Below are positions 1-64,000 of a stretch of DNA of 64,000 nucleotides, piece by piece. The stretch is from the sequence record PZ179883.1; one strand, written 5' to 3'. The notes under the pieces were generated by a model that was given only the letters and a program-made list of their open reading frames with translations, did no database searches and had not been told where the DNA came from. This stretch comes from a phage. The position numbers and the translations under genes were made by a program. Every line of letters starts with the position of its first letter. Within the stretch, counting starts at the first letter, position 1.

Positions 1-640
1 AACTATCGAGCTCACCAATAGTTTTACGAAAATCAGGAAAATTCTTTTTAACCAAAGCTGCTACAACTTTCATATCAGCTATAGCAATTCCTTCATGCTT
101 ACAGATTTCAGTCAATCGACGAATCATCTGCTTCATCATTTCAATTTTATCTTCATCGGTCGGTTGACCGAATGTAATAACTCGGCAGCGTGACTGAAGA
201 GGTTTAATAATACCATCAATATTGTTAGCAGTAATAATAATACTACAGTTTGAACTATAAGCTTCCATAAAGGAACGAAGATGTCGCTGAGACTCTGCTA
301 GCCCTGAGCGGTCAAATTCATCAATAACAATTACTTTTTGACGACCATCAAATGAAGCTGCACTAGCAAAATTAGTCAAAGGACCGCGAACGAAATCAAT
401 TTTACAATCTGACCCATTCACAAACATCATATCAGCATTTACATCATGACACAATGCTTTCGCTACGGTTGTTTTACCTGTTCCTGGAGAAGGAGAATGA
501 AGAATAATATGTGGAATTTTACCTTTACTTGTAATAGATTTAAAGGTTTCTTTATCAAAGGCGGGAAGAATACATTCATCGATAGTAGATGGACGATATT
601 TCTGTTCAAGAATGTGTTCTTTTTCATTTACAGTAATCAT
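1..640 (-). CDS. 44: clamp loader large subunit gp44, 5' part (3' end lies beyond window start)
   Basis: Minus-strand ATG at 638-640 translates MITVNEKEHILEQKY..., Walker A HSPSPGTGKTT near 470-500; GAGGAAA RBS just upstream; absent from track because truncated. Confidence 0.85.
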   Translation of the reverse strand, partial: MITVNEKEHILEQKYRPSTIDECILPAFDKETFKSITSKGKIPHIILHSPSPGTGKTTVAKALCHDVNADMMFVNGSDCKIDFVRGPLTNFASAASFDGRQKVIVIDEFDRSGLAESQRHLRSFMEAYSSNCSIIITANNIDGIIKPLQSRCRVITFGQPTDEDKIEMMKQMIRRLTEICKHEGIAIADMKVVAALVKKNFPDFRKTIGELDS

Positions 641-672
641 AATTTCCTCATTCAAGTTTTAGTGTAAATTAT

Positions 673-690
673 AAAGGGCCGAAGCCCTTT
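673..690 (-). terminator. UUCG-tetraloop stem-loop between genes 45 and 44
   Basis: Minus-strand AAAGGGC-UUCG-GCCCUUU followed by U-rich sequence. Confidence 0.5.
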
Positions 691-691
691 A

Positions 692-1378
692 TTAAAAGTC
701 GTGGGTAGAATCAGCTTCAAGAGCTACTACATAATTCGCATGTTCACCTTCAAATTTAGCAGCGCCTTGTTTACCTTTTGCCCAGAGAAGAAGTTTATAA
801 TTTCCTGGTTGCATTTTCATATTTGCCATATTGATAATGAAATTAAATGTATTTTCACCATCATAATCACCAAGAGTCAAAGAATATTTAACACGGGTCA
901 AAGCAGAATCTTCTACTTTGTTAAAACCGTTAATTACAATTTTACCTTCTTTTACTGTGATAGCAATTGTATCAATCTGCAGACCGCGAGATACACGCAA
1001 CAGCTGTTGAAGGTCTTCAGCTTTAATTTCAGTAACAACAGATGCTACCGGGAATGGAATTGGTTTATTAGGAGCAACTACTGTACTCGGATCGGCTGCT
1101 GGCCAAAAAATTGTTGAACGGGCATCAGCAATTTTAATATTACCATCTTCTGACTGGGAAATTTCTGCATCATCATTAACGAGAGACAGAATACCAAGAA
1201 AACCGTTCAAATCGTAAATCGCTACATCAAAATCAATAGTGTCAGAAATATTTGCTTCCGCATAAGTTGTACCATTAACCGCGCGAGTCATAATAAATTG
1301 ACCGGATTTAAGCATAATACCAGAGTTAATAGTAGCGAAATTTTTAAGCAGAGCAGTAGTATCTTTAGACAGTTTCAT
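692..1378 (-). CDS. 45: sliding clamp gp45
   Basis: 228 aa, near-identical to recalled T4 gp45 (MKLSKDTTALLKNFATINSGIML...); ATG verified. Confidence 0.95.
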   Translation of the reverse strand: MKLSKDTTALLKNFATINSGIMLKSGQFIMTRAVNGTTYAEANISDTIDFDVAIYDLNGFLGILSLVNDDAEISQSEDGNIKIADARSTIFWPAADPSTVVAPNKPIPFPVASVVTEIKAEDLQQLLRVSRGLQIDTIAITVKEGKIVINGFNKVEDSALTRVKYSLTLGDYDGENTFNFIINMANMKMQPGNYKLLLWAKGKQGAAKFEGEHANYVVALEADSTHDF

Positions 1379-1408
1379 GTAATTTCCTTCAATTCAAAAT
1401 GAGATTTA

Positions 1409-1434
1409 ATTTTATAACTAATTTAATAAAGCAA
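1409..1434 (-). promoter_or_regulatory. candidate middle (MotA-dependent) promoter for gene 45
   Basis: Minus strand TTGCTTTA (MotA-box-like) at 1427-1434, 12 nt, then TAAAAT; GAAGGAAA RBS before gp45 ATG. Confidence 0.4.
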
Positions 1435-1824
1435 TTAACGATTAAAATCAGCAGCAATTGTTTCCGCAACAATTTGAGCAGCAACAATTAGACGTTCATC
1501 TGCATTACCGCAATAATCATCTTCAAGGCGTTCACCGCATGAAGTCATAATAAATTTAGCACCAGCATTTAGAGATTCTGTCGTATGTTTGCGCATTAGT
1601 TCAATCCATTTATCACTCACTTCACGATCGATAGCTTCATAATACGCATGACGAGCAGGTGCAGATTTAATTTTATTCTGAATAACTTCCATTGCGTTAT
1701 CAGAAAGAGACAAAACCCATGCTCGACGAATTTTATTTTGGTTTTGCGGATTTGATTCAGAACGCACGTGTTTTGGCTGAATATCTTTTACATCAACAGT
1801 ATAATTCACAGTAATTTTAGTCAT
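1435..1824 (-). CDS. rpbA: RNA polymerase binding protein RpbA
   Basis: 129 aa, position between 45 and 46 as in T4; ATG verified. Confidence 0.6.
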
Positions 1825-1833
1825 AATACACCT

Positions 1834-2022
1834 TTAGTCATAATAATCAGTAACAGTCCAAGCTTCATTCCTGTTGGACATTATTTTCGTATATTCTGAT
1901 TTAAATGCATTCTTAAGCATAGATTCAGTAACTATATGCTCTTCATTAGAAAAATTATTTCTCAGAATATATCGTTTTATTTCAGGAATAGTTAATAAAT
2001 GCTGTCCAGTTGAATATTCCAT
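1834..2022 (-). CDS. hypothetical small protein (62 aa)
   Basis: Track ORF in minus-strand gene array between rpbA and 46. Confidence 0.45.
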   Translation of the reverse strand: MEYSTGQHLLTIPEIKRYILRNNFSNEEHIVTESMLKNAFKSEYTKIMSNRNEAWTVTDYYD

Positions 2023-2077
2023 GTTTTTCCTCCATAGAGATTATACTCTAATAAATTAAAGCATAATCTCTTATAAA

Positions 2078-3760
2078 TTAAACCATTACAGTAAATCGAC
2101 CAACTTTCTTCATTTGAAGATGCTGACCATATTCTTGCGGGTCATGGTCTTTATGCGAAATTATAAAAACATTAGTGTTTTTCATTGAATTTATAATATT
2201 AGCTACACCTTTAATACCTTCGGCATCAAATGACCCATCAAACACTTCATCAAGAATTAATGTACTAATACTAACACCAGATACGATAGAAGCAATATCA
2301 CGCCAAGTAAATAAAAGAGCAATATCAATTCGTGCCTTTTCACCTTCACTAAATGAAGCATAACTAAAATCTTCACGACCACGGGATTTAATTGTCTCAT
2401 TAAATTCTTCATCTAATGTAAACACATAATCCGCTTCCATTATTTTAAGATAATGGTTAATCTGCTTATTAAATAATGGAATGTACTTTTTAATAATAGC
2501 ACCTTTAATACCAGAATCTTTGAGCATATCAGTCAAAATTCCTCGGTGGTATTTTTCCATTACTAAATTAGTTTTTGTCTTAACAATTTTATCAAGTTCT
2601 TCTTGAAGCAATGCTATTTCATCAGCATGGTCAATAAACTCGGATGATGCTTTTTCTATAGCTGCTTTAACTTTTTTAGCTTTATCTACTGTCGTGATTA
2701 GAGATTGCTTTTTATTGCGAATATCATTTGCCAACGACTGCTGGGTTTTAATATTATCTCGGTATTCATCAACAAGAACTTTTAAATTATCACGATGTGT
2801 TGAAAGCTGTTCAAACGAATGCGTACATTCAGAAACTTTATCTTTAATTTTAGAAACAACTTTATCACCGGAACTTAATTGTGACAAGCAGGTTGGACAT
2901 AATCCACCTTCGTGATACATATTAATGACTTTATTATACGAGTCAATTTTTGATTTAATTAAAACTGCTTCTTGACCGATTTTATTAAATGCATCAGTCG
3001 GGTCTTCATCTAAAACAATATTAACTAATCTTTCATTAGCTTCTTCTATTTCCGATTTTAGCGTTCTAGCTTCTTTTGCCAAATCATCATACATATTTTG
3101 AAGACGAGTAAGGTTGTCACCCGTTAATTTTTTCTGGCGTTCAACGTTATCATTATATATTTTAATTTGTTGGATAATACTATCTTTTTTAACGTCAAGC
3201 ACTTGGTTTTGTGAATTTAATTCACGTATTAGTGCTTTATTAAGCTTATCCATTTCAGCTAATGTTCCTACCTCAAGCAGGTCTTCCACAAGCTTTCTTC
3301 GCGCAGGGGTCGACAAACCCATGAAAGGGGTATACCCTGCTGTACCAAGGACAACAATCTGCTTGAAACTGGCATATGACATTCCGATAAGCTGTTCAAA
3401 TTCTGCTTGGAAATCTTTACTGCTGGCAGATTCATTAAGACGTGTACCGTTAACGGTGATTTCGAAAACGTTTGGTTTTTGTCCTCTTTTGATATAGTAC
3501 TTTTTCTCATCATATTCCATCCACAGTTCAACTAAAAGTTCTTTCTTATTTGTGCTGTTTATTAATTGGCCTTTCTTTACATCACGAAATGGCTTGCCAA
3601 AAAGCCCAAATGTGATGGCTTCTAACATAGTAGACTTACCACCGCCATTTCGTCCAGTAATAAGAGTTTTTTGAACCTTATCTAATTGAATGTCAATAGG
3701 ATTTCCACCTACTGACATTATATTTTGATACCTAACTCGGTTTAGTTTAAAATTCTTCAC
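2078..3760 (-). CDS. 46: recombination endonuclease subunit gp46 (Rad50/SbcC-like ATPase)
   Basis: 560 aa; Walker A GRNGGGKST, long coiled-coil middle, C-terminal LILDEVFDG; start is GTG at 3758-3760 with AAGGAA RBS. Confidence 0.9.
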   Translation of the reverse strand: MKNFKLNRVRYQNIMSVGGNPIDIQLDKVQKTLITGRNGGGKSTMLEAITFGLFGKPFRDVKKGQLINSTNKKELLVELWMEYDEKKYYIKRGQKPNVFEITVNGTRLNESASSKDFQAEFEQLIGMSYASFKQIVVLGTAGYTPFMGLSTPARRKLVEDLLEVGTLAEMDKLNKALIRELNSQNQVLDVKKDSIIQQIKIYNDNVERQKKLTGDNLTRLQNMYDDLAKEARTLKSEIEEANERLVNIVLDEDPTDAFNKIGQEAVLIKSKIDSYNKVINMYHEGGLCPTCLSQLSSGDKVVSKIKDKVSECTHSFEQLSTHRDNLKVLVDEYRDNIKTQQSLANDIRNKKQSLITTVDKAKKVKAAIEKASSEFIDHADEIALLQEELDKIVKTKTNLVMEKYHRGILTDMLKDSGIKGAIIKKYIPLFNKQINHYLKIMEADYVFTLDEEFNETIKSRGREDFSYASFSEGEKARIDIALLFTWRDIASIVSGVSISTLILDEVFDGSFDAEGIKGVANIINSMKNTNVFIISHKDHDPQEYGQHLQMKKVGRFTVMV

Positions 3761-4020
3761 AAAAGATTCCTTTTAATGTATCTTTTAGACCATTCTATCA
3801 TATCATCATAATCTAAAAAGTATTCATCAAATTCAGCCATGCAAACAACGCCTTGTGCTGTTTTTGATGTAATATAAATTATTCCAACATATCTAGAATC
3901 TTCTTCGGTATAATCAATGTTTGCTATGAATTCATCATTAATGTCAAATGTCGAAAACTTCACAGTATGCATCCTTAATACAAGATACGGCCATATCTCG
4001 CAATGATTTAGGTGTGTCAT
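3757..4020 (-). CDS. hypothetical protein (46.1-like position)
   Basis: 87 aa track ORF between 46 and 47; overlaps next ORF, start uncertain. Confidence 0.4.
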   Translation of the reverse strand: MTHLNHCEIWPYLVLRMHTVKFSTFDINDEFIANIDYTEEDSRYVGIIYITSKTAQGVVCMAEFDEYFLDYDDMIEWSKRYIKRNLL

Positions 4021-4207
4021 TATCTAAAATGTTGAAGTTAAAAGATACAGCCCAGTCAGTGCAGACCGTAACCTTTTTAATACAATTATCTTCAACCTTT
4101 AGCGGTTCAAACCAATATTCAATAATTTCTTTATGCCCAATATCATCTTTTACTTCGCATTCAAAATGCTGACTCATCATAACATTTTTAAATTCATCAA
4201 AAGTCAT
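3944..4207 (-). CDS. hypothetical protein (46.2-like position)
   Basis: 87 aa track ORF, stop overlaps gene 46-side ORF, start abuts gp47 stop. Confidence 0.45.
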   Translation of the reverse strand: MTFDEFKNVMMSQHFECEVKDDIGHKEIIEYWFEPLKVEDNCIKKVTVCTDWAVSFNFNILDNDTPKSLRDMAVSCIKDAYCEVFDI

Positions 4208-5223
4208 TGTGTTGCCTCTACATATAACTGATTTGCATATTGAATAAGTGCTTCGCGATCAGAATCAGTGATGTCTGGAATTGCATTAATGTATTCTTCC
4301 ATCAACGTCTGAAGAGATTGAACTTCCACTTCTTCGTTATCATCTGATTCGACAGAGTTATCAATCTTTGACACAACTCGTAATGAATGCACAACTTTTT
4401 CTAGTTCAGATTCGAACTTCGTTAGATTTTTGTCTACCTCAGTTACTATAACACGTACTGATAGATTTGTAAAATCTTTATAGTCAATTTTTCCCTTAAA
4501 TGGATATTGAATTCGACGATGCCAGGTAGTGTTGTTTGGAATAAATTCCATTCGTTCTGTTTCTGTATCAAACATCCAGAATCCACGAGGGTCATTCTCG
4601 TCACCTGCAGTTAGTGTCCATGGTGTCCCAATATATCTGACGTTAGCAGCCTCAGAGATAGTATGGAAGTGACCAGACCACACCTCTTTATAAGTCTTAA
4701 GGAAATCAGGTTCAAGACCGTGAGATTTCATTCCTTTATAAAAATAAAATCCATTCAGCTCCCAGTGACCGACACAAAAAGAAGCAGATGAAGTTTTGAT
4801 GTGTTCAAGAATTTCACCAGTATTTTCTTCACACATCCAAGGAATTAAATCAATCAAGCATCCGTCAAAATCTACTGTAGTAGGCTTATCATATACTTTA
4901 ACATTAGGATATTTAGCCAAAAGCTCAGTAGAAGCATTTGGATGCATTACATTTTTATAGTGGAGATCGTGATTTCCTACAATAGTATGTAATGTGATTC
5001 CAACGTCATCAAGCATTTGAACTATTTCACGAGCAAACTCCATAGTTTTATGCGTGATTGCTTTTCGCACATCAAAAATATCACCATATTGAATCCATGT
5101 AGTAATTCCATTTTTCTTAGAATATTCTATCGCTTGTTTAATTCCATCAATTTGAATACCGCGAATCCATTCATCATCAGCTTTAACGCCTAAATGCCAA
5201 TCACCTAAATTTAAAATTTTCAT
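4204..5223 (-). CDS. 47: recombination endonuclease subunit gp47 (Mre11/SbcD-like phosphoesterase)
   Basis: 339 aa; calcineurin-like motifs GDWHLG, GDIFD, GNHD; ATG 5221-5223 verified. Confidence 0.9.
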   Translation of the reverse strand: MKILNLGDWHLGVKADDEWIRGIQIDGIKQAIEYSKKNGITTWIQYGDIFDVRKAITHKTMEFAREIVQMLDDVGITLHTIVGNHDLHYKNVMHPNASTELLAKYPNVKVYDKPTTVDFDGCLIDLIPWMCEENTGEILEHIKTSSASFCVGHWELNGFYFYKGMKSHGLEPDFLKTYKEVWSGHFHTISEAANVRYIGTPWTLTAGDENDPRGFWMFDTETERMEFIPNNTTWHRRIQYPFKGKIDYKDFTNLSVRVIVTEVDKNLTKFESELEKVVHSLRVVSKIDNSVESDDNEEVEVQSLQTLMEEYINAIPDITDSDREALIQYANQLYVEATQ

Positions 5224-5360
5224 ATATCAAGAACCGTCGTTGAAATGCAAAATAAAATTATTGAAATAAATCCATCTGGAGTACTAAAGAACCCAATCCA
5301 ACACGCTCTGGTGAACAAATAAAACGCTAGAAAAAGTATCACATATCCAAGAAATATCAT
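5220..5360 (-). CDS. small hydrophobic peptide (46 aa), translationally coupled to gene 47
   Basis: ATG 5358-5360 preceded by GGAG; translation MIFLGYVILFLAFYLFTRACWIGFFSTPDGFISIILFCISTTVLDI; TGA overlaps gp47 ATG (ATGA); below track size cut-off. Confidence 0.4.
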   Translation of the reverse strand: MIFLGYVILFLAFYLFTRACWIGFFSTPDGFISIILFCISTTVLDI

Positions 5361-5383
5361 TATATCAAACTCCGTATAAAGCT

Positions 5384-5401
5384 AAAGGGCCGAAGCCCTT
5401 T
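5384..5401 (-). terminator. UUCG-tetraloop stem-loop at the a-gt stop codon
   Basis: Same AAAGGGC-UUCG-GCCCUUU element; weak U tract. Confidence 0.4.
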
Positions 5402-6602
5402 ATTTTGTAATAATGTCAAACTGTTCTTTAAAGCAGAAGCTTGAATCTTGGTGCTGATACAAAAATTCATAAGCTTTTTCACGTTCGCGGTCATAAAGAG
5501 CTCGGTCAGATGACAGTTCTTTAATACGTTCAAATGTTGATTCCATGTCATTTTCATCAAACCAAACGATACCGCTATCATGAGAAATTAATGGAGTATT
5601 ATCAACACGGAATTTTAAATTTTCGCCCGTAGATTTCCAAAATACCGGAATTGTTCCACATGCACCAAGCTCGAGATGAGTGTATTCTAAAGAACGCTGT
5701 AGATATTTTTTGTCCAACTTACTCAGCTGATAACCAAATCCGGATTTACTCATGCGTTCAAGCATTTCGCTATTTACATAACGGTCAAGAATTTGCGTTG
5801 GCAAATTAGGAGCAATTTTAATTTGGTCTACTTGATGAAGACGATAATACTCGTATGGAATTCCTTTTTCTTTAATAGGAATGAACGCTGGAGAACGTTC
5901 CAGACCTTCCATAATAGTACTTAGTCCTGCAGGTTTAAGATGTTTTTCATGAAAATCAAACATCTGATAAAAGCCTTTCCATGTAGTCGTACGACCAATC
6001 CAACGGTTGATATTCATGTTAATTTCAGAAACATCTTTCCAGTAGGTTGACCGAACCTTCGCAATATCCATAGGAGGCTGAAAGTTATATACGGTCGGCG
6101 CTTCTTCAATATCATCAAACAGAGAAACTGTTTCTGGATACCATTCTTTCATCAAAACTTTATTAAAGTCACCATTATCAGAATGGCTAAAAATAACATC
6201 AGCTCGACGAACAGTTTCTTCTAATCCCAAATTTCGGCGCAAAGAAAGAGAAGAATGGTCATGTTGATAAACTACAACACGAACCGAAGGTTTAATGTTA
6301 TCAATAATTTTTTTATAGTTATTAATAGTGTCTTCTTCAACCGAAGTAGCAGGAACTGAATTGATAATTAGAATATCACAATCATTTACCAGCTTAAGTG
6401 TTTTATCGTATTCTTTTGCCAATAAAACCGGAATTGAAAATGATTTATAATCATGCGCACAATTACGAGTAAATGATTTATCTTTAGCATAAACCAAAGT
6501 TACTTCATGACCATTTTTAATAAACCAATCACGCTGCTCAAGAGAAAATTTAGTTACACCGCAACCTTCAAGACCTCGAGCCATAAAAATACATACTTTC
6601 AT
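5400..6602 (-). CDS. a-gt: DNA alpha-glucosyltransferase
   Basis: 400 aa, same length and position as T4 alpha-gt; ATG verified. Confidence 0.8.
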   Translation of the reverse strand: MKVCIFMARGLEGCGVTKFSLEQRDWFIKNGHEVTLVYAKDKSFTRNCAHDYKSFSIPVLLAKEYDKTLKLVNDCDILIINSVPATSVEEDTINNYKKIIDNIKPSVRVVVYQHDHSSLSLRRNLGLEETVRRADVIFSHSDNGDFNKVLMKEWYPETVSLFDDIEEAPTVYNFQPPMDIAKVRSTYWKDVSEINMNINRWIGRTTTWKGFYQMFDFHEKHLKPAGLSTIMEGLERSPAFIPIKEKGIPYEYYRLHQVDQIKIAPNLPTQILDRYVNSEMLERMSKSGFGYQLSKLDKKYLQRSLEYTHLELGACGTIPVFWKSTGENLKFRVDNTPLISHDSGIVWFDENDMESTFERIKELSSDRALYDREREKAYEFLYQHQDSSFCFKEQFDIITK

Positions 6603-6652
6603 TTAATATCCTCTTTGTTTTGGTTTATTTTACCAAAAATTTATAAAGCAAT

Positions 6653-6672
6653 ATAGGAGCCGAAGCTCCTAT
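6653..6672 (-). terminator. UUCG-tetraloop stem-loop upstream of a-gt
   Basis: AUAGGAGC-UUCG-GCUCCUAU then U-rich. Confidence 0.45.
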
Positions 6673-6842
6673 CCACATAATACGCCATACAGAGGCTCGT
6701 TAGAACTTTTAAATTTTATGCGCTTATATTTTATAGTTCCTTCTGCTTTAGCTTTATCATGAGACTCTTTAAAGCGTCTCATCATTTCCTCTTTAGAGGA
6801 ACGAATTTTATTATAATCTATTTCAGAAGTCTGGGTGTTCAT
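6669..6842 (-). CDS. small basic ORF (57 aa), uncertain
   Basis: ATG at 6840-6842, MNTQTSEIDYNKIRSSKEEMMRRFKESHDKAK...; weak RBS; below track cut-off. Confidence 0.25.
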   Translation of the reverse strand: MNTQTSEIDYNKIRSSKEEMMRRFKESHDKAKAEGTIKYKRIKFKSSNEPLYGVLCG

Positions 6843-6845
6843 CTT

Positions 6846-7052
6846 TCATAGTTGCCACCATTTTTTGACTTGATAGGAATCAACCCACACTTTCATATTA
6901 GGGTCTGCTCTTACAATAGGAGGATTAACTTCTTTAATTGAACTATCATGGTATTCTTTTTCAGAAATTTTCACACAAAGATGACCATTTAAAGATTCAG
7001 TAAATCCTGCATTAATTTTAAGACGCTTGAATTTTACGTGTGTAAGCATCAA
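6846..7052 (-). CDS. hypothetical protein (68 aa)
   Basis: Track ORF in minus array. Confidence 0.4.
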   Translation of the reverse strand: MMLTHVKFKRLKINAGFTESLNGHLCVKISEKEYHDSSIKEVNPPIVRADPNMKVWVDSYQVKKWWQL

Positions 7053-7335
7053 TCATATCCTCAATCTGCGATCTAGTAGTCTTCCAAAGAATACTGATGA
7101 GTTCATCGTTATATGGCTGTTTCAGAATATCCCGACTTTTCTTGATAGCATATTCGTATTGAGCAAAATTATTGTTTTCAGCTGCGATCTGAGCGTGCTT
7201 ATAAAGACGATTCAGTTCGCGTTTGTTTTTAGACAATAACTTATTTGCTTTTCTTTCTGCTTCAAGACGGTTCTTTTCTTCAATAGAAGAAATAAGCTTT
7301 TCCACTTCATCATTAATTTCGGGTTTATCAGTCAT
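7018..7335 (-). CDS. hypothetical helical/charged protein (105 aa)
   Basis: Track ORF; Lys/Glu-rich helical composition. Confidence 0.45.
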   Translation of the reverse strand: MTDKPEINDEVEKLISSIEEKNRLEAERKANKLLSKNKRELNRLYKHAQIAAENNNFAQYEYAIKKSRDILKQPYNDELISILWKTTRSQIEDMIDAYTRKIQAS

Positions 7336-7336
7336 A

Positions 7337-7555
7337 TTATTTCTCTAATATAAAATAAAAATCATCATCTGTTAAATGATACCGATAGTTTAATTCTACA
7401 CCATTAGATTTAAAAGCGGTATCATACGGATTTTCTGGGTCAATATCAATGTCAAGAGCTAAAACTTCCCTGAGATACATTTTAAGTAAATAGGGAATAG
7501 CTTCAACTTCAGGTATTTCTTCCAAGAATCCGGAGAGGTTAATCGTTAGCCTCAT
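7337..7555 (-). CDS. hypothetical protein (72 aa)
   Basis: Track ORF immediately downstream of gp55. Confidence 0.45.
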
Positions 7556-8096
7556 ATAAAAAATCCAAACTAGGAGAATCGTCTACAACACTTTTCTTTT
7601 CAGCCCCCGGTGTTCTATAGGTTGATTCTTCGTAATGCGTCATTTTATCGTAGATGTCTTGAATAAAAGTTTCATCTACTAACGCAACCATATCGTCGTC
7701 ACGACTGTCATAGACATTGTGAACGAAGTAACTATATTTCTTTGCAACTTCCTTACGTTCTTTTTTAATACGTTGGACGAATGCATTAAAACAAGCTTGA
7801 GTTATATATGCATGCGGGTTTTTATATTTCGTTTCATCAAAATTATGAAGCCCCTTAATAGAAGCTTCTATACCATCTGCAATCATTTCTTGTTTCCAGG
7901 ATTGGGTGTATCCTGAAAAGTTGAAACGTTTAGATAAGCCTTCTGCAATAAGCATAATGGCTAATCCGATGGTATCATTCTGACGAACTACTTTATTTGG
8001 GTCTTTATTATTTGCTAATTCTGTTTTCCAATCAATAATAGCTTGTAAAAGCTCTTTATTGTTTACGTAATTATATTTAGGCTTAGTTTCTGACAT
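7539..8096 (-). CDS. 55: late-transcription sigma factor gp55
   Basis: From ATG 8094-8096: [24 protein letters not shown]..., 185 aa, matches recalled T4 gp55; track start at 8102 is GTG. Confidence 0.9.
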
Positions 8097-8174
8097 TTTC
8101 ACCTCTTAGCTCAATTCATAGATCTATTATATCATAATATTTGAAGATCTATCTTAAAGCATAGAGGATATCAG

Positions 8175-8444
8175 TTATCTAAGTAAACAGTATGCTTGGA
8201 ACACTTTCTCCATCATCTTTTTAAATTCATGAATATCTATGTAATGACTAGTTAAATCAGCATGATATAAAAAGTCTAAAAACTTTTCATGTGTGCTAAC
8301 ATATTCACTTTCATTTAATTCAGAAACATGGCTTTCCCAATATCCAACACCAGTCTTATTTGGGAAAAATGAAATTTTCATATATTGGTCAACATAGAAA
8401 ATTCCATAATTTTCAATAGTAATAGAAATATTAATAAATTTCAT
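8175..8444 (-). CDS. hypothetical protein (89 aa)
   Basis: Track ORF, 55.x region. Confidence 0.45.
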   Translation of the reverse strand: MKFINISITIENYGIFYVDQYMKISFFPNKTGVGYWESHVSELNESEYVSTHEKFLDFLYHADLTSHYIDIHEFKKMMEKVFQAYCLLR

Positions 8445-8656
8445 ACATTCATCAACTTAGCCGCTTCAAGAGCTGCATCTAGTGAATCAAATTGGTCAAC
8501 GTATTCAATCAATTCGCCATAATTAGCGTATAACCACCATTGGCTAAATTCATACTCAAGGATGAATCCATTTCCTTCAATTTGAGTTAAACCAATGCCA
8601 TTTGTATTTACTTCATATCCAGCAAGACGCAAATCGTTAATAAGAGCTTCGTTCAT
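8441..8656 (-). CDS. hypothetical protein (71 aa)
   Basis: Track ORF, stop/start overlap with neighbours. Confidence 0.45.
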   Translation of the reverse strand: MNEALINDLRLAGYEVNTNGIGLTQIEGNGFILEYEFSQWWLYANYGELIEYVDQFDSLDAALEAAKLMNV

Positions 8657-8658
8657 AA

Positions 8659-8985
8659 TTATACCTTAGTAATTTTCAGGTCTGCAAATTTTTTCTTACG
8701 TTGATTTTTCATGCGACGAATAGTTTTATCGGAAATTTCATGCTTTTGATAAGCTTTAGATTCTACACCAAAAGCTTTAACATCAAATTCTGACAAGATA
8801 TATTGAACCAACAATTCACGGACAGTATTGCGTCCAATCTTCTGATCATTCTGTTTCATCGTCTGATGAAGCTCTTTTTCCCATTTATCCAAAATTTGAG
8901 GAGTTACAATATCGCCTTTTTCTAGCAAAGAAACTACTTTATCATATGCGTAAGAATTGATGGCGTTTTTAATTTGAATAGTCAT
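8659..8985 (-). CDS. hypothetical protein (108 aa)
   Basis: Track ORF, basic C-terminus. Confidence 0.45.
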   Translation of the reverse strand: MTIQIKNAINSYAYDKVVSLLEKGDIVTPQILDKWEKELHQTMKQNDQKIGRNTVRELLVQYILSEFDVKAFGVESKAYQKHEISDKTIRRMKNQRKKKFADLKITKV

Positions 8986-9018
8986 ACATTATCCTCAATT
9001 ACGTTAAAATTTTATTAT

Positions 9019-9039
9019 CCAAAAAGGGCCGAAGCCCTT
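9019..9039 (-). terminator. intrinsic terminator (UUCG hairpin plus U tract)
   Basis: AAGGGC-UUCG-GCCCUU followed by UUUGG. Confidence 0.5.
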
Positions 9040-9238
9040 AGCTAAACTTTTTGGCACCCTTCCAGCCTTCGTACATCATTGCGACTGACAATGACAAAGC
9101 TCCTTCACATGCTGCATACTTATTATTCCAGAACCAATTTAGAAAAACTTCATCCTCAATACCATTGTGTTTCATGTTCTGGAAAAATTTGGCGCGTTCT
9201 TCAGCAATTCGCTGCGATAATTTAGATTCAGGATTCAT
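9038..9238 (-). CDS. hypothetical protein (66 aa)
   Basis: Track ORF. Confidence 0.4.
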   Translation of the reverse strand: MNPESKLSQRIAEERAKFFQNMKHNGIEDEVFLNWFWNNKYAACEGALSLSVAMMYEGWKGAKKFS

Positions 9239-9454
9239 TTAAATTTCCCAATTACCATTTTCATCAATAAATTTAATCCAGTCATTTACTGACCACTTAG
9301 TTGTATCGCCTTTTGGAGTAGCATTTAAAGTATATAGCCCTTGCTTAAAAAGCATTCGTTTGATATTCATATTTTCCTCAGCTGTAACGATAGCACTCGT
9401 TTGATTTACGTTTAGCAACTCGTTGAGAAATATTATAATCAAAATCATCATCAA
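9239..9454 (-). CDS. hypothetical protein (71 aa)
   Basis: Track ORF. Confidence 0.4.
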   Translation of the reverse strand: MMMILIIIFLNELLNVNQTSAIVTAEENMNIKRMLFKQGLYTLNATPKGDTTKWSVNDWIKFIDENGNWEI

Positions 9455-9716
9455 TGTAAACTGATTTTTTCAACTTTCTTACTTCACTACGCAATTGACG
9501 ATTTAGCTCATCTTTAACTTCTGAATCAATGCCTTTCATTCTACGCCATTTATCTGAGCGAAAAATGTTTTCAACCATATCTTTATGACTTACACCATCA
9601 GGAGCTTTACGCTTTCCGAAATAGTCATAATCACGAACTTTCAAGTCTTTACGACGATACGTTTTACCCATGGAGTTTAATTTCCTTAGCAACTGAACTA
9701 AATACAGCACGATCAC
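9378..9716 (-). CDS. hypothetical basic protein (112 aa or shorter from internal Met)
   Basis: Track ORF; N-terminus overlaps neighbour so true start probably internal. Confidence 0.4.
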   Translation of the reverse strand: MIVLYLVQLLRKLNSMGKTYRRKDLKVRDYDYFGKRKAPDGVSHKDMVENIFRSDKWRRMKGIDSEVKDELNRQLRSEVRKLKKSVYIDDDFDYNISQRVAKRKSNECYRYS

Positions 9717-9846
9717 AAATCATCTGTTTATGTAACTTGAGTATAAGATAATAAACTTCAAAACCGTTTACATAAGTAACACGAACAACATTACCATTAA
9801 TAAAATAATATTGTCCCTTTTTAATCTCTTTATCAACCACAACCAT
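9664..9846 (-). CDS. hypothetical protein (60 aa)
   Basis: ATG 9844-9846 with GAGGA RBS, directly downstream of early promoter. Confidence 0.5.
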   Translation of the reverse strand: MVVVDKEIKKGQYYFINGNVVRVTYVNGFEVYYLILKLHKQMICDRAVFSSVAKEIKLHG

Positions 9847-9876
9847 ATCAAATCCTCAAAGGCAATTCATATGTTA

Positions 9877-9906
9877 ATAATACCACAGTTTGAACTTGTT
9901 GTAAAC
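9877..9906 (-). promoter_or_regulatory. early promoter (GTTTAC -35, 18 nt, TGGTATTAT extended -10)
   Basis: Minus strand GTTTAC at 9901-9906 and TATTAT at 9877-9882; A/T-rich TTCACAAAG upstream element. Confidence 0.6.
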
Positions 9907-9976
9907 AACTTTGTGAAAATTATTTTAGGGAATGATAAGAAGTGAATGATAGTTAGAATGGTAATATACAGAATGT

Positions 9977-9999
9977 GAGAAAGAAAGGCCCAGAGGGCC
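9977..9999 (-). terminator. intrinsic terminator after nrdH-like gene
   Basis: GGCCC-UCU-GGGCC followed by UUUCUUUCU. Confidence 0.5.
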
Positions 10000-10003
10000 C
10001 ATC

Positions 10004-10312
10004 TTAGTCTTCTATGATATCTCTATCATATCCAAGTGAAATGAGAGTTTCTTTGAAATGTTTAATGTTCTTTTGTCTAGAATCATTAATGAAAATGACT
10101 GGATAACGAATGTTAAGAGATGTGAATCCAGCGCGTTTAGCAAGAGATACAATCAGTGGACGATCATACTCAATCTTACCGTTATTTGTAAGAACTTTAT
10201 AGAAAGTAAAAGGAGCATTGAGCTCCTTTAGAAGTTTTGTAACTGATTGACATCCAGGACAACGACCTACTTCATCTGGAATTCCATAGACTTCAATCTT
10301 ATTTTGTTTCAC
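10004..10312 (-). CDS. nrdH: glutaredoxin-like protein (NrdH-like)
   Basis: 102 aa with CPGC redox motif; GTG start with AAGGAA RBS; adjacent to nrdG/nrdD. Confidence 0.6.
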   Translation of the reverse strand: MKQNKIEVYGIPDEVGRCPGCQSVTKLLKELNAPFTFYKVLTNNGKIEYDRPLIVSLAKRAGFTSLNIRYPVIFINDSRQKNIKHFKETLISLGYDRDIIED

Positions 10313-10314
10313 AA

Positions 10315-10551
10315 CTATTCCTTACTGAGAGCAGCATTCAGCTTATTAGTAATTTTATCCAGACGCTCATTGAACTCACTAGAAGATAGTCCTTTTTCTG
10401 GAGAAATCAAACTAATCACGAAAAATATAGCAATAAAAGGAATAAGGAAAATAGCTCCAACTGCCATAAACAAAAAGAATGTTACGGTTGTAAGAAAATC
10501 AGCTAAACCTTTACGAAATTTATACATATTTACCCTTAATTGATTAACCAA
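10315..10551 (-). CDS. small membrane protein (78 aa)
   Basis: Hydrophobic stretch AVGAIFLIPFIAIFFVISLI. Confidence 0.45.
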   Translation of the reverse strand: MVNQLRVNMYKFRKGLADFLTTVTFFLFMAVGAIFLIPFIAIFFVISLISPEKGLSSSEFNERLDKITNKLNAALSKE

Positions 10552-10641
10552 GCATTGATAAGCACTAAACTATATTGCGAATAAAATTCTGGACCAAAAT
10601 GAAAAATCATATCATTTATAGTGTCCATAATATAATTCAAT

Positions 10642-11112
10642 TTAATCATGTTTCCACACCCCATCGGTATTTGACCAAAGTCGCTGATTATCTGATCCTC
10701 GCCACAGCTTTTTGGTCGGAAGATTTTTCTCATACTTCCCATCAATAATAACATCAACATATTTAAGCATTTCTAGTTGTTTAATATCTTCAAATTTATA
10801 TCCTGTCCACAACCAAATGCTTTTATTGGGATAAAGATTTTTTACTGTTTGAACAATGCAATGAACAACATCTCGGTTATCAGGATAGAGAGGGTCTCCT
10901 CCAGTTATAGTTAATCCTTCTATATAATCATTATTCAAACATTCAATTAATTGTTCTAGTGTTTCACCAGTGAATGGAACGCCATTTCTAGCATTCCATG
11001 TTGATTTATTATAACAACCTTCGCATTTATGCAAACAACCTGTAACGAAAAGAACGACCCTGCATCCAGGGCCATTCACAAAATCGCAGGGATAAAATCT
11101 ATCGTAATTCAT
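10642..11112 (-). CDS. nrdG: anaerobic ribonucleotide reductase activating protein (radical SAM)
   Basis: 156 aa; CxxxCxxC-type cluster region GCLHKCEGCYN; overlaps nrdD stop. Confidence 0.85.
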   Translation of the reverse strand: MNYDRFYPCDFVNGPGCRVVLFVTGCLHKCEGCYNKSTWNARNGVPFTGETLEQLIECLNNDYIEGLTITGGDPLYPDNRDVVHCIVQTVKNLYPNKSIWLWTGYKFEDIKQLEMLKYVDVIIDGKYEKNLPTKKLWRGSDNQRLWSNTDGVWKHD

Positions 11113-12926
11113 TGGTGTTTAACCCTATGCATGATTTCTTTATTTTTGCCAAGATTAAATCCACGTTCATTCGGATTTCCCAAATAACCACAAGTTCTTC
11201 TTATTGTGTTCATCTTTTTAGGATCAGTTTCTCCACAAATAGAACAAACAAATCCGTTTTCAGTAGGAGTCATTTCATGGGTACTTCCACATGTAAAACA
11301 TTTATCTACTGGCATATTAACACCAAAATAATCTAAATGTTGTGCAGCATAATCCCATACAGCCTCAAGACCCTTTAGGTTATTTTTCATATCAGGAAGT
11401 TCAACATAAGAAATGTGACCACCTGTCGCAATGAAATGATATGGGGCTTCGCGAGAAATCTTTTCAAATGGAGTAATATTTTCTTCTACTGAAACGTGGA
11501 AACTGTTAGTATACCAGCCTTTATCGGTAACATCTTTTACACTTCCATATTTTTCGGTATCAAGTTTACAGAAGCGATAGCACAGGTTTTCAGCAGGAGT
11601 AGAATACAAACTAAAAGCAAATCCAGTTCTTTCAGTCCACTGCTTAAGACGAGCATTCATTTTAGTTAAAATTTCTTGTCCAATATCACGACCGACAAGA
11701 ATATTCAATTCGTGAATACCGATGTATCCTAGGGACACTGAACTTCTACCGTTTTTAAATAACTCAATTATATCGTCATCAGGTTTAAGACGAACCCCGA
11801 ATGCACCTTCTTGGTAAAGAATAGGAGCAACAGTCGCTTTAACTCCTTTTAAGGAACTAATTCTACACATCAATGCTTCAAAACATAAATCCATTCGTTC
11901 ATTGAACAATTCAGTAAATTTCTGTTCATTGAACTGTGTTCCAATATAAGAATCTAACGCAATACGAGGAAGATTCAGTGTTACAACGCCAAGATTATTA
12001 CGTCCATCAAGAATTTCATTACCAGTCGAATCTTTCCATACACTTAAGAAACTGCGGCAACCCATTGGAGAAACAGGAATAGATGAACCTGTGATAGCTT
12101 TATTGTTCTTAGCCGAAATGATGTCAGGATACATTCTTTTACTTGCACACTCTAGAGCAAGCTGCTTAATATCATAGTTCGGATCGTCTTTATAAAGATT
12201 AACACCTTCTTCAACGAACATAACAAGCTTAGGGAAAATAGGAGTTATCCCATCACGACCAAGACCTTTAATACGATTTTTCAGAATTGCTTTCTGAATC
12301 ATTCGTTCAGTCCAGTCAGTTCCCGTACCAAATGTAATTGTTACAAAAGGCGTTTGTCCGTTTGAACTAAAGAGAGTGTTTACTTCATATTCATAAGCTT
12401 GAAATGCATCGTATACGTCTTTTTCTGTTTTAGATTGAGCATAATTCAACGCATCAGCGATTTGCCATTTTTCTGCATCCTCAATATGTTTTGCATAGGT
12501 GCGTTTAACATAAGGAGAAAGTACTTTATCTACATTCGCAAAAGTCGTTCCGCCGTATTGATGGGAAGCAACCTGTGCAGTAATTTGTGCCATAATTGCA
12601 GTAGCAACGCCAATTGATTTAGGAGTTTCAATCTGTGCATTACCGAGCTTAAACCCGTTCTCAAGCATTCCTTTTAAATCTACTAAACAGCAATTAGTAA
12701 ATGGAAGAGCAGGGGAATAATCAATATCATGGAAATGAATAATTCCGCTTTCATGCGCTTTCATAATAAAAGACGGGACCATATTTTTGGCAATGTGTTT
12801 AGACACAATACCAGCCATAAGGTCCCGTTGAGTTGGAAAAACACGAGAATCTTTATTAGCATTCTCGTTTAAAAGGTCTTTATTAGTTTTATGAATCAAT
12901 CCTTCAATTTCTTTTTCAATTGTCAT
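11109..12926 (-). CDS. nrdD: anaerobic ribonucleoside-triphosphate reductase
   Basis: 605 aa continuous ORF; C-terminal glycyl-radical region RTCGYLGNP and zinc ribbon CFTCGS...CSICG. Confidence 0.9.
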   Translation of the reverse strand: MTIEKEIEGLIHKTNKDLLNENANKDSRVFPTQRDLMAGIVSKHIAKNMVPSFIMKAHESGIIHFHDIDYSPALPFTNCCLVDLKGMLENGFKLGNAQIETPKSIGVATAIMAQITAQVASHQYGGTTFANVDKVLSPYVKRTYAKHIEDAEKWQIADALNYAQSKTEKDVYDAFQAYEYEVNTLFSSNGQTPFVTITFGTGTDWTERMIQKAILKNRIKGLGRDGITPIFPKLVMFVEEGVNLYKDDPNYDIKQLALECASKRMYPDIISAKNNKAITGSSIPVSPMGCRSFLSVWKDSTGNEILDGRNNLGVVTLNLPRIALDSYIGTQFNEQKFTELFNERMDLCFEALMCRISSLKGVKATVAPILYQEGAFGVRLKPDDDIIELFKNGRSSVSLGYIGIHELNILVGRDIGQEILTKMNARLKQWTERTGFAFSLYSTPAENLCYRFCKLDTEKYGSVKDVTDKGWYTNSFHVSVEENITPFEKISREAPYHFIATGGHISYVELPDMKNNLKGLEAVWDYAAQHLDYFGVNMPVDKCFTCGSTHEMTPTENGFVCSICGETDPKKMNTIRRTCGYLGNPNERGFNLGKNKEIMHRVKHQ

Positions 12927-13396
12927 TTTAAACTCTTTCTAAGCTGCTTCTTAAATGAAGCTATTAACTGTGTTTTGGTGTCAGATTCATTATATTCAAA
13001 TCCTCTTTGAAGCATCTCGGCCATCATTTCCTCTTTTCCTAAACGAGAAAATTCCTTTGATTTATCTCCAACAAAGTTAGGGTGAATATTGTTTTGGGTG
13101 TAATCGGATTTTAAATAAGTAAGTAAATTTTCTAACCATTCAAGATAATCAACACCTTGTCCCTTTAAGCCAGAACGATTAAATTTATGTTTCATTTGAC
13201 CTTCTGCGGCATTGCAGAGATTACAAAGCAATCCACGTACCTTTCCTGCTTTTGGTCCATTTAATTCATGGTCATGATCAAGATGATTAGCTTGAACATC
13301 AGGATTTAGTTCTCGTTGGCAAATTAAACATTTACCGTTTTGTGCATCATAAAATTTCTGTTTTTCTTCTTTATATAATTTGCCAGTCAATAACAT
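12923..13396 (-). CDS. 49: endonuclease VII (Holliday junction resolvase)
   Basis: 157 aa, MLLTGKLYKEEKQKFYDAQNGKCLICQRELNPDVQANHLDHDHELNG... matches recalled T4 gp49. Confidence 0.9.
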   Translation of the reverse strand: MLLTGKLYKEEKQKFYDAQNGKCLICQRELNPDVQANHLDHDHELNGPKAGKVRGLLCNLCNAAEGQMKHKFNRSGLKGQGVDYLEWLENLLTYLKSDYTQNNIHPNFVGDKSKEFSRLGKEEMMAEMLQRGFEYNESDTKTQLIASFKKQLRKSLK

Positions 13397-13402
13397 AATA
13401 AA

Positions 13403-13427
13403 ACCCTTACCTTAAATAGATAAGGGT
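13403..13427 (-). other. stem-loop immediately upstream of gene 49 start
   Basis: ACCCTTA / TAAGGGT 7 bp stem with 11 nt loop, 6 nt before the gp49 ATG. Confidence 0.4.
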
Positions 13428-13438
13428 ATTTATTATTT

Positions 13439-13490
13439 TTAAGTATTGTAAAACATTCGATGCAATCGTTTATACTGTCGAATCATCTTT
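13439..13490. repeat. direct repeat copy A (about 50 bp, about 84 percent identical to 13652-13700)
   Basis: AAGTATTGTAAAACATTCGATGCAATCGTTTATACTGTCGAATC aligns with copy B. Confidence 0.7.
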
Positions 13491-13615
13491 TTAGTAGGAC
13501 GAGAATAGGTTCCTACGCAAGTGGTCATATGAGGGTCCGTAGAATGTCCTTTAATAAAAAGTTTCCAAACCTTACCGCCATTTAACTTTTCAGTATAAAC
13601 CAATTCGGTTTTCAT
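13439..13615 (-). CDS. small ORF (58 aa) sharing C-terminal 14 aa with pin
   Basis: ATG 13613-13615; MKTELVYTEKLNGGKVWKLF...IRQYKRLHRMFYNT; 3' end lies in a ~50 bp direct repeat of the pin 3' end. Confidence 0.35.
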   Translation of the reverse strand: MKTELVYTEKLNGGKVWKLFIKGHSTDPHMTTCVGTYSRPTKKMIRQYKRLHRMFYNT

Positions 13616-13651
13616 TAAAATGTCCTGTCAGAAAAAGAATTTTGAGTTTTT

Positions 13652-13700
13652 TCAAGTATTATAAAACATTTGATGCAATCGCTTATATTGCCGAATCTTT
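13652..13700. repeat. direct repeat copy B (3' end of pin)
   Basis: AAGTATTATAAAACATTTGATGCAATCGCTTATATTGCCGAATC. Confidence 0.7.
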
Positions 13701-14137
13701 TGGTCAGAAAAAGAAATTTGAGTTTCAAGCCATTCAATGTACTCTGCGGCAGCTTGCATCAGGTTACCTTCATAGCCATCGTTATTTTCTTGCGCAGCTA
13801 ATTTAGCTAATGCGTATGAAATACGTTCACCTTGAAAAGAGGCTTCAGGCTTCTGAACATCTTGGCTAGTTCTCTCTACAACTTCTTCAATTTCGCCATT
13901 TTCGACTGATTCAGTATTCCACAAGCACCAATACGTAATTGGCTTATCGTAGATGTTAATAATCTTTCCGTCGGAAAGTTCAATTTCAATAATTCCAGTA
14001 TCAGGTTCTATATCATCTTCACATTCTTTTGCAAGTTCACGAACTTTAAAGACAGTACCTGCACTAAGTTCCGGCCAGTAATTACACAGCCCTATATCAA
14101 CACGATTAATTCTAAACCACTTATCTACTGTAATCAT
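13652..14137 (-). CDS. pin: PinA-like protein (candidate Lon protease inhibitor)
   Basis: 161 aa from ATG 14135-14137 (track start 14155 is TTG); size and position next to gene 49 match T4 pin; no motif confirmation. Confidence 0.5.
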   Translation of the reverse strand: MITVDKWFRINRVDIGLCNYWPELSAGTVFKVRELAKECEDDIEPDTGIIEIELSDGKIINIYDKPITYWCLWNTESVENGEIEEVVERTSQDVQKPEASFQGERISYALAKLAAQENNDGYEGNLMQAAAEYIEWLETQISFSDQKIRQYKRLHQMFYNT

Positions 14138-14259
14138 GTCCCATCTCCATATCAATTAAGTCATTTATCGTTGGTTCATTATATACTGTTTCTTCATCAG
14201 TGTAAACCGGTTCTTCCGGCTCTGGCTCTACAGTTTCCCATCTAGCCGCCCACCAAGGT

Positions 14260-14469
14260 TTAACCCCGAAGCTTATTAAGTTCTTCATAATCAATCCAGG
14301 ATTCTAATCCTGATGGCAAATCAGATTCAATTTCCCAAAGAAGTTCTTCAATTTTCTGAAGACGATCTAATTCTTCGGCTGGAATAGTAACCATTGACGG
14401 AGTTCTTGATACACTAATATCGTAAATCATATTTACCCCAGTTTGACCATGCAATCGCCATATTTCCAT
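14260..14469 (-). CDS. hypothetical acidic protein (69 aa)
   Basis: Track ORF. Confidence 0.4.
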   Translation of the reverse strand: MEIWRLHGQTGVNMIYDISVSRTPSMVTIPAEELDRLQKIEELLWEIESDLPSGLESWIDYEELNKLRG

Positions 14470-14648
14470 TTAGAAATAGACTTTTCACCATTAGAATAAT
14501 AAACTTCGAGTTTAGCACGATTATTTTTAATTTGAATAACCTTGGCTGTCATCAAAGTTCCATACCCGTAATAAACTGCGACTTCATCACCTACATATAC
14601 CGCGCTTCCGCGGTAGTCATGGATATAATCAGTTCCTTCGAGCATCAT
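14433..14648 (-). CDS. hypothetical protein (71 aa)
   Basis: Track ORF, start overlaps nrdC stop. Confidence 0.45.
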   Translation of the reverse strand: MMLEGTDYIHDYRGSAVYVGDEVAVYYGYGTLMTAKVIQIKNNRAKLEVYYSNGEKSISKWKYGDCMVKLG

Positions 14649-14908
14649 TTAAAATATTCTCGCAGTTGGTCAAATCCACCAATATGACTTCCATCAGGAG
14701 CAAATACCTGGGGCATTGTCAAGCCGATTTGAGTATCACGACCTAGTTTAGTCAGAAGCTCAGCAATTTTCTCATCATCAAAAACACCTTTTTCCGGCAT
14801 AATGTTGATAAATTCAAACGGCTGTTTCTTCACGGTCAAAAGACGTTTTGCATTATCGCAATACACACATTTATGAATGTTGCTATCATAACCATATACT
14901 TTAAACAT
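14645..14908 (-). CDS. nrdC: glutaredoxin/thioredoxin NrdC
   Basis: 87 aa, CVYC redox motif, MFKVYGYDSNIHKCVYCDNAKRLL... Confidence 0.85.
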   Translation of the reverse strand: MFKVYGYDSNIHKCVYCDNAKRLLTVKKQPFEFINIMPEKGVFDDEKIAELLTKLGRDTQIGLTMPQVFAPDGSHIGGFDQLREYFK

Positions 14909-14909
14909 A

Positions 14910-15200
14910 TTATTCCTTAATTCCTAGTACTTGTTTAAAAATCTCGTCATAATCAAGACTTTGGCCCGTTTGTTCTTTATGTTTGTATATAATATCACTT
15001 ACTTCTGATAGCATATTTTTATATGAACGAGTTAAAGCAGATTTAAGCACGCTATATCTATCAGGAAATTTACCATGTTCATTATAATAAGCTATTGCTA
15101 ATTCACGGACTGCCTTTTCAGCAGTCTCCATATATTCTTTACGCTTGGTCATTTTCTTCTCGGTTAAATCGGTGTTTGCAATGACGACATTTATATTCAA
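14910..15200 (-). CDS. hypothetical protein (96 aa or shorter)
   Basis: Track ORF; overlaps upstream ORF, start probably internal. Confidence 0.4.
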
Positions 15201-15456
15201 GCTCTGGTTTACGCCAGTTAATCAATTGGACCTGTTCAGTACCACATTTTGGGCAGTTCGGAACATTCTTAGAAGCCCTTTCGCGGCGTTCAACCATAAC
15301 CATAATGGCATCCCAAGCAGGAGGTTTAAAGTCTAGATCGTCACAGCCATGAATCTTTCCACGCATTTCTAAATCGTCTTCTTCACCAGCCATAATAATT
15401 TTAATTAGACTGGAATTACTTGAAGCTGCAATATCTTCTAATAAGCGCTTTTTCAT
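15139..15456 (-). CDS. zinc-ribbon protein (105 aa)
   Basis: CPKCG...CRHCKH four-cysteine motif. Confidence 0.5.
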
Positions 15457-16382
15457 TTCAATACCTCAATAGCATTACGTAAACCATTTGCTTTGGCGGT
15501 TAAAGCCTTAAGAACTTTAGTATGCTCTTCAATCTGTTTTTCAACTTCAATTAAGCGTGTATTAAGATATTCGCGTTCTTCACTCAGGTTATCAATCTTT
15601 TCTACTTTAGGTTCTTTTACAACTGGCTTATATGTATTAGGGTTCTTCAGTTTAATTAGAATGCGTGAACTGTACAGCATTGAACCATTATCTTCGGTTT
15701 CGTCATACATTTCCACTACGTCCATCATCTCCACCATCGTGCAGAGTTTATAAGACAACGAACGAATAGTTTTGTTGTGCTTATTAATTTCTCTAGCTGT
15801 CATGGTGCCGAGATTACGTGAGTAATAATAAGGAACCTGGATATTAATTAATACTGATGAACCACCTGGCTTGTGTGTTACTTCATCAGCAATAACCCAG
15901 TCCTTAACATGAACTGTATTTGTACGGTCATCGCCCGCGGTAAATAGTTTACGAGCATGCTTAAAAAGCATATTCACTTGGTCATTGAATTGACAAGCGA
16001 ATTTATCAGCAAATTTAGTTTCAGGAATGGTAGATAACCAATCAGCCAAATGGGTCTTTTTAACATCGTTAACAATAGTAAATTCAACCAAATCGGTTAT
16101 AGATGTCGCAGATTTAATGAAGCTCGGCTTCATAAAGTTTTTAATGTTATCACTAGCTACAGTAGAAGATAACAGACGAGAACGTTTAAACCATTGAAGC
16201 AAATTGCCTAACGAATGAGAATAAGCGTTTTGAGTATCTTTACAGATATGATTTTCCTGGCTAACATATTGAAGGAAATCACGAAGAATATTATTAATTA
16301 CTGCTCTGTGCCCGATCTGATAATTACGATGTTTAGTAATAAGACTGTCAAAATAATCAATATAATGTTTACGAGTTTTCAT
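15453..16382 (-). CDS. coiled-coil-tailed paralog family member 1 (309 aa)
   Basis: ATG verified; N-terminal MKTRKHYIDYF, Pro/Lys linker KPVVKEPKVEK, C-terminal heptad coiled coil. Confidence 0.6.
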   Translation of the reverse strand: MKTRKHYIDYFDSLITKHRNYQIGHRAVINNILRDFLQYVSQENHICKDTQNAYSHSLGNLLQWFKRSRLLSSTVASDNIKNFMKPSFIKSATSITDLVEFTIVNDVKKTHLADWLSTIPETKFADKFACQFNDQVNMLFKHARKLFTAGDDRTNTVHVKDWVIADEVTHKPGGSSVLINIQVPYYYSRNLGTMTAREINKHNKTIRSLSYKLCTMVEMMDVVEMYDETEDNGSMLYSSRILIKLKNPNTYKPVVKEPKVEKIDNLSEEREYLNTRLIEVEKQIEEHTKVLKALTAKANGLRNAIEVLK

Positions 16383-16434
16383 GTTCTTCTCACTTAGTTA
16401 ATGATTTATACTCCGAGCCATCCTTGGCTTTAAA

Positions 16435-17436
16435 TTACTTAATTAACTGTAAAGCTTGTTCAAGACGATCCAGGCGATTAACAGATTCTTCCCAAATCCT
16501 TTTAGCCTGTTCATATTCTTTCTGCGCTTTATTAGAAATTTCTAGAGCTTCTTTATAAGCTTTTTCTAATGCAATAACTTCTGGACGAATTTCTACCGAT
16601 TCAGGTGAATCATCAAGATTATCCATTAGTTCCTCAAGGGTAGTTTCTTCTTTAGGAGTATTCACAATTTCTTCGCATTTTTGTTGGTAAATTTCTTTAT
16701 CAGTAGGTGAGTACGCACACTTTACTTCACGAAGACTAACTACAATTTTGTATCCTTCCCAACCGCACACATTCTTAAAAGGATAAGTATGAATATTTTC
16801 GACTGTTTCCATACAAAGTAGTGCAGTCTCTAATTGACGAGTTATATCACTAGCAATTGAGAAAAATTTATTAATGTTCTTTTGATTAGCTTCTGGTGTA
16901 AAAAATTCATAATTCACAAAAATAGCTGCTTTATTTTTATCAAGCTCATATTCTTTTATGATAATCATATCAGAAGCCCAAGGATGAATTTGACGATAAT
17001 CACCATAGCATAATTTAGAAGCTGATTTTAGAATTTGCTTTTTGAAAAGTCTGAAATTACTAATCCAACGACGAGTAAAAATATTCTCAGGGTCTTCTTT
17101 ATTATTAAGATGATAAGAATTAACATCACCGAACCAATTATATCCTACTACATCTTTGGTTCGTTTAATTTCTTTCCCAAAATTACCAAGAATATCCTGA
17201 TTAACTAAATATGAAAGAAGACGAGAACCTTTAAAGGTTTCCTTAATATCACCTTTATCTTCGCGACTAGAAATTTTATGAACTTCATGAATAAATTTGC
17301 TGGAAGAAACAATGCTTACATCAATATTATTGAGCCATTGATTGATAATGGAAATCACGCTATTCTGACTAGACACAGGTTTAACTTTATCATCAATAAC
17401 GCTGTTGAATGATTTGATATATTCATTACGAGTCAT
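16435..17436 (-). CDS. coiled-coil-tailed paralog family member 2 (333 aa)
   Basis: ATG with GAGGAG RBS, downstream of early promoter; shares RLFKKQILKSASKL motif and C-terminal coiled coil. Confidence 0.6.
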   Translation of the reverse strand: MTRNEYIKSFNSVIDDKVKPVSSQNSVISIINQWLNNIDVSIVSSSKFIHEVHKISSREDKGDIKETFKGSRLLSYLVNQDILGNFGKEIKRTKDVVGYNWFGDVNSYHLNNKEDPENIFTRRWISNFRLFKKQILKSASKLCYGDYRQIHPWASDMIIIKEYELDKNKAAIFVNYEFFTPEANQKNINKFFSIASDITRQLETALLCMETVENIHTYPFKNVCGWEGYKIVVSLREVKCAYSPTDKEIYQQKCEEIVNTPKEETTLEELMDNLDDSPESVEIRPEVIALEKAYKEALEISNKAQKEYEQAKRIWEESVNRLDRLEQALQLIK

Positions 17437-17464
17437 ATTAATCTCCTCAGTAGAAAGTAAGAAT

Positions 17465-17494
17465 ATTATACCACATCCCTGTGGTAAAGTAAAC
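17465..17494 (-). promoter_or_regulatory. early promoter (GTTTAC, 18 nt, TGGTATAAT)
   Basis: GTTTAC 17489-17494, TATAAT 17465-17470; 28 nt upstream of ATG 17436. Confidence 0.65.
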
Positions 17495-18516
17495 TAGTTC
17501 AGTGCATTTAGTGCATTGTTCAGTTTAGAACGTTGCTTCGTGAGATTTTTGACTTTTTCTTGAGCTTTTTCTAGCATCTTTTCAGCTTCTAGCACTTCAT
17601 TAGTTGCTTTAACGAGTTCATCATCTACTGCCTTGATAGACTTCTCAATCGCATCTGCATGCCATTTTTCAACAGGTTTAAGACTCGGATTTTCAATAGG
17701 AAGAAAATTCACTTTATTGAATTTCCATGCATCTTTATTACCTGAACTATACATCCAAAATTTAGGATCGTTTGATGAGTAATTGGATAAATTTAAGTTA
17801 TCTTGCACTTCCTGCTTTTTCTCTTGTGTGACTTCGTCCTTTCTCAAAAAATCGTATTTAAATGAAACGATCATATCAAGTTCATATGTTGTTGTATGTT
17901 CCCAATTTCGCTCAAAACGAGGTAAAATCTTAGATTGAACAGCAGCAACAACATCCATATACTTAAATGCTTCTGTTAACTGCGATTTAAGGCATTCACA
18001 AATTGAAAGAGAATTTTTTGTATTAGGTTTAAAGCTAATTCGTGCAGTTCTATTATTTTCTTTTAATGGTCTTACTTCCATCTGAAGAGTATAACCATCA
18101 AATTTCAGATTCTTTAAGTTAATATCAGAACCTTTTAATCGACTAGCCGTCGACAAAATTTGCTTTAATTGTCTACGGAACAGAGCAATAAATCTCCATT
18201 CAATACGATAATGATTTGGATTGAAAAATCCAGATGATAAATCGACCTTACTTTGACCAACGCCTTGAACAAATAGAGGATTTTTATAATCAATAGTTTT
18301 ACAGAAATCGGTGAGCTGTTCACGAGCAGTCATTTGTGTAATATACCCTGCTTTACTAAAATTACGCACCCATTCACTGCTATTCGTATACTTAAAGTGA
18401 TGAATAACACGATTAACTTTATCAGGGTCTAAATTATTTTCACACAAAAATGTCATAACATCACGAGTATAGCTGGCATTACGAACCATATCTTCAATTT
18501 GAGAACGAGTTTTCAT
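17494..18516 (-). CDS. coiled-coil-tailed paralog family member 3 (340 aa)
   Basis: ATG verified; ALFRRQLKQILSTASRL motif; C-terminal coiled coil. Confidence 0.6.
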   Translation of the reverse strand: MKTRSQIEDMVRNASYTRDVMTFLCENNLDPDKVNRVIHHFKYTNSSEWVRNFSKAGYITQMTAREQLTDFCKTIDYKNPLFVQGVGQSKVDLSSGFFNPNHYRIEWRFIALFRRQLKQILSTASRLKGSDINLKNLKFDGYTLQMEVRPLKENNRTARISFKPNTKNSLSICECLKSQLTEAFKYMDVVAAVQSKILPRFERNWEHTTTYELDMIVSFKYDFLRKDEVTQEKKQEVQDNLNLSNYSSNDPKFWMYSSGNKDAWKFNKVNFLPIENPSLKPVEKWHADAIEKSIKAVDDELVKATNEVLEAEKMLEKAQEKVKNLTKQRSKLNNALNALN

Positions 18517-18524
18517 GGTGTTCC

Positions 18525-19412
18525 TTAAGATTTAAGTAAATCAACGATTTTAATTAATTTTTCACGCTCAGATTTAGCTTTACTACTCAATCCAGATAGT
18601 CTGAAAATTTCATCATCATATTGCTGAATAGAAATATTTAGCTCTTCAATCTGCTTATTAAAATAAGCAATTTGTTCAGAATGTTTTTCATTACTGCGAA
18701 CTGGTACAGGTTTTGTAGGTAATTTAGTTGAACTGGATTCATCTGGGCGATAAATTAAAATACAACTTGAACCGATAGGGCATTTTGCACCAGATGAATA
18801 TTCTAATGTTCCAGCTTCTTTTAAAACTTCAAAAGCTAAACAGAGATGATGCCCCATATTAACATAATCTGTAGAGCGAGCTCTGATGTAATAATCATCT
18901 CCACGAGTACTAAATTTAAAGCATTTAAGGTCTTCTGTATTATTGGTCTTAAAAATCATTTGTTTATCTAGACCTTTAGCTAATCGAGCGCCTAATGCTA
19001 ATAATCGTCGTTGATTTTCCCACAAATCCGCTATCATTTGGTCAAATGATAATTTCGGCATTAGTCGACCATAAAGGTCATATCCTTTATTATAATTGCG
19101 AAGGATTTCACTCGCATTAATACGAGACAACGCTCCAATTTTATTAAGGGCTTTCATGATGCGATTAGATAAACCCATTCCAGATCCGTTTGTTCGTTGC
19201 AAATGTTTATCTAATCCAAACCCAATATCAACTTTAAATTTATCTAAAATTTCAGCATGAACATCTCTGTCAATAACATTCAAATCCAAAGTTGGGTTAA
19301 ATCTATGAAAAAATTTATCTGGCTCTCCACGACGAAGTACAGTCCATTCATTTAATTTTTTATTAACTAAAGATTTAATTACTGCATTGACATTATTAAT
19401 TACTACTGACAT
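18525..19412 (-). CDS. coiled-coil-tailed paralog family member 4 (295 aa)
   Basis: ATG verified; RRLLALGARLAKG motif; C-terminal coiled coil. Confidence 0.55.
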   Translation of the reverse strand: MSVVINNVNAVIKSLVNKKLNEWTVLRRGEPDKFFHRFNPTLDLNVIDRDVHAEILDKFKVDIGFGLDKHLQRTNGSGMGLSNRIMKALNKIGALSRINASEILRNYNKGYDLYGRLMPKLSFDQMIADLWENQRRLLALGARLAKGLDKQMIFKTNNTEDLKCFKFSTRGDDYYIRARSTDYVNMGHHLCLAFEVLKEAGTLEYSSGAKCPIGSSCILIYRPDESSSTKLPTKPVPVRSNEKHSEQIAYFNKQIEELNISIQQYDDEIFRLSGLSSKAKSEREKLIKIVDLLKS

Positions 19413-19423
19413 ATTTTTCTCAC

Positions 19424-19828
19424 TTAATTTTCAATTTTACTAAATACACAGAATATGATGGAAAAGACTATATAAGCACCGCATACAGATTGAACTAATA
19501 CCATTCCAAAGAACCAAACAATATTATCAAACAATGTCTGTTTTACGTCGAAAGGACGTAAACTTACAGTAATATTATCACCTTTTTCTATTGAAGAATA
19601 CATCTCTGGGGAAATATATTCACTAAATCTATAACCGTCTTTGAGTTCATATACAGCAATAAACGATAAACTAGACCCCTTTCCTTGAGTTCCTGTAATA
19701 GTATTAACTACAGTAACATCATAATCTTTATAATGCATATAATCATTAATAGCATAATAACCATATGCAACTACTACACATAAACAACATATCAATAAAT
19801 TCAATCTTTTAATTATCAACTGTTTCAT
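19424..19828 (-). CDS. membrane protein (134 aa, two hydrophobic helices)
   Basis: N-terminal LLICCLCVVVAYGYYAI and C-terminal FFGMVLVQSVCGAYIVFSIIFCVF. Confidence 0.5.
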   Translation of the reverse strand: MKQLIIKRLNLLICCLCVVVAYGYYAINDYMHYKDYDVTVVNTITGTQGKGSSLSFIAVYELKDGYRFSEYISPEMYSSIEKGDNITVSLRPFDVKQTLFDNIVWFFGMVLVQSVCGAYIVFSIIFCVFSKIEN

Positions 19829-19883
19829 AATAATCTCAATTAAAAGGGCTTAGAACCATTATACCATCCTTGGTATAAAGCGG

Positions 19884-20411
19884 TTATGCGAGTACCGTCT
19901 TTAACCGTTCTTCAAACTTCCGAAGAGTATTTTGGCGTTCAGCTCTTTGCTTTTTGTAAGTTTCAATACGCTCTGAAATGAGAGAGTATCGTTCATTTAC
20001 TGATTCTTTCATAAAATCAGGAATTTCACGAGAAGCTTTAATCTCGTCAAATTTATCAATAACAGCTTGCTCTTCAGCAATTAAGTTATCATACATTAAA
20101 ATATCTTTCTTGATGAACTCAATATCTTCTTGAGTTACACGAGACATTTTAGATGCTTTATCCTTTTTGTACTGTTCGTTAGTATCACGAGACCAGTGTA
20201 ATGTACGATTTTTATTCGTATTCTTGTAAATTTCTACAATACCGATCTCATCAATAATAACGATCCAATTCCAACGGGATTTGTAAATTTGTCCTCCATC
20301 AACAGTGATTTCACCTCCGATTGAGATGTCGTTAAAGAACTTGCTTTGCGCTTCAGATTTAAATTTGCCATCGTTGTAATTTACCAAGTTGAAAATATCT
20401 TTAGCGTTCAT
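19884..20411 (-). CDS. hypothetical protein (175 aa)
   Basis: ATG 20409-20411 with GGAGGAA RBS directly downstream of early promoter. Confidence 0.55.
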   Translation of the reverse strand: MNAKDIFNLVNYNDGKFKSEAQSKFFNDISIGGEITVDGGQIYKSRWNWIVIIDEIGIVEIYKNTNKNRTLHWSRDTNEQYKKDKASKMSRVTQEDIEFIKKDILMYDNLIAEEQAVIDKFDEIKASREIPDFMKESVNERYSLISERIETYKKQRAERQNTLRKFEERLKTVLA

Positions 20412-20439
20412 TTTCTGTTCCTCCGTAGTTGATAGTTGT

Positions 20440-20469
20440 ATAGTACCACAGAGGAACAGTCTTGTAAAC
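20440..20469 (-). promoter_or_regulatory. early promoter (GTTTAC, 18 nt, TGGTACTAT)
   Basis: GTTTAC 20464-20469, TACTAT 20440-20445; upstream of ATG 20411. Confidence 0.6.
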
Positions 20470-20471
20470 CA

Positions 20472-20786
20472 CTAAAAGAAACTTCTTTCACAATTTTTTC
20501 CACTGAACCATGCGCTTACTGCTTTCTTAGTCTCAGGAGCAGTGTTATCCATAAACCATTCAAAGGCAGCCTTTTTATGATTCTGGAGGGCTTCTCGGGC
20601 TTTAATCTGCTCACGGTCTATTAACACTAACATATGAGCCTTTCTTGTCACCATGGGCTTCTTATGATTTTTTGAATACTCCCAGTCATTTGTCCATCGC
20701 ATTGTCGTTGCGAATTGAAATACAGCTTCTTTAATCTTAGTTTCGTAAATTTCACGAGCCTTTGAGTATAACATCATTACCTCCAT
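20472..20786 (-). CDS. hypothetical protein (104 aa)
   Basis: Track ORF. Confidence 0.45.
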   Translation of the reverse strand: MEVMMLYSKAREIYETKIKEAVFQFATTMRWTNDWEYSKNHKKPMVTRKAHMLVLIDREQIKAREALQNHKKAAFEWFMDNTAPETKKAVSAWFSGKNCERSFF

Positions 20787-20876
20787 TCACCAGTTTAATT
20801 CTAGTCATCTTTTTGATGGCAGTCCATATAATCTATTTCTGAACTGCCTTTTTGTCTTAGAAGGCCTCTTATGAAT

Positions 20877-21845
20877 TTATTTCAGAAGAGTAACCTCAGC
20901 GATTTCTTGCCAACCGTTTTTGTCGGTCATAATAAAGTCAGCAAGATAAAGAGCAGTACGCAGTGAAACATTGCGTAAACGATTAACATTGACTTTCATC
21001 CATGATAATGCTTTATAAGTTTCTTCATCAGAAAGACCGCGCTTTTGCATCATGTCAGTTGAAAGAATAACATCTTCAACCCTGACCATAATTTCTTCAT
21101 TAGTGTGAACACCCAAATCCAAATAAACTGAGCGGGACACCAATGCTTGTAAGTGTGGGGCAAGTTTAGTACCACGGTCTAATTCGCGGTCAATGTCAAC
21201 GTTTGTGATAAAAACAATCGTTCCTTTAAATTCAAACTCACGGTCAATGCCTTTTTCTTCTAAGTAAGAAGATGCAGTGCTCCAGCAGACTTTACGGGTC
21301 TCTCCAGTGTCCAGAGCAGCTTTTAGAAGATTAAGAATGTCCATATCAGAGAAAACATCCACATCATCAATCAAAAGGACGGAATTCTCTTCACGATTAT
21401 TCCAAAGCTGTTCATAAAGACCAATACCAGAGATTTTACCATTAATGCTTTTATATTCAATGTATCCATTATCATTTGCTTTATTTAAAGCTTTATCTAA
21501 AGAATACGTTTTACCAATACCTGCTGCGCCAGAGATAATTAATGAACGAATATTTCCATTAATAATACCGTTCGTCATCATTCCCATAACATTAAATCTT
21601 TTATTAATGCGGGTTTTCATATCTTCATATGATTCTTTAACTTCTTCAACTTTTACACCATCATATGAAATATCTGATTTGTAAACCCAAACACCGCGAC
21701 GTTTACCGTCAATTTCAACAAAAACTTTACCATCTCCTTGTGCATCTACCGGAGCATTATCTGGGAACCATTCACCTAAGAGCTCAAAAGTTCCAGAGAT
21801 TTCTTTACCGAAGTAGATACCCTTATTGATAGTTACAGTTTTCAT
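20877..21845 (-). CDS. AAA+/P-loop ATPase-like protein
   Basis: From ATG 21843-21845 (track start is GTG): Walker A GAAGIGKT, Walker B VLLIDDVD, sensor FITN; GGAGAA RBS. Confidence 0.6.
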   Translation of the reverse strand: MKTVTINKGIYFGKEISGTFELLGEWFPDNAPVDAQGDGKVFVEIDGKRRGVWVYKSDISYDGVKVEEVKESYEDMKTRINKRFNVMGMMTNGIINGNIRSLIISGAAGIGKTYSLDKALNKANDNGYIEYKSINGKISGIGLYEQLWNNREENSVLLIDDVDVFSDMDILNLLKAALDTGETRKVCWSTASSYLEEKGIDREFEFKGTIVFITNVDIDRELDRGTKLAPHLQALVSRSVYLDLGVHTNEEIMVRVEDVILSTDMMQKRGLSDEETYKALSWMKVNVNRLRNVSLRTALYLADFIMTDKNGWQEIAEVTLLK

Positions 21846-21881
21846 TTTATTCTCCAATTTCACATTTGTTTTGATAGGGTA

Positions 21882-21911
21882 ATAGTATCACACTACTACC
21901 CTGCTGTAAAC
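21882..21911 (-). promoter_or_regulatory. early promoter (GTTTAC, 18 nt, TGATACTAT)
   Basis: GTTTAC 21906-21911, TACTAT 21882-21887; GATAGGGTA...TACCCT inverted repeat around -10. Confidence 0.55.
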
Positions 21912-21914
21912 AAT

Positions 21915-22178
21915 TTATTTTAATGTTTGCCAAATTTTTACTGCTTCGCGACGAGATACTTCTACAGCTCCAAGTTCTACAGCTTTTTGGCGTCGCCGAG
22001 CGTGTAAGTCATAATGTTTAATGCGTTTATCTTGAAACCAAGAACGTTTCATTCCTATTGCTTCTGCCATTTCGTGAAGCTCTTCAATATCTCCATCAGT
22101 GAACATATGACAATTTTTAGTTGGATGACCGCGAAGTTTCCATCCATGATTCATTAAAACATCTACGTAAACTGTCAT
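21915..22178 (-). CDS. hypothetical protein (87 aa)
   Basis: Track ORF. Confidence 0.45.
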   Translation of the reverse strand: MTVYVDVLMNHGWKLRGHPTKNCHMFTDGDIEELHEMAEAIGMKRSWFQDKRIKHYDLHARRRQKAVELGAVEVSRREAVKIWQTLK

Positions 22179-22324
22179 TGATTCTTCTCCAAATAAGTTT
22201 CGATAATTTTCTGAGCGAGATAAACTGCATTATCTTCAGTTGCATCTTCTAAGAAACTTTCAAAACACTCTGAAATTTCTTCTGTGTCAATCAACTTTTT
22301 TACTTCAATTGGTGTAATTTTCAT
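22175..22324 (-). CDS. small acidic protein (49 aa)
   Basis: Track ORF 22175-22393 trimmed to ATG 22322-22324; the extension would read through the promoter at 22362-22391. Confidence 0.4.
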   Translation of the reverse strand: MKITPIEVKKLIDTEEISECFESFLEDATEDNAVYLAQKIIETYLEKNQ

Positions 22325-22361
22325 TTTGTTTTTCCGTTTAAGTGTTTGTTTTGATAGTTGT

Positions 22362-22391
22362 ATAGTACCATAAAGCTTTATGCTTGTAAAC
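22362..22391 (-). promoter_or_regulatory. early promoter (GTTTAC, 18 nt, TGGTACTAT)
   Basis: GTTTAC 22386-22391, TACTAT 22362-22367; AAAAATTTTTCACAAAATT upstream element; follows terminator 22416-22440. Confidence 0.6.
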
Positions 22392-22415
22392 AATTTTGTG
22401 AAAAATTTTTGAAAT

Positions 22416-22440
22416 AAAAAAGGGAGCCCGAAGGCTCCCT
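22416..22440 (-). terminator. intrinsic terminator after NTase-fold gene
   Basis: AGGGAGCC-UUCG-GGCUCCCU followed by UUUUUAUUU. Confidence 0.65.
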
Positions 22441-22441
22441 A

Positions 22442-23455
22442 TCATTTATAATAACTTCGGTGGTTTTCAAGATAAACCCTCTCAAGGAAGTCATCCCAAA
22501 AACCCATGTCTACTTTTTGCTGCATACCGTTCTTAGAAGCTTCAGTAGATGCTGCTTCTACTTGATCGACCACATCTTCCAAAAACTCTTGAACCGTTTT
22601 AAATGGATGTTTACCCAACTTCACGTCGAGAATAAATGGAGCATCTTGGAGTGGATAAACCAAGTCACCAGTTTTGTAAATTTCCAATAGTTGAAGTCCA
22701 CCACGACAAGCATGGCTCAGAGCTTTCCAGTCAATGCCTTCGTTGGCTTCGGCCTTACGAGCACGTTCACCGTATTCAGCATCTAATTTGTTCAGTGACT
22801 GCTTAAGCTCAATAAGAGAAAGAGTTGTCTGATATTTACGACCCAACACAGTGTAGAACGTTTGTGGGCCTGTTTTCTCATGATTATGGAACACCCATTC
22901 ACAGAATTCGTTTTCTGGAAGACGATGCTTAATATCTTCAACTTTAGTACGACGCTGCTTAATGGAACCGTCTTCTTGGTAATCAACCCATTGCTCAGGG
23001 ATTTGATTAACTACTTTCAATACATCACGTAATGCTGCCAAACGAGAACCCTTGACACCGTATTTAGAAGCTTGCTTACGGACATATCCTAAATATGATT
23101 TCATGTTAGTCGTATAAAAACGAGAACGGTTGTCTTGAATAAACTTCCACACATCAGGCAAATCAGATTTAACCACTAACTCAGGTGGAGTGTGAAGCAT
23201 ATCTAACGCTACAGTTTCACCATCTGCTGCTAATTTAAAGAAATATTTAAGACTATACAATTCGTGGTCAATATCATCTTTAGTGTTTTTAGATGATGTG
23301 TTGTTAGTGTTTTTACTCATATGCTCTTTAACATTTCCGATAAGAATATCACGAGCAGGAGGAACAAAGATTTCTTTAAAATCTACATCAGATTCTGGGG
23401 TAGAAGTTCCATAAAGATGACTACCAAAATAGCTTTTCATTACTGTTTTCATCAT
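22442..23455 (-). CDS. nucleotidyltransferase-fold protein (337 aa)
   Basis: N-terminal GS-x10-DVD motif (GSHLYGTSTPESDVDF) typical of Pol-beta-like NTases; followed by a terminator. Confidence 0.5.
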   Translation of the reverse strand: MMKTVMKSYFGSHLYGTSTPESDVDFKEIFVPPARDILIGNVKEHMSKNTNNTSSKNTKDDIDHELYSLKYFFKLAADGETVALDMLHTPPELVVKSDLPDVWKFIQDNRSRFYTTNMKSYLGYVRKQASKYGVKGSRLAALRDVLKVVNQIPEQWVDYQEDGSIKQRRTKVEDIKHRLPENEFCEWVFHNHEKTGPQTFYTVLGRKYQTTLSLIELKQSLNKLDAEYGERARKAEANEGIDWKALSHACRGGLQLLEIYKTGDLVYPLQDAPFILDVKLGKHPFKTVQEFLEDVVDQVEAASTEASKNGMQQKVDMGFWDDFLERVYLENHRSYYK

Positions 23456-23913
23456 TCAGCCTTATATTCAATAACAGGACATACTTTAGCTTTACGAGCT
23501 TTTAAAAATTCAACGATAATCGATTTCTTGGGTTGAATAGGAGGTAAACCTTTATACGCCCTATCAATATTTTCTACGTGTAAAGCATAATCCTTTTTCC
23601 ATTTATAATCTTTATATTTTTCACGCAGTTGTGCAGGAATAACAAATGAACCGATAATAAGTAAAACAAGCAAAATGGCAAGTATAAATGCTGATGGAAT
23701 AAGAGTCCATAAACTACCAAAAATAAGCCATTTCTGTATGATTTCTGCGCAGATGATAGTTAGACCTACGAGTATAGTACATCCGAAAAAAGAAACGAAA
23801 AATGTAGGGATAACAATAGACCAAAAGTATGCGCACAGCGTCTTAGGTCGTTGCCATTCATCGTTAAACAATTTGAATAATTTATAGTGCCAAGAGTTTT
23901 CATTAATAATCAT
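23452..23913 (-). CDS. multi-pass membrane protein (153 aa)
   Basis: Several hydrophobic segments; stop overlaps NTase start. Confidence 0.5.
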   Translation of the reverse strand: MIINENSWHYKLFKLFNDEWQRPKTLCAYFWSIVIPTFFVSFFGCTILVGLTIICAEIIQKWLIFGSLWTLIPSAFILAILLVLLIIGSFVIPAQLREKYKDYKWKKDYALHVENIDRAYKGLPPIQPKKSIIVEFLKARKAKVCPVIEYKAE

Positions 23914-23915
23914 AA

Positions 23916-24437
23916 TTATCCTTTCATTGAAGGTGTAACAGTTGTTAAATACTTAATCATAGCTTCAGCTTCTGATTTTGATAATGAAATTTCTTCATTG
24001 TTTTGACGAATAGAAATAAAATCCGGATGACGGTCACCACCGGCTTTTAAAACACACATATAAGTATCAGTTTCATCTTCAATATTTGAAATGATTGAAG
24101 CAGTTCCACACGAATGTGGTTTTTGATAAATCAATACAGCTTTTCTTCCACCATTTGACTGTTCATAAACTTTTAATACATCAAACAAATCACTTCTTTT
24201 ATCAATAGCTAAAATGTTGTTTTCATCTTCAATGTTAAATCCTTCGGATACTTCATAAAGTGTCACCCATAAATCACCTATATCGATAGTAGCATTTTCC
24301 TTTCCATGACTTTCAAGAGCATGACAAATTTTCTTGATTTCGTCATAACTCATTTTAATAATATCATCTCCTTGACTAAGAAAGATGTCATTTTTAAATT
24401 CAACACGAATTAAACCGCTTCCACTTGAAATAAACAT
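23916..24437 (-). CDS. hypothetical protein, tandem paralog A (173 aa)
   Basis: C-terminus EAEAMIKYLTTVTPSMKG resembles neighbour. Confidence 0.5.
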   Translation of the reverse strand: MFISSGSGLIRVEFKNDIFLSQGDDIIKMSYDEIKKICHALESHGKENATIDIGDLWVTLYEVSEGFNIEDENNILAIDKRSDLFDVLKVYEQSNGGRKAVLIYQKPHSCGTASIISNIEDETDTYMCVLKAGGDRHPDFISIRQNNEEISLSKSEAEAMIKYLTTVTPSMKG

Positions 24438-24443
24438 ATTTCC

Positions 24444-25001
24444 TCACTTTGAAATCATAGTTGGAATGACAGAATCAAGATAAGTCTTTAACGCAATAGC
24501 TTCGTCTTTGGTAAATGTGACAATATGTGATCGAAAATCGTCAATTTGGCGAATAGTTAAGACATCTCCCTCTTCATAACATTTTGATACATTTAAAAGA
24601 GTTTCATCATTCTGATTGCAAGCGTTAGTAATAATAGCATTGCAATTTTTGAGCCATTTTAAACTATGTTTTCTTTCATTAGAATAATAAAAATATTTAA
24701 TCTTATCTATAAAACTATCCCAATGGATAACTGATAAACACATTGACTCACTTTTAATATTAAATCCTGGGCATGAAGAATAAAAATGAATTTTGTGCTC
24801 ATCATTGATGCTTACTATTTTATCAGTATAAGGATATTCAATTTGGGTTAAATGAATGATTTCACTAGGCGTAAAATATAGCATATCGTCTTCTTGTGTC
24901 AAACGATACATATTATTTACTTTTTCTATAGCTAATTCACCAAAAAGCGGACTAACTTCTAATACTAATCGTTTCATATTGATTCTCTTCGACTCACCCA
25001 C
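24444..25001 (-). CDS. hypothetical protein, tandem paralog B (185 aa)
   Basis: C-terminus DEAIALKTYLDSVIPTMISK resembles neighbour. Confidence 0.5.
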   Translation of the reverse strand: MGESKRINMKRLVLEVSPLFGELAIEKVNNMYRLTQEDDMLYFTPSEIIHLTQIEYPYTDKIVSINDEHKIHFYSSCPGFNIKSESMCLSVIHWDSFIDKIKYFYYSNERKHSLKWLKNCNAIITNACNQNDETLLNVSKCYEEGDVLTIRQIDDFRSHIVTFTKDEAIALKTYLDSVIPTMISK

Positions 25002-25113
25002 AATTACATACTCCTTTGAATAATATCAATAATGTTGTTCACCAGATTATAAGTAAACATTGGATAATTATATTGAATCATCACATACACAACAAACAAA
25101 ACTTTCATTCTCT

Positions 25114-25149
25114 TCTCCTTGGCAGTTGACAAGATTACTATATCATAAT
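25114..25149. repeat. 14 bp perfect inverted repeat with 8 bp spacer
   Basis: AGTTGACAAGATTA - CTATATCA - TAATCTTGTCAACT. Confidence 0.8.
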
Positions 25150-25156
25150 CTTGTCA
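25127..25156 (-). promoter_or_regulatory. candidate early promoter overlapped by a 14 bp inverted repeat
   Basis: GTTTAC 25151-25156, TATAGT 25127-25132; inverted repeat AGTTGACAAGATTA/TAATCTTGTCAACT at 25114-25149 spans the -10 and spacer. Confidence 0.4.
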
Positions 25157-25167
25157 ACTTGTAAACC

Positions 25168-25341
25168 ATTAAATGACGTTTTCAATAAAATTCTGAAGCT
25201 TTGTGTGAGCATCAACCATAATTTTCATTTCTTCCTTTGCGAAAGCTGTACCTCTTTCCCGAGCAGAATACTCATAGTCAGAAACTGCATTAGCATATTC
25301 TTCAATTAGCTTCATTAAAAACATTTGCTTTTCAGTTTTCA
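25168..25341 (-). CDS. small ORF (57 aa), uncertain
   Basis: ATG 25339-25341 with AGGTGG RBS; below track cut-off; 10 nt overlap with upstream ORF. Confidence 0.3.
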
Positions 25342-25562
25342 TTATTCCACCTAATCATTTCAAGATATTGAACTAACTTAGCTTTGGATTTATCCAAATC
25401 CTTTTTAGCTGCTTCTATACCGTCGTATGAATATCCTTCACAGTGCTCAACTGCCAATTGATATGAATCTATTTCAATATCACGTGCTAATTTAATGATT
25501 TTTTCAAACTGTTCACGTGTTAGCATACTAAACTCTCGTATTATGATCAATAATTTCATCAA
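25332..25562 (-). CDS. hypothetical protein (76 aa)
   Basis: Track ORF. Confidence 0.4.
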   Translation of the reverse strand: MMKLLIIIREFSMLTREQFEKIIKLARDIEIDSYQLAVEHCEGYSYDGIEAAKKDLDKSKAKLVQYLEMIRWNNEN

Positions 25563-25746
25563 GAAACATATCTAACGCTTCTACAGCATTATCAACTTTA
25601 GCTTCAAATTCTTCAATACCTGATAAGGCAAAGTTAATGCGTTCCTCATCTGCTTTGCGAATTAAAGCTATCAATTCCTTAATTTTATCCGCTTGTTCAA
25701 TGCTAGTCATTATTCCACCACATATGAAAGAGAGAATATTGCACAC
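25528..25746 (-). CDS. hypothetical protein (72 aa)
   Basis: Track ORF. Confidence 0.4.
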
Positions 25747-25898
25747 GCCATATGAGTTGCAACTTCATCACACATATCATAACGTTTCTTAAGAAGTTCT
25801 ACAAGTTCTTCACTAGTGACTTCATCCATGTCGACGAAAAAATCACCATTAATGATGACGTAGATATTTCCTTCTTGATTGAGTGCTTCAATTTTCAT
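25710..25898 (-). CDS. small acidic protein (62 aa)
   Basis: Track ORF trimmed to ATG 25896-25898 with GAGGAG RBS; TTG extension would span the promoter. Confidence 0.4.
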
Positions 25899-25926
25899 GA
25901 TGTTCTCCTCTTTATCCGATAGTTGT

Positions 25927-25956
25927 ATAGTATCACAGCTCAAATGGAAAGTAAAC
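25927..25956 (-). promoter_or_regulatory. early promoter (GTTTAC, 18 nt, TGATACTAT)
   Basis: GTTTAC 25951-25956, TACTAT 25927-25932; follows terminator 25965-25989. Confidence 0.6.
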
Positions 25957-25964
25957 CGGTAAAA

Positions 25965-25989
25965 TGAAAAAAGTCTCCCGAAGGAGACT
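25965..25989 (-). terminator. intrinsic terminator after rI-adjacent gene
   Basis: AGUCUCC-UUCG-GGAGACU followed by UUUUUUCAUUUU. Confidence 0.65.
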
Positions 25990-25993
25990 AATG

Positions 25994-26380
25994 TTATTCG
26001 AGGGAAAGAAGATACTTACTTTGGTAAAACATTCCAGTAATATCATCTATCGTGCTTTGAATGGCTGGAGGCATTTCTTTGTAAATGCTGTTAGATTGGT
26101 CTAGTATACGATCAATCATTTTAATTGTGTCGGTAGGAAGTTTACTGGCATCTGGAATAGAAGGCGTGTATTTTCTACCAGAATACCCCAAATATTGCTC
26201 ACCAAATTTATCAATCAAATCTGGCAACTCAGAGAAAATAAAATCGTATGCTTTGTGTCTAGCATAACTTTTAGTTTCAAAATGCGCAGAATGAAAATAA
26301 GCTTGTGCAGCCATTAATAAACCTAAGTATTCATCTGCCTTTGAAGGTTTTCCACTTTGTGAAAAGTCGCTGAATTTCAT
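25994..26380 (-). CDS. hypothetical protein adjacent to rI (128 aa)
   Basis: Track ORF, stop followed by terminator hairpin. Confidence 0.5.
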
Positions 26381-26670
26381 TCAGTCTCCAATTTAATGTT
26401 CATAATTCTAGCGTATGATTGTGCCATCTCCGCGCCTCGCTCTATACATTCAAAATCGGAAGAGCACGGGTCATTTTTATAAGTCGTTCGCATAAAACTA
26501 TAGAACTGTTCAGATGATTCTACGCTTTTATTTTCAAAAAGCATATAAACGTGTCTAATACCAGATTCCATAAATTTATCAAAATGAGGATCGACATTCG
26601 CTTCAATTGGTGGAGATAAAGCAAACGCTAATCCTAGCATGGCAAATAGTGCCGTTGCTTTTAAGGCCAT
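26377..26670 (-). CDS. rI: lysis inhibition regulator rI
   Basis: 97 aa with N-terminal signal-anchor MALKATALFAMLGLAFALSPP; matches recalled T4 rI. Confidence 0.8.
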   Translation of the reverse strand: MALKATALFAMLGLAFALSPPIEANVDPHFDKFMESGIRHVYMLFENKSVESSEQFYSFMRTTYKNDPCSSDFECIERGAEMAQSYARIMNIKLETE

Positions 26671-26682
26671 AAAGGCCTCCTA

Positions 26683-26895
26683 TCATTTTTGTCCTGTATT
26701 TACTTTATGCCGATGCACGGCCTTAACTTTATCAAGGTATTTTTCAAAATTTCGCAATCTAGTATAGTCTGCCGGAGATTGGTTGAGTGATACTTCTCGA
26801 CGCAAAGCTGAAATGATATTTCCAACTTCCCTACGAATTTCATCTAATTGAAGAACAGTAAGATTGCGAAGTTGCTTTTCAGTTAATTGTAGCAT
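26683..26895 (-). CDS. hypothetical protein (70 aa)
   Basis: Track ORF between rI and tk, late-promoter box upstream. Confidence 0.45.
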
Positions 26896-26920
26896 ATATA
26901 CCCCTTTAGTTAGATAAACC

Positions 26921-26928
26921 TATTTATA
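26921..26928 (-). promoter_or_regulatory. late promoter box TATAAATA (minus strand)
   Basis: Exact TATAAATA 26 nt upstream of ATG 26895, between tk and the rI cluster. Confidence 0.5.
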
Positions 26929-26937
26929 ACTTTTGCA

Positions 26938-27519
26938 CTAACCGAGCTTTTTAGTTAATTCGTTCCAATGTTTTCTACACAAAGAAACATAAATTTCATC
27001 ACCAATACAGATTTGATTACCTTCTTTAACTGGTGTTCCATCTTCCATTAATCGAGCTGTCATAATAGCTTTTTTACCACAATGACAAACTGCCTTTAGT
27101 TCAATAAGTTTATCTGCAATCGCCAAAAGTTCTTTAGAACCTTCAAATAATTTTCCAGCGAAATCAGTCCTTAGCCCATAAGCCATAACAGGAACATTAT
27201 ATGTATCAACAATTCGACTTAATTGATGCACCTGTTCAGTTTTTAAAAACTGAGCTTCATCTACAAATACACAATGAATATCTTTTTGTGCTTCAGCCCA
27301 TTTATAGAACTCAAAAATATCCATATCATCCGTAATAATATTCGCTTCCTGCTTAATTCCAATGCGAGAAACGACTTCACAGACAGAATCGCGAGTATCA
27401 ATAGCAGGCTTAAGAACTAATACACCCATTCCGCGTTCTTTATAATTATGTGCAGCAGTCAAAAGAGAAGCAGATTTTCCAGCATTCATTGCTGCGTAAG
27501 TAAAAATTAAACTCGCCAT
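26938..27519 (-). CDS. tk: thymidine kinase
   Basis: 193 aa; P-loop YAAMNAGKS, zinc-ribbon cysteines CHCG...C. Confidence 0.9.
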   Translation of the reverse strand: MASLIFTYAAMNAGKSASLLTAAHNYKERGMGVLVLKPAIDTRDSVCEVVSRIGIKQEANIITDDMDIFEFYKWAEAQKDIHCVFVDEAQFLKTEQVHQLSRIVDTYNVPVMAYGLRTDFAGKLFEGSKELLAIADKLIELKAVCHCGKKAIMTARLMEDGTPVKEGNQICIGDEIYVSLCRKHWNELTKKLG

Positions 27520-27528
27520 ATCACCTTC

Positions 27529-27714
27529 TTAAAGCATATTCACATAAGCTATTAATTCGTTTTCTTTCTTATCAAACCGATCAGCAAATTCTTCTTGCTG
27601 TTCGGGAGATAGCGGGCCGTATTCATCATAAAAGGTGTTTGCTTCTGTATGCTCATCTAGAAGTTCATGGATAAGCTCAAACAATTTATCTTTTTGTTCT
27701 TTACTCAGACTCAT
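27529..27714 (-). CDS. hypothetical acidic protein (61 aa)
   Basis: Track ORF. Confidence 0.4.
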   Translation of the reverse strand: MSLSKEQKDKLFELIHELLDEHTEANTFYDEYGPLSPEQQEEFADRFDKKENELIAYVNML

Positions 27715-27880
27715 ATATTAATTTCCAGGAGTTTTAAAATAATTCGCTTTTGCTTAAATATTTCCATAGTTAAATGACCAGTATCTTTTTGACCGATTCC
27801 AATGGCAAAACCTTTATTGACAGCGAGTTCAATTAAATTATCAAGCTCACGTAACACTTCATACTGTAACTCAAAACTAT

Positions 27881-28093
27881 TCATTTCGGTTTACCTTCTT
27901 TAACGAAATCTGGATAAGGATAAAATCCCGAATAAAATCCTTCACCTTTATGATTGATGCATCCTTTATTAGAACAATAGCACCAATAATCGAAATCACA
28001 AGCCATTTCATCGTTGCATAAAGCAAAAACAACTGGCCATTTACACTTTTCACAATGGGCATTTTTAAGAATACTAGTTTGGCTCATAACCAT
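27881..28093 (-). CDS. cysteine-rich small protein (70 aa)
   Basis: Multiple CxxC-like pairs (CEKCKW, CDFDYWCYC, CINH). Confidence 0.45.
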   Translation of the reverse strand: MVMSQTSILKNAHCEKCKWPVVFALCNDEMACDFDYWCYCSNKGCINHKGEGFYSGFYPYPDFVKEGKPK

Positions 28094-28311
28094 GTAACCT
28101 TTAAGCAGTATTCTTCTACATGCTGTTTACGACCTTTCTTATCAATAAAGGTATATTCAACGAATGTTCCAATGTAGTCTTTATCTACATCATGCGGACT
28201 ATTAATTGGACATTTAGTACGGCAAATGCGTTCCCATTGACGAATAATTACTGCCTTATTCTTTGGGTCATATGGATGTGGATAATGTATATTCATAATA
28301 ACGGTTCCCAA
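28084..28311 (-). CDS. hypothetical protein (75 aa)
   Basis: Track ORF. Confidence 0.4.
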   Translation of the reverse strand: MGTVIMNIHYPHPYDPKNKAVIIRQWERICRTKCPINSPHDVDKDYIGTFVEYTFIDKKGRKQHVEEYCLKVTWL

Positions 28312-28760
28312 TCAACAATCACAATTTCTAATTTAGAGGAATATGTATCTAAAATCCCCTCAATAATATCCCAGTTCCCTTTACCTATGCCTGCACCAAT
28401 CCTAGGCATATAGATTGTAGGTTTAATCAGTTTATTTTCACCAAACTCATTTAATTCTAACATACAATTCATTAAAGCGGAATACTCAAAATTTGGCCCT
28501 GGTTGAAATTGAGTATAAAGGTTGAAGCAATACGCTTTATGAGTCCTAAAGTATTTTTCATAGACTGAGTAAGAACCGAGTTTAGTTACATCACCCCATT
28601 CAGTCTGTAATTTATCAGCTTCCAAAATTTTAGGGAAAGCTTTGGTTAATTGACCCGCTACGCCTGAACCCATAGTATGAAAACAATTGCATCCATGCGC
28701 AATATTTTTACCTTCAGCGAAAAGGGCGACAATATCGCCCTTGATATATTTTACAATCAT
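28293..28760 (-). CDS. macro-domain-like protein (155 aa)
   Basis: GDIV...IAHGCNC...MGSGVAG resembles the macro domain GDIT/VNAAN/GGGV phosphate-binding loops. Confidence 0.5.
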   Translation of the reverse strand: MIVKYIKGDIVALFAEGKNIAHGCNCFHTMGSGVAGQLTKAFPKILEADKLQTEWGDVTKLGSYSVYEKYFRTHKAYCFNLYTQFQPGPNFEYSALMNCMLELNEFGENKLIKPTIYMPRIGAGIGKGNWDIIEGILDTYSSKLEIVIVDWEPLL

Positions 28761-29104
28761 CTAGTACTCAATCCTCGATTATAAGAATCTACCAAACGGT
28801 CAACCATTGAATGACAAGCGGCTTTATCTTTCTCCTCCGCAACTGAACATTCTAAGGTATTCCACTTTTTAGCATATCGTTTTAATAATGTATCGTTTTT
28901 GTATCTGCTTGATTTATCTCTTTCTCCGTCTTTATATGCATATATTAATTTCTGCGCAAATTCAGCTTGGCATGCTTTATTTTTCCCACAATAATCTGCC
29001 GCAGTGCGATTTACATATTCTCTAATTTCAGTATATGATGTATCTGCTGACGCAGAAGCAGAAAATGAAATTAATCCTATACATAAAACCAAAATTTTAG
29101 TCAT
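28757..29104 (-). CDS. secreted cysteine-containing small protein (115 aa)
   Basis: Signal peptide MTKILVLCIGLISFSASASA; size and position match T4 vs, unverified. Confidence 0.45.
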   Translation of the reverse strand: MTKILVLCIGLISFSASASADTSYTEIREYVNRTAADYCGKNKACQAEFAQKLIYAYKDGERDKSSRYKNDTLLKRYAKKWNTLECSVAEEKDKAACHSMVDRLVDSYNRGLSTR

Positions 29105-29642
29105 TTACTATTTCCAAAAGTTTATTATTTTTAAGGTAATTAGCCTTTTCTAGGACTTCAGAAGCATATTTAGAACCAGCTTTAACATTCCATCCCGAAT
29201 TATAAGAGGATATTGCTTTTCTTATATCGCCCTTATGTATATTTAACCAATAAGAAAGTTCAATGTACGCCCAGGAAGCTGAATTGGATCGTTTATTCAA
29301 CATTCTTTTTATTTCAGCATCGGTCATATTATAACCAAGTTCCTTAACTCTTGCTCGCATAGTAGGCAAATAATTTTGGAACATTCCATAAGCGTGATGC
29401 TTTGGTTTAGATTTTAAATTAACTCCGCCAGAGCTTTCTTGCCATAAAATAGCAGCCATTATATGACCTAATCCGCTCTTGTGGATATTTTTGTGTGTTT
29501 TATATTTTCCATCCTTAGAAAATTGTTCCCCGAATTGATACGCGTAACGCATGTTATCGAGTTGGACATTACTGAAAGTATGCTCGGAGCTATGTGCCAT
29601 CATTGAAATGGCCAATAGACCAGCGAGTAGTGCTTTTCTCAT
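29097..29642 (-). CDS. secreted SLT-domain (lytic transglycosylase-like) protein
   Basis: Signal peptide MRKALLAGLLAISMMAHS; ILWQESSGG motif resembling the GH23/SLT catalytic QES motif. Confidence 0.5.
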   Translation of the reverse strand: MRKALLAGLLAISMMAHSSEHTFSNVQLDNMRYAYQFGEQFSKDGKYKTHKNIHKSGLGHIMAAILWQESSGGVNLKSKPKHHAYGMFQNYLPTMRARVKELGYNMTDAEIKRMLNKRSNSASWAYIELSYWLNIHKGDIRKAISSYNSGWNVKAGSKYASEVLEKANYLKNNKLLEIVND

Positions 29643-29649
29643 GCTTACC

Positions 29650-30111
29650 TCATTGAGTTTTAATTACTGCTTTAGAAGCCTTTCCTGGTAAACGACGACT
29701 GTTGATAATTGCCATCCTACATTGAAGTGACGGGTCTTTGAACTTCGCGTTAGGTTTACAAACTGTAAATCCAAGCCAAAGATTTCCATCTGTGATTTCT
29801 AAACGTCCAGGACGATATTCAACCCCATCAATAAAATCCTCGTCAATGTCAGGACGCGGAGGCATACTCAGGAATTCATTAACTTCTAAAACATGGTCTT
29901 TTATTTTATGGAATAATTCAAAAACATATGTCTCATCAATCTCCCGTTGAATTGCACGATCAAGAAGATGCTGAGAATATTTTAGATGAAACGATGAGAC
30001 CCCTGCTGCTTTTGATGCCTCACGAATCTCATTGTTAATTTGACGAAACTCCGACTCAAAGTGACGACGAAGCTTATTTCGACGGATAAAAACTTCTGTA
30101 TTGATAGTCAT
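29650..30111 (-). CDS. regB: endoribonuclease RegB
   Basis: 153 aa, same length and position as T4 regB; early promoter immediately upstream. Confidence 0.65.
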   Translation of the reverse strand: MTINTEVFIRRNKLRRHFESEFRQINNEIREASKAAGVSSFHLKYSQHLLDRAIQREIDETYVFELFHKIKDHVLEVNEFLSMPPRPDIDEDFIDGVEYRPGRLEITDGNLWLGFTVCKPNAKFKDPSLQCRMAIINSRRLPGKASKAVIKTQ

Positions 30112-30138
30112 GTTATTCTCCTCTTAACTGATAGAAAA

Positions 30139-30168
30139 ATTATACCACAGTCAAGAGGAAAAGTAAAC
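30139..30168 (-). promoter_or_regulatory. early promoter upstream of regB (GTTTAC, 18 nt, TGGTATAAT)
   Basis: GTTTAC 30163-30168, TATAAT 30139-30144; 28 nt before regB ATG. Confidence 0.65.
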
Positions 30169-30170
30169 AG

Positions 30171-30491
30171 TTATTCTTTAAATCTAATCAATTTATTCAT
30201 AGACTTTGAAACTTCTGCACGAACCTCATGTAGATTTTTGAGCTGTTCAAGACGCTGCTCATAGTAAGCAATTTCATCTTCTTCGAGACAGTCCTGTGAA
30301 TCTTCTTTAAGATAACGTGCATAGTCCTGGAAAGCGTTACGAACTACTTCCTGGAAGTCATCAAGACTTTGAATTTTCTTAGGAGCAACAGATACACGAC
30401 GAGGGGCAGTATAATACTCATAACCAAACCCTGCGCTTAATTGAGCCATTAGTATTTTTCCTCTGGTTGGAACACTGCGCGACAAGCCCAC
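30171..30491 (-). CDS. hypothetical protein (106 aa)
   Basis: Track ORF. Confidence 0.45.
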
Positions 30492-30715
30492 ATACTGGCT
30501 TCTTTGAGTTTCATTTTAGCAATAGTTAACTGATCGAGGCTTTCGGCGTAATTCTTCGCGAGTTCATCATCTTCACAGCTATCAAATGCTTCCCAGAATT
30601 CATCATATAAAGCATCAAAGATAAGCCCTAAACGAACTTCAGCATCTTTGATAGCATTCACTTTACTGATTTTATCGTCAGTATGTGGTTTATAACCTTT
30701 AATGTCTTCAATCAT
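30449..30715 (-). CDS. small acidic protein (88 aa); candidate Acb2-type nucleotide sponge by synteny only
   Basis: Second ORF after regB, the position of T4 vs.4; no sequence confirmation. Confidence 0.3.
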
Positions 30716-30929
30716 ATTTTACTTCCTCACCTGTTCCCAAATCATATTCAACTAAACGAATAGGTTCATGAATGCCATATCCTTGAACAGAAATTTCTGT
30801 CGTAGGATAAATTCCATTAATATCACCCATGTTCCACGCTTCATTAAATTGCTGTTCGCCTGAATTACTAAACCACTCGGCGAAAGCATTTAGCACATCT
30901 TCAGAACCTTCAATAATTATCTTTGCCAT
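30708..30929 (-). CDS. hypothetical protein (73 aa)
   Basis: Track ORF. Confidence 0.4.
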   Translation of the reverse strand: MAKIIIEGSEDVLNAFAEWFSNSGEQQFNEAWNMGDINGIYPTTEISVQGYGIHEPIRLVEYDLGTGEEVKYD

Positions 30930-31303
30930 TACAAACTCTCAGTAAAGGTACGAGCGATAACGTCGCGCTGCTGTTCCGGAGTCAGAGAGTTAAAGCGAAC
31001 TGCATAACCGGATACACGGATGGTCAGCTGCGGATATTTTTCCGGATGCTTAACTGCATCTTCCAGAGTTTCGCGACGCAGAACGTTAACGTTCAGGTGT
31101 TGACCACCTTCAATTTTAACTGTAGGTTGTGTTTCAATTTCAATTTCACGGGCATGCAAACCATAGAAAATTTCTGGGTCTACAAAAGAGTCCTCTTTAA
31201 AAGTTTTAGAGACAATAATTCGTGCTTGAATACCATCTTCAAAATAAATAGTACCTTTATGCGTGCCTTCAAGAATTTGATATGCTTTCATATAACCTCT
31301 CAA
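30929..31303 (-). CDS. autonomous glycyl radical cofactor (GrcA/YfiD-like)
   Basis: C-terminal [25 protein letters not shown], the glycyl-radical loop of PFL/GrcA; a T4 YfiD homologue is known. Confidence 0.75.
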
Positions 31304-31629
31304 TTAGAAAATAAATTTATCCAAGATTGCTCTTTAATTAAAAATGGCTCAGAATCATATGCCATTAAACTTTGGGTGATTAGTCCTTTAAAAGGTCCAT
31401 CAATAAATTCCATGGCAAAATATGGAATTTTATTCATTAATCTTGCATTAGGAGCAGTGCACAAAACTCTGCATCCTTTGAATACGCCTTTTTGTAATTT
31501 GTATTGCTTAGGATAAAATTCGCTCAAGGCGTTGTTATTTGCCAAAATTTCAAAATGATTCACCAATTTATTTTTAATAGTTTTTGGCGAAAAATAAAGA
31601 TATTCGAAAAGTTGCGTGTCTGTCATCAT
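31300..31629 (-). CDS. hypothetical protein (about 109 aa from internal ATG)
   Basis: Track ORF 31300-31680 trimmed to Met18 to remove overlap with upstream gene. Confidence 0.4.
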
Positions 31630-32213
31630 TGCATTCCGATTATGAAAAACTGTGGACGAGTAATACCACCAATGCAGCATTTACTATTGCAACAGTGGTG
31701 CACAGTTTCAATATGAATATCGTAAATTTTATCCATATCAGGAGATTTAACAGGCTCATCGATTATATACAAAATCCGCGAAAGCGATAAACCTCTGAAC
31801 TTGCTTCCTTTATTACCGATAAAACTACGGATAGAATCGGTAAATAAGCGGAATCGAATATCATCGCTAGAATAACGAGAAAACTCTTTTTTAATGTGGC
31901 CCGCAGAAATTTTAGCGTAAGCTGAAGTATTAGAAAGAACAATAACTGTTCCACCATCATACAGCCAATTAGCAGCGAAGTTAGTCACAGCAGTTGATTT
32001 ACCAGATTGACGCCCACCATCTAGTCGAAGTGTACAATACTGTTTAAGTAAGTCTTCAAATGGCGGGATATATTCGTTTTTACAAATTTCTTCTACTCTA
32101 GCATCAGAATGGTGTGTAAAAGCATTCATCAGGGATAGATAAGGACCAGTTAAAAATGTTCTCATTTTATTCTCTCTAAATTTGGGCCATTCCATGGCGC
32201 ATGAATTGTCCAT
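31626..32213 (-). CDS. P-loop NTPase-like protein (195 aa)
   Basis: Walker A GGRQSGKST, Walker B-like LYIIDEP; start codon choice uncertain. Confidence 0.5.
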   Translation of the reverse strand: MDNSCAMEWPKFRENKMRTFLTGPYLSLMNAFTHHSDARVEEICKNEYIPPFEDLLKQYCTLRLDGGRQSGKSTAVTNFAANWLYDGGTVIVLSNTSAYAKISAGHIKKEFSRYSSDDIRFRLFTDSIRSFIGNKGSKFRGLSLSRILYIIDEPVKSPDMDKIYDIHIETVHHCCNSKCCIGGITRPQFFIIGMQ

Positions 32214-32310
32214 TTCTGTATTTACCCATTACCGCACTTGGGCTCGACCTTATTACAGGTTGGCGGGAATCCCTCACAGAATCATGAGGTCCAGGTTATT
32301 CCCATGTTAT

Positions 32311-32727
32311 TTAAATGTAAATATTTTTGCCGTAATACTTATACCAGTGTGGCTTCATTAAAATTTTTTCATCGAGTCGTTGTTGACTCAACTTAATAGC
32401 TGATTTGCATGGATTATAATCATTTTTCCATTCTACTGGAATATCGCTGATGTCAGGAACTTCAGTATCTTTTATACTGAACCCGCGTTTTAAGCATTCC
32501 GTTATAATGTCCGATTGACGCTTTCGCAAAAATTCTAACTTATCGTAAAAGAAAGTAACATGACCAGAACCTAAAATAAATTTAGAAGATATTTTAAAAT
32601 CTTTAACGCGCTTACCATTTGCCACATGTTTACGAACTATACCAAAAACACGTGGCAATTCACGATACTCAGCCATAAGATGTTGGTCGGTCAGTTCAGA
32701 AACAAGTGTTAAATTGATACGAGTCAT
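32311..32727 (-). CDS. denV: endonuclease V (pyrimidine dimer DNA glycosylase)
   Basis: From ATG 32725-32727 with GGAGGA RBS: [29 protein letters not shown]..., 138 aa, matches recalled T4 DenV. Confidence 0.9.
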
Positions 32728-32754
32728 AATTTCCTCCAAGTAGTTGATGAATGT

Positions 32755-32784
32755 ATAGTATCAAAGTCCTTGGAGGAAGTAAAC
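32755..32784 (-). promoter_or_regulatory. early promoter upstream of denV
   Basis: GTTTAC 32779-32784, TACTAT 32755-32760; between ipII stop and denV start. Confidence 0.6.
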
Positions 32785-32785
32785 A

Positions 32786-33588
<803 letters not shown>

Positions 33589-34044
33589 TTAAAAGAGGCT
33601 GTTCATTATTCGGTAAAGTGAAGGGCCCATCACATATTGCCACTGAGTACGAGGAATAAGGGCAAAAGCATCCATCTCTGGAATCATAACACCATCTTTA
33701 TTTTCAAAATAAGACTCGCAATGGCAATTTCTAAACATCTCATGCTCTACTGGAATCGTATAATAAAATAACTGTAAGTCTTTATTACTAGAATATTTAA
33801 ATACACCTAGGTCTTCTAGAAGGTCTGGATTATAATTGCTAAAACCAGTCTCTTCTAAACATTCTCTTCGTGCTGCATCTAGTGCGTTTAAATCAGAATT
33901 TTCTACACGGCCTTTTGGAATATCCCAGCGATGTGCCATCATTCCAGGCTTACGAGAACCAGTAACCCGTCCCATGAATAAATCTTTATCTTCTGTCATA
34001 AAGATAATACCAGCTGATAATGTTTTCATTTTAATTTCCTGCAT
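33589..34044 (-). CDS. nudE: Nudix hydrolase
   Basis: 151 aa; Nudix box GRVENSDLNALDAARRECLEETG. Confidence 0.8.
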   Translation of the reverse strand: MQEIKMKTLSAGIIFMTEDKDLFMGRVTGSRKPGMMAHRWDIPKGRVENSDLNALDAARRECLEETGFSNYNPDLLEDLGVFKYSSNKDLQLFYYTIPVEHEMFRNCHCESYFENKDGVMIPEMDAFALIPRTQWQYVMGPSLYRIMNSLF

Positions 34045-34514
34045 TCAATGATAAAGTTATTTAAATTTTGAGTATATTTCTTTTCATCAAAAATCTTTTG
34101 TTGTCTGCGTAGCCGCCATGGCATTTCGATGAACACACACCATATTCCTGATAGTATTGCTGCTGTCAAAATATTAACAAGTATGATTAAAAGAATCCAA
34201 TCTCCCGTTCTGCCTACTGGACTTTCTCCAAAGAAGCAAAATACAAATGATGTCACAGGAAAACTAATAATGTACCACAGAATCATAATTTTATCTGTGA
34301 ACCAATCAGCGTTCGTTAATTTAGCGCGACCATTATGAATACATACGAATTTATCATCTGTTGCAGTAGATGGCTTAACTGGTTGATATCCCATTCTAAA
34401 CTCCCTAATCAGCAAATTTTTCATATCTTCGGAACAGCCATTCCAGTCAACTCTATCAACTGGAATGCCATCATCCCCATCATCTAAATCATACCAGCGA
34501 GTTTTTAAAATCAT
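34026..34514 (-). CDS. membrane protein (162 aa)
   Basis: Hydrophobic helices ILWYIISFPVTSFVFCFF and LLIILVNILTAAILSGIWCVFI. Confidence 0.5.
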   Translation of the reverse strand: MILKTRWYDLDDGDDGIPVDRVDWNGCSEDMKNLLIREFRMGYQPVKPSTATDDKFVCIHNGRAKLTNADWFTDKIMILWYIISFPVTSFVFCFFGESPVGRTGDWILLIILVNILTAAILSGIWCVFIEMPWRLRRQQKIFDEKKYTQNLNNFIIECRKLK

Positions 34515-34873
34515 CTGATTTTCCTACAATCACTCACAAACTCTTTCATTGATTCATTTTCAATATAAGACATGTAGCTATTATATTCTTTTAATTGTAT
34601 TTTGTAATCCTTTTTTCTTTGCCAATTTATTTTAAAATTATCATAATGAAAATATAGAATGATACAAAAGAATGAAAATAATGAAATAATTTTAGTATAG
34701 CGAAGTTCACTCCAAACTTCTATTATATTTACTGTGCCATCGATGTTTAAAATAAGACAGTCAATTAACAATCCAAAAAGACTACCCGCAAGAGCTGCAG
34801 CCAACGCCACAGCAAAAATTAAAAATGACTCAGGAAGCGAATATTTGACTTTATTTAGTTTTGGCTTTTGCAT
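34511..34873 (-). CDS. membrane protein (120 aa)
   Basis: Hydrophobic helices FLIFAVALAAALAGSLFGLLIDCLIL and ISLFSFFCIILYF. Confidence 0.5.
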   Translation of the reverse strand: MQKPKLNKVKYSLPESFLIFAVALAAALAGSLFGLLIDCLILNIDGTVNIIEVWSELRYTKIISLFSFFCIILYFHYDNFKINWQRKKDYKIQLKEYNSYMSYIENESMKEFVSDCRKIR

Positions 34874-35268
34874 CGTGATTCCTTAACAAATTTCATAATT
34901 TCATCAAATTCATACGCAGCAAGTTTAAGCTGATATTCCTTTTTAATCTTTTTACACTGTGCTTTCCAATCACGTACACGTTTACGATAATGTCTTCCTT
35001 GATACCAGTATCCTACCCAATTTACAGGTACTAATAAAAGTGGAACTATTAATGGAAGAATTAGCATTAACACAAGTATTTCGCCAGAATCAATATCAGT
35101 CATAACATCTAAAACACCTCCAATAATCAATAGAATTACAAATGATATGAGTATAACAGGACCTATTAACACATCAGTAGAAATTATCTGACGCTTTGGT
35201 TCATACTTCACAGGTTTACTTGGAAGGTATAGTGATGGTTTTGACATATTCTCTACATTCCTTAACAA
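34855..35268 (-). CDS. membrane protein (137 aa or shorter)
   Basis: Two hydrophobic helices; N-terminus overlaps upstream gene. Confidence 0.45.
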   Translation of the reverse strand: MLRNVENMSKPSLYLPSKPVKYEPKRQIISTDVLIGPVILISFVILLIIGGVLDVMTDIDSGEILVLMLILPLIVPLLLVPVNWVGYWYQGRHYRKRVRDWKAQCKKIKKEYQLKLAAYEFDEIMKFVKESRCKSQN

Positions 35269-35824
35269 ATTTTTCTAGTAATAAATCACTTTCAAAATTG
35301 GGATTTTCTACAAATTTATCAAAAAGATCATCAACAATAGTTAAGATATTCTTTTTACTAAGAATACGTTTATTTTCATGCTTCGTTTCAGAATCAACTA
35401 TAAGAGTAAAGAAATATTTCTTGCCCTGAAATTTTACAGTAGTATCAATATAAAATAAATTTGACTTTTGTAAATTACGTTTAAACCATGCGTCACTTAA
35501 ACTATAAATGCCAAGATAATCATAATCGTCGTTTAAATAACAAACTGTCCATTCAGGAGAAATGAAATCAGTAAATTCAACATCAAAATCACATGTCAAT
35601 GAATGAATTGATTCAATACTGTTAATAAGTATTCCAGGACGTATTAAGGACTTTTTACCTCTATAAAATCTTCCAGAAAGACTTTCGTCAGTTTCATACG
35701 AAGACCCCCAATAGTAATTACGCCCTTCTGCCATACGTTTAAGAGCATTTAGTAATTGGTCTGGAACATCAACATGTCTTTGGAACTCTTCAAACATTGA
35801 ATTGAAATCATTTTGCATTCTCAT
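35216..35824 (-). CDS. hypothetical protein (202 aa)
   Basis: Track ORF preceded by hairpin. Confidence 0.5.
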   Translation of the reverse strand: MRMQNDFNSMFEEFQRHVDVPDQLLNALKRMAEGRNYYWGSSYETDESLSGRFYRGKKSLIRPGILINSIESIHSLTCDFDVEFTDFISPEWTVCYLNDDYDYLGIYSLSDAWFKRNLQKSNLFYIDTTVKFQGKKYFFTLIVDSETKHENKRILSKKNILTIVDDLFDKFVENPNFESDLLLEKFVKECREYVKTITIPSK

Positions 35825-35841
35825 TCCTATTTACTCCAAGT

Positions 35842-35861
35842 ATAAGGGGCCGAAGCCCCTT
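35842..35861 (-). terminator. UUCG-tetraloop stem-loop after coiled-coil gene
   Basis: UAAGGGGC-UUCG-GCCCCUUA; weak U tract. Confidence 0.45.
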
Positions 35862-35865
35862 ATCA

Positions 35866-36459
35866 TTATTTCAGAGAATTAATGTATTCCTGAACATCAG
35901 CAGAGGTAGTTTCAACCCCAGAAATATTACCGTTAAAGGTTTCAACTCGAGCAAGGGTATCTTCAATATCAACCTTAGTCAGTGCTGCAATTTCAACTAC
36001 ATCATCGGCAGTACTAATTCCAAGGGCATTTGCTGCACGAGTTTCACGGATATATTCCAATTTAACCGCAAGTTCTTGACGAGCATCATCTAACTCAACT
36101 ACTTTCTTGGCGATTTCAATTCGCATTTCAGCATAACCGTCAGCCTTAGTAGTCAACTGCTCAGCTGTTCGACGATATAGTAAACCGAGTTTAGCATGCA
36201 TTGTTACATCTTGGCCTTCGGAAAGAAGTTTACGAATTTCACGCTCTTTTGATTCGGCCTGTCGATTCTTTTCGATAACAAGTTCACGAATACGTTTTTC
36301 TTCGTTAATAGATTTAACAGAAGCAGTTTTTAGATCTTTAATTTTATCAAGTAGTTTTGCTGCTGCAGCAGTATACTGTTCTTCGACAGATAGATTTTTA
36401 GCCATAGCAGAACCAAGTTTAGTGCGAATAAACTCAACAATTTTCTTCAGTGTGTTCAT
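35866..36459 (-). CDS. long alpha-helical coiled-coil protein, PspA/IM30-like pattern (197 aa)
   Basis: ATG with AAGGAAA RBS; continuous charged heptad-like helices; PspA assignment is inferential. Confidence 0.4.
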
Positions 36460-36560
36460 AGTATTTCCTTAGGTTAATTGAGATTTAAAATCCGTAGGAG
36501 TATAATACTCTATCGTCAAATTATAGGCTCATAATATCTCAATCATGAGCCTGCGTAAAC

Positions 36561-36824
36561 TTATTTCATATTATTGAAATATTCTTCTGCGATTTCGTCG
36601 TTATCATGGTAAACTTTAGAAGACAGTTTAACATAACCTTCTGCTGTGAACATATTAATCACAACTTTTACAGTATACCACTGACCGTCTTCATTACCCA
36701 TTACTGCGTAAGTTTCAAACATCGGATGGTCAGGACCGATGACTTTAATATCATTCACTGTACGACCGAAATCTTCTGAAACGCATTTCATAAAGAAGTT
36801 GAACAGTTCGCCGTAATTATCCAT
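36561..36824 (-). CDS. hypothetical protein (87 aa)
   Basis: Track ORF trimmed to ATG 36822-36824 with GGAGAA RBS, downstream of early promoter. Confidence 0.5.
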   Translation of the reverse strand: MDNYGELFNFFMKCVSEDFGRTVNDIKVIGPDHPMFETYAVMGNEDGQWYTVKVVINMFTAEGYVKLSSKVYHDNDEIAEEYFNNMK

Positions 36825-36867
36825 TTCATTCTCCAAGTTGTTTTCTGTATCAGTAGTTGATAGTTGT

Positions 36868-36897
36868 ATAGTACCATGGAAGAACAGAGATGTAAAC
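36868..36897 (-). promoter_or_regulatory. early promoter (GTTTAC, 18 nt, TGGTACTAT)
   Basis: GTTTAC 36892-36897, TACTAT 36868-36873; AAAAATTTTTTCACAAAA upstream element. Confidence 0.6.
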
Positions 36898-37020
36898 AGT
36901 TTTGTGAAAAAATTTTTAGGGAATTCTAGGGCAGGGATGGGCAATTAAAGGATAGGATAATATATTATAAAGGGTATAAACTAAATGATGCCTAGAGAGG
37001 TCCAGAAAGGCCTAGATACC

Positions 37021-37046
37021 AAAAAGCCCTATCATTTAGATAGGGA
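37021..37046 (-). terminator. intrinsic terminator after internal-protein-like gene 37054-37617
   Basis: CCCUAUC-UAAAU-GAUAGGG followed by CUUUUUGG. Confidence 0.55.
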
Positions 37047-37053
37047 TTTAAAA

Positions 37054-37617
37054 TTATTTACCTAGTTTACTTATTATAGCTTCTGCAGCAGCTTTTAGCT
37101 TAGATGCAGTGTTAATACGATTTTTAATTTCAGTATACGCATCGCCAAGAACATCAAGGCTATCAGAATAAACACTTACACTATTGCGTTCGCTATTTGA
37201 AATAGAACCTTTAGTTTTGCGGTCAAAATCGGTGTACACGTCTTGAAGATCGCGGGCTGCCTTCTTTGCATCATCCAATGCATCAAGAGCTTTATTCAAA
37301 GCATTAACGTATTTTTTAGTGTCGAACATATTCTTAGAAATTTTAACAGGTGCGCGTTCAGGAGTAGCTAACACAGATTTAGGAACCTGAGCGCCAGATG
37401 CCAATTTCTTAGAAATTTTGAAAAATGCTTTATTGAATTTATTTTCTTGACTCATTGTAAAAGAACTATTATCGATGTTGTACATTTCAATAGCTTTAGC
37501 TTTCCACTTAAGAAAATCGCCGCGGTCTTTTGGGTCCAATTGGAAGAATACTTTAGTAAGATCTGCTTCAGATGGTAATTTTGCTGCTTCGGTTAAAAAT
37601 TCGGCATAGGTTTTCAT
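37054..37617 (-). CDS. internal-protein-like gene with capsid targeting sequence (187 aa)
   Basis: N-terminus MKTYAEFLTE; Ala/Lys-rich body; terminator hairpin after stop. Confidence 0.6.
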   Translation of the reverse strand: MKTYAEFLTEAAKLPSEADLTKVFFQLDPKDRGDFLKWKAKAIEMYNIDNSSFTMSQENKFNKAFFKISKKLASGAQVPKSVLATPERAPVKISKNMFDTKKYVNALNKALDALDDAKKAARDLQDVYTDFDRKTKGSISNSERNSVSVYSDSLDVLGDAYTEIKNRINTASKLKAAAEAIISKLGK

Positions 37618-37706
37618 TTAAAATCCTTGAAATAATTTATCGGTTGGTTATTAATTATTTATTACTTTGTTACTATCCGTAACAGCGTTATCCGAGTGAT
37701 TCAAAC

Positions 37707-37735
37707 TAAAAAGCCCCAACCTTTCGGTCGGGGCT
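37707..37735 (-). terminator. intrinsic terminator, copy 1 of a 31-nt identical element
   Basis: Minus-strand GCCCCGACC-GAAA-GGUUGGGGC followed by UUUUUAG; identical to 38262-38291. Confidence 0.7.
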
Positions 37736-37742
37736 AAGAATG

Positions 37743-38216
37743 TCATTTGATTTGTTTAGCAGACCAAATGCGGTCTTTAATAATTTTTTGGATGTCTTCA
37801 ACATACTCAAGAGAGTGAACATGTGGATTATCTTTGAAACTATAAGCACGGGCTAACTTTTGGCCTTCGGTTTTGATTACTAAAAGCTCTTTAAGGATAG
37901 CTTCATATTTAGCGATAATTCCTTTAACGATATTTTTTTCTTGTGCCGCTTTAGGATCTGCTTTAGGAGCAGGTTTACCCGAAGCCTTTGCAAAAGCAGC
38001 GCCAGTAGCAACTAAACTTTTCCAGGCCATACTAACTGCATTTCCCGTAAATCCTTCCGCTTTCATGTCGCGTGCAAACTGGAATCGCGATTCATCAGAA
38101 GCATCTTTATAGGAATATTTACCCGCGGCAATGGCAGCTTTTGCAACAGCTTGAATTTCGGTGCTAGATGCTTCATTTAACACCGCTTCATTTAAAAATT
38201 GAGTATATGATTTCAT
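37743..38216 (-). CDS. internal-protein-like gene with capsid targeting sequence (157 aa)
   Basis: ATG 38214-38216 with AGGAAA RBS gives MKSYTQFLNEAVLNEAS; track N-terminal extension overlaps the terminator. Confidence 0.6.
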   Translation of the reverse strand: MKSYTQFLNEAVLNEASSTEIQAVAKAAIAAGKYSYKDASDESRFQFARDMKAEGFTGNAVSMAWKSLVATGAAFAKASGKPAPKADPKAAQEKNIVKGIIAKYEAILKELLVIKTEGQKLARAYSFKDNPHVHSLEYVEDIQKIIKDRIWSAKQIK

Positions 38217-38253
38217 CTTATTTCCTGTTTTAATTTGTAGATTTAATATACTA

Positions 38254-38261
38254 ATATTTAT
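38254..38261 (-). promoter_or_regulatory. late promoter box TATAAATA upstream of internal-protein-like gene
   Basis: Minus-strand TATAAATA abutting terminator 38262-38291 and 38 nt upstream of ATG 38216. Confidence 0.5.
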
Positions 38262-38291
38262 ACCAAAAAGCCCCAACCTTTCGGTCGGGGC
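38262..38291 (-). terminator. intrinsic terminator, copy 2 of the 31-nt element
   Basis: Same hairpin plus U tract, at the downstream edge of the tRNA/small RNA region. Confidence 0.7.
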
Positions 38292-38342
38292 TAAGCCTTG
38301 CGGCAACCTTGTCGGGGTTCCACCTGCTAAGGCAAGTGTTTG

Positions 38343-38434
38343 TACGAAACGCCGGGATTCGAACCCGGTTATTAAGTAGTTGACGCTACTCAATATTTTT
38401 AAAAGGCCATATCTCGACCATATCCGAACGTTCC
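38343..38434 (-). ncRNA. tRNA-like small RNA candidate (perfect T-arm, 7 bp acceptor-like helix, non-canonical core)
   Basis: CCGGG-TTCGAAT-CCCGG T-arm at 38351-38367; 38344-38350 pairs with 38428-38434 (one G-U); no canonical anticodon arm; lies between CDS 38600-38950 and a terminator. Confidence 0.35.
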
Positions 38435-38599
38435 GTCAAAAACGCTACTCGGCTTACGGCAAAGATATTTCCTCGAATCGATAATTCGGTGCGCCGTTTC
38501 TGCTGTGATAGTAAAGAGCCAGAACACAGTAAAACTGTGGGAGGAAACTATACTCCAGGGAACATCAGTCCGACGACTTACCGGTAGCGACCCGGTTTC

Positions 38600-38950
38600 T
38601 TAATATTCTTTTAAAGAATCAATATATTCACGGCGTTTACGCCACAAATCAATTGCTTCATACGCGGATTCAGCATTTCGAATTAGCCGGCATTTATGTA
38701 AAGACTTATGATTTTGATATTGTGTAGATAACGGAATTGTATCTAAAAGGTCTTTACGATCAAAATATTCGTAACCATCTAAACCAAATGAACGATTTTT
38801 GAGAAATTGCCAATGACCATATTCGTTTTCGACATAAACATAATCTGCATGCTGATAAAGCAAATTAATTACACGTTCAGAAATAACAGTATCATTATGA
38901 TTAAAATAGAATGTTAAATCATGAACTACTAAATAAACATTACCTTTCAT
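38600..38950 (-). CDS. hypothetical protein (116 aa) embedded in tRNA/small RNA region
   Basis: ATG 38948-38950 with GAGGAAAA RBS, 17 nt downstream of tRNA-Arg. Confidence 0.55.
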   Translation of the reverse strand: MKGNVYLVVHDLTFYFNHNDTVISERVINLLYQHADYVYVENEYGHWQFLKNRSFGLDGYEYFDRKDLLDTIPLSTQYQNHKSLHKCRLIRNAESAYEAIDLWRKRREYIDSLKEY

Positions 38951-38966
38951 ATTTTCCTCACTTAAT

Positions 38967-39042
38967 TGGTCGAGGCAGTAGGGATCGAACCTACGACCTA
39001 GGACTTAGAAGGTCCTTGCTCTTCCTTCTGAGCTATGCCCCG
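38967..39042 (-). tRNA. tRNA-Arg (anticodon TCT), CCA encoded
   Basis: Manual fold: 7 bp acceptor, T-loop TTCGATC, anticodon loop CTTCTAA. Confidence 0.85.
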
Positions 39043-39046
39043 TAAT

Positions 39047-39128
39047 TGGGGTGACCGATGGGAGTCGAACCCATGACTACGAGAATCACAATCACAATCT
39101 CGAGTTCTACCAACTGAACTACGGCCAC
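39047..39128 (-). tRNA. tRNA-His-like (GTG) with 13-nt anticodon loop; possible pseudo-tRNA
   Basis: Acceptor, D-arm, T-arm and discriminator C resemble tRNA-His; anticodon stem CGAGA/TCTCG encloses TTGTGATTGTGAT. Confidence 0.55.
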
Positions 39129-39242
39129 ATTAATACCTACTCCAACAATCAAGATGTCTTCACACGAAATTAAGAGAAGAGTGATCAGTTCAACCCCTAT
39201 AATCGCGTCAAGTAGATATTAATGTGACAGTTGTCACAAATT

Positions 39243-39317
39243 TGGCGGACGTGATAGGATTCGAACCTATAACCAATCGCTTAACAGGCGATCGCTCTGC
39301 CATTGAGCTACACATCC
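39243..39317 (-). tRNA. tRNA-Asn (anticodon GTT), CCA encoded
   Basis: Manual fold: acceptor GGATGTG/CACGTCC, anticodon loop CTGTTAA, T-loop TTCGAAT. Confidence 0.85.
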
Positions 39318-39321
39318 AAAT

Positions 39322-39408
39322 TGGTGGGGAGTGGTGGAGTCGAACCACCCGAGTCGCAATGACAATGGATTTACAGTCCACACCGCTACCTCTACGGGAT
39401 AACTCCCC
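39322..39408 (-). tRNA. tRNA-Tyr (anticodon GTA), long variable arm, CCA encoded
   Basis: Manual fold: anticodon loop CTGTAAA, T-arm GGTGG-TTCGACT-CCACC. Confidence 0.8.
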
Positions 39409-39417
39409 AAATTAATT

Positions 39418-39492
39418 TGGTGGCCCTGGGTGGAATTGAACCACCATCTGGCGATTATGAGTCGCTTGCTTGAACCTTCCAGCTACAGGGCC
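39418..39492 (-). tRNA. tRNA with CAT anticodon (Ile2-type as in T4, or Met)
   Basis: Manual fold: acceptor GGCCCTG/CAGGGCC, anticodon loop CTCATAA. Confidence 0.75.
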
Positions 39493-39493
39493 T

Positions 39494-39569
39494 TGGTGCT
39501 GATTGACGGAATCGAACCGCCGACCTTCTCATTACAAGTGAGTTGCTCTACCTACTGAGCTAAATCAGC
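39494..39569 (-). tRNA. tRNA-Thr (anticodon TGT), CCA encoded
   Basis: Manual fold: acceptor GCTGATT/AATCAGC, anticodon loop CTTGTAA. Confidence 0.85.
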
Positions 39570-39574
39570 AAAAC

Positions 39575-39664
39575 TGGCGGAGGCGATAGGATTTGAACCT
39601 ATGAGTCGCCGGAGCGACTGCCGGTTTTCAAGACCGGTGCATTAAACCACTCTGCCACGCCTCC
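39575..39664 (-). tRNA. tRNA-Ser (anticodon TGA), long variable arm, CCA encoded
   Basis: Manual fold: anticodon arm CCGGT-CTTGAAA-ACCGG, T-loop TTCAAAT. Confidence 0.85.
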
Positions 39665-39666
39665 AG

Positions 39667-39740
39667 TCTCCGTGGCAGGATTTGAACCTACGACATTCTG
39701 CTCCCAAAGCAGACGCTCTACCAAACTGAGCTACACGGAG
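39667..39740 (-). tRNA. tRNA-Pro (anticodon TGG), CCA not encoded
   Basis: Manual fold: acceptor CTCCGTG/CACGGAG, anticodon loop TTTGGGA. Confidence 0.85.
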
Positions 39741-39750
39741 TAAATTAAAT

Positions 39751-39824
<74 letters not shown>

Positions 39825-39829
39825 AAATT

Positions 39830-39916
39830 TGGTGCGAGAAGTGGGACTCGAACCCACAAGGAAATCATTCCGCAGCATTTTAAGTGCTGTGCCTTTACCA
39901 ATTTGACCATTCTCGC
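39830..39916 (-). tRNA. tRNA-Leu (anticodon TAA), long variable arm, CCA encoded
   Basis: Manual fold: acceptor GCGAGAA/TTCTCGC, anticodon loop CTTAAAA. Confidence 0.85.
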
Positions 39917-39922
39917 TCTATA

Positions 39923-40531
39923 TTATTTATTACGTGAAAAAGATTGTTCTATCAATTCTGGACACTTTCGTTCTATCCATTTTCTAGCTTTTTGTGGGCT
40001 TATACCTATTATTTTAGCAGCTTTACTAACCCATCCAAATTTAGAATAATCGATTTTAACTAATTCTTCGTAAATTTCATCAGTTAAAATCTTTTCATTA
40101 ATATTTACCAGTAAATGATATAATTTATTATCATTAGCAATTTTAATGAATCTTTTATAGTTTCCGCCTTTACTTAAACCTAATGAAGTAATTGCAGATG
40201 ATATAGTAGCCGAATTTAATAATGCGTTTAAAATTTCTTCATCACTAACATTATAACGCTTTTTATTATTTTTAATATTTTTACCAGCAAAAGTATCAGT
40301 TTGCGAATGGCAATTTGGACATAATAATCTTAAATTTGATTTAAGATGATTTTTGTTATTTCCATCAATATGGTCTAATTGCAGAACAATATGCTTATTT
40401 TGCCATTTTGAAATTTTACAAATTGCACACTCATATGGAAAAATATTTTCTTTTATTATTTTGTCTTTCAGCTTTCCTGTACTAAAATTTGGATGTTTTC
40501 CTTCAAAAATTTCAGCTAATTTAGTATCCAT
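39923..40531 (-). CDS. HNH homing endonuclease-like protein
   Basis: HNH motif LQLDHIDGNNKNH...LLCPNCHSQTD; 202 aa from ATG 40529-40531 (track start 40555 is TTG); stop abuts tRNA-Leu. Confidence 0.7.
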   Translation of the reverse strand: MDTKLAEIFEGKHPNFSTGKLKDKIIKENIFPYECAICKISKWQNKHIVLQLDHIDGNNKNHLKSNLRLLCPNCHSQTDTFAGKNIKNNKKRYNVSDEEILNALLNSATISSAITSLGLSKGGNYKRFIKIANDNKLYHLLVNINEKILTDEIYEELVKIDYSKFGWVSKAAKIIGISPQKARKWIERKCPELIEQSFSRNK

Positions 40532-40641
40532 AATATAATTCCCAATTATTAACAAAGGCTCTCTAACAAGAACCCTTGATGATAGAGGGTATTAATCAGT
40601 GCGATATGAGTTAATAATAACAAATAATTCTTAAAGCATAT

Positions 40642-40929
40642 TTACCATTTATAATAATACATATTTACGATGCATTCAAGACCCAAAGGATTCTTGAAAA
40701 TATCATATTCAAGAGGACCTTTTTCTGTTTCAATAAAGAAATCAAAATTTACTGTATTAAATTTACGTTCTTCCTTCACTAATTTAACTTGAGAAGATGA
40801 ACGGTCAATGTAAACCTTTTCAACTTCAAAACATGTTAAAATGCCATAATCATCAATCAAAGCTTTAGCCGCGTCTTGATCATATTTATATCCATTTTCA
40901 ATGGATGATACTTTCGCATAAAGAATCAT
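40642..40929 (-). CDS. hypothetical protein (95 aa)
   Basis: Track ORF. Confidence 0.45.
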   Translation of the reverse strand: MILYAKVSSIENGYKYDQDAAKALIDDYGILTCFEVEKVYIDRSSSQVKLVKEERKFNTVNFDFFIETEKGPLEYDIFKNPLGLECIVNMYYYKW

Positions 40930-40931
40930 TA

Positions 40932-41330
40932 TCAGCCTTCATCAACAATAGTGTGAGTATTAGCATTTACGATTTGCCACCAATCAAAGCGATTAGAATC
41001 CATCGGTTTGTTTTCATTTTCTTTGATAATGTCACGGAGTTCATCTTCAGAGAATGCTTTAGCAATTAAATCGGTATACCCACCACGGGGATAATAATTA
41101 TCACCTGCAAACAAAAGGAAATTTACCTTCCCGGAAGCAACATATGCTTCCTTAGGATACTTGTTTCCTGCGTGGTCAACCACTTCAATATAACGGTAAG
41201 GAATATCGGTTCTTTCAACCCATTGCCATGCCGCCGCAGGGGAATCGAAAGCATCTACACCTAAACGATTATCTTCATCTTTAGACGGATTATTTTCGTA
41301 ATCCGCATATACATAATATTCAACGTTCAT
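40932..41330 (-). CDS. hypothetical protein (132 aa)
   Basis: Track ORF. Confidence 0.45.
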   Translation of the reverse strand: MNVEYYVYADYENNPSKDEDNRLGVDAFDSPAAAWQWVERTDIPYRYIEVVDHAGNKYPKEAYVASGKVNFLLFAGDNYYPRGGYTDLIAKAFSEDELRDIIKENENKPMDSNRFDWWQIVNANTHTIVDEG

Positions 41331-41515
41331 TATTCACCTTTAGAAATTTTATCCATAACAATAGCAATTAAACCAATTAAAAATGCTACTACAAGTGAAA
41401 ACACATTTTCTGCTGTAGTCAATAATCCACATATAAATCCAACAAACATTGAAAAACTAAAAGCGGAAGCAGAAATTGCAATAGCAACATTTCGAATTAA
41501 TTCACAACGTTTCAT
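41330..41515 (-). CDS. small membrane protein (61 aa)
   Basis: Two hydrophobic segments; downstream of early promoter. Confidence 0.45.
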   Translation of the reverse strand: MKRCELIRNVAIAISASAFSFSMFVGFICGLLTTAENVFSLVVAFLIGLIAIVMDKISKGE

Positions 41516-41543
41516 TTTATTCTCCTCAGTAGTAGATAGGGTA

Positions 41544-41573
41544 ATAGTATCACTACCCTATCTAAAAGTAAAC
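41544..41573 (-). promoter_or_regulatory. early promoter with perfect 9 bp inverted repeat around -10
   Basis: GTTTAC 41568-41573, TACTAT 41544-41549; GATAGGGTA (41534-41542) / TACCCTATC (41553-41561). Confidence 0.55.
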
Positions 41574-41807
41574 TTATTTTTTACGAAAAATTGATTTATT
41601 TTCTGCTGCCCATTTTTCAATAACTGCAGCAGGACCAGTAACAACAATTTTATCACCGTAATCTTCTGCGGCGAGTTGACCGAAATTATCTAATGCATCA
41701 CGAAGAACTCCATGAGGCATTTCACCCATTTTATCTTTCTTGCCAGTGTAAATAAACTCAACTTTTACATCAGCAGTTTCAGCAATAAATTCTTGGTAAG
41801 TTTTCAT
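41574..41807 (-). CDS. ipI: internal protein I-like (capsid targeting sequence MKTYQEFIAE)
   Basis: ATG 41805-41807 gives the canonical IPI targeting sequence; alternative ATG at 41819 adds MEIK. Confidence 0.6.
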   Translation of the reverse strand: MKTYQEFIAETADVKVEFIYTGKKDKMGEMPHGVLRDALDNFGQLAAEDYGDKIVVTGPAAVIEKWAAENKSIFRKK

Positions 41808-41841
41808 TTTGATTTCCATTTGGTTTTGTTTTGATAGGGTA

Positions 41842-41871
41842 ATAGTATCACAACTAAAACCCTATGTAAAC
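41842..41871 (-). promoter_or_regulatory. early promoter upstream of ipI
   Basis: GTTTAC 41866-41871, TACTAT 41842-41847; ATAGGGT...ACCCTAT inverted repeat; TTCACAAAGTT upstream element. Confidence 0.55.
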
Positions 41872-41883
41872 AACTTTGTGAAA

Positions 41884-42568
<685 letters not shown>

Positions 42569-42569
<1 letters not shown>

Positions 42570-43294
42570 TATAGTACCTTTAGTGTATTTTTAATTTTAG
42601 AAAAAAGTTCTTCAAGAGAACCATCGTTTGTAATTACTAAATCGCCATCACGAATTGGCAATCCAGCTTCTGTAATATGTGTATCATTGGATTTTTGACC
42701 AGGACGAACTACATGAATTACTGTAGCACCCATCGCCCTAGCCGCATCCATTTCATGATCTTGACGGGTATCAGGAACGATATAATAATCATAACCTGAG
42801 TTAAATTTATCAAGATAATCTAAAGCAAATAATTTTACCCAATACATGCGGTCGAAGTTATTAACAATCAAATCCGTACCTAGGGCTTGCATCAGACGAC
42901 GGACTGACCATTGATCTTCAATATTATTTATAACGTCAATAATCTTGTTACATGCTACGGAATCAACTGATTCTTGTCCTTCGTCCTCAAAAACAAACAC
43001 ATCTTTAATTGGGCTTTTACCATTAAGATAGCAAAATGCTTGTTCCATAATCGTGATTACTTCTAATTTAGTCAGATTTAAATTAGTCTCACGATCATAG
43101 TCAATTCCTTCAAACTCTTTACGAGTTAAGCAAGGATAGTCGGTGTTTGCTGCAAATACACCCCATGCATAAGCCAATGCATCCTTAATAGGACCAGCAA
43201 GTTGATATTTAACTGCAGAATAATTATTCATGATAAAATCTGCAGTAGTATCTTTTCCACTACGCTTTACACCACTTAAAAAGATTAGTTTCAT
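42569..43294 (-). CDS. 1: deoxynucleoside monophosphate kinase gp1
   Basis: 241 aa; P-loop LSGVKRSGKDT; matches recalled T4 gp1 N-terminus. Confidence 0.85.
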
Positions 43295-43343
43295 ATGTTT
43301 CTCCTCAAATTTAGTTAAGATTATAACACATGAAACTGAAGCA

Positions 43344-43874
43344 TTAAACTTCTGCTATAATTTTGCCATCTTTTTCTACTTGAAAATACGTATAAGGAAT
43401 CGTTGCTGTACATACTAAAGCTGGGTCTGAATCTTCCGTGTAGCTAAATTCTACTTCAGACAGGTCAGAAACCCAAGGCTTATAAAAATTTATTGACATC
43501 ACGATTTCAGTTTTACTATTATCTAAAATGTAAAGCGTAATGTACTCAGGACCTGTTTTTTGGGCAGTATTTTCGCCTGTAAGATAGTTACTAGTTCCTA
43601 GCATCCATTCATACATTCCTATCCACGACTTAAGCTCTTCATCAACTATAAATCTCACGATGAGTGGATCGTACTCAAATGTAACACCTGGACGTTGTGC
43701 TCGGCCTAGTCCAAACGGCCCAGTCACGGTATCAGTAACAGGTATTCTAATTCCTGGAATAGGAACTGACTGAGCATTTAAAGTAAAAGCAGATGTAGTA
43801 TTACTATGTGGTATTGATACTACAAAGTTAGTTGTATTTGCTTGGTTAAAAATTTGTTGCAGAGCTTGCGACAT
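43344..43874 (-). CDS. 3: tail completion/sheath stabiliser gp3
   Basis: 176 aa from ATG 43872-43874 with GAGGAA RBS (track start is TTG); synteny 1-3-2-4. Confidence 0.65.
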   Translation of the reverse strand: MSQALQQIFNQANTTNFVVSIPHSNTTSAFTLNAQSVPIPGIRIPVTDTVTGPFGLGRAQRPGVTFEYDPLIVRFIVDEELKSWIGMYEWMLGTSNYLTGENTAQKTGPEYITLYILDNSKTEIVMSINFYKPWVSDLSEVEFSYTEDSDPALVCTATIPYTYFQVEKDGKIIAEV

Positions 43875-43980
43875 ATATTCCTCATAATGCTTTATAACTG
43901 TTGGTGGTATAATGGGTCTAAGTCCCTTCCATTCAATTCCATTTAGAACAAACAACAGAAAAGAATGGAAGATAATAGAA

Positions 43981-44805
43981 TTAAATATTTGACCAGACTT
44001 TGTTTGCAGAGAAACGTTTTCCTTTTGAAACGAACTGCTGAAGTGGCATCAATACAACGTTCGCCCAGTCTTTCGGGGCGATTTCAACAAGGCTACCCAT
44101 AATATTACCAGGTATATATGCCTTAATCATTTGGTCTGCACCCCTAAATCCTTTCACTTGACTCCAATCAATTTTTAATTTCGTTTTATTAGTAATAGTA
44201 GGTGTATTTGAATATTGCTTTAAAAGCTCTTCTAGAAACTGTTGACGAGCTTTAGGTGGAATATAGTGCAAGTTCAATCCGTACATTAAATTATGCTTAC
44301 CTAAACCAAGGTAAATTATCAAAGGAAATTTATCCCAGTAAGGAAGAGTTTCCTTGTGTTTAGCATCATAAGCAAAAGCATATATTCGTCCCGGCTGCGG
44401 GCGAACAACCTTATGTCCTTTTACTTGCTTAATAGTTTCAGCAAACCACTTTCTGGTTTTATTATTAATTGCTGCGCCTTCATTACGAATTTTATCGCGC
44501 AATGTTTGTCTGAATGAATTTATCATAAGCAGTTGTCTTTCTTGCTTATTGAGTTTATTCATTGGTTTTGATTCAAGCTTTTGAATCTTTTCAGCCGTTT
44601 TAATTCCTGAAGCATATTTTGACATTGCTGAAGTAAACGTAGAGTATTTGATTCCTCTTTCTTCAGCAAATTGCTTTCCTGTCATTCCTTTTGCTTTGGC
44701 CTTTTTGTATTCAAGACCTATCTGAATCCATTTCTTTTCGTTTAATGATTGCTTAACCTTTGGAACTTGGGGAATGCTTTCATTAATTATTTGAAAAATA
44801 GCCAT
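43981..44805 (-). CDS. 2: DNA end protector gp2
   Basis: 274 aa, size and order as T4 gp2. Confidence 0.65.
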
Positions 44806-45257
44806 TATGCCCCCTTAAAGCCAAGAGCTCGTAATCCATCTTCTGTTAGAATTCTAAATTTTATTCCACGCTTTTCAGCTAAAGATTGTGCTGCTTTCCA
44901 TTTGTCGGTATTAACAGAATATGTATAAATTTCATTCATAAATCTTTTCTTCGCTGCGGTTGTTAGATGTGCTGGTTTAACTGGTGGTTGTGTTTCTTTT
45001 TTAGGTTTTATTTCAATAAAAAATTCTTGTCCAGAAGAATCTTTCATCCAAATATCCATGAAGTATCTACGTTTTTTCCCTTCTGCATTACAAAAATAAG
45101 GAATTACTGCTGTTTCACTACCCCATGCAATAATTTCTGGATTTTTATCTAACCATTCAAAAAAGAATTTTTCCCAATTTGATCTATACGTAATTTTTTT
45201 AGGGTCACCTCTATACTTTGATATATTTTTAGGAACCCATTTTCCAGAATATGCCAT
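44805..45257 (-). CDS. 4: head completion protein gp4
   Basis: 150 aa; ATG 45255-45257 with AAGGAG RBS; late promoter box upstream. Confidence 0.65.
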
Positions 45258-45268
45258 TGGATTCTCCT

Positions 45269-45276
45269 TATAAATA
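45269..45276 (+). promoter_or_regulatory. late promoter box TATAAATA for gene 53
   Basis: Plus-strand TATAAATA 29 nt upstream of gp53 ATG; divergent from the gene 4 box. Confidence 0.6.
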
Positions 45277-45283
45277 GATAATA

Positions 45284-45291
45284 TATTTATA
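45284..45291 (-). promoter_or_regulatory. late promoter box TATAAATA for gene 4
   Basis: Minus-strand TATAAATA 27 nt upstream of gp4 ATG. Confidence 0.6.
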
Positions 45292-45304
45292 AACAGGAGG
45301 GCCC

Positions 45305-45895
45305 ATGCTCTTTACATTTTTTGATCCGATTGAATATGCGGCCAAAACGGTGAATAAAAACGCGCCGACTATTCCTATGACAGATATTTTTAGAAACTAT
45401 AAAGACTATTTTAAACGCGCTCTTGCGGGATACCGCTTACGTACTTATTATATCAAAGGTTCACCACGCCCGGAAGAATTAGCAAATACTATATATGGAA
45501 ATCCACAGTTGTATTGGGTTTTATTGATGTGTAATGATAATTATGACCCGTATTATGGATGGATTACTTCACAAGAAGCAGCTTATCAAGCATCTATACA
45601 AAAATACAAAAATGTAGGTGGAGACCAAATAGTATATCATGTGAATGAGAACGGTGAAAAATTTTATAATTTAATATCATACGATGATAATCCATATGTT
45701 TGGTATGATAAAGGTGATAAAGCTAGAAAATATCCTCAATATGAAGGAGCACTTGCTGCTGTTAATACGTATGAAGATGCTGTTATTGAAAATGAAAAAC
45801 TTCGTCAAATAAAAATAATAGCAAAATCAGACATCAATTCATTTATGAACGACCTTATACGTATAATGGAGAAATCTTATGGAAATGATAAGTAA
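45305..45895 (+). CDS. 53: baseplate wedge protein gp53
   Basis: 196 aa; AGGAGG RBS; late promoter TATAAATA upstream. Confidence 0.7.
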   Translation: MLFTFFDPIEYAAKTVNKNAPTIPMTDIFRNYKDYFKRALAGYRLRTYYIKGSPRPEELANTIYGNPQLYWVLLMCNDNYDPYYGWITSQEAAYQASIQKYKNVGGDQIVYHVNENGEKFYNLISYDDNPYVWYDKGDKARKYPQYEGALAAVNTYEDAVIENEKLRQIKIIAKSDINSFMNDLIRIMEKSYGNDK

Positions 45896-47606
45896 TAACC
45901 TTAATTGGTTTGTTGGTGTTGTTGAAGATAGAATGGACCCATTAAAATTAGGTCGTGTTCGTGTTCGTGTAGTTGGTCTGCATCCACCTCAAAGAGCACA
46001 AGGCGATGTAATGGGTATTCCAACTGAAAAATTACCATGGATGTCAGTTATTCAACCTATAACTTCTGCAGCAATGTCTGGAATTGGAGGTTCTGTTACT
46101 GGACCGGTAGAAGGAACTAGAGTTTATGGTCATTTTTTAGACAAATGGAAAACTAACGGAATTGTCCTTGGCACGTATGGTGGAATAGTTCGCGAAAAAC
46201 CGAATAGACTTGAAGGATTTTCTGACCCAACTGGGCAATATCCTAGACGTTTAGGAAATGATACTAACGTATTAAACCAAGGCGGAGAAGTAGGATATGA
46301 TTCCTCTTCTAACGTTATTCAAGATAGTAACTTAGACACTGCAATAAATCCCGATGATAGACCACTATCAGAGATTCCAACCGATGATAATCCAAATATG
46401 TCAATGGCTGAAATGCTTCGCCGTGATGAAGGATTAAGACTAAAAGTTTATTGGGATACCGAAGGATATCCGACAATTGGTATTGGTCATCTTATCATGA
46501 AGCAACCAGTTCGTGATATGGCTCAAATTAATAAAGTTTTATCAAAACAAGTTGGTCGTGAAATTACTGGAAACCCAGGTTCTATTACAATGGAAGAAGC
46601 GGTAGCTTTATTTGAACGTGATTTGGCTGATATGCAACGTGACATTAAATCACATTCTAAAGTTGGCCCAGTTTGGAAAGCAGTTAATCGTTCTCGTCAA
46701 ATGGCATTAGAAAATATGGCATTTCAGATGGGTGTCGGCGGTGTAGCTAAATTTAACACAATGTTAACTGCTATGTTAGCCGGAGATTGGGAAAAAGCAT
46801 ATAAAGCTGGTCGTGATTCATTGTGGTATCAACAAACAAAAGGCCGTGCATCCCGTGTTACCATGATTATTCTTACAGGTAATTTGGAATCATACGGTAT
46901 TGAAGTGAAAACACCGGCTAGGTCTTTGTCAGCAATGGCTGCTGCTGTAACAAAGTCTTCTGATCCAGCTGACCCTCCTATTCCGAATGATTCGAGAATT
47001 TTATTTAAAGAACCTGTTTCTTCATATAAAGGTGAATATCCGTATGTTCACACAATGGAAACTGAAAGCGGTCATATTCAGGAATTTGACGATACCCCGG
47101 GACAAGAACGATACAGATTAGTCCATCCGACTGGAACATATGAGGAAGTATCACCGTCAGGAAGAAGAACAAGAAAAACTGTTGATAATTTGTATGATAT
47201 AACAAATGCTGATGGTAATTTTTTGGTAGCTGGCGATAAAAAGACTAATGTCGGTGGATCAGAAATTTATTACAACATGGATAATCGTCTTCACCAAATA
47301 GATGGAAGCAATACGATATTTGTGCGTGGCGATGAAACTAAGACAGTTGAAGGTAATGGAACTATCCTAGTCAAAGGTAATGTTACTATTGTAGTTGAAG
47401 GTAATGCTGACATTACAGTTAAAGGAGATGCTACTACTTTAGTTGAAGGAAATCAGACTAATACAGTAAATGGAAATCTTTCTTGGAAAGTTGCTGGGAC
47501 AGTTGATTGGGACGTTGGTGGTGATTGGACAGAAAAAATGGCATCTATGAGTTCTATTTCATCTGGTCAATACACAATTGATGGATCGAGGATTGACATT
47601 GGCTAA
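45879..47606 (+). CDS. 5: baseplate hub/tail lysozyme gp5
   Basis: 575 aa; internal lysozyme domain (MLRRDEGLRLKVYWDTEGYPTIGIGHL) and C-terminal VxGxxxx beta-helix repeats. Confidence 0.95.
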   Translation: MEMISNNLNWFVGVVEDRMDPLKLGRVRVRVVGLHPPQRAQGDVMGIPTEKLPWMSVIQPITSAAMSGIGGSVTGPVEGTRVYGHFLDKWKTNGIVLGTYGGIVREKPNRLEGFSDPTGQYPRRLGNDTNVLNQGGEVGYDSSSNVIQDSNLDTAINPDDRPLSEIPTDDNPNMSMAEMLRRDEGLRLKVYWDTEGYPTIGIGHLIMKQPVRDMAQINKVLSKQVGREITGNPGSITMEEAVALFERDLADMQRDIKSHSKVGPVWKAVNRSRQMALENMAFQMGVGGVAKFNTMLTAMLAGDWEKAYKAGRDSLWYQQTKGRASRVTMIILTGNLESYGIEVKTPARSLSAMAAAVTKSSDPADPPIPNDSRILFKEPVSSYKGEYPYVHTMETESGHIQEFDDTPGQERYRLVHPTGTYEEVSPSGRRTRKTVDNLYDITNADGNFLVAGDKKTNVGGSEIYYNMDNRLHQIDGSNTIFVRGDETKTVEGNGTILVKGNVTIVVEGNADITVKGDATTLVEGNQTNTVNGNLSWKVAGTVDWDVGGDWTEKMASMSSISSGQYTIDGSRIDIG

Positions 47607-47640
47607 TATACTTCCAATGAGCGCTGATTTAGGAGAATCC

Positions 47641-48135
47641 ATGGAAGGTTCTTCTATCGACGTCACCTTTACCGCTCAATTAGAAACAGGTGAAACGTTA
47701 GTATCTATAAATATAACTAGTTACGAAGAAACTCCTGGGGTTTTAGTAGAAGAAAATCGTTTATATGGAACGTATGAATCTGTATTTGGATTTGGAAATG
47801 ATGCGTTGAAATATCGTTTAGATAATGAATTTAAAACCGCTGCTTCATGGGAAGACCTTCCAACTGATTCTAATACTCAGTTATATTTATGGAAAGCTCC
47901 TCAAAACCTTCAGAAGACATTCACTTACGAAGTAACATTAATATATGACTACCAAGAACAAGGTGAATCTGGAGGTTCTGGCAGTAATTCTAGGTCATCT
48001 TCTGATACTACTGAACCAACGAATCCTCCAGCTCCAATAAGAAAAACTCTTGTTAAAAATTACACAAAAACTATAGTTGGAAATTGGAGTCGTTGGGCTA
48101 ATAAATTGAGAAGCTATGTGTATGAGAGGCCATAA
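47641..48135 (+). CDS. 5.1: gp5.1-like protein (164 aa from ATG with AGGAGAA RBS)
   Basis: Track ORF 47578-48135 trimmed to the only ATG with a strong RBS. Confidence 0.5.
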
Positions 48136-48429
48136 ATGTCAGGATTAAGTTATGATAAGTGTGTTACTGCCGGCCATGAAGCATGGCCTCCAACGGTTGT
48201 GAATGCTACACAAAGTAAAGTATTCACCGGAGGAATTGCTGTTCTTGTAGCAGGCGATCCAATTACAGAACATACAGAAATTAAAAAGCCATATGAAACA
48301 CATGGCGGAGTGACACAACCTAGAACTTCTAAGGTATATGTCACTGGAAAGAAAGCTGTTCAAATGGCTGATCCAATATCATGCGGTGATACTGTGGCTC
48401 AGGCATCATCTAAAGTATTCATTAAATAG
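48136..48429 (+). CDS. 5.4: PAAR-like baseplate spike tip protein gp5.4
   Basis: 97 aa, position immediately before gene 6. Confidence 0.65.
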
Positions 48430-48437
48430 GATTTAAA

Positions 48438-50420
48438 ATGGCAAATACCCCTGTAAATTATCAATTAACAAGAACAGCAAATGCTATTCCCGAGATATTC
48501 GTCGGGGGTACGTTTGCTGAAATAAAACAAAACCTCATTGAATGGCTTAATGGCCAAAATGAATTTTTGGATTATGATTTTGAAGGCTCAAGATTAAACG
48601 TTCTGTGTGACCTTTTGGCTTATAATACGCTGTACATTCAGCAGTTTGGTAATGCTGCTGTGTATGAAAGCTTTATGCGTACTGCTAACTTACGTAGTTC
48701 AGTAGTTCAAGCGGCACAAGATAATGGATATTTACCTACTTCAAAATCAGCTGCTCAAACTGAAATTATGCTAACTTGTACAGACGCATTGAATAGAAAT
48801 TACATTACTATTCCTCGTGGTACTCGCTTTTTAGCATATGCAAAAGATACTTCAGTTAATCCTTACAACTTTGTATCTACTGAAGATGTTATTGCTATTC
48901 GTGATAAAAATAACCAATATTTTCCACGTTTAAAATTGGCCCAGGGACGTATAGTAAGAACTGAAATCATTTATGATAAATTAACACCTATTATCATTTA
49001 TGACAAAAATATTGATAGAAACCAGGTTAAACTATATGTTGATGGAGCAGAATGGATTAACTGGACAAGAAAGTCAATGGTTCATGCTGGTTCTACATCA
49101 ACAATTTACTACATGCGTGAAACTATTGATGGAAATACTGAGTTTTATTTTGGTGAAGGCGAGATTTCTGTTAATGCGGCAGAAGGAGCATTGACTGCTA
49201 ATTATATTGGAGGTCTTAAACCTACCCAGAACTCTACGATTGTTATTGAGTACATCAGTACTAACGGTGCAGATGCGAATGGTGCAGTCGGATTTTCATA
49301 CGCAGATACATTAACAAATATAACTGTCATCAATATTAATGAAAACCCAAACGATGACCCAGATTTTGTTGGGGCAGATGGCGGCGGCGATCCAGAAGAT
49401 ATTGAACGTATTCGCGAATTGGGTACTATTAAACGCGAAACCCAGCAACGCTGCGTAACTGCGACTGACTATGATACATTCGTTTCAGAGAGATTTGGTT
49501 CTATTATTCAAGCCGTTCAGACTTTCACTGATTCTACTAAACCTGGTTATGCATTTATTGCTGCTAAACCTAAATCAGGATTGTATTTAACTACTGTGCA
49601 GCGTGAAGATATTAAAAATTATCTCAAAGATTATAATTTAGCTCCTATTACGCCATCAATTATTTCTCCTAATTATCTTTTTGTTAAGACTAATTTAAAA
49701 GTCACATATGCTTTAAATAAGCTGCAAGAATCAGAACAGTGGCTAGAAGGTCAAATAATTGATAAAATTGATCGTTATTATACCGAAGATGTAGAAATTT
49801 TTAACTCATCTTTCGCTAAATCTAAGATGTTGACATATGTAGATGATGCAGATCATTCTATCATTGGCTCATCCGCGACAATTCAAATGGTACGTGAAGT
49901 ACAAAACTTCTATAAAACGCCTGAAGCGGGTATTAAATACAATAATCAAATAAAAGATCGTTCTATGGAATCTAATACGTTTTCATTTAATTCTGGACGA
50001 AAAGTTGTAAATCCTGATACTGGTTTAGAAGAAGATGTATTATATGACGTTCGTATAGTATCAACAGACCGAGATTCTAAAGGAATTGGCAAAGTTATTA
50101 TTGGTCCATTTGCTTCTGGCGATGTTACAGAAAATAAAAACATTCGTCCATACACGGGCAACGATTTTAATAAATTAGCAAATTCTAGTGGACGCGACAA
50201 ATACTATGTTATCGGTGAAATAAATTATCCAGCTGATATGATTTATTGGAATATCGCTAAAATTAATTTAACATCCGATAAATTTGAGGTTCAGACTATT
50301 GAACTATATTCTGACCCAATAGACGATGTTATTTTCACACGTGATGGTTCACTGATTGTATTTGAAAATGATTTACGCCCGCAATACTTAACTATCGATT
50401 TGGAGCCTATATCACAATGA
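48438..50420 (+). CDS. 6: baseplate wedge protein gp6
   Basis: 660 aa, T4 order 5-6-7-8. Confidence 0.85.
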   Translation: MANTPVNYQLTRTANAIPEIFVGGTFAEIKQNLIEWLNGQNEFLDYDFEGSRLNVLCDLLAYNTLYIQQFGNAAVYESFMRTANLRSSVVQAAQDNGYLPTSKSAAQTEIMLTCTDALNRNYITIPRGTRFLAYAKDTSVNPYNFVSTEDVIAIRDKNNQYFPRLKLAQGRIVRTEIIYDKLTPIIIYDKNIDRNQVKLYVDGAEWINWTRKSMVHAGSTSTIYYMRETIDGNTEFYFGEGEISVNAAEGALTANYIGGLKPTQNSTIVIEYISTNGADANGAVGFSYADTLTNITVININENPNDDPDFVGADGGGDPEDIERIRELGTIKRETQQRCVTATDYDTFVSERFGSIIQAVQTFTDSTKPGYAFIAAKPKSGLYLTTVQREDIKNYLKDYNLAPITPSIISPNYLFVKTNLKVTYALNKLQESEQWLEGQIIDKIDRYYTEDVEIFNSSFAKSKMLTYVDDADHSIIGSSATIQMVREVQNFYKTPEAGIKYNNQIKDRSMESNTFSFNSGRKVVNPDTGLEEDVLYDVRIVSTDRDSKGIGKVIIGPFASGDVTENKNIRPYTGNDFNKLANSSGRDKYYVIGEINYPADMIYWNIAKINLTSDKFEVQTIELYSDPIDDVIFTRDGSLIVFENDLRPQYLTIDLEPISQ

Positions 50421-53400
50421 CAGTAAAAGCACCTTCAGTCACTAGTCTCAGAATTTCCAAGTTATCCGCAAATCAGGTGCAAGTACGCTGGGATGACGTT
50501 GGTGCTAATTTCTACTATTTTGTAGAAATCGCTGAGACAAAAACAAACTCGGGGGAAAATCTCCCGAGCAATCAATACCGATGGATTAACTTAGGATATA
50601 CTGCAAATAACAGCTTCTTTTTTGATAATGCTAATCCATTGACATCGTACATTATTAGAGTAGCTACAGCTGCACAGGATTTTGAGCAGTCTGATTGGAT
50701 TTATACCGAAGAGTTTGAAACTTTTGCTACAAACGCTTATACATTTCAAAACATGATTGAAATGCAATTAGCTAATAAATTCATTCAGGAAAAATTTACT
50801 CTTAATAATTCTGACTATGTTAATTTTAATAATGATACTATAATGGCTGCATTGATGAATGAATCATTCCAATTCAGCCCATCATATGCTGATGTTTCAT
50901 CAATAAGTAATTTTATTATTGGTGAAAATGAGTATCATGAAATACAGGGTTCTATTCAGCAAGTATGTAAGGATATTAACCGAGTTTATTTGATGGAATC
51001 AGAAGGGATTCTATACCTTTTTGAGCGTTATCAACCTGTAGTTAAAGTATCCAATGATAAAGGACAAACTTGGAAAGCTGTAAAGCTCTTCAATGACCGC
51101 GTAGGATATCCTTTGTCTAAGACAGTATATTACCAATCTGCGAACACAACATACGTTCTAGGATACGACAAGATTTTCTATGGCCGCAAATCGACTGATG
51201 TTAGATGGTCAGCTGACGATGTCAGATTTAGTTCTCAGGATATAACATTTGCTAAACTTGGAGATCAACTTCATTTGGGATTTGATGTTGAAATATTTGG
51301 TACTTATGCTACATTACCAGCGAATGTATACCGCATTGCAGAAGCTATTACTTGCACCGATGATTACATTTATGTTGCCGCCAGAGACAAAGTTAGATAC
51401 ATAAAAACAAGCAATGCACCCATAGATTCTGATCCATTATCTCCAACATATTCGGAAAGGCTTTTTGAACCTGATACAATGACTATAACCGGAAATCCTA
51501 AAGCAGTATGCTATAAAATGGATTCTATCGGTGATAAAGTTTTTGCTCTTATTATTGGTGAAGTTGAAACATTAAATGCTAATCCTAGAACATCAAAAAT
51601 AATTGATTCTGCTGATAAAGGAATATATGTTTTAAATCATGACACAAAAACATGGAAAAGAGTTTTTGGCAACACTGAAGAAGAAAGAAGACGTATTCAA
51701 CCAGGGTATGCGAATATGTCAACTGATGGTAAATTAGTTTCTCTATCATCGAGCAATTTTAAATTTTTAAGTGATAATGTTGTTAATGACCCTGAAACTG
51801 CAGTAAAATATCAGTTAATCGGTGCTGTTAAATATGAATTTCCTCGTGAATGGTTAGCTGATAAGCATTATCATATGATGGCATTTATAGCAGATGAAAA
51901 GTCTGATTGGGAAACTTTTACTCCTCAGCCGATGAAATACTATGCAGAACCATTCTTTAACTGGTCTAAAAAATCTAACACACGTTGTTGGATAAACAAC
52001 TCTAATAGGGCTGTGGTAGTTTATGCAGATTTAAAATATACTAAAGTTATTGAAAATTTTCCAGAAACATCGCCAGATAGATTAGTTCATGAATACTGGG
52101 ATGACGGCGATTGCACTATAGTAATGCCAAACGTTAAATTCACGGGATTTAAAAAATATGCGTCTGGGATGCTTTTTTATAAATCCTCTGGTGAAATAAT
52201 TTCTTATTATGATTTTAACTATCGAGTGAGAGACACGGTTGAAATAATTTGGAAGCCAACTGGAATATTTTTAAAAGCATTTTTACAAAACCAAGAGCAT
52301 GAAACCCCTTGGTCGCCTGAAGAAGAGCGTGGATTAGCTGACCCTGATTTAAGACCATTGATTGGCACAATGATGCCTGATTCTTATTTGTTACAGGATT
52401 CGAATTTTGAGGCATTTTGCGAAGCATATATTCAGTATCTTTCTGATGGATATGGAACCCAGTATAATAATTTACGAAATTTAATTCGTAACAAATATCC
52501 ACGAGAAGAGCATGCATGGGAATATTTGTGGTCAGAGATATATAAAAGAAACATTTATTTAAATGCTGACAAACGTGATGCTGTTGCAAGATTTTTTGAA
52601 TCACGTAGCTATGATTTTTATTCTACTAAAGGAATTGAAGCATCATACAAATTTCTTTTTAAAGTTCTTTATAATGAAGAAGTTGAAATTGAAATTGAAT
52701 CTGGTGCTGGTACTGAATACGATATAATCGTTCAATCTGATTCTTTAACTGAAGATTTGGTAGGACAAACGATTTATACAGCCACAGGAAGATGTAATGT
52801 TACTTATATAGAAAGAAGTTATTCTAATGGTAAATTGCAATGGACCGTAACTATTCATAATCTTTTGGGAAGATTAATTGCTGGTCAAGAAGTTAAAGCA
52901 GAAAGACTTCCGAGTTTTGAAGGCGAAATTATTCGTGGTGTTAAAGGAAAGGATTTGCTTCAAAATAATATAGACTATATTAATAGAAGCCGATCATATT
53001 ATGTAATGAAAATTAAATCCAATTTACCTTCTTCTCGCTGGAAATCTGACGTTATTCGTTTTGTTCATCCAGTAGGATTTGGATTTATAGCAATTACCCT
53101 TTTAACGATGTTTATTAATGTTGGTTTAACTCTTAAACACACAGAGACTATAATTAATAAATACAAAAACTACAAATGGGATTCTGGATTGCCTACTGAA
53201 TATGCTGATAGAGTAGCTAAATTAACTCCAACTGGCGAAATTGAACATGATTCAGTGACAGGAGAAGCAATTTATGAACCTGGCCCAATGGCTGGTGTAA
53301 AATATCCTCTTCCTGATGACTATAATGCTGAAAATAGTAATTCAATATTTCAAGGTCAATTGCCTTCTGAACGACGCAAGTTAATGAGTCCTCTATTTGA

Positions 53401-53515
53401 CGCATCTGGAACAACATTTGCACAGTTTAGGGATTTAGTTAATAAACGTCTAAAAGATAATATAGGAAATCCAAGAGACCCTGAAAATCCAACACAGGTT
53501 AAAATAGATGAATGA
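50417..53515 (+). CDS. 7: baseplate wedge protein gp7
   Basis: 1032 aa, overlaps gp6 stop. Confidence 0.85.
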   Translation: MTVKAPSVTSLRISKLSANQVQVRWDDVGANFYYFVEIAETKTNSGENLPSNQYRWINLGYTANNSFFFDNANPLTSYIIRVATAAQDFEQSDWIYTEEFETFATNAYTFQNMIEMQLANKFIQEKFTLNNSDYVNFNNDTIMAALMNESFQFSPSYADVSSISNFIIGENEYHEIQGSIQQVCKDINRVYLMESEGILYLFERYQPVVKVSNDKGQTWKAVKLFNDRVGYPLSKTVYYQSANTTYVLGYDKIFYGRKSTDVRWSADDVRFSSQDITFAKLGDQLHLGFDVEIFGTYATLPANVYRIAEAITCTDDYIYVAARDKVRYIKTSNAPIDSDPLSPTYSERLFEPDTMTITGNPKAVCYKMDSIGDKVFALIIGEVETLNANPRTSKIIDSADKGIYVLNHDTKTWKRVFGNTEEERRRIQPGYANMSTDGKLVSLSSSNFKFLSDNVVNDPETAVKYQLIGAVKYEFPREWLADKHYHMMAFIADEKSDWETFTPQPMKYYAEPFFNWSKKSNTRCWINNSNRAVVVYADLKYTKVIENFPETSPDRLVHEYWDDGDCTIVMPNVKFTGFKKYASGMLFYKSSGEIISYYDFNYRVRDTVEIIWKPTGIFLKAFLQNQEHETPWSPEEERGLADPDLRPLIGTMMPDSYLLQDSNFEAFCEAYIQYLSDGYGTQYNNLRNLIRNKYPREEHAWEYLWSEIYKRNIYLNADKRDAVARFFESRSYDFYSTKGIEASYKFLFKVLYNEEVEIEIESGAGTEYDIIVQSDSLTEDLVGQTIYTATGRCNVTYIERSYSNGKLQWTVTIHNLLGRLIAGQEVKAERLPSFEGEIIRGVKGKDLLQNNIDYINRSRSYYVMKIKSNLPSSRWKSDVIRFVHPVGFGFIAITLLTMFINVGLTLKHTETIINKYKNYKWDSGLPTEYADRVAKLTPTGEIEHDSVTGEAIYEPGPMAGVKYPLPDDYNAENSNSIFQGQLPSERRKLMSPLFDASGTTFAQFRDLVNKRLKDNIGNPRDPENPTQVKIDE

Positions 53516-54512
53516 TTCAAGTGTTATCTATCGTGCGATAGTTACTTCAAAATTTAGAACAGAAAAAATGTTGAATTTTTATAATTCAATTGGGAGTGGT
53601 CCGGATAAAAACACTATCTTTATCACATTTGGAAGATCAGAACCGTGGTCATCAAATGAAAATGAGGTGGGCTTTGCTCCACCTTATCCAACTGATTCTG
53701 TATTGGGTGTAACTGACATGTGGACTCATATGATGGGAACCGTAAAGGTTCTTCCATCTATGCTTGATGCGGTTATTCCTCGTAGAGATTGGGGAGATAC
53801 TAGATATCCGGATCCATACACATTTAGAATTAACGATATTGTAGTATGTAACTCAGCTCCTTACAATGCTACTGAATCAGGCGCAGGATGGCTAGTATAT
53901 CGTTGTTTAGATGTTCCTGACACAGGAACATGCTCAATAACATCTTTGACTGACAAGGATGAATGTATTAAGTTAGGTGGAAAATGGACTCCTTCTGTTA
54001 GGTCAATGACTCCTCCTGAAGGTCGAGGAGACGCGGAAGGAACAATCGAACCTGGAGACGGATATGTTTGGGAATATCTTTTTGAGATTCCGCCTGATGT
54101 ATCTATAAATAGATGCACAAATGAATATATCGTAGTTCCTTGGCCTGAGGAATTAAAAGAAGACCCAACTAGATGGGGGTATGAAGATAATCTCACTTGG
54201 CAACAAGATGATTTTGGATTAATTTACCGTGTTAAGGCAAATACTATCCGTTTTAAAGCATATTTAGATTCAGTTTATTTTCCTGATGCTGCATTGCCAG
54301 GAAATAAAGGATTTAGACAAATATCGATAATCACGAATCCTCTTGAAGCTAAAGTTCATCCAAATGACCCAAACGTTAAAGCTGAAAAGGATTACTATGA
54401 TCCGGAAGATTTAATGAGGCATTCGGGCGAAATGATTTATATGGAAAATAGGCCACCTATTATCATGGCAATGGATCAAACAGAAGAAATCAATATTCTG
54501 TTTACATTTTAA
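53508..54512 (+). CDS. 8: baseplate wedge protein gp8
   Basis: 334 aa. Confidence 0.85.
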   Translation: MNDSSVIYRAIVTSKFRTEKMLNFYNSIGSGPDKNTIFITFGRSEPWSSNENEVGFAPPYPTDSVLGVTDMWTHMMGTVKVLPSMLDAVIPRRDWGDTRYPDPYTFRINDIVVCNSAPYNATESGAGWLVYRCLDVPDTGTCSITSLTDKDECIKLGGKWTPSVRSMTPPEGRGDAEGTIEPGDGYVWEYLFEIPPDVSINRCTNEYIVVPWPEELKEDPTRWGYEDNLTWQQDDFGLIYRVKANTIRFKAYLDSVYFPDAALPGNKGFRQISIITNPLEAKVHPNDPNVKAEKDYYDPEDLMRHSGEMIYMENRPPIIMAMDQTEEINILFTF

Positions 54513-54515
54513 ATT

Positions 54516-54545
54516 AAGGGAGCCTATGGGCTCCCTTTTTTCTTT
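54516..54545 (+). terminator. intrinsic terminator after gene 8
   Basis: AAGGGAGCC-UAUG-GGCUCCCUU followed by UUUUUUCUUU. Confidence 0.7.
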
Positions 54546-54552
54546 ATAAATA
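54545..54552 (+). promoter_or_regulatory. late promoter box TATAAATA for gene 9
   Basis: TATAAATA 25 nt upstream of gp9 ATG, directly after terminator 54516-54545. Confidence 0.6.
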
Positions 54553-54576
54553 CTATAAACTCATAAGGAAACCGCT

Positions 54577-55443
54577 ATGTTCATTCAAGAACCAAAGAAA
54601 TTGATTGATACCGGCGAAATTGGTAACGCTTCTACTGGTGATATCTTATTCGACGGTGGTAATAAAATTAATAGTGATTTTAACGCAATTTATAATGCGT
54701 TTGGCGATCAGCGCAAAATGGCAGTAGCAAATGGCACTGGTGCTGACGGCCAAATTATCCATGCTACTGGATATTATCAAAAGCATTCTATCATAGAGTA
54801 CGCAACTCCGGTGAAAGTTGGTACTAGACATGATATTGATACCTCTACTGTAGGTGTTAAAGTTATCATTGAAAGAGGCGAACTTGGCGACTGCGTTGAA
54901 TTTATTAACTCAAATGGATCAATATCAGTTACTAATCCTTTAACGATTCAAGCTATTGATTCAATTAAAGGTGTTTCGGGTAATTTGGTAGTAACTAGCC
55001 CATATAGTAAAGTTACTTTACGTTGTATTTCATCTGATAATTCTACGTCAGTTTGGAATTATTCTATTGAAAGTATGTTTGGCCAAAAAGAATCACCGGC
55101 CGAAGGTACATGGAATATTTCTACATCTGGGTCAGTTGACATTCCATTGTTTCATCGTACTGAATATAACATGGCTAAATTGTTAGTTACGTGCCAATCG
55201 ATAGATGGAAGAAAAATTAAAACGGCAGAAATAAATATTCTTGTAGATACTGTTAATTCAGCGGTCATTTCTTCTGAATATGCTGTCATGCGAGTTGGGA
55301 ATGAAACCGAAGAAGACGAAATCGCTAATATTGCATTTAGTATTAAAGAAAATTATGTAACGGCGACTATAAGTTCTTCAACTGTCGGTATGAGAGCAGC
55401 AGTTAAAGTTATCGCTACGCAGAAAATCGGGGTGGCTCAATAA
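54577..55443 (+). CDS. 9: baseplate long-tail-fibre socket protein gp9
   Basis: 288 aa; late promoter and RBS upstream. Confidence 0.85.
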   Translation: MFIQEPKKLIDTGEIGNASTGDILFDGGNKINSDFNAIYNAFGDQRKMAVANGTGADGQIIHATGYYQKHSIIEYATPVKVGTRHDIDTSTVGVKVIIERGELGDCVEFINSNGSISVTNPLTIQAIDSIKGVSGNLVVTSPYSKVTLRCISSDNSTSVWNYSIESMFGQKESPAEGTWNISTSGSVDIPLFHRTEYNMAKLLVTCQSIDGRKIKTAEINILVDTVNSAVISSEYAVMRVGNETEEDEIANIAFSIKENYVTATISSSTVGMRAAVKVIATQKIGVAQ

Positions 55444-57248
55444 TGAAACAAAATATTAATATCGGTAATGTTGTTGATGATGGTACTGGTGACTACCTGC
55501 GTAAAGGTGGTATAAAAATAAATGAAAACTTTGATGAACTTTATTATGAACTTGGTGATGGAGATGTTCCATATTCAGCCGGTGCCTGGAAAACTTATAA
55601 TGCTTCATCTGGACAAACACTAACGGCAGAATGGGGAAAATCATATGCCATTAATACTTCGTCTGGAAGAGTAACTCTACAACTTCCTAAAGGAACTGTT
55701 AATGATTACAACAAGGTAATTAGAGCTAGAGACGTATTCGCTACATGGAACATCAATCCAGTTACTTTAGTAGCTGCTTCCGGAGATACAATTAAAGGGT
55801 CGTCATCATCGGTTGAAATTAATGTTCAATTTAGTGATTTAGAGTTAGTTTATTGCGCTCCAGGACGTTGGGAATATGTCAAAAACAAACAAATTGACAA
55901 AATTGTTAGTTCAGATATTAGTAACGTAGCTCGCAAAGAATTTTTAGTTGAAGTTCAAGGACAAACTGACTTTTTAGATGTTTTCAATGGAACTAGTTAT
56001 AATGTTAATAACATAAGAGTGAAGCATCGTGGTAACGAATTATATTACGGTGATGTATTTAGTGAAAATAGCGACTTTGGCTCTCCAGGGGAAAATGAAG
56101 GCGAATTAGTTCCTCTTGATGGATTTAATATTCGATTAAGACAGCCATGTAATATTGGTGACACCGTTCAAATTGAAACATTTATGGATGGTGTATCACA
56201 ATGGAGAAGTTCATATACAAGACGCCAAATAAAAGTACTAGATTCAAAACTAACATCAAAGACTTCATTAGAAGGAAGTATTTACGTTACTGATTTATCA
56301 ACGATGAAATCAATTCCATTTTCCGCTTTTGGATTAATTCCTGGTGAACCTATTAATCCTAATTCTCTTGAGGTTCGTTTTAATGGAATTTTACAGCAGC
56401 AGGCTGGAACAGCTGGATATCCTCTGTTTTTGTGTGAAGGCGCTAATTCAGATACGCAAGAAGGATGTATATCTCTTGGCGGCGAATGGAAAGAATCAAA
56501 CACGGATTATTCTATAGAATATGAAGACGGAAAACCTATCAGTCTTTTATTTGATAGAAAATTTGAATCCGGCGACATTATCGTTATAACATGGTTCAAT
56601 AACGATTTAGGAACTCTTTTAGAAAAAGATGACATTATTGAATTAACAGATGACCGTTATGTTAGCAAAGGATCATCTACTGAAGTTACTGGTGATGTGG
56701 CCTTAACAGATTTTGATAAAATCGGCTGGCCAAATGTTGAAAAAGTTGATTCTTATACTAGAACGTATAATTCAATATCATCTATTTTCGATAGCATTTA
56801 TCCTGTAGGTTCAATTTATGAAAATGCTATAAATCCAAATAATCCGGTGACTTATATGGGATTTGGTTCATGGAAATTATTTGGCAAAGGACAAGTTTTA
56901 GTAGGATGGAATGATGATGTTACGGATCCAAACTTTGCTTTAAACAATAATGATTTAGATTCTAGCGGAAATCCTTCACATACTGCCGGTGGAACAGTTG
57001 GAACAACAACAGTGACACTTGAGAATGCAAATCTTCCTGCAACTAAAACCGACGAAAGAGTTTTAATTGAAGACGAAAATGGATCAGTTATTATTGGAGG
57101 TTGCCAATATGACCCAGATGAAACTGGTCCTATATATACAAAATATCGTGAAGACTACGCAACAACAAACTCTTCACATACTCCTCCTGCTAATATTAGT
57201 AATATTCAACCGTCTATTACTGTATACCGTTGGATAAGGATTGCATAA
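55443..57248 (+). CDS. 10: baseplate wedge/short-fibre attachment protein gp10
   Basis: 601 aa; start overlaps gp9 stop. Confidence 0.85.
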
Positions 57249-57907
57249 TGAGTTTACTTAATAATAAAGCGGGAGTTATTTCCCGCTTAGCAGATTTTCT
57301 TGGTTTTAGAACTAAGAAAAATGATATTTCGGTTATGAATAATCAGCCAGTAGGCGCTGTAACAATTTCACAAATAGCAAAAGGTTTTTATGACCCAAAT
57401 GTAGAATCTGCTATTAATGATGTTAGAAATATGGCAGAGCAACAAGTTGGAGCTGTATTAGTTAATATAAGCGGCGTATCTCCTACTGGCGTGCAGCAAA
57501 CAGACTATTGGTCATTTGAAGGAACTGTTACTGATACTTCAGCCAAACCAGGTGACCCAGTTATTGTTAACATGTTTGGTATTCCAGTTAAAGCTACTAA
57601 TGGAATGACTTCAATTGAATTTACTAGTGCCGTTAGAATAGCTCTACAGGAAATGGTTGTAAAATTTATTGCAATTGATTCATTTGAAGACCATCCTACC
57701 ATAGGAAATAAAATACAAGTTAAGTATTTAGATAACCAAGAACATATCTTAGAACAATACTCTGATAAAGGAATTACTTTCAAACAGGAAATAATTTCTC
57801 CTTCTAAACCTGGGTACGGAACTTGGCAATTATTAGGTGCGCAAACTGTTACGCTAGATAGTCACACACAACCTACAGTATTTTATTATTTTGAGAGAGT
57901 AGCATGA
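57248..57907 (+). CDS. 11: baseplate wedge protein gp11
   Basis: 219 aa from ATG 57248 ([20 protein letters not shown]); track start 57230 is TTG. Confidence 0.85.
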
Positions 57908-59454
57908 GTAACAATACATATCAGCACGTATCAAATGAATCAAAATATGTTAAATTCGATCCAGTAGGATCGAATTTTCCTAACACTGTCACAACAGTGC
58001 AGTCTGCATTATCAAAAATAAGTAATATCGGCGTAAATGGTATTCCTGATGCAACTATGGAAGTTAAAGGAATAGCAATGATTGCGTCAGAGCAAGAGGT
58101 TTTAGATGGAACTAATAATTCTAAAATCGTTACGCCAGCTACATTAGCAACAAGATTATTATATCCAAATGCTACTGAAACTAAATATGGTTTAACGCGT
58201 TATTCAACAAATGAAGAAACATTAGAAGGCTCAGATAATAATTCATCAATAACGCCGCAAAAACTGAAATACCACACTGACGATGTGTTCCAAAATAGAT
58301 ATTCGTCTGAGTCATCAAACGGGGTTATTAAAATATCATCTACACCTGCAGCTTTAGCTGGAGTTGATGATACTACGGCAATGACTCCATTAAAAACACA
58401 AAAACTTGCAATAAAATTAATTTCACAAATAGCCCCTTCCGAAGATACTGCATCAGAATCTGTGAGAGGTGTAGTTCAATTATCTACTGTTGCGCAAACT
58501 CGTCAAGGAACTCTCCGCGAAGGATATGCAATTTCTCCGTATACCTTTATGAATTCTGTTGCAACACAAGAATATAAGGGTGTTATACGTTTAGGAACAC
58601 AATCGGAAATTAACAGTAATTTAGGAGATGTTGCAGTAACAGGTGAAACACTAAATGGTCGAGGAGCTACTGGTTCTATGCGTGGAGTAGTTAAATTAAC
58701 GACGCAAGCCGGTATTGCCCCTGAAGGTGATAGCTCTGGTGCATTAGCATGGAACGCAGATGTAATTAATACTCGTGGTGGACAAACTATTAACGGTTCT
58801 TTAAATTTAGACCATCTTACAGCAAACGGAATTTGGTCGCGCGGCGGAATGTGGAAAAATGGCGATCAACCTGTTGCCACTGAAAGATATGCGTCCGAAA
58901 GGATTCCAGTTGGAACTATTATGATGTTTGCAGGTGATTCAGCACCTCCAGGTTGGATTATGTGCCACGGCGGAACCGTGTCAGGAGATCAATATCCTGA
59001 TTATAGAAACGTAGTTGGAGGAAGATTTGGTGGGGATTGGAATAATCCAGGGATTCCTGATATGCGAGGTCTTTTCGTCAGAGGAGCTGGCACGGGCGGT
59101 CATATTTTAAATCAACGTGGACAAGATGGTTATGGGAAGGATAGACTTGGCGTAGGATGTGACGGAATGCATGTTGGTGGTGTTCAGGCACAACAAATGT
59201 CATACCATAAACATGCTGGTGGTTGGGGAGAATACCAAAGACATGAAGCTCCATTTGGCGCGTCAGTTTATCAAGGATATCTTGGAACTAGAAAATATTC
59301 CGACTGGGATAATGCTTCATACTTCACTAATGATGGATTTGAATTGGGTGGACCGAGAGATGCCCTTGGTACACTTAATCGTGAAGGATTAATTGGTTAT
59401 GAAACTAGACCATGGAATATATCATTAAACTATATTATTAAAGTTCATTACTAA
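57904..59454 (+). CDS. 12: short tail fibre gp12
   Basis: 516 aa, position between 11 and wac. Confidence 0.85.
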
Positions 59455-60921
<1,467 letters not shown>

Positions 60922-60924
60922 CAT

Positions 60925-60940
60925 GGGGCCGCAAGGCCCC
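60925..60940 (+). other. GCAA-tetraloop stem-loop between wac and gene 13
   Basis: GGGGCC-GCAA-GGCCCC; no clear U tract. Confidence 0.4.
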
Positions 60941-60952
60941 AAAGGATTTTAA

Positions 60953-62654
<1,702 letters not shown>

Positions 62655-62695
62655 TAAATATTATAAACTAATTAAAGCCCAGATTAGGAGAAATC

Positions 62696-64000
<1,305 letters not shown>

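Follow-up and report, generated by a model that had tools for sequence, protein, structure and literature searches.

We analysed a stretch of 64,000 nucleotides of phage DNA (sequence record PZ179883.1; called the window here) around a small minus-strand open reading frame, for which an identity as an Acb2-type cyclic-nucleotide sponge had been guessed from synteny alone. The window is Tequatrovirus DNA, and phages such as DCP2, ECO07P4, slur07 and ZN18 carry DNA that is ~97–98% identical to it. The ORF runs exactly from an ATG to a TAA (Table 1) and encodes a protein of 10.2 kDa with a pI of 4.5 (20 D+E versus 12 K+R), which agrees with its earlier description as small and acidic. The gene overlaps both of its neighbours. 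The stop of the vs.5-like ORF and the start of acb2 share 8 nt (ATGATTGA), suggesting that translation of the two is coupled, and the putative Shine-Dalgarno sequence of acb2 lies within the 3' end of the vs.5-like ORF. On the other side, the acb2 stop and the vs.3 start overlap as TAATG. Such tight packing with both neighbours is typical of T4 early gene blocks.

Table 1. Features at the acb2 locus, and the presumed acb1 gene elsewhere in the window.
Feature	Coordinates	Strand	Remarks
regB, endoribonuclease gene	29650..30111	-	99.3% identical to T4 RegB; synteny anchor of the original prediction
vs.3 ORF	30171..30449	-	92 aa; ATG at 30449; directly downstream of acb2
acb2 / vs.4 CDS	30449..30715	-	ATG start, 88 codons and TAA stop
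Putative Shine-Dalgarno sequence, GAGGAAG	30722..30728	-	6 nt 5' of the acb2 ATG; read from the sequence, function presumed
vs.5-like ORF	30708..30929	-	73 aa; directly upstream of acb2
Gene 57B, presumably acb1, cyclic-oligonucleotide phosphodiesterase	41884..42342	-	152/152 aa identical to T4 57B

The region 29000..33500 was scanned for promoters and terminators, and the promoter-like sites were compared with those in shuffled sequences. Promoter-like sites in this region were not in excess of the shuffles (15 versus 15.2), and none was convincingly placed for acb2. Only one minus-strand site was good (30167..30139, TTTACT-17-TATAAT with TG), and it is placed upstream of regB. Because no gene-specific promoter was found, we infer the expression of acb2 from its operon context only: early promoters further upstream presumably drive the gene by read-through, along with vs.8 to vs.5.

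In T4, the minus-strand gene order is denV, vs.8, vs.7, vs.6, vs.5, vs.4, vs.3, regB, vs.1, vs, tk.4. A tblastn search of the window with the T4 proteins recovered the same order on the same strand, with the ORF under study in the vs.4 slot. The original prediction had described it as the second ORF after regB. This is correct when positions are counted along the plus strand. All these genes lie on the minus strand, however, so with respect to transcription the ORF precedes regB, two ORFs upstream of it, exactly as vs.4 does in the T4 annotation. The vs.3 product was 98.9% identical to T4 Vs.3, and T4 vs.5 matched 42 residues of the vs.5-like ORF at 90%. Pfam and NCBIfam searches with the vs.5-like ORF found no family, and an NCBIfam scan of Acb2, Vs.3 and Vs.5 also found none, hence no model that names Acb2. 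Pfam matches to Tex_N and Toxin_19 on Vs.3, Vs.5, Vs.7 and Vs.8 were below threshold and were rejected as noise.

We compared the protein, as a single sequence, with all PDB chains by phmmer. The search returned one match, chain A of 7UQ2 ("Vs.4"), which aligned end to end with E = 6e-51. This comparison with T4 Vs.4/Acb2, which had been proposed as the check on the guess, found 80 of 88 residues identical over the full length (90.9%). In Pfam, residues 7–83 of the 88 matched PF24729, the Acb2/Tad1 hairpin (Acb2_Tad1_hairpin), with 66.1 bits, the curated cut-off being 27 bits. A search of PHROGs returned phrog_717 at 1e-30; it was by PHROG 717 that Jenson et al. defined the homologues of Vs.4 (PMC10097602). 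By tblastn, the acb2 product was matched in 1232 phage records.

A single-sequence AF2 model (pLDDT 86.5) predicted a two-helix hairpin, with helices at residues 11–45 and 50–81, in keeping with the family architecture of ~90 aa, a hairpin of two helices and a short arm at the N-terminus. When this model was compared with the PDB by Foldseek, the best match was 7UQ2, followed by 8H2X/8H2J, with a TM of ~0.72, and all other fold matches had E > 0.4. The structures 8H2J, 8H2X and 8IXZ are those of the founding Acb2, gp26 of the Pseudomonas phage PaMx33, which has the same hairpin fold as the window model but is only ~22–24% identical to the window protein. PaMx33 Acb2 was not retrieved from the PDB by single-sequence phmmer and was seen only with a profile: one built from 7 homologues (56–100% identity) matched 8H2J and 8IXZ with E = 5e-4 along almost the entire protein, and reached 8H2X as well. 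In the profile alignment, Y8 of the window protein corresponds to Y11, the stacking tyrosine of PaMx33 Acb2, and K23 corresponds to its pocket lysine K26.

The pocket of T4 Vs.4 has been characterised in detail. The Kd of the protein for 3',3'-cGAMP is ~30 nM, and its hexamer accommodates 3 cGAMP in pockets between protomer pairs (PMC10097602); a second study gave a Kd of ~84 nM for T4-Acb2 (PMC10312549). Base stacking is provided by Y8 and F82, and polar contacts come from Y8, H11, K23 and R79 (PMC10097602). T4 Vs.4 prevents activation of the CapV phospholipase, and this inhibition is lost when Y8, F82 or one of the interface residues (L29, A66, A73 and A77) is mutated; the screen mutations T12I, S74N and A77I have the same effect (PMC10097602). 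Deletion of vs.4 has shown that the gene protects T4 from CBASS in vivo (PMC10097602; PMC12657218).

All of the cGAMP-contact residues (Y8, H11, K23, R79 and F82) were present in the window protein. The hexamer-interface residues of T4 Vs.4 (L29, F33, A66, A73 and A77) were all unchanged, which is consistent with assembly of a similar hexamer, and T12, L60 and S74 were likewise conserved. Among 43 distinct homologues, drawn from GenBank phages and IMG/VR, each of the five contact residues was kept in 42 or 43. The eight substitutions that lead from T4 Vs.4 to the window protein are found at the beginning of helix 1 (E13D, E14D and G17S), around the hairpin loop (L44F, N46S, C50D and F52L) and in helix 2 (T68M). 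All eight positions vary across the family, and none has been published as a contact or interface residue. M68 was unique to the window allele among the 43 distinct homologues. Some effect of the eight substitutions on affinity or specificity is conceivable.

The guess from synteny was thus borne out by 7UQ2, PF24729, PHROG 717, the gene order and the residues. Very likely, then, the ORF represents vs.4/acb2 of a T4-like coliphage of the genus Tequatrovirus, an orthologue of T4 Vs.4 and a predicted dinucleotide sponge.

Which ligands would such a protein accept? The ligands of T4-Acb2 are cyclic dinucleotides; neither cA3 nor cAAG is bound. This restriction has been ascribed to an unkinked helix and to clashes from Y37, A57, L60, D61 and T64 (PMC10312549). 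PaMx33 Acb2 also takes cyclic trinucleotides, in a second pocket, through R67 and T74 and a kinked helix that makes this pocket larger (PMC10312549). All five clash residues were kept in the window protein, and the positions of PaMx33 R67 and T74 were occupied by D61 and M68. The window protein lacks the trinucleotide-pocket features of a broad-spectrum Acb2 (PaMx33/JBD67 type, which binds cA3 and cAAG). Because the five clash residues are kept and T68 is M, the window Acb2 is predicted to be a dinucleotide-only sponge that, like T4-Acb2, takes no cyclic trinucleotides.

Hexamer assembly, ligand binding and an anti-CBASS phenotype are carried over here from the T4 orthologue, by analogy with which the following mechanism can be proposed. 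The 10-kDa two-helix hairpin would assemble into a hexamer with three pockets, each formed between two protomers and holding one cyclic dinucleotide. Y8 and F82 would stack on the bases, and Y8, H11, K23 and R79 would contribute hydrogen bonds and salt bridges. We expect 3',3'-cGAMP and related CBASS signals as ligands, bound with nanomolar affinity and without cleavage. With the signal sequestered, CBASS effectors such as CapV would stay inactive and the phage would replicate. T4 Acb2 also binds 2',3'-c-di-AMP and thereby triggers Panoptes (PMC12657218). The same sponge activity would make the present phage detectable by this decoy-nucleotide system.

The closest characterised relative, T4 Vs.4 or T4-Acb2 (NP_049728; PDB 7UQ2; PMC10097602), has the same length of 88 aa and the same slot between vs.5 and vs.3, and its contact, interface and cA3-clash residues are all the same as those of the window protein. 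The two loci differ upstream of the gene: T4 has a 36-nt gap before vs.4, whereas the acb2 start of the window overlaps the upstream ORF. A protein that is 100% identical, with the same neighbours, is encoded by phage UTI-E2 (UMM76082.1; OL870316, Tequatrovirus gee4498), in whose record the product is named "hypothetical protein" and not Acb2. We also considered Tad1 (Thoeris anti-defence 1), a protein with the same Pfam hairpin domain that works, broadly, by the same sponge strategy. Tad1 is the larger protein and contains a further part that binds gcADPR. In contrast, the hairpin domain of the window protein (residues 7–83) accounts for the whole of its 88 aa; the extra gcADPR region that marks a Tad1 is missing. 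No Tad1 structure was retrieved with the window protein by sequence, profile or fold search of the PDB.

We estimated substitution rates between the window gene and its T4 counterpart. The dN/dS of 0.12 indicates that acb2 is under purifying selection, with no sign of positive selection, and adds to the exact reading frame and the database matches in confirming the predicted ORF as a real gene. The dS of acb2 was 0.37, while tk.4, vs, vs.1, regB, vs.3 and vs.6 (28293..31291) had values of 0.04–0.07, ~6-fold lower. The dS far above that of the flanks points to import by recombination: judging from these rates, the acb2 allele is probably a patch that a more distant lineage contributed to an otherwise T4-like block. 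A patch of this kind is normal mosaicism for T-even phages. Two relatives carry altered alleles. In T2 Vs.4 (NC_054931, 10591..10851), the N-terminus is replaced and G7-Y8 are missing; in the IMG/VR relative UViG_2974573174, the C-terminus is frameshifted and R79 and F82 are lost. Both are natural loss-type alleles of acb2 and fit the loss under pressure from Panoptes that PMC12657218 discusses. Together, the allelic mosaic and the loss alleles in relatives offer a small illustration of an ongoing arms race.

Does the divergent allele still do what T4 Vs.4 does? It could be a true Acb2 orthologue with a shifted ligand spectrum, the candidate changes being T68M and the clusters at 13–17 and 44–52; such a protein might bind the Panoptes decoy 2',3'-c-di-AMP more weakly, or have gained a signal such as 3'cADPR. 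An origin in a more distant lineage, as the dS values point to, would suit such a shift, and so would the unique M68. T68M lies in the helix that lines the trinucleotide-pocket region. Moreover, tuning of Acb2 specificity has been proposed as one escape from Panoptes (PMC12657218). However, every dinucleotide-contact residue is unchanged, and homologues with an intact pocket naturally have D, E, Q or T at position 68. Of the other changes, some are conservative, and the rest affect helix ends or the hairpin loop, which is the most variable region of the family, and the dN/dS bears no mark of positive selection. We regard a shifted spectrum as improbable. More improbable still is the special case in which the imported M68 allele is a tuned sponge that still neutralises the cGAMP of CBASS and has a reduced affinity for the Panoptes decoy 2',3'-c-di-AMP. 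If true, such an allele would be a natural solution to the dilemma of losing Acb2 or triggering Panoptes.

Alternatively, the gene may be an inactive or decaying copy kept as a passenger, like the altered alleles of T2 and of the metagenome. Natural loss alleles do exist, as T2 and UViG_2974573174 testify, and Panoptes selects for loss of acb2 (PMC12657218). Yet the ORF of the window is full length, its start, Shine-Dalgarno sequence and stop are intact and all functional residues are present; the low dN/dS and the identical protein in the independent isolate UTI-E2 also argue against decay, which we hold to be very unlikely. The chance that the ORF is spurious, or encodes some small helical protein with no relation to nucleotide sponges, is negligible. 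Two-helix hairpins do match katanin and designed helical bundles weakly by fold, but the E-value to Vs.4, the matches in 1232 phage records and a Pfam score well above threshold rule this reading out. Orthology to T4 Vs.4 is the preferred reading. The gene is a straightforward orthologue of a characterised anti-CBASS sponge, and an identical sequence is public.

Gene 57B of the same window, which we take to be acb1, is a functional companion of acb2 that is not physically linked to it. The T4 acb1 product is a phosphodiesterase that antagonises CBASS (PMC12657218). By sequence, then, the phage appears to carry both known T4 anti-CBASS genes, acb1 and acb2. The main value of these assignments is annotation, as the acb2 gene is labelled "hypothetical protein" in many Tequatrovirus genomes. 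Naming acb2 and acb1 predicts that the phage would resist CBASS systems that signal through cGAMP and would be vulnerable to Panoptes, a prediction that is useful for choosing or engineering therapeutic coliphages.

The neighbourhood of acb2 can also be followed beyond Tequatrovirus. The vs.6 gene, a GrcA-like glycyl-radical gene, adjoins acb2 in Slopekvirus and Pseudotevenvirus, as seen in Klebsiella phage KP15 (2133..2764) and phage UPEC03 (2133..2776). These loci with the vs.6-acb2 pair lack regB, vs.3 and vs.5; in the window (30449..31291), vs.6 and acb2 are separated by the small vs.5 only. The vs.6-vs.4 pairing is conserved over large distances.

Several other features of the surrounding DNA were recorded. 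On the regB side, vs.1 (29097..29642, minus strand), which carries an SLT lytic-transglycosylase domain, and tk.4 (28293..28760, minus strand), which encodes a Macro-domain protein, are each 100% identical to T4. The tk.2 of the window is only 54% identical to that of T4, and tblastn with the T4 proteins found no match to tk.1 in the window. On the denV side, the vs.8 homologue (31626..32213, minus strand) matches T4 Vs.8 from residue 26 onward only, at 88% identity. Further upstream, denV has only 70% DNA identity to T4. The spacer between denV and vs.8 is without the ~490-bp insertion of many close relatives, in whose records an internal virion protein (ipIV) is annotated there. Neither ipII nor ipIII occurs between denV and e in the window.

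Instead, there are three minus-strand ORFs (32786..33082, 37054..37617 and 37743..38393) that share the motif MK(T/S)Y..FL.E, which we take to resemble the N-terminus of T-even internal head proteins. One of them adjoins e; the other two are found in the interval from e.8 to the tRNA cluster, where they replace e.7, segB, rnaC and rnaD of T4. Finally, a tRNA-like gene (39047..39128, minus strand) scored 56.6 bits with the Rfam tRNA model, and ARAGORN assigned no anticodon to it. Its anticodon region reads GATTGTGATTGTGATTC, and the gene looks like a tRNA-His (GTG) whose loop is enlarged by a tandem 6-nt duplication of ATTGTG.

Follow-up and report, generated by a model that had tools for sequence, protein, structure and literature searches.

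A host-identical radical domain in the vs.6 (grcA-like) gene of a T4-like phage suggests gene conversion by the host chromosome

We identified a mosaic gene for a glycyl-radical cofactor in a 64,000-nucleotide stretch of phage DNA (sequence record PZ179883.1, referred to throughout as the window). The gene is the orthologue of T4 vs.6/Y06I and encodes an autonomous glycyl-radical cofactor, so that both the gene and its function are already known. Its 5' half is of phage type, whereas the 3' half contains 175 nt without a single mismatch to chromosomal grcA of E. coli. We consider it likely that the product repairs host pyruvate formate-lyase (PFL) and that the radical-domain half of the gene has been overwritten by host grcA. 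The preliminary description, which had recognized a phage-encoded glycyl-radical cofactor, re-identifies a gene characterised in 2001 and adds nothing by itself. What is added here, modestly and in testable form, is a half-gene that is identical to the host's and seems to have been converted repeatedly. The features of the locus are these:

30929..31291, minus strand: grcA-like gene, orthologue of T4 vs.6/Y06I, 120 amino acids plus stop (open reading frame, Pfam, NCBIfam, PDB and synteny with T4)
31296..31301, minus strand: Shine-Dalgarno sequence GAGAGG, 4 nt before the ATG (read from the sequence)
31112..31291, minus strand: phage-type 5' half, codons 1-60, GC 0.32, 17 of 51 aligned residues identical to E. 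coli GrcA
30939..31113, minus strand: host-identical patch encoding the glycyl-radical domain (EGGQH...RTFTE), 175 nt, zero mismatches to E. coli chromosomal grcA
30992..31018, minus strand: RVSGYAVRF glycyl-radical loop, residues 92-100 (alignment to GrcA and PflB)
30929..30938, minus strand: phage-type 3' tail, with synonymous departures from the host at 30934, 30935 and 30938 in GAGAGTTTGTAA and the TAATG overlap with vs.5

The open reading frame ends at 30929, as the preliminary description had it, and translation from the ATG at 31291 gives 120 residues, equal to the length of T4 vs.6. The start had been placed at 31303, the TTG chosen by the ORF finder. We moved it to the ATG because the TTG (31301-31303) falls within the Shine-Dalgarno sequence and the T4 gene length fits the ATG. 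GAGAGG also overlaps the vs.7 stop codon (31300-31302), and at the other end of the gene the sequence TAATG at 30929 joins its stop to the start of vs.5. Nothing above chance resembled a promoter or terminator of the gene's own, and there is no MotA box between it and denV. Given these overlapping stop and start signals and the lack of a promoter-like site, the gene looks co-transcribed within a packed block of early genes. WWTGCTTYA, a motif resembling the MotA box, is found 34 times in the window where 12.8 would be expected, a count reached in 0 of 100 shuffles and fitting the middle promoters of T4; none of these occurrences lies just upstream of the grcA-like gene.

The product is a small stand-alone protein of the GrcA type (120 amino acids, approximately 14 kDa) that carries a glycyl-radical domain and lacks the catalytic cysteine pair. 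Indeed none of the 120 residues is a cysteine, and the protein therefore cannot be a catalytic glycyl-radical enzyme. The sole Pfam domain is Gly_radical (E=2.2e-18, residues 60-101). The best PDB match is E. coli GrcA (6owr, E=4.6e-42), followed by PflB (1cm5, E=4.8e-26), and homology to E. coli GrcA is detectable across residues 22-120. With E-values ranging from 1e-18 to 1e-42, a chance match or spurious reading frame was ruled out. The best NCBIfam model is the GrcA equivalog TIGR04365 (IPR011140), which matches protein residues 20-120 at model positions 25-126. Its score of 154.6 bits stays below the cut-off of 170 because the N-terminal half is diverged. The loop sequence RVSGYAV is of the PFL type, and comparison to solved structures aligns the radical glycine, Gly95 (codon GGT at 31007-31009), with GrcA Gly102 and PflB Gly734. 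The reading of RVSGYAVRF as the GrcA/YfiD loop thus holds up in the alignment with E. coli GrcA, where loss of the glycine had been named as the outcome that would overturn it: the glycine is kept.

The window belongs to a genome of the genus Tequatrovirus (T4-like) and shares 96-99% identity with many coliphages of the T4 type. The gene order, denV, vs.8, vs.7, vs.6, vs.5, vs.4, vs.3, regB, vs.1, is that of the T4 annotation, in which vs.6 is annotated as GrcA at the syntenic position. In Karamvirus, Jiaodavirus and Mosigvirus (Tevenvirinae) the gene likewise lies in the denV-regB block, flanked by vs.7 and vs.5. T4 Vs.6 is also 120 residues long, has the same neighbours (denV, vs.8 and vs.7 upstream; vs.5, vs.4, vs.3 and regB downstream) and shares 118 of 120 residues with the window protein (98.3%). 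The preliminary description proposed a T4 homologue as a comparison partner, which is correct as far as homology goes; synteny and protein identity make the window gene its orthologue. The two substitutions are T54, which is P in T4, and R73, encoded here by the same codon as in E. coli but replaced in T4 by H (CAT). T4 vs.6 carries the host-identical 3' patch too (179 of 183 nt).

Two genes downstream, the vs.4 orthologue (30449-30715, minus strand) matches the Acb2/Tad1 hairpin domain of Pfam (3.3e-18). This domain marks a family of anti-CBASS/anti-Thoeris nucleotide sponges, and the gene is annotated 'anti-CBASS protein 2' in one related phage record. A GrcA 99.2% identical to the window protein is present in PV654520.1, labelled 'Pseudomonas phage vB_PSGBLB0006' (142 kb), although either the host label or the assembly of this record looks doubtful.

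At the DNA level the gene is a mosaic. Aligned with the host gene, the phage gene is approximately 50% identical through codon 60 and then matches perfectly for 175 nt. GC content rises from about 0.30 to 0.50-0.53 in the 3' part, the two halves averaging 0.32 (5') and 0.49 (3'). All 60 residues of the C-terminal half are identical to those of E. coli GrcA (YfiD, 6owr), a protein of the same size class with the same radical loop. The N-terminal half is 7 residues shorter than its E. coli counterpart. The promoter and 5' region of E. coli grcA are absent from the phage gene, which sits in an early-gene block with translational overlaps. Using blastn, 30929-31113 matches chromosomal grcA at 98.4% in all 5426 of 5426 complete E. 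coli genomes, and the part of the gene upstream of 31113 has no match in these genomes. In megablast searches against E. coli the patch is the sole protein-coding stretch of the 64-kb window with a match. Positions 1-20000 and 45001-64000 gave none, and 20001-45000 gave the grcA patch together with tRNA-like matches in a few records. Among the matches listed, the only other one is an 89.5% match at approximately 39319-39411 to a plasmid-borne tRNA-Tyr, presumably reflecting a phage tRNA cluster.

Over the 60 codons of the 3' half, dS between the patch and E. coli is 0.07, or 0 without the last three codons. This compares with 0.07 between E. coli and another Escherichia species, 0.40 between E. 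coli and Citrobacter amalonaticus, and 1.1 between E. coli and Salmonella. A composition step within the gene combined with near-identity to the host allele at synonymous sites is the kind of mosaic described for cyanophage psbA. Three other accounts of the identity were rejected. pflB is not the donor, as the best place in all 5426 genomes is grcA. Convergence in codon usage does not fit a step within one gene, and the copies in T5-like coliphages have saturated dS despite a similar protein. Finally, transfer from phage to host is contradicted by bacterial alleles that follow bacterial relationships and by a patch GC that is host-like. Judged from these alleles and this composition, the direction of transfer is from host to phage.

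The last ten nucleotides of the gene (30929-30938) remain phage-type. The three differences from E. coli grcA in this tail are all synonymous (GAGAGTTTGTAA in the phage and GAAAGCCTGTAA in the host). The tail was never converted in the phages examined, and the same is seen in Klebsiella phages. The segment is probably the ribosome-binding region of vs.5, and the location of the three positions within this presumptive region would explain why it stays phage-type.

Homologues of vs.6 are present in 1589 phage records that include T4-like, T5-like, Aeromonas, Vibrio and jumbo phages, and dN is approximately 0 in the C-terminal half. When compared with a panel of grcA genes from 81 bacterial species, only the Tequatrovirus and Mosigvirus copies reach 97-98% identity to a host gene, that of E. 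coli. Near-identity to any panel gene is absent in Karam-, Slopek-, Pseudoteven-, Krisch-, T5-like, Aeromonas and jumbo phages. For the copies of the other groups, identity is 0.63-0.88 to E. coli grcA and 0.70-0.89 to the best panel gene; the longest perfect runs measure 15-35 nt, a length typical for unrelated bacterial pairs. T5-like coliphages carry no host-identical tract. A search of all phages with Salmonella grcA gave no match of at least 95%, and in the lack of a Salmonella-type patch the phenomenon is evidently not universal. Several 'viral' contigs in IMG/VR contain the 3' ends of bacterial-type grcA or pflB together with bacterial N-terminal sequence and a GC of about 0.5; these probably represent host DNA binned as viral and not phage genes.

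Between the window and Mosigvirus, identity is 52-85% in the flanking genes, approximately 90% in the 5' half of the gene and 98-100% in the patch. The corresponding dS values are 0.39 for the 5' half and 0.12 for the 3' half (Fisher P=0.03). A patch older than the split of the two genera would predict approximately 8 synonymous changes on the window lineage, and 0 are seen in 57 codons (P=2e-4). Moreover, two polymorphisms within the patch, C/T in an Arg codon and A/G in a Gln codon, have the same alleles among phages and among E. coli strains. These shared polymorphisms are suggestive of conversion, although both are transitions and could be homoplasies. Taken together the coliphage data suggest recurrent conversion but do not strictly prove it, since constraint on synonymous sites could also lower divergence.

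A second host-type patch occurs in Klebsiella phages of the genus Jiaodavirus. Phage KP179 has the same GC step (0.35 to 0.54), and it is only 0.88-0.89 identical to any bacterial gene of the 81-species panel. KP179 could on this basis have been taken as a negative case; a reciprocal search with a Klebsiella-type grcA, which found matched Jiaodaviruses, overturned that reading. Scanning metagenomes with a 26-mer from KP179 identified three enterobacterial contigs with bacterial-type grcA (57% GC, up to 190 kb), in which the gene adjoins a gene for an SrmB-type helicase. The donor sequence was taken from a contig of this metagenomic origin (OGRX01000014.1), and 'Klebsiella-type' is accordingly not a species assignment. 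Queried against all phages, this gene matched 15 records at 95-99%, and all 12 of the 12 among the matches listed are Klebsiella T4-like phages. The matches cover nt 202-374, the same segment as the coliphage patch.

We compared six Jiaodaviruses in this region. Their 5' halves are 97-100% identical and their 3' halves 92-100%, with a mean pairwise difference of 0.047 in the 3' halves versus 0.019 in the 5' halves, yet the 3' halves encode an invariant protein segment. The last 12 nt or so are phage-type in all six. Perfect-match tracts to the Klebsiella-type gene differ in their end points and have the following lengths:

KEN37: 134 nt
UTI-K1, pzk-kv4 and JIPh_Kp122: 80 nt
LilPanda: 62 nt
KP179: 29 nt

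KP179 and LilPanda have identical 5' halves (1.000) and 3' halves at 0.951. A patchwork of this kind would be expected from recurrent gene conversion in which the tract ends vary.

Two host-type patches, one of E. coli type and one of Klebsiella type, thus occur in two phage clades, together with the patchwork of tracts within Jiaodavirus. On balance we favour the view that the radical half of vs.6 undergoes concerted evolution with the host chromosome. Host grcA fragments would repeatedly overwrite the phage copy, probably by copy-choice repair on degraded host DNA, so that the T4-like phages of E. coli and Klebsiella each carry tracts of the allele of their current host. A rival history, which we regard as rather unlikely, is that one recent transfer took place in the ancestor of Tequatrovirus and Mosigvirus and another in Jiaodavirus, each then spread by recombination among phages, and that there is no ongoing conversion by host DNA. 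The T-even phages do recombine readily among themselves, the whole gene is more conserved between Tequatrovirus and Mosigvirus than its flanks, and the two coliphage genera share both the 5' boundary (…AAAATT|GAAGGT…) and the unconverted 3' tail, all of which two single transfers would readily account for. They account less well for KP179 and LilPanda, whose 5' halves are identical and 3' halves different, for Klebsiella-type tracts that vary in length from 29 to 134 nt and in where they end, for phage polymorphisms that coincide with E. coli alleles at two sites, and for the zero synonymous change in 57 codons of the gene in the window.

Under recurrent conversion, an old resident gene of the phage would have retained its diverged 5' half while homologous recombination with the chromosome of the current host, probably on more than one occasion, exchanged its radical-domain half for host grcA sequence. 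Such overwriting would leave a radical domain identical to the host's in both protein and DNA. A plausible route lies in the biology of T4-type phages, which break host DNA into pieces and use recombination to replicate. The 3' end of a phage strand may invade a homologous host fragment and copy it, so that the host sequence is rebuilt in phage nucleotides. The outer limits of the tract would be set where homology between phage and host ends, namely at the codons for EGGQH on one side and at the end of the gene on the other.

A precedent is found in the cyanophage genes psbA and psbD, for which intragenic recombination between host and phage was detected through patchiness in GC content (Zeidner 2005; Sullivan et al. 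2006, PMC1484495). As with vs.6, these are host-derived metabolic genes of T4-like phages that have patchy GC and exchange segments between host and phage copies. The vs.6 case is different in that it concerns virulent phages of enteric bacteria that degrade host DNA, and in that exchange is confined to half of the gene, its outer limit being fixed at the point where homology ends. Furthermore, the coliphage donor is identified to species level and only the host-to-phage direction is seen. We found no description of host-to-phage conversion for vs.6 or grcA in the searchable literature, a body of text that excludes the T4 genome review and the 2001 paper, where it was possibly noted.

The patch shows that virulent T-even phages acquire short stretches of host chromosome by homology. 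If recurrent conversion is correct, the 175-bp patch is a natural and measurable reporter of DNA flow from host to phage in a phage thought to destroy host DNA, and also a genomic marker of recent host use. It is relevant to the question of how auxiliary metabolic genes remain compatible with the host, to host prediction from phage genomes, and to the case made for the safety of strictly lytic therapeutic phages, namely that these exchange no DNA with their hosts.

The function of the protein rests on published biochemistry of T4 Y06I. Wagner et al. (2001), as summarised in PMC8683613, showed for both T4 Y06I (Vs.6) and E. coli YfiD (GrcA) that the PFL-activating enzyme installs a glycyl radical on the protein and that the protein restores the activity of oxygen-cleaved PFL in vitro. 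According to PMC8683613 and PMC13450708, these two are the only validated 'spare part' proteins so far. The PFL-activase radicalises the peptide RVSGYAV and not the ribonucleotide reductase (RNR) loop RVCGYLG (PMC13450708). The repair of oxygen-damaged PFL proposed in the preliminary description is thereby borne out by publication for T4 Y06I, which differs from the window protein at 2 of 120 residues (PMC8683613). The segment of PFL that the vs.6 product replaces is the C-terminal glycyl-radical domain of PflB (1cm5/1h16). Residues 58-120 align with PflB 697-759 at approximately 78% identity, compared with 100% for the C-terminal half of GrcA, and the region of the catalytic Cys418/Cys419 of PflB is absent from the phage protein.

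We suggest that the gene is expressed early in infection within the tightly packed denV-vs transcription block. Host PflA would recognize the RVSGYAV loop and convert Gly95 to a glycyl radical, as published for T4 Y06I. The activated 14-kDa module would then dock on a PflB whose C-terminal radical domain had been cut off by oxygen and bring back PFL activity, the in vitro part of this step having been published for T4 Y06I. During infection under microaerobic conditions or fluctuating oxygen, production of acetyl-CoA/ATP and of formate may in this way be kept going, and the formate could also feed the phage's own formate-dependent class III RNR, NrdD/NrdG. Such a supply of formate through PFL repair may be relevant where oxygen fluctuates, as in the gut. 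No report of an in vivo phenotype for a vs.6 deletion was found in the searchable literature.

The genes for the class III enzyme and two redoxins lie elsewhere in the window:

11109..12926, minus strand: nrdD, class III ribonucleotide reductase (Pfam NRDD, 1.7e-171), loop RTCGYLG with Gly580
10642..11112, minus strand: nrdG, radical-SAM activase of NrdD (Pfam Fer4_12, 1.4e-48, and Radical_SAM)
10004..10312, minus strand: glutaredoxin-fold gene at the nrdH position (Pfam Glutaredoxin, 4.6e-5)
14645..14908, minus strand: glutaredoxin-fold gene at the nrdC position (Pfam Glutaredoxin, 4.2e-7)

The preliminary description placed the cofactor gene alongside nrdD and nrdG and two redoxins. All are present in the window, but at a distance of 16-21 kb, so they are not neighbours. 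It also saw in them an investment in anaerobic host metabolism, a reading that needs qualifying for nrdD and nrdG, which serve synthesis of phage dNTPs and not the metabolism of the host. The most plausible tie between GrcA and nrdD/nrdG is formate, which is the product of PFL and the reductant of class III RNR. In the class III enzyme of the E. coli type, formate donates the hydrogen (Mulliez et al. 1995, a work listed in PMC13450708).

Two other roles for the protein have to be weighed against PFL repair. It could be a decoy directed against the host, soaking up the PFL-activase or occupying PflB and so redirecting the flux of pyruvate. Phage-encoded mimics are frequent, the C-terminal half mimics the radical domain of the host perfectly, and, as no host 5' region was copied, expression escapes host regulation of the FNR type. 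We consider a decoy highly improbable, because Y06I restores PFL activity in vitro and does not inhibit it (PMC8683613), because host GrcA with the same sequence is a repair factor, and because the vs.6-type gene co-occurs with the formate-consuming NrdD. Alternatively the protein might be a spare radical domain for the phage NrdD, itself cleaved by oxygen at its glycyl radical, and not for host PFL. The genome does encode two glycyl-radical proteins, the nrdDG clusters of Aeromonas phage PX29 and a jumbo Yersinia phage have a grcA-like gene within or beside them, and the authors of an older comparative study (PMC1524935) speculated that the gene acts in nucleotide metabolism. Yet the vs.6 product has no significant similarity to the window NrdD (BLASTP E=2.6), its loop is RVSGYAV where NrdD has RTCGYLG and departs from the pattern R-x-C-G-Y-L-G, and activase specificity follows the loop sequence (PMC13450708). 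In addition, its C-terminal half is identical to host GrcA at 60 of 60 residues and to PflB at approximately 78%, and reconstitution of PFL has been demonstrated with T4 Y06I (PMC8683613). With its RVSGYAV loop and its lack of similarity to NrdD the vs.6 product is of the PFL type, and service as a back-up for NrdD is extremely improbable.

Genomic neighbourhoods in other phages are consistent with the formate link. In Aeromonas phage PX29 (1359-4947) the cluster nrdD-nrdG-vs.6-nrdC-nrdH is found, with the grcA-like gene overlapping nrdG by 23 nt; the same genes lie scattered across 21 kb in the window. A jumbo Yersinia phage has the order nrdD-x-grcA, two genes apart, and among the T5-like phages both NrdD and grcA occur. 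This recurring association of grcA with class III RNR in unrelated phage groups suggests that PFL repair secures formate for phage dNTP synthesis. Linkage is not general, however, as the two genes are 18 kb apart in the window. In T5-like phages (601-969) the grcA homologue lies inside a tRNA gene region, directly after tRNA-Ile and tRNA-Met, and no nrdD occurs within 20 kb. The nrdD gene of T4 contains a group I intron. In the window nrdD is one uninterrupted reading frame of 605 amino acids, and some relatives match it in two pieces with a homing endonuclease between them.

Follow-up and report, generated by a model that had tools for sequence, protein, structure and literature searches.

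A PspA/IM30-like protein and tail-bearing small membrane proteins encoded by the e.2-e.6 block of a T4-type phage

Introduction

PspA owes its name to its induction by phage. Together with IM30 (Vipp1) and LiaH it belongs to a family (PF04012; bacterial ESCRT-III) whose PspA/IM30 members measure 222-267 aa and are built of an amphipathic helix alpha0, a hairpin of about 2 x 55 residues and a helix alpha4 that starts with ARFESF, followed by alpha5 (and alpha6). In Enterobacteria PspA is recruited to the membrane by PspB/PspC, and in Bacillus LiaH is recruited by LiaI, the cytoplasmic parts of these membrane proteins being responsible for recruiting the effector (PMC7619361). In both systems the PspA-type gene is located beside genes for small bitopic or two-helix membrane proteins. 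A different point of comparison is offered by the superinfection-exclusion proteins Imm and Sp of T4, which are small, early, non-essential proteins of the inner membrane; Imm has two hydrophobic helices. Our search of the literature for T4 e.6 or a phage-encoded PspA, including two systematic surveys of PSP and ESCRT-III, found none.

Here we analyzed a block of five genes, e.2 to e.6, in a 64,000-nt stretch of phage DNA (PZ179883.1), referred to below as the window. The e.6 protein resembles the PspA/IM30 family in its predicted amphipathic alpha0, its hairpin of similar length and the start of alpha4 (ARVETF vs ARFESF). From residue 1 onward the two sequences match collinearly, and in both cases the gene adjoins genes for small inner-membrane proteins. 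Unlike PspA/IM30, e.6 is phage-encoded, has 197 aa and appears to be devoid of alpha5 (alpha6) and of the larger part of alpha4, while its locus, unlike Psp systems, carries no PspF, PspB or PspC and has phage early promoters instead of a sigma-54 stress promoter. As in LiaI-LiaH and PspB/PspC-PspA, the PspA-type gene lies beside genes for small membrane proteins, and e.2-e.4 have predicted cytoplasmic basic tails that may be compared with the recruiting parts of LiaI and PspB/PspC. However, three or four probably paralogous tail-bearing proteins and a soluble one, all fast-evolving, are present here, and the analogy is one of architecture only. Finally, e.2-e.4 are of the same general kind as Imm and Sp, but they share no sequence similarity with them (Pfam), and, as far as can be judged from the window, Imm and Sp are without the C-terminal motif F[IV]xxCR discussed below, which is confined, in the 64 kb, to e.2, e.3 and e.5.

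Organization and conservation of the e.2-e.6 block

Positions 34026-36459 of the window (minus strand) correspond to the T4 block e.2-e.3-e.4-e.5-e.6 of a Tequatrovirus. The DNA identity of the block to Tequatrovirus genomes is 97%, and its orthology with T4 e.2-e.6 is seen in a gene order that is the same as in T4 (NC_000866) and in protein identities to T4 of 194/197 (e.6), 190/202 (e.5), 116/130 (e.4) and 108/120 (e.3). The genes are as follows:

e.6, 35866-36459, minus strand: 197 aa; open reading frame with a T4 match
e.5, 35216-35824, minus strand: 202 aa, soluble; its 3' end and the start of e.4 share 32 nt
e.4, 34855-35247, minus strand: 130 aa, two predicted transmembrane helices (hydropathy); overlaps the e.3 start
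e.3, 34511-34873, minus strand: 120 aa, membrane protein; ATGA stop/start overlap with e.2
e.2, 34026-34514, minus strand: 162 aa, intact; its stop overlaps the nudE start

For e.4, the 130 aa are counted from the ATG as in T4, and the TTG start of the open reading frame list would give 137 aa. The orthologous group PHROG 2604 covers aa 8-137 of the TTG-start version, i.e., the protein from the T4 ATG start. The original prediction had placed the block between nudE and the internal-protein genes, and this is where it lies: nudE flanks it on one side, and e.8 on the other, followed by two genes whose products begin with MK[TS]Y.[EQ]FL.EA, an N-terminus that we take to be typical of T4 internal proteins.

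Phage records number 1,107 for e.6, 644 each for e.5 and e.4, and 534 for e.2, and identity in the more distant homologues is about 88% for e.6, 47% for e.5, 54% for e.4 and 33% for e.2. The much stronger conservation of e.6 goes beyond the original prediction, as does the C-terminal motif that connects e.2 to e.5 (see below). The e.6/e.5 pair is syntenic throughout the sampled range (e.6 identity 49-100%), and next to the most distant relatives of e.6 the neighbouring genes still encode membrane proteins. Public names for e.6 are throughout either 'hypothetical' or the spurious 'host specificity protein', and never PspA.

Relationship of e.6 to the PspA/IM30 family

Taken alone, the e.6 protein of the window has no Pfam match at E <= 1, PF04012 included, and phmmer against PDB returned nothing. 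For the e.6 profile (A1), about 45 representative clusters were counted among 1.84 billion proteins, the full-length matches being nearly all of about 200 aa. The e.6 profile reaches the proteins P0065 (E 1e-21) and P0066 (E 3e-20), which score 35.1 and 39.0 bits, respectively, against PF04012 (PspA_IM30), both above its gathering threshold of 33.9 and covering profile positions 2-143 of 220. The genes of these two proteins are found in T4-like contigs, adjoining uvsX and gene 41. PF04012 is matched by 5/39 members of the e.6 family.

When a family profile (A2) was compared with PDB sequences, Vipp1 ranked first (E 7.7e-5 to 2.5e-3) with a match that runs collinearly between residue 1 and about residue 146 of both proteins; the HMMER bias in this search was 16 bits, and coiled-coil composition may inflate profile scores. 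Alignment of A2 with a PspA/Vipp1 alignment by hhalign gave a probability of 92.2% (E 5.9e-7, 170 columns) and paired ARVETFN of e.6 with ARFESFE of PspA. The PspA side of this comparison is shallow, consisting of five enterobacterial PspA sequences and residues 1-149 of Synechocystis Vipp1 (from HMMER output), since the search with E. coli PspA gave only relatives at least 86% identical. With a profile restricted to close relatives of e.6, Vipp1 was sub-significant in PDB (E 1.8-4.4) and the hhalign probability against PspA/Vipp1 was 8.9%. The link to PspA thus comes from the distant members of the e.6 family. The identity of e.6 to PspA is about 14%, and to PspA and Vipp1 about 14-17%.

The AlphaFold model of e.6 has helices at aa 3-20, 25-80, 86-145, 165-175 and 186-196, and a Foldseek search with it against PDB gave Vipp1 for all of the best nine matches (probabilities 0.99-1.0). 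The following elements can be distinguished:

alpha0, aa 2-20: amphipathic cationic N-terminal helix (AF2 model)
helical hairpin, aa 25-80 and 86-145: long alpha1-alpha2/3 coiled coil, as in the family
short helix, aa 165-175: carries ARVETF, the start of alpha4
C-terminal helix, aa 186-196: family-specific

For aa 2-19 the hydrophobic moment is 0.45 (PspA 0.42, Vipp1 0.57) and the net charge +3; this N-terminal region is modelled as helical, but with low pLDDT. Only the start of alpha4 aligns with PspA, than which e.6 is 25 aa shorter, and PF04012 matches in the e.6 family stop at profile position 143-151 of 220. The C-terminal quarter of e.6 differs from PspA and contains the conserved segment LGI..DV...VD...L.RVETF.G....T..D...Y..SLK. 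Alignments and model together show that e.6 retains a predicted amphipathic alpha0 and the alpha1-alpha2/3 hairpin, and that it still aligns where alpha4 begins; a short family-specific region appears to stand in for what follows at the C-terminus.

The transitive PF04012 matches, the PDB profile search, hhalign and Foldseek point in one direction, namely that e.6 is a divergent, C-terminally shortened PspA/IM30 protein, and they support its predicted placement within the PspA/IM30/Vipp1 (bacterial ESCRT-III) family, where it forms a divergent branch specific to phages. Both the all-helical nature of the 197-aa protein, whose model is helical nearly throughout with a maximum hydropathy of 1.05, and its likeness to PspA/IM30 had been proposed from the sequence beforehand, and both are upheld.

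Membrane and soluble proteins e.2-e.5

Hydropathy was calculated according to Kyte-Doolittle with a 19-residue window and a threshold of 1.6. In e.2 the hydrophobic segments are aa 75-96 and 102-131, and in e.4 approximately aa 27-50 (maximum 2.85) and 55-80 (maximum 3.04). In e.3 a strong segment at aa 17-46 (maximum 2.47) is accompanied by a weaker one at aa 59-77, which reaches 1.57 at the 19-residue window and 2.2 at a 15-residue window. With maxima of 0.87 and 1.05, respectively, e.5 and e.6 have no transmembrane segment. Three small proteins with two hydrophobic helices each, next to a soluble protein of 202 aa, are what the original prediction had described, and the profiles agree with it, with the second segment of e.3 as the weaker case. 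The transmembrane calls are based on hydropathy, the T4 annotation 'predicted membrane protein' and PHROG 2203 'membrane protein', to which e.2 is assigned over its full length; e.3, e.4 and e.5 are assigned to PHROG 2330, 2604 and 2607, respectively.

The e.2 protein consists of an acidic N-terminal domain (aa 1-74), the two predicted transmembrane helices and a basic tail. C-terminal tail net charges are +6 in e.2, +3 in e.3 and +9 in e.4. All three have a short interhelix loop with a net excess of acidic residues, and in e.3 and e.4 the N-terminus is basic. This pattern fits a cytoplasmic C-terminal tail in e.2, e.3 and e.4 and an N-in/C-in hairpin for e.3 and e.4. Regarding e.5, its homologues bear a precomputed PF26876 match, and its AF2 model is of low confidence, with a helix at 181-196.

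Scans of e.2-e.6 with Pfam, NCBIfam and PADLOC gave nothing significant, the anti-phage defence/exclusion profiles of PADLOC having zero matches among the five proteins. Likewise, e.2, e.3 and e.4 showed no similarity to the PspB, PspC and LiaI families (Pfam/NCBIfam, E <= 0.1-1). Pairwise BLAST against a tiny database weakly connects e.3, e.4 and, in its C-terminal half, e.2 by way of intermediates (E 1e-3 to 3e-5), and paralogy of the three beyond the tail is likely from these matches.

A shared C-terminal tail

The C-termini of e.5, e.3 and e.2 have the motif F[IV]xxCR in common, and e.4 has a variant of it:

e.5 tail FVKECR, 35252-35269, minus strand: in the C-terminal helix, 11 aa before the stop
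e.4 variant tail FVKESRC, 34873-34890, minus strand
e.3 tail FVSDCR, 34523-34540, minus strand: 3 aa before the stop
e.2 tail FIIECR, 34038-34055, minus strand: 3 aa before the stop

A six-frame translation of the whole window contains the motif three times, at exactly these C-termini of e.5, e.3 and e.2. Of the 101 matches in 37 further loci (IMG/VR), 93 share the strand of e.6, are located downstream of it and end at most 16 aa from a stop, and a single one of the 101 lies upstream of e.6; the adjacency of e.6 and tail genes across related genomes represents synteny and not independent evidence. The codons of the tail are unlike between genes, which argues that F[IV]xxCR is conserved at the protein level. 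In T4 e.2 is split into an annotated ORF of 102 aa and an unannotated one of 53 aa that retains the tail.

These features, read from the gene and protein sequences, show that e.5, e.4, e.3 and e.2 make up a rapidly diversifying set, translationally coupled as judged from its overlaps, with a common predicted C-terminal helix ending in F[IV]xxCR. The tail defines a new small-protein family and offers an obvious interaction hypothesis.

Candidate transcription signals and expression

Two candidate signals were located around e.6:

35842-35863, minus strand: GC-rich UUCG stem-loop AUAAGGGGC-UUCG-GCCCCUUAU between the e.6 stop and the e.5 start (terminator scan)
36531-36559, minus strand: sigma-70-like promoter candidate TTTACG-17-TATTAT upstream of e.6 (consensus scan, 9/12)

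The stem-loop has a folding energy of -15.6 kcal/mol (z = -2.5), and the annotation of phage G9062 lists it as a putative terminator. Seven phages have a stem-loop at the e.6/e.5 junction, with stem sequences that differ. Probably it sets e.6 apart from an e.5-e.2 unit, either by partial termination or as an element of RNA stability. The site at 36531-36559 is a weak candidate for an e.6 promoter, and sigma-70 promoter-like sites in the scan were not enriched over shuffles. The e.2-e.6 block contains no copy of the late-promoter motif TATAAATA. In T4, the e.2-e.6 RNAs are early and all five proteins have been detected (PMC9697503 supplement), while knock-down of e.2-e.6 caused no fitness defect in the laboratory (PMC11879866 supplement). 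T4 also induces the host psp operon, but weakly (PMC12795941).

Discussion

Considering the above, we think it probable that e.2-e.6 constitute an early, non-essential block in which a PspA-type protein, e.6, serves membrane protection or remodelling, with the tail-bearing e.2-e.5 as putative partners. Membrane protection was among the possible roles suggested in the original prediction, beside superinfection exclusion and lysis timing. The e.6 protein would attach to the host inner membrane from the cytoplasmic side and form polymers there, so as to preserve or remodel this membrane and the proton-motive force while infection proceeds. At that stage, with host transcription shut off by T4, the host would be unable to mount its sigma-54-dependent Psp response. 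With lower confidence, e.2-e.5 may be partners or adaptors that dock by their tails onto a common target, possibly e.6, by analogy with PspB/PspC or LiaI recruiting PspA or LiaH. A tentative extension, about which we have more doubt than belief, is a self-contained viral Psp-like system, in which an ESCRT-III-type polymer of e.6 would be steered by the fast-evolving F[IV]xxCR adaptors e.2-e.5 to places where the inner membrane is damaged or to host defence effectors that attack the membrane. If so, the infected cell would stay energised after the host stress response has been silenced, for example on the occasion of DNA injection, superinfection, lysis inhibition or abortive-infection attack.

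The e.6 protein appears to be a previously unrecognised viral relative of PspA, and the tail motif of e.2-e.5 appears to be new as well, which suggests a phage with its own membrane-stress kit. If the assignment holds, e.6 extends the ESCRT-III superfamily to bacterial viruses, and its presence in T4, the best-studied phage, gives a testable handle on how large lytic phages maintain the host membrane after shut-off. It would also be the first structural or functional lead for e.2-e.6, five T4 genes of unknown function.

Several alternatives need to be weighed. Coiled-coil proteins may resemble each other by composition, and e.6 could be a generic member of this class. We regard this as very improbable, as two e.6 family members pass the curated PF04012 threshold, every match runs collinearly from residue 1 and has identical helix boundaries, the nine best Foldseek matches are all Vipp1, and landmarks outside the coiled coil match too, namely the acidic alpha0-alpha1 junction, hAKLaL/LAReAL and ARVETF/ARFESF. 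It is also rather improbable that e.6 acts as a mimic or decoy of host PspA and disturbs host processes that depend on PspA, for example by titrating PspF/PspBC, by poisoning PspA polymers or by serving as an alternative acceptor on which a type II CBASS cyclase stays parked in an inactive state. Precedents of a kind exist: in a Bacillus system PspA is the specific conjugation partner of the CBASS cyclase, which is held inactive there, and PspA impairs CBASS at low expression (PMC11153139), and a truncated PspA of Klebsiella is a gain-of-function allele altering envelope and phage susceptibility (PMC12234005). Like the latter, e.6 is C-terminally shortened compared with PspA, and it is located in a plastic region adjoining internal-protein genes. 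However, E. coli PspA has not been observed as a CBASS conjugation partner, an identity of about 14% is poor for the mimic of a specific interface, and the shut-off of host transcription by T4 leaves little for PspF titration to add. Moreover, e.6 is highly conserved despite the very different defence repertoires of the hosts.

The partnership of e.2-e.5 with e.6, which the favoured reading assumes, may be questioned separately. The three membrane proteins and e.5 could work independently of e.6 in superinfection exclusion, injection blocking, lysis timing or anti-defence, with an adjacency that is merely inherited gene order and tails that bind a host protein or other tails. They evolve much faster than e.6 and occur in 1 to 5 copies per genome, as arms-race genes typically do. 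The T4 reference strain has a disrupted e.2, and a conserved hairpin stands between e.6 and e.5. The two-helix layout resembles that of T4 Imm, and the tails, each with a single conserved Cys, could be joined to one another by an intermolecular metal or disulfide site. Yet e.2-e.5 match no exclusion, holin or immunity family in Pfam, PADLOC or NCBIfam, the e.6/e.5 synteny extends down to an e.6 identity of 49%, and genes for membrane proteins adjoin even very distant e.6 relatives, so that we hold independence to be unlikely. As for the tail, it might not be a functional peptide at all, but a by-product of nucleotide constraint, either from the Shine-Dalgarno sequence of the overlapping next gene or from gene conversion. 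Indeed, the CR(K/E) codons TGY AGG AAA include AGGA, which serves the next gene as ribosome-binding site, and 13 identical nucleotides, TTTGTTAAGGAAT, are common to e.5 and e.4. This explanation, however, seems hardly credible to us: the conserved F, I/V and C sit upstream of the ribosome-binding site, the codons vary by gene (TGC/TGT; AGG/AGA/CGA; ATC/GTG/GTT), and the e.5-type motif is situated 5-15 aa before the stop, far from the next start. The motif is kept, furthermore, in phages whose e.6 is just 49-60% identical.

Organization of the gene block

By its sequence, the window is a genome segment of a Tequatrovirus (T4-type), and positions 33500-37700 share 97% identity with many T4-like phages of Escherichia, Shigella and Yersinia. 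The minus-strand gene order, i.e., e.8, e.6, e.5, e.4, e.3, e.2, nudE and e (lysozyme), matches that of T4 (NC_000866) apart from e.7, which is absent from this phage. The e.2-e.6 region of T4 has long been known as a gene block and is uncharacterised. The five ORFs originally predicted here proved to be real at the following coordinates, the sole correction being the start of e.4:

34026-34514, minus strand: e.2
34511-34873, minus strand: e.3
34855-35247, minus strand: e.4, with its ATG start at 35247 giving 130 aa; T4 and PHROG 2604 agree, and the upstream TTG is a wrong start
35216-35824, minus strand: e.5
35866-36459, minus strand: e.6

From e.5 through nudE the genes overlap stop-to-start (by 32, 19, 4 and 4-19 nt) and therefore form a translationally coupled unit. 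The e.8 homologue stands alone upstream of e.6 (36561-36944), and PHROG 2678 covers aa 41-127 of its long ORF (87 aa).

Relationship of e.6 to the PspA/IM30 family

Taking all the PspA/Vipp1 evidence together, we are confident that e.6 is a genuine but divergent PspA/IM30-family protein. It had been described as entirely helical, and helices are indeed predicted at residues 3-20, 25-80, 86-145, 165-175 and 186-196; in the structural model pLDDT is ~83-95 over the hairpin, dropping to low values at the N-terminal end and near aa 147-163. The window protein alone gave no match to Pfam at E <= 1 and none to PDB by phmmer. A family profile was built from 30 relatives, each at least 47% identical. 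The family is narrow: among 1.84 billion proteins the profile matched just 45 representative clusters, with full-length matches nearly all ~200 aa. Two distant members, P0065 and P0066 (E-values of 1e-21 and 3e-20 with the e.6 profile), whose genes lie on T4-like contigs adjoining uvsX and the gene 41 helicase, score 35.1 and 39.0 bits against PF04012 (PspA_IM30; curated threshold 33.9 bits) over profile positions 2-143 of 220. PF04012 matches were found in 5 of 39 family members.

When A2, the profile of the broadened family, was compared with all PDB sequences, cyanobacterial Vipp1 ranked first (E 7.7e-5 to 2.5e-3), with an alignment spanning residue 1 to ~146 in both partners. Comparison of A2 with a small PspA/Vipp1 alignment by hhalign returned a probability of 92.2% (E 5.9e-7, 170 columns), the PspA/Vipp1 scores being partly raised by coiled-coil bias; it pairs e.6 1-176 with E. 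coli PspA 1-171 and reaches alpha4, where ARVETFN of e.6 lies opposite ARFESFE of PspA. The best nine Foldseek matches of the e.6 model in PDB were all Vipp1 (probability 0.99-1.0, E 1e-3 to 8e-2), with archaeal CdvB2 further down the list. Like alpha0 of PspA and Vipp1, the N-terminal helix of e.6 combines amphipathic and cationic character. Compared to PspA, however, e.6 is 25 aa shorter, and its C-terminal segment is specific to the phage family. In phage RB43 (L006 4501-4947) the annotated e.6 comprises just 97 aa of the C-terminal half, tblastn covering aa 52-197 only, and in its close relative EC-F1 the gene is intact (198 aa); the short RB43 version may reflect a truncated gene or a wrongly annotated start site.

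It was also found that e.6 is far more widespread and better conserved than its neighbours, with tblastn matches in 1,107 phage records (Escherichia, Klebsiella, Aeromonas, Enterobacter, Serratia and others) vs. 644 for e.5, 644 for e.4 and 534 for e.2, and with ~88% identity kept in more distant homologues vs. ~47, ~54 and ~33%, respectively. Public databases name it 'hypothetical', 'phage protein' or, often, 'host specificity protein', and PspA appears in none of these names; homologues of e.3, e.4 or e.2 are often named 'sulfurtransferase'. No result here supports 'host specificity protein' or 'sulfurtransferase', which look like propagated mis-annotations. Phage-encoded homologues go unmentioned both in a systematic PSP survey and in a 2025 review of ESCRT-III in bacteria and archaea. 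As far as the literature could be searched, the placement of e.6 in the PspA/ESCRT-III superfamily is unreported; the associated family of F[IV]xxCR tails is likewise new.

Membrane proteins and their shared tail

Hydropathy analysis agreed with the two hydrophobic helices expected in each of e.2-e.4, with two transmembrane-length segments in e.2, two in e.4, and one strong and one slightly weaker segment in e.3; none was detected in e.5, which had been called soluble, or in e.6. The C-terminal tails carry charges of +6 (e.2), +3 (e.3) and +9 (e.4), while the inter-helix loops are short and net acidic, a distribution that places the basic tails in the cytoplasm. In e.3 and e.4 the N-terminus is basic as well, and the charges fit an N-in/C-in hairpin. 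Our analysis thus showed e.2 to e.4 to be small hydrophobic-hairpin proteins carrying basic tails. In the T4 annotation they are 'predicted membrane proteins', and e.5 and e.6 are 'conserved hypothetical' (PMC11879866 supplement). The window e.2 is intact (34026-34514; 162 aa, matching PHROG 2203 over its full length). That of the T4 reference is split (L001 3473-3634 and 3653-3961): the annotated e.2 (102 aa) breaks off partway through hydrophobic helix 1, and helix 2 and the FITECRKLK tail are still encoded downstream by a 53-aa ORF that lacks annotation. In phage G9062 this position is also occupied by two ORFs.

The proteins have similar ends, i.e., ...EKFVKECREYV... in e.5, ...MKFVKESRCKSQN in e.4, ...KEFVSDCRKIR in e.3 and ...NNFIIECRKLK in e.2. 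When the whole 64-kb window is translated in six frames, exact F[IV]xxCR occurs at only three sites, the ends of e.5, e.3 and e.2. With ten other Straboviridae loci added to the window, the exact pattern occurred 20 times, in 19 cases on the coding strand, past the e.6 homologue in the downstream direction and 0-15 residues from a stop. A further sample of 37 IMG/VR loci (e.6 identity 49-100%, 6 kb each side) gave 93 of 101 matches downstream of e.6, on the same strand and at most 16 aa from the stop; the remaining ones include one upstream on the e.6 strand and six on the other strand. Between 1 and 5 tails were present in 35 of these loci. In the e.5 model the motif falls within the C-terminal helix 181-196. 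The neighbours of even the most distant e.6 relatives are still membrane-protein genes, several ending in the related [IV]xxxAR.

Klebsiella phage KP179 has an ORF (L008 7348-7689), missing from its annotation, that lies between the genes for the nudix hydrolase and lysozyme and ends in LELFIAKCRAK; it is the best match of the tail-motif HMM, yet itself among the seed sequences, and is likely a missed tail-family member. In the related phages TH54, SonariX and LC53 (L012 7864-9125; L011 7299-7825; L009 6329-6894) this block encodes several small soluble proteins ending in W[VLF].SS..C (e.g., GAWVSSSEVC, GSWVSSSYEC, KIWYPSSC), a second C-terminus-defined family of which none was seen in the window.

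Expression of the block

A GC-rich UUCG stem-loop (-15.6 kcal/mol) lies between e.6 and e.5 (35842-35863), with no good U-run after it in the window. A stem-loop is present at this junction in seven divergent phages (window, L001, L007, L008, L009, L011, L012), with differing stems (GGGGC/GCCCC, GGGGCC/GGCCCC, GAGGGC/GCCCUC, GGGGGC/GCCCCC and others), and suggests a conserved expression boundary. Two T4 late-promoter motifs, TATAAATA, stand immediately upstream of lysozyme gene e (33566-33586, minus strand); none was found inside the e.2-e.6 block, in keeping with transcription of the block at early times only. Time-resolved omics of T4 recorded early RNA for all block genes and detected all five proteins, with e.4 and e.5 in the early class, e.2 and e.6 in the middle class and e.3 in the late class (PMC9697503 supplement), while in genome-wide CRISPRi-ART e.2 to e.8 were all 'Not Fit', i.e., knock-down gave no phenotype (PMC11879866 supplement). 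The e.2-e.6 genes are thus shown to be early, expressed and dispensable in the laboratory, and the block offers a well-defined lead that can be tested in a model phage.

Proposed role and alternatives

We propose that e.6 would bind the cytoplasmic face of the inner membrane via alpha0 and the hairpin, like PspA, Vipp1 and LiaH, and polymerise there, and that the polymer may limit proton leak or remodel the membrane. T4 blocks host transcription, therefore the sigma-54-dependent host response cannot be mounted, and for the same reason a phage-borne PspA copy makes sense. The host psp operon is weakly induced by T4 and strongly by PhiX174 (PMC12795941). PspB/C and LiaI are membrane anchors for PspA and LiaH (PMC7619361), and by analogy the tail-bearing e.2-e.5 are candidate anchors or adaptors. 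Their fast diversification beside a conserved e.6 would fit variable adaptors on a constant scaffold.

That e.6 is a generic coiled coil appears very improbable: the PspA/IM30-like reading originally put forward is borne out by distant members above the PF04012 threshold, together with the A2/PDB, hhalign and Foldseek results. When the profile is limited to close relatives, the PspA/Vipp1 signal is non-significant. We give equally little credence to F[IV]xxCR as a nucleotide-level artefact. Its codons vary from gene to gene and in e.5-type proteins it is distant from the next start codon; it is therefore a motif at the protein level, more than just the next gene's ribosome-binding site. A role of e.6 as a PspA decoy, for instance against CBASS (the Bacillus system keeps its cyclase parked on PspA; PMC11153139), seems improbable. 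It is unlikely that e.2-e.5 are independent exclusion or anti-defence membrane proteins, merely syntenic with e.6.

Neighbouring features

Each of two consecutive genes (37054-37617; 37743-38216 or 38393) is followed by a terminator-like hairpin. The two hairpins, at 37712-37735 and 38269-38292 on the minus strand, are identical, AGCCCCGACCGAAAGGTTGGGGCT with T-runs after them. The genes both match PHROG 2280 and begin MK[TS]Y.[EQ]FL.EA, a start that we take to resemble T4 internal-protein capsid-targeting sequences; with their hairpins they look like a duplicated internal-protein cassette. Ten tRNA genes are clustered at 38967-39916 (minus strand), with an odd 82-nt 'tRNA-???' at 39047-39128. 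After the cluster, at the T4 segB position, a 210-aa ORF (39923-40555) with an HNH-type CxxC...HxxxH...CxxCH pattern probably encodes a homing endonuclease.

What the first reader, a model, noticed from the sequence alone, without database searches (positions are those of the whole stretch)
37021..38291. Two internal-protein-like genes in a non-T4 position, bracketed by identical terminator copies
Both proteins begin with the MK(T/S)YxxFLxE capsid targeting sequence typical of T-even internal proteins cleaved by the prohead protease. They sit between nudE and the tRNAs rather than next to ipII. The 31-nt hairpin AAAAAGCCCCAACCTTTCGGTCGGGGCTAAG occurs identically at 37707-37735 and 38262-38291, suggesting cassette-style gain or duplication. 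Internal proteins are injected with the DNA and include known anti-restriction factors (IPI versus GmrSD), so new IP alleles are candidate anti-defence effectors.
Basis: partly seen in the sequence, partly recalled or inferred. Interest (0 to 1): 0.55.

Follow-up and report, generated by a model that had tools for sequence, protein, structure and literature searches.

The report
Two uncharacterised T4-like phage internal proteins
Two adjacent genes of a T4-like phage carry the short N-terminal tag that loads proteins into the phage head for injection, so they are probably extra members of the known, variable 'internal protein' class of candidate anti-defence factors, in a terminator-bounded slot that is empty in T2, T4 and T6.

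Summary
The window is a Tequatrovirus genome and the genes lie on the minus strand. Gene A (37054-37617, 187 aa) starts MKTYAEFLTE|A. Gene B (37743-38216, 157 aa) starts MKSYTQFLNE|AVLNE|A. Both carry the T4 capsid-targeting determinants (Tyr4, Phe7, Leu8-x-Glu10), and their mature forms are basic and Lys-rich like IPII*/IPIII*. The 31-nt hairpin is an exact repeat at 37708-37738 and 38265-38295. It brackets only gene B. Gene A ends at a different terminator (37021-37049).

The hairpin is the rnaC-side intrinsic terminator, which is single-copy in T4 and PST. Related genomes show four haplotypes: none, A only, B only, and A plus B. Every junction falls inside the terminator, which supports cassette gain and loss. 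B is preceded by TATAAATA, and its homologues occupy the same slot in Mosigvirus and Jiaodavirus. The slot is therefore a common internal-protein locus that is empty in T2, T4, T6 and PST.

A occurs in 165 phage records and B in 512, and every name seen was 'hypothetical protein'. Neither resembles IPI, IPII or IPIII beyond the tag, and no fold clue emerged. Packaging, cleavage and anti-defence function remain inferred. I rate them new members of a known kind, of modest interest.

The parts
38265..38295 (-). Hairpin copy 2, the intrinsic terminator downstream of the rnaC/rnaD-like RNAs. The stem is 38269-38292 with a GAAA loop, and the T-run is 38264-38268.
   Evidence: Exact 31-nt repeat. Terminator scan and fold give -20.3 kcal/mol. 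T4 and PST have a single copy at the same place.
38255..38262 (-). TATAAATA, the T4-type late promoter consensus, directly after the terminator T-run and 38 nt before the B start codon.
   Evidence: Read from the sequence. The fPS-90 record annotates a predicted late promoter at the equivalent site. Jiaodavirus KP1 has the same hairpin-TTTTT-TATAAATA-ORF arrangement.
38221..38226 (-). AGGAAA ribosome-binding site of gene B.
   Evidence: Read from the sequence.
37743..38216 (-). Gene B, 157 aa. It has the tag MKSYTQFLNE|AVLNE|AS with tandem L-N-E sites, a small helical domain (about residues 18-75), a Lys/Pro/Ala linker and a C-terminal helical hairpin. It equals RB32ORF132c and AR1_137.
37708..37738 (-). 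Hairpin copy 1, the terminator of gene B. The stem is 37712-37735.
37618..37707 (-). Region upstream of gene A. It holds only near-matches to the late promoter: AATAAATA at 37656-37663, also 38 nt before the ATG, and GATAAATT. The RBS AAGGA is at 37624-37628. This region travels with A in A-only genomes.
   Evidence: Promoter assignment is inconclusive.
37054..37617 (-). Gene A, 187 aa. It has the tag MKTYAEFLTE|AAK, a helical N-terminal part, a disordered linker (about residues 84-98) and a long C-terminal helical hairpin. It equals RB14ORF136 and Shfl2p135.
37021..37049 (-). Third, different terminator after gene A. The stem is 37027-37045, followed by CTTTTTGGTAT, which it shares with the hairpin region.
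38300..38600 (-). Homologues of T4 small stable RNAs rnaC and rnaD (approximate limits), ending at hairpin copy 2.
   Evidence: Window 38260-38600 aligns at 91% with T4 L002 7826-8169, which covers the annotated rnaC and rnaD. There is no Rfam family for them.
36561..36824 (-). e.8 homologue, the conserved downstream flank of the slot.
32786..33067 (-). 93-aa tag-bearing ORF at the canonical ipII/ipIII locus, between denV and e. It starts [10 protein letters not shown]|SILNE|AT and is named 'internal head protein' in some records.
41574..41807 (-). 77-aa tag-bearing ORF at the ipI locus. It is 95% identical to the IpVI annotated in phage PST and matches phrog_8111 'internal virion protein'.

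Best explanation
A and B are two further, mutually unrelated members of the polymorphic internal-protein (Ip) class of T-even phages.

Proposed mechanism:
1. Each gene is an autonomous module that ends in an intrinsic terminator. B is transcribed late from TATAAATA. The promoter of A is unclear.
2. The first ~10 residues (Tyr4, Phe7, Leu8-x-Glu10) act as a capsid-targeting sequence that binds the protein to the prohead scaffolding core.
3. The gp21 prohead protease cuts after Glu10 (in B possibly after Glu15). This releases basic mature proteins of about 19.6 kDa and 16 kDa that stay in the head with the DNA.
4. They are injected with the DNA. As shown for Ip1, Ip2, Ip3 and Bas37_0260, each most likely neutralises one particular host defence, probably a modification-dependent (Type IV) restriction enzyme.

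Shown here: the gene structure, the motif, its conservation, the protein composition, the late promoter of B, and the terminator-bounded presence/absence polymorphism.

Inferred: packaging, cleavage, injection and the anti-defence target.

The modules are gained and lost by recombination within the terminator sequences. Gene B lies between two direct copies of the rnaC terminator.
For: - Motif: A and B have Y4, F7, L8 and E10. These are the residues shown by mutagenesis to govern IPIII targeting and processing, and gp21 cuts after L/I-x-E (PMC9026906). The T4 record X04567 annotates IPIII residues -10 to -1 as a removed leader.
- Conservation: B homologues at 38-80% identity keep the motif (MKTYNEFL.., MKSYAEFLTE, MKFKEFLAE|AS), with Glu15 and Ser17 invariant, while the C-terminal half is replaced. 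The only distant homologue of A (31% identity) starts MITFNEFLNE|SEMINE|AG.
- Composition: mature A has pI 9.5, net charge +9 and 14.7% Lys. Mature B has pI 9.5, net charge +7 and 13.6% Lys. T4 IPIII* has pI 9.65 and net charge +10.
- Late promoter: TATAAATA follows the terminator before B. Klebsiella phage KP1 has the same arrangement with a different hairpin sequence.
- Polymorphism: the haplotypes are none (T4, PST, T2, T6), A only (G3F10), B only (AR1, ESh34) and A plus B (window, fPS-90). All junctions overlap by 28-40 nt inside the terminator.
- Precedent: Ip1, Ip2 and Ip3 each block one GmrSD variant (PMC12373910). A tag-bearing protein with no similarity to the T4 IPs beyond the tag blocks McrBC (bioRxiv 10.1101/2025.11.20.689424).
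Against: - I found no proteomic or genetic data for A or B.
- They have no similarity to the mature parts of IPI, IPII or IPIII and no Pfam or NCBIfam family.
- The predicted folds are generic helical hairpins, unlike the beta-sheet core described for IPI* in PMC3012670, and give no functional clue.
- The model of A has low confidence (pLDDT 58.5).
- A has no exact late promoter.
- The motif is only about 10 residues long, so the inference rests on a short signal.
Confidence: 0.7

Rival explanations
1. A and B are packaged, tag-bearing core proteins, but their role is structural or physicochemical. They would act as bulk basic proteins that help scaffold assembly and neutralise or organise packaged DNA, as was long assumed for the T4 IPs, with no specific host target.
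For: The mature forms are strongly basic and Lys-rich, with size and charge close to IPIII*. Both contain Lys/Pro/Ala-rich linkers and long helices. IPIII mutants show head-assembly aberrations, and about 300 copies per head were taken to mean DNA interaction (PMC9026906). In 10 of 10 genomes encoding exactly protein A, no ipII or ipIII lies between e and denV.
Against: A co-occurs with IPIII in Shfl2, G3F10, EcNP1 and phiE142, so it is not a simple substitute. T2, T4, T6 and PST do without both genes. Rapid presence/absence turnover fits arms-race genes better. All four tag-bearing proteins with an assigned function are defence inhibitors.
Confidence: 0.2
2. The N-terminal similarity is a by-product of recombination or of a shared translation-initiation region at the DNA level. 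The proteins would not be packaged and would be ordinary cytoplasmic accessory proteins.
For: The similarity to known IPs covers only about 11 residues. T4-type genomes shuffle modules through short homologies (PMC4122927).
Against: The motif is conserved at the protein level through codon changes and across genera, while neighbouring residues vary. The residues kept are exactly the functionally mapped positions 4, 7, 8 and 10. Four ORFs in the window begin with the motif, and three of them sit at known or recurrent IP loci. The B family has late promoters.
Confidence: 0.07
3. The two identical hairpins are independent terminators that look alike by convergence, not a duplication or recombination joint.
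For: GC-rich stem plus T-run terminators are common, and other genera use different hairpins at the same place.
Against: The two copies are identical over 31 of 31 nt, and over 36 nt in AR1, with 0 expected by chance. Genomes without B have exactly one copy, and genomes with B have two. The deletion and insertion junctions map inside the repeat.
Confidence: 0.03

Closest known systems
[quoted passage not shown]
   Same: They share the N-terminal capsid-targeting sequence with Tyr/Phe4, Phe7 and L/I8-x-E10. They are small and basic when mature, dispensable and polymorphic, and encoded as single-gene modules near the e/tRNA/57 region. The size and charge of A almost match IPIII*.
   Different: There is no detectable similarity beyond the tag. 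The genomic slot is different (e.8-rnaC). The predicted folds are all-helical and unlike IPI* as described in the literature. No virion or functional data exist.
Additional T-even Ips (Repoila et al. 1994, not readable here; PST IpIV-IpVI, Ip7 and Ip9 in annotations) and Bas37_0260, the McrBC inhibitor
   Same: All are proteins with unrelated mature parts that carry the same N-terminal leader, vary between close relatives, and are inferred or shown to be injected anti-restriction factors.
   Different: The named ones seen here are annotated at the ipI locus (57B to trna.4) or beside e. I found A or B named as an Ip in no database entry or paper. B is not PST IpIV, although both are 157 aa.
PeSL/PmSL mobile regulatory cassettes of T4-like phages (Arbiol 2010; Comeau 2014, PMC4122927)
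   Same: A stem-loop terminator joined to a promoter sits at the boundaries of indels in a hyperplastic region and appears to serve as the recombination joint.
   Different: The promoter that follows the hairpin is a late one (TATAAATA), not an early sigma-70-like or Mot-dependent one. No early-promoter match adjoins the hairpins. The window holds only two copies of this hairpin.

Membership tests
T-even internal proteins (tag-bearing Ips) | N-terminal ~10-residue capsid-targeting sequence with the targeting determinants at positions 4 and 7 | tested here: met
   A starts MKTYAEF and B starts MKSYTQF, so both have Tyr4 and Phe7. The determinants are taken from PMC9026906.
T-even internal proteins (tag-bearing Ips) | gp21 cleavage motif L/I-x-E at positions 8-10 | tested here: met
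   A has LTE|A. B has LNE|AV followed by a second LNE|AS. Glu15 is invariant in the B family.
T-even internal proteins (tag-bearing Ips) | Small, basic, Lys-rich mature protein | tested here: met
   Mature A is 19.6 kDa with pI 9.54. Mature B is 16.0 kDa with pI 9.50. T4 IPII* has pI 9.56 and IPIII* pI 9.65.
T-even internal proteins (tag-bearing Ips) | Late expression, so that the protein is present when the prohead core assembles | tested here: inconclusive
   B has an exact TATAAATA at 38255-38262, which is conserved in KP1. A has only the one-mismatch sequences AATAAATA and GATAAATT. No transcript data are available.
T-even internal proteins (tag-bearing Ips) | Physically present in the virion with the leader removed, and injected with the DNA | not testable with these tools
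   No proteomic report was found for A or B.
T-even internal proteins (tag-bearing Ips) | Non-essential and variable among close relatives | tested here: met
   Four haplotypes exist among Tequatrovirus genomes. T2, T4, T6 and PST lack both genes.
Homologues of T4 IPI, IPII or IPIII | Sequence similarity of the mature region | tested here: not met
   BLASTP aligns only residues 1-12. A and B are also unrelated to each other.
IPI*-type Type IV restriction (GmrSD) inhibitors | Compact IPI* fold of two beta-sheets flanked by helices (as described in PMC3012670) | tested here: not met
   The AF2 models of B (pLDDT 72.6) and A (pLDDT 58.5, low confidence) are all-helical. Structure searches return only generic helical hairpins.
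IPI*-type Type IV restriction (GmrSD) inhibitors | Inhibition of a specific GmrSD or McrBC enzyme | not testable with these tools
   This needs plating or biochemical assays.
PeSL (promoter-early stem-loop) cassettes | Stem-loop followed by an early sigma-70-like promoter | tested here: not met
   No minus-strand sigma-70-type match adjoins either hairpin. A late promoter follows copy 2.
PeSL (promoter-early stem-loop) cassettes | Located at indel boundaries in hyperplastic regions, acting as a point of exchange | tested here: met
   All haplotype junctions fall within the terminator sequences.
Rho-independent terminators | GC-rich stem-loop followed by a T-run on the transcribed strand | tested here: met
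   The hairpin has a 10-bp stem, a GAAA loop and UUUUU, at -20.3 kcal/mol with z about -4 to -5. It lies downstream of the rnaC homologue as in T4.

The most novel reading that the evidence does not exclude
The e.8-rnaC interval is a fourth internal-protein locus that spans Tevenvirinae genera but is empty in T2, T4 and T6. There, late-promoter/terminator-bounded modules are swapped by recombination within the terminator. A and B would each be injected inhibitors of a host defence not yet matched to any phage counter-measure, for example a further GmrSD/BrxU or McrBC-type enzyme, or a different system.
Probability: 0.4. Interest if true: 0.55.

Novelty: new member of a known kind. Interest (0 to 1): 0.35.

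Why it matters
Injected internal proteins act before any phage gene is expressed. Recent work shows that every one with an assigned function blocks one specific Type IV restriction enzyme. Each uncharacterised tag-bearing protein is therefore a ready-made probe for an unmatched host defence, and a possible determinant of host range in therapeutic T4-like phages.

A occurs in about a quarter, and B in about three quarters, of the 688 phage records that match this region. Both are absent from T2, T4 and T6, which may be why I found no study of them. The slot also gives a clean natural example of terminator-mediated module exchange.

The concept itself is not new, so a specialist would find this expected rather than surprising.

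Tried and rejected
- Homology of A or B to T4 IPI, IPII or IPIII, or to each other: only the tag aligns, and hhalign gives probability 21%. Both do match the mixed family phrog_2280.
- B as PST 'IpIV' (same length, 157 aa): unrelated.
- Pfam, NCBIfam and PDB sequence searches: nothing above threshold.
- Deep HMMER search for A: one distant T4-like homologue and nothing informative otherwise.
- Idea that A and B replace IPII/IPIII (mutual exclusivity): it was suggested. I rejected it because IPIII co-occurs with A in Shfl2, G3F10, EcNP1 and phiE142.
- Literature on virion proteomics or naming of these ORFs: none found. Repoila 1994 and the PST supplement are not held. I could not establish whether Bas37, the HIDEN-SEQ phage, carries A or B.
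- Rfam: there is no family for rnaC or rnaD, and only tRNAs were found.
- Early or middle promoter for A: no convincing match.

Full report
**What is there**

The window is a Tequatrovirus (T4-like) genome. A 1.5-kb query around the finding is 100% identical to many Escherichia, Yersinia and Shigella phages, including DalCa, D5505, Paracelsus and WilhelmHis; fPS-90 is 99.9% identical. Genes in this region run on the minus strand.

In the direction of transcription the order is as follows:
- the tRNA cluster (39916-38967);
- a 116-aa ORF;
- homologues of the T4 stable RNAs rnaD and rnaC (about 38600-38300);
- hairpin copy 2;
- gene B (38216-37743, 157 aa);
- hairpin copy 1;
- gene A (37617-37054, 187 aa);
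- a third, different terminator;
- e.8, e.6 and the other e.x genes down to nudE, then e, a 93-aa ORF and denV.

In T4 the e.8 gene is followed directly by a single hairpin and then rnaC. T4 has no gene in this interval and carries ipII and ipIII between denV and e.

**Checking the observation**

The 31-nt sequence occurs exactly twice, at 37708-37738 and 38265-38295. No match is expected in shuffled sequence. The finding's coordinates are off by 1-4 nt.

On the transcribed strand it reads AGCCCCGACC-GAAA-GGTTGGGGCT followed by TTTTT, which is a textbook intrinsic terminator. Its folding energy is -20.3 kcal/mol, with z-scores of -5.0 and -4.1.

The two copies flank gene B only. Gene A is followed by a weaker, different hairpin (stem 37027-37045, -10.5 kcal/mol). 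That hairpin shares only GGGCTTTTTGGTAT with the sequence around copy 2.

A six-frame scan for MK[ST][YF]..F gives five matches in 64 kb, and four of them start real ORFs. These are A, B, the 93-aa ORF at the ipII/ipIII locus and a 77-aa ORF at the ipI locus. The 77-aa ORF is 95% identical to the IpVI annotated in phage PST and matches phrog_8111 'internal virion protein'.

**Are A and B internal proteins?**

The defining experimental facts come from PMC9026906:
- The first 10 residues of IPIII suffice for incorporation into the head.
- Targeting depends mainly on residues 4 and 7.
- Processing depends on residues 8 and 10.
- The gp21 protease cuts after Glu in L/I-x-E.

A (MKTYAEFLTE|AAK) and B (MKSYTQFLNE|AVLNE|AS) have Tyr4, Phe7, Leu8 and Glu10. 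B has a tandem second L-N-E site.

The motif is conserved where the rest of the protein is not:
- B homologues from Mosigvirus, Jiaodavirus and a Yersinia phage are 38-80% identical. They begin MKSYAEFLTE, MKTYNEFL.. or MKFKEFLAE|AS, and Glu15 and Ser17 are invariant. The two most distant ones have a different C-terminal half.
- A has a very narrow family, at least 85% identical in 165 phage records. Its single distant relative (31% identity, from a T4-like metagenome contig) begins MITFNEFLNE|SEMINE|AG.

After removal of 10 residues, A is 19.6 kDa with pI 9.5, net charge +9 and 14.7% Lys. B is 16.0 kDa with pI 9.5 and net charge +7. This is the same range as T4 IPII* and IPIII*.

B is preceded by an exact T4 late promoter, TATAAATA (38262-38255), directly after the terminator T-run. 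Klebsiella phage KP1 has the same terminator-TTTTT-TATAAATA-RBS-ORF arrangement with a different hairpin sequence. A has only one-mismatch versions of the late promoter, so its transcription is unresolved.

Neither protein resembles the mature part of IPI, IPII or IPIII, or the other one. That is normal for this class, whose members share only the leader (PMC3012670; PMC12373910).

Pfam, NCBIfam and PDB sequence searches give nothing. The AlphaFold models are all-helical, with pLDDT 72.6 for B and 58.5 for A. Each shows a small helical domain, a Lys/Pro/Ala-rich or disordered linker and a long helical hairpin. Structure searches return only generic coiled coils.

**The slot and the cassette idea**

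In the phage collection, 688 records match some part of the 1.5-kb query. Of these:
- 127 cover at least 80% of it, meaning both genes are present;
- A is found by tblastn in 165 records;
- B is found in 512 records.

By subtraction, roughly 138 records have neither gene.

Representative loci show the rule clearly:
- T4 and PST have one hairpin and no gene.
- G3F10 has the A terminator, then A, then one hairpin.
- AR1 and ESh34 have a hairpin, then B, then a hairpin.
- The window and fPS-90 have the A terminator, then A, a hairpin, B and a hairpin.

In pairwise alignments the conserved flanks of each haplotype overlap by 28-40 nt exactly inside the terminator. So the B module is a 557-nt unit lying between direct repeats of the rnaC terminator. 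In AR1 the repeat is 36 nt identical. The A module (about 660 nt) is joined through the shared terminator half.

G3F10 (A only) and WilhelmHis (A plus B) are assigned to the same species, which indicates recent turnover.

B homologues occupy the same place, after the tRNA/rnaC region and before the e.6/e.8 homologues, in Mosigvirus mogra and Jiaodavirus KP1. B is therefore probably old at this locus, and the empty state looks like loss. T2, T4, T6 and PST are all empty here.

The terminator-plus-promoter joint resembles the PeSL/PmSL cassettes described for T4-like phages (PMC4122927). The difference is that it carries a late promoter rather than an early or middle one.

**Function**

What is shown here stops at the gene and protein anatomy. 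Packaging, cleavage and injection are inferred from the motif.

The anti-defence role is inferred from precedent. Ip1, Ip2 and Ip3 each inhibit one GmrSD variant without cross-protection (PMC12373910). A tag-bearing protein of phage Bas37 at the ipI locus, with no similarity to the T4 IPs beyond the tag, inhibits McrBC (bioRxiv 10.1101/2025.11.20.689424).

The main rival is a bulk structural or DNA-neutralising role. I tested one version of it, that A and B substitute for IPII/IPIII. In 10 of 10 genomes with exactly protein A, e is followed directly by denV. However, IPIII coexists with A in Shfl2, G3F10, EcNP1 and phiE142, so there is no strict exclusivity.

**Novelty**

Every annotation row and source name returned for A (RB14ORF136, Shfl2p135) and B (RB32ORF132c, AR1_137) is 'hypothetical protein', apart from one spurious JGI name. 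I found no paper that mentions them.

The class, its leader, its polymorphism and its anti-restriction role are all established. These are new members of a known kind at a locus that T2, T4 and T6 lack, not a new kind of system.

I estimate about 0.7 confidence that they are packaged, processed internal proteins. Conditional on that, I put about even odds on a specific anti-defence target.

Noticed in passing
window 39047-39128 (-): The tRNA-His homologue carries a 6-nt tandem duplication (GATTGT) in the anticodon arm relative to AR1 and G3F10. ARAGORN cannot assign an anticodon. It may be an inactivated tRNA or an assembly or sequence variant.
   Followed up: partly
window 38600-38950 (-): A 116-aa ORF (phrog_3355, unknown function) lies between the rnaD homologue and tRNA-Arg. 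T4, T6 and PST lack it. T2, AR1 and G3F10 have it.
   Followed up: no
window 39923-40555 (-): A 210-aa ORF with an HNH-type motif (CAIC...HIDGN...CPNCH) sits directly upstream of tRNA-Leu, where T4 has tRNA-Gln. The window has no tRNA-Gln and no segB inside the cluster, so a different homing-endonuclease arrangement is likely.
   Followed up: no
window 32786-33067 (-): A 93-aa tag-bearing ORF lies between denV and e and overlaps the e start by 4 nt. It has two tandem cleavage motifs (LSE|S, LNE|A), and its mature form is near neutral (pI 6.3), unlike the basic IPs. The exact sequence is seen on 541 contigs, and close variants occur in Mosigvirus and RB69.
   Followed up: partly
L009 1419-2526 (Logan SRR28624380 contig): The only distant homologue of A lies between a gene 30.3 homologue and an ART-PolyVal ADP-ribosyltransferase gene in a T4-like metagenome contig. 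This is a different genomic neighbourhood from the window.
   Followed up: no
L012-L021 (ten genomes encoding exactly protein A): In all ten genomes e is followed directly by denV with no ipII or ipIII between them. One of them has a 157-aa DUF7412 protein after denV, the same length as PST IpIV; I did not check homology. The IP complement therefore differs at several loci at once between close relatives.
   Followed up: partly
window 38296-38325 (-) and L007 3425-3460: Just upstream of hairpin copy 2 the window has a partial echo of the stem (CCCCGACAAGGTTG). In Mosigvirus mogra the corresponding place holds a single shorter hairpin, CCCCGACAAGGTTGGGG plus a T-run. This suggests the Tequatrovirus terminator arose by an internal duplication.
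   Followed up: no

What the first reader, a model, noticed from the sequence alone, without database searches (positions are those of the whole stretch)
38297..38599. About 300 nt non-coding stretch downstream of the tRNAs containing a tRNA-like element
No ORF of 60 aa or more is present. 38351-38367 is a perfect GC-rich T-arm with TTCGAAT loop, and 38344-38350 can pair with 38428-38434 like an acceptor stem, but the interior lacks a canonical anticodon arm. This could be the counterpart of the T4 stable small RNAs (rnaC/rnaD, species 1 and 2), a tRNA-derived regulatory RNA, or a degenerate tRNA.
Basis: partly seen in the sequence, partly recalled or inferred. Interest (0 to 1): 0.5.

Follow-up and report, generated by a model that had tools for sequence, protein, structure and literature searches.

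The report
Phage T4 stable RNAs rnaC/rnaD
This stretch holds the well-known but still function-less "species I and II" stable RNAs (rnaC and rnaD) found at the end of the tRNA operon of T4-like phages; rnaC is a tRNA-shaped RNA that cannot decode.

Summary
The window is a T4-like phage (Tequatrovirus; 100% identical here to phage HP3/YUEEL01). The minus strand of 38297-38599 is the direct ortholog of T4 rnaD (species II RNA, window 38603-38488) and rnaC (species I RNA, 38481-38343). A conserved 47-nt trailer and the operon terminator (38292-38269) follow.

The T arm is real (38352-38368, 1 nt off). In 24 distinct homologs the 3' strand pairs instead with the 5' end of rnaC (38480-38474), with a compensatory A-U/G-C switch.

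rnaC folds as an acceptor-like helix plus a canonical T arm plus two arms. The 6-nt loops of those arms (UUGACG/CGUCAA) are exactly complementary and co-vary in one clade, which points to a kissing loop. rnaD also has a structure supported by covariation, and it occurs alone in an unrelated phage subfamily.

Function remains unknown. The best inference is a non-decoding tRNA mimic that is matured by tRNA-processing enzymes. No Rfam family covers either RNA.

The parts
38488..38603 (-). rnaD (species II RNA) ortholog, bounds transferred from the T4 annotation
   Evidence: Alignment to T4 L001 3054-3172. The 5' ~45 nt and 3' ~30 nt are near-identical and the middle has diverged. A consensus structure on 9 homologs has 97.7% of cells paired, against 31-49% when partners are slid.
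38580..38596 (-). rnaD hairpin A: ACCGG-GUCGCUA-CCGGU
   Evidence: The stem co-varies (CCGG/CCGG, CAGG/CCUG, UCGG/CCGA) across Tevenvirinae and Vequintavirinae, while the loop GUCGCU(A/C) is conserved.
38565..38577 (-). rnaD 5' strand of the long-range stem (GUCGUCG, 38577-38571), then the invariant internal-loop strand GACUGA (38570-38565)
   Evidence: Pairs with CGGCGCAC at 38496-38489. The opposite loop strand is GAAA at 38500-38497. The adjacent pair (A4 columns 42-112) occurs as U-A, A-U and G-C.
38489..38500 (-). rnaD 3' strand of the long-range stem (CGGCGCAC) plus the invariant GAAA loop strand
38482..38487 (-). 6-nt spacer GAAUUA between rnaD and rnaC (presumed processing site)
   Evidence: Corresponds to AAAUUA between the two T4 features. 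RAAUUA precedes rnaC in most T4-type and Karamvirus homologs. That it is a cleavage site is inferred.
38343..38481 (-). rnaC (species I RNA) ortholog, 139 nt
   Evidence: 138/139 identical to T4 rnaC. Scores 157 bits, E=4e-40, with model R1. The minimum-free-energy fold equals the comparative model, z=-4.56.
38474..38480 (-). rnaC P1 5' strand CGAUUCG (acceptor-like helix)
   Evidence: Pairs with 38351-38345. The third pair is A-U in 11 and G-C in 13 of 24 homologs. Two central U.U mismatches are invariant.
38404..38473 (-). rnaC long arm P2 (closing pairs AGG/CCU, internal loops, apical hairpin)
   Evidence: 15 of its 23 pairs show changes on both sides across homologs.
38434..38439 (-). P2 apical loop UUGACG (kissing loop, partner 1)
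   Evidence: Exactly complementary to 38385-38380. It is UUGGCG in the Klebsiella-phage clade, where the partner is CGCCAA. All 24 of 24 sequences pair.
38370..38395 (-). rnaC arm P3 (10 bp) with loop CGUCAA at 38385-38380 (kissing loop, partner 2)
   Evidence: 9 of 10 stem pairs show changes on both sides. Loop complementarity as described for partner 1.
38352..38368 (-). rnaC T arm CCGGG-UUCGAAU-CCCGG
   Evidence: The middle pair is G-C in 10 and U-A in 12 of 24 homologs.
38345..38351 (-). rnaC P1 3' strand CGUUUCG, followed by U38344 and A38343 (the annotated 3' end)
   Evidence: Downstream the sequence reads ACAA here and CCAA in the Klebsiella-phage clade.
38296..38342 (-). Conserved 47-nt trailer between rnaC and the terminator
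   Evidence: 45/47 identical to T4. In Dhakavirus JS10/VR5 the same trailer directly follows rnaD, with no rnaC. Trailer plus terminator folds with z=-4.0. Part of it resembles a degenerate copy of the terminator (read directly from the sequence).
38264..38295 (-). Intrinsic terminator of the tRNA/rnaD/rnaC operon (stem 38292-38269, then a U tract)
   Evidence: PMC2330249 states that T4 tRNA-cluster transcription terminates after the species I gene.

Best explanation
SHOWN. The minus strand of 38264-38603 is the 3' end of the phage tRNA operon. It carries, in order, the orthologs of T4 rnaD (species II RNA) and rnaC (species I RNA), a conserved trailer and the intrinsic terminator.

rnaC adopts a four-way, tRNA-like layout:
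- a 7-bp acceptor-like helix formed by its own 5' and 3' ends, with two invariant central U.U mismatches;
- a canonical 5-bp T arm with a UUCGAAU loop, adjacent to that helix in the sequence as in tRNA;
- two arms (P2, about 23 bp with internal loops, and P3, 10 bp) in place of the D and anticodon arms.
The 6-nt loops of P2 and P3, UUGACG and CGUCAA, are perfectly complementary.

rnaD is a separate RNA. It has a 5' hairpin and a long irregular helix that carries an invariant GACUGA/GAAA internal loop and a hypervariable tip.

INFERRED.
- Both RNAs are cut out of the polycistronic tRNA precursor by the host tRNA-processing machinery: RNase P at the acceptor/T-arm minihelix of rnaC, and an endonuclease at the AU-rich spacer.
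- They accumulate because of these compact folds.
- The loop-loop kiss locks P2 back onto P3. By my own count, P3 + kiss + the upper part of P2 come to about 24 stacked layers and the lower part of P2 to about 20, which would fit such a fold-back.
- rnaC has no anticodon loop, so it cannot decode. It most likely acts in trans as a tRNA mimic that engages a host or phage factor recognising the acceptor/T-arm half of tRNA, as a decoy or an adaptor.
- The invariant internal loop of rnaD is most likely a protein-binding site.

Identity and architecture are near-certain. My estimate for the trans-acting tRNA-mimic function is about 0.35.
For: Identity:
- Base-for-base alignment with the annotated T4 rnaD/rnaC features.
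- About 800 Straboviridae records match, and some annotate rnaC/rnaD at the site.

rnaC structure:
- RNAalifold on 14 homologs recovers the outer acceptor, P2, P3 and T arm, with 20 of 37 pairs compensatory.
- On 24 distinct homologs from at least 7 genera, 96.1% of cells are paired and 27 of 49 pairs change on both sides. Slid controls give 34-48% paired, and 0 of 500 shuffles reach the observed values.
- The single-sequence minimum-free-energy fold equals this model at -50.2 kcal/mol, z=-4.56.

Kissing loop:
- All 6 positions are complementary in 24 of 24 sequences. A46-U106 (A5 alignment columns) becomes G-C in the five Klebsiella-clade sequences.
- The homologs were collected by searches that did not specify the loops.

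Modularity:
- rnaC stands alone inside tRNA clusters in PG7, Ursula and Melville.
- rnaD plus trailer occurs without rnaC in JS10/VR5.
- rnaD occurs alone beside tRNA-Met in Vequintavirinae.

rnaD structure.

Expression in T4:
- Detected by northern blot and RNA-seq and classed as late RNAs (PMC9697503).
- Co-transcribed with the tRNAs as one ~1.75 kb precursor that terminates after species I (PMC2330249).

Hint of function: a convergent SNP in rnaD arose in all lines of T4-like phage BW1 evolved on host ECOR34 (PMC12685909).
Against: - No experiment here shows transcript ends, RNase P cleavage, CCA addition or a binding partner.
- The function of both RNAs is stated to be unknown in every paper found.
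- The kiss rests on one compensatory event in one clade plus invariance elsewhere. It could instead be an intermolecular contact (dimer), or each loop could contact a third partner.
- rnaD alone is not thermodynamically unusual (z=-0.19).
- From my own recollection, not checked here: T4 deletions that remove the tRNA region are viable on laboratory hosts, so any function is conditional.
Confidence: 0.75

Rival explanations
1. The two RNAs are functionless by-products. On this view they are structured spacers whose only role is in cis: to direct RNase P/RNase E processing and to shield the 3' end of the tRNA operon transcript. Their stability would then be a side-effect of their folds.
For: - They sit at the 3' end of the operon, just before the terminator.
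- The 5' end of rnaC defines the 3' side of rnaD.
- No function has been reported in decades.
- The tRNA region is dispensable on laboratory hosts (my own recollection, not checked).
Against: - Loop sequences, the GG dinucleotide (38407-38408), the tandem U.U mismatches and the rnaD internal loop are invariant across genera, while neighbouring stems drift and co-vary. A spacer would not need this.
- rnaC also occurs in the middle of tRNA clusters (PG7, Melville), where no 3'-end protection is needed.
- rnaD has moved alone into an unrelated phage subfamily.
- A convergent SNP in rnaD arose under host adaptation.
Confidence: 0.15
2. The element is a degenerate or unusual tRNA. It would be the 93-nt inner cloverleaf at 38344-38436, with an 8-bp acceptor and a long variable arm, as the reader proposed and as some genome annotations call it.
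For: - An 8-bp inner pairing and a perfect T arm are present.
- ARAGORN calls the homologous stretch tRNA-Met in PG7 and tRNA-Phe in L005. GenBank records annotate 'tRNA-Met' there in PG7, SonariX and kv_tblp2.
- There is a weak tRNA-Sec match at 17 bits.
Against: - The 'anticodon' assigned differs between homologs (CAT versus GAA), and none is called in this window or in T4.
- The Rfam tRNA model does not reach threshold.
- The inner stem has no compensatory change and is broken at one pair in 7 of 14 homologs, whereas the outer stem shows an A-U/G-C switch.
- Its 5' strand is the 3' half of a co-varying hairpin.
- It is about 13 kcal/mol less stable than the outer model.
- The annotated mature T4 RNA is 139 nt, not 93.
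Confidence: 0.05
3. The region is merely the 3' UTR of the upstream 116-aa gene, or it hides a small protein gene.
For: - The stop codon of ORF116 (38602-38600) abuts rnaD.
- Short ORFs of 32-42 aa can be drawn in the region.
Against: - ORF116 is absent from T4, where the same RNAs directly follow tRNA-Arg.
- Substitutions preserve base pairs rather than codons, and homolog lengths differ by 1-2 nt (138-141 nt).
- The middle of rnaD is hypervariable but stays paired.
Confidence: 0.03

Closest known systems
Bacteriophage T4 rnaC (species I RNA) and rnaD (species II RNA)
   Same: Orthologous sequence, order, strand, position at the end of the tRNA operon, and terminator. rnaC is 138/139 identical to T4.
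   Different: Here a 116-aa ORF (phrog_3355) lies between tRNA-Arg and rnaD. The middle third of rnaD differs from T4 but keeps its pairing. The tRNA set of the cluster is not T4's (Met, Tyr, Asn and a His-like gene are extra; Gln and Ile are absent), which fits PMC2330249's description of phage T2L as carrying four extra tRNA genes and two unknown ORFs.
Transfer RNA (Rfam RF00005)
   Same: A 7-bp terminal helix immediately followed by a canonical 5-bp T arm with a UUCGAAU loop, a four-way junction, and location inside tRNA gene clusters.
   Different: No D arm, no 7-nt anticodon loop and no consistent anticodon. There are two tandem U.U mismatches in the acceptor-like helix. The RNA is 139 nt long. 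It falls below the tRNA model threshold and is not called by ARAGORN in this window.
tRNA-like domains of non-decoding RNAs (the tmRNA tRNA-like domain, bacterial YrlA Y-RNA-like RNAs, MALAT1 mascRNA)
   Same: The concept is the same: an acceptor/T-arm module that recruits tRNA-processing enzymes, attached to a non-tRNA body. This comparison rests on general knowledge of those families.
   Different: No sequence or model match. ARAGORN finds no tmRNA. The YrlA and mascRNA models hit only the neighbouring true tRNAs, at chance level. There is no tag reading frame and no Ro/Rsr context.

Membership tests
T4 rnaC (species I RNA) | Sequence homology to the annotated T4 feature (NC_000866 70908-71046) | tested here: met
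   138/139 identical, with full-length alignment.
T4 rnaC (species I RNA) | Position: last RNA gene of the tRNA operon, after rnaD and before the terminator | tested here: met
T4 rnaC (species I RNA) | Accumulates as a discrete stable RNA of about 140 nt in infected cells | not testable with these tools
   Shown for T4 itself by northern blot (PMC9697503). No expression data exist for this phage.
T4 rnaD (species II RNA) | Sequence homology to the annotated T4 feature (NC_000866 71053-71171) | tested here: met
   The 5' ~45 nt and 3' ~30 nt are near-identical and the central ~40 nt have diverged.
T4 rnaD (species II RNA) | Lies directly downstream of a tRNA gene (tRNA-Arg in T4) | tested here: not met
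   Here a 351-nt ORF (38600-38950) separates tRNA-Arg from rnaD. The order is otherwise preserved. This is a context difference, not a structural one.
tRNA (RF00005) | Scores at or above the family threshold (29 bits), or is called by a tRNA finder | tested here: not met
   No tRNA hit in 38297-38603. Only tRNA-Sec at 17 bits, E=3.
tRNA (RF00005) | Acceptor stem followed directly by a T arm with a T-loop consensus | tested here: met
   P1 (38480-38474 with 38351-38345) plus the T arm at 38352-38368, supported by covariation.
tRNA (RF00005) | D arm, and an anticodon arm with a 7-nt loop and a conserved anticodon | tested here: not met
   Both internal arms have 6-nt loops that pair with each other. 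The anticodons ARAGORN assigns to homologs disagree (CAT versus GAA).
tmRNA | A tRNA-like domain plus a tag-peptide reading frame and pseudoknots | tested here: not met
   ARAGORN reports no tmRNA in the window. At 139 nt the RNA is too short, and no reading frame is conserved.
YrlA / Y RNA-like (RF02553) | A match to the family model, with a Ro-binding stem plus a tRNA-like module | tested here: not met
   The only YrlA hit (17.7 bits against a gathering score of 69) falls on the true tRNAs at 39017-39079, not on rnaC.

The most novel reading that the evidence does not exclude
rnaC is a purpose-built tRNA decoy. It keeps the acceptor/T-arm face that tRNA-processing, tRNA-modifying or tRNA-attacking proteins recognise. 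The decoding half is replaced by two arms clamped together by a conserved kissing loop. It would act in trans, late in infection, to titrate or redirect a host factor, for example an anti-phage effector that targets the tRNA acceptor end. rnaD would be an independent, horizontally mobile protein-binding RNA that works on a different partner. I found no description of the kissing-loop architecture or of the outer-acceptor register in the searchable literature, so they may be new.
Probability: 0.2. Interest if true: 0.65.

Novelty: already known. Interest (0 to 1): 0.3.

Why it matters
rnaC and rnaD have been known for decades, and every paper found here still calls their function unknown.

Re-finding them in this window is not news. 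The comparative analysis does give concrete handles for experiments:
- a structure supported by covariation, with a testable kissing loop and a defined acceptor register;
- evidence that rnaC, rnaD and the trailer are three independently mobile modules;
- evidence that rnaD crosses phage subfamilies.

It also flags a recurrent annotation error: rnaC homologs are labelled as 95-nt tRNA-Met or tRNA-Phe.

Neither RNA matches any Rfam family in these searches, so annotation pipelines leave the stretch blank, call spurious 'hypothetical proteins' across it, or label it a tRNA.

Tried and rejected
1. Rfam at gathering and at E<=10. No family covers the region. The tRNA-Sec hit is at chance level.
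2. It was counted on the alignment and rejected as the conserved pairing (energies).
3. A pattern scan of IMG/VR for the 5' motif plus T loop and for the two loops plus T loop. Most of the ~190 loci were chance matches. BLAST and covariance-model screening kept only 13 true rnaC loci, all Straboviridae-like.
4. A metagenome scan. It added only two more members of the Klebsiella-phage clade.
5. A scan of bacterial and archaeal genomes. This is therefore not a proof of absence.
6. 5,426 complete E. coli genomes: no rnaC or rnaD homolog.
7. rnaD and the trailer as one RNA interrupted by rnaC. JS10/VR5 suggested this. It was not pursued to a conclusion, because minimum-free-energy folds were inconsistent between phages and Vequintavirinae carry rnaD without the trailer.
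8. A hammerhead-like reading of CUGAUG...GAAAC in rnaD. Rejected by eye: by my recollection of the hammerhead core, the positions corresponding to its essential G8/A9 vary between homologs, and no ribozyme model matches.
9. A tmRNA-like tag frame ahead of the UAA UAA before the T arm. It is not conserved in Ursula-type homologs.
10. The older primary literature on species I/II. It is not held in the paper library. Statements about RNA length and dispensability are my own recollection.

Full report
**What the window is.**
The 391 nt around the finding are 100% identical to Escherichia phages HP3, YUEEL01 and others. They match about 800 Straboviridae records. ARAGORN and Rfam find ten tRNA genes on the minus strand at 38967-39916, just upstream of the finding in the direction of transcription. 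The window is therefore a T4-like phage, and the finding lies at the downstream end of its tRNA cluster.

**Checking the observation.**
- The acceptor-like pairing is real.
- No tRNA is called here by ARAGORN or by the Rfam tRNA model. The only match is a chance-level tRNA-Sec hit of 17 bits, E=3.
- The statement 'no ORF of 60 aa or more' is not literally true. A 216-aa TTG-started ORF (37743-38393, minus strand) reaches into the region. It is only the next gene (ATG at 38216) read backwards through its own TATAAATA late-promoter motif (38262-38255) and the terminator. The region is effectively non-coding.

**What it is.**
The T4 reference genome annotates two misc_RNA features right after tRNA-Arg: rnaD ('species 2 RNA', 71053-71171) and rnaC ('species 1 RNA', 70908-71046). 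The minus strand of the finding aligns with them end to end. Transferring the T4 bounds gives:
- rnaD = 38603-38488;
- a 6-nt spacer GAAUUA = 38487-38482;
- rnaC = 38481-38343.

rnaC is 138/139 identical to T4. rnaD is near-identical in its first ~45 and last ~30 nt and has diverged in the middle. After rnaC comes a 47-nt trailer (38342-38296) that is 45/47 identical to T4. Then comes a strong intrinsic terminator, with its stem at 38292-38269 followed by a U tract. Some records annotate rnaC/rnaD at this site (RB7, RB27, T4 isolates). Most annotate nothing, or spurious hypothetical proteins.

**What is known.**
- A T4 omics study detected both RNAs, validated by northern blot, classed them as late RNAs and called their function unknown (PMC9697503).
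- A review says the same about function (PMC3014915).
- The SegB paper summarises earlier work: transcription runs through the whole tRNA cluster and terminates after the species I gene, giving a ~1.75 kb precursor of the tRNAs and of species I and II (PMC2330249).
- In a T4-like phage (BW1) evolved on host ECOR34, the only mutation shared by all lines was a SNP in rnaD (PMC12685909).
- The library did not hold the older primary papers.

**Structure of rnaC.**
I collected homologs by BLAST against phage genomes and by motif scans of viral and metagenomic contigs. I screened them with BLAST and a covariance model. The result is 24 distinct sequences from:
- Tequatrovirus, Mosigvirus, Gaprivervirus, Karamvirus, Kanagawavirus and Gelderlandvirus;
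- Klebsiella phages of the Marfa type;
- Edwardsiella phage PEi20 and Citrobacter phage Ursula.

RNAalifold recovers a four-way junction:
- P1, formed by the 5' end (CGRUUCG) and the 3' end (CGUUYCG);
- a long arm, P2;
- a 10-bp arm, P3;
- the T arm.

On the 24 sequences, 96.1% of cells are standard pairs and 27 of 49 pairs change on both sides. Sliding the partners gives 34-48% paired, and 0 of 500 shuffles reach the observed values. The third P1 pair is A-U in the T4 type and G-C elsewhere. Two central U.U mismatches are invariant.

The single-sequence minimum-free-energy fold of the window's rnaC is this same structure (-50.2 kcal/mol, z=-4.56).

Counted as a helix, it shows no compensatory change and is broken at one pair in 7 of 14 sequences. 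Forcing it costs about 13 kcal/mol. The same inner pairing explains why ARAGORN, and several GenBank records, call homologs a 95-nt 'tRNA-Met' or 'tRNA-Phe'. The anticodons assigned are inconsistent with each other.

**A kissing loop.**
The apical loop of P2 is UUGACG (38439-38434). The loop of P3 is CGUCAA (38385-38380). They are exact complements, and the complementarity stops at the loop boundaries.
- All 24 sequences keep six pairs.
- The five Klebsiella-clade sequences have UUGGCG with CGCCAA, a compensatory change.
- The homologs were found by searches that did not specify the loops.

This amounts to one evolutionary event plus strict invariance, so the support is good but not decisive.

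By my own count, P3 (10 bp) + kiss (6 bp) + upper P2 (about 8 bp) is roughly as long as lower P2 (about 20 layers). That fits an intramolecular fold-back. A reciprocal dimer cannot be excluded.

Other invariant features:
- an unpaired GG near the junction (38408-38407);
- the 3' tail, which reads GU-ACAA in most homologs and GU-CCAA in the Klebsiella clade.

**Structure of rnaD, and modularity.**
Nine homologs give a 5' hairpin whose stem co-varies (CCGG/CCGG, CAGG/CCUG, UCGG/CCGA). They also give a long-range stem GUCGUCG/CGGCGCAC and an invariant internal loop GACUGA/GAAA. The adjacent pair is seen as U-A, A-U and G-C. Beyond that lies a further stem and a hypervariable tip. Overall 97.7% of cells are paired, against 31-49% when slid. 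rnaD alone is not unusually stable (z=-0.19).

The three pieces are independent modules:
- rnaC sits alone inside tRNA clusters in PG7, Ursula and Melville.
- Dhakavirus JS10 and VR5 have rnaD fused directly to the trailer, with no rnaC.
- Two Vequintavirinae (A5-4, LTH01), an unrelated subfamily, carry rnaD alone beside tRNA-Met.

Neither RNA has a homolog in 5,426 complete E. coli genomes.

**How it most likely works.**
Shown: the identity, the operon context, the folds and the modularity.

Inferred:
- Both RNAs are excised from the tRNA precursor by host tRNA-processing enzymes. The P1/T-arm minihelix of rnaC is the kind of substrate RNase P and 3' trimming enzymes recognise.
- rnaC has no anticodon loop, so it cannot decode.
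- Its conserved acceptor/T-arm face, with the rest clamped by the kiss, suggests a tRNA mimic acting in trans on a factor that reads that face.
- The invariant internal loop of rnaD looks like a protein-binding site.

I put about 0.35 on the trans-acting mimic idea. The main rival is that both RNAs are cis-acting processing or protection elements whose stability is incidental. The invariance of the loops, the occurrence of rnaC in mid-cluster, the horizontal spread of rnaD and the convergent SNP argue against that rival.

**Verdict.**
The structural details worked out here may be new: the outer acceptor register, the kissing loop, the rnaD fold and the modular distribution. No Rfam family covers either RNA. 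None of this changes the category.

Noticed in passing
window 39129-39242 (minus strand): The 114-nt spacer between tRNA-Asn and the tRNA-His-like gene folds unusually well (-32.7 kcal/mol, z=-4.36). Homologous leaders precede tRNA-His in PG7, L005, Ursula and Melville. RNAalifold gives a ~19-bp closing stem whose 3' strand runs into the first nucleotides of tRNA-His, with 9 of 35 pairs compensatory. It may be a further structured leader or stable RNA in the tRNA cluster.
   Followed up: partly
window 39047-39128 (minus strand): ARAGORN reports a tRNA with an undetermined anticodon. It is tRNA-His(GUG) carrying a 6-nt tandem duplication (UUGUGA) that enlarges the anticodon loop to 13 nt. About 195 related phage records match at 95-99%, and the ones listed are 6 nt shorter and annotate a normal tRNA-His. 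Only 3 records match at 99% or more. It is probably an inactivated or altered tRNA.
   Followed up: partly
window 38600-38950 (minus strand): A 116-aa ORF of unknown function (phrog_3355, no Pfam hit) lies between tRNA-Arg and rnaD, where T4 has nothing. Its stop codon lies within the transferred 5' end of rnaD.
   Followed up: partly
window 37054-38216 and terminators 37712-37735 / 38269-38292 (minus strand): Two adjacent paralogous genes (both phrog_2280, unknown function) are each preceded by the same 24-nt terminator stem-loop (AGCCCCGACCGAAAGGTTGGGGCT), which suggests a tandem duplication.
   Followed up: no
window 39923-40555 (minus strand): An HNH endonuclease gene (phrog_14736) sits immediately upstream of the tRNA cluster, with a TATAAATA motif at 40890-40883. 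In T4 a GIY-YIG homing endonuclease (segB) sits inside the cluster instead.
   Followed up: no
L202 397-526 (phage A5-4) and L203 497-607 (phage LTH01): rnaD homologs occur in Vequintavirinae, outside Straboviridae, next to tRNA-Met and without rnaC or the trailer. This points to horizontal transfer of this small RNA gene between phage subfamilies.
   Followed up: partly
L002 1546-1640 (PG7), L005 7816-7911, L337 274-368 (SonariX), Klebsiella phages kv_tblp2 and kv_tblp8: rnaC homologs are annotated, or called by ARAGORN, as over-long (95-96 nt) tRNA-Met or tRNA-Phe. The call rests on the inner pairing, which is not conserved, so this is a recurrent annotation error.
   Followed up: yes
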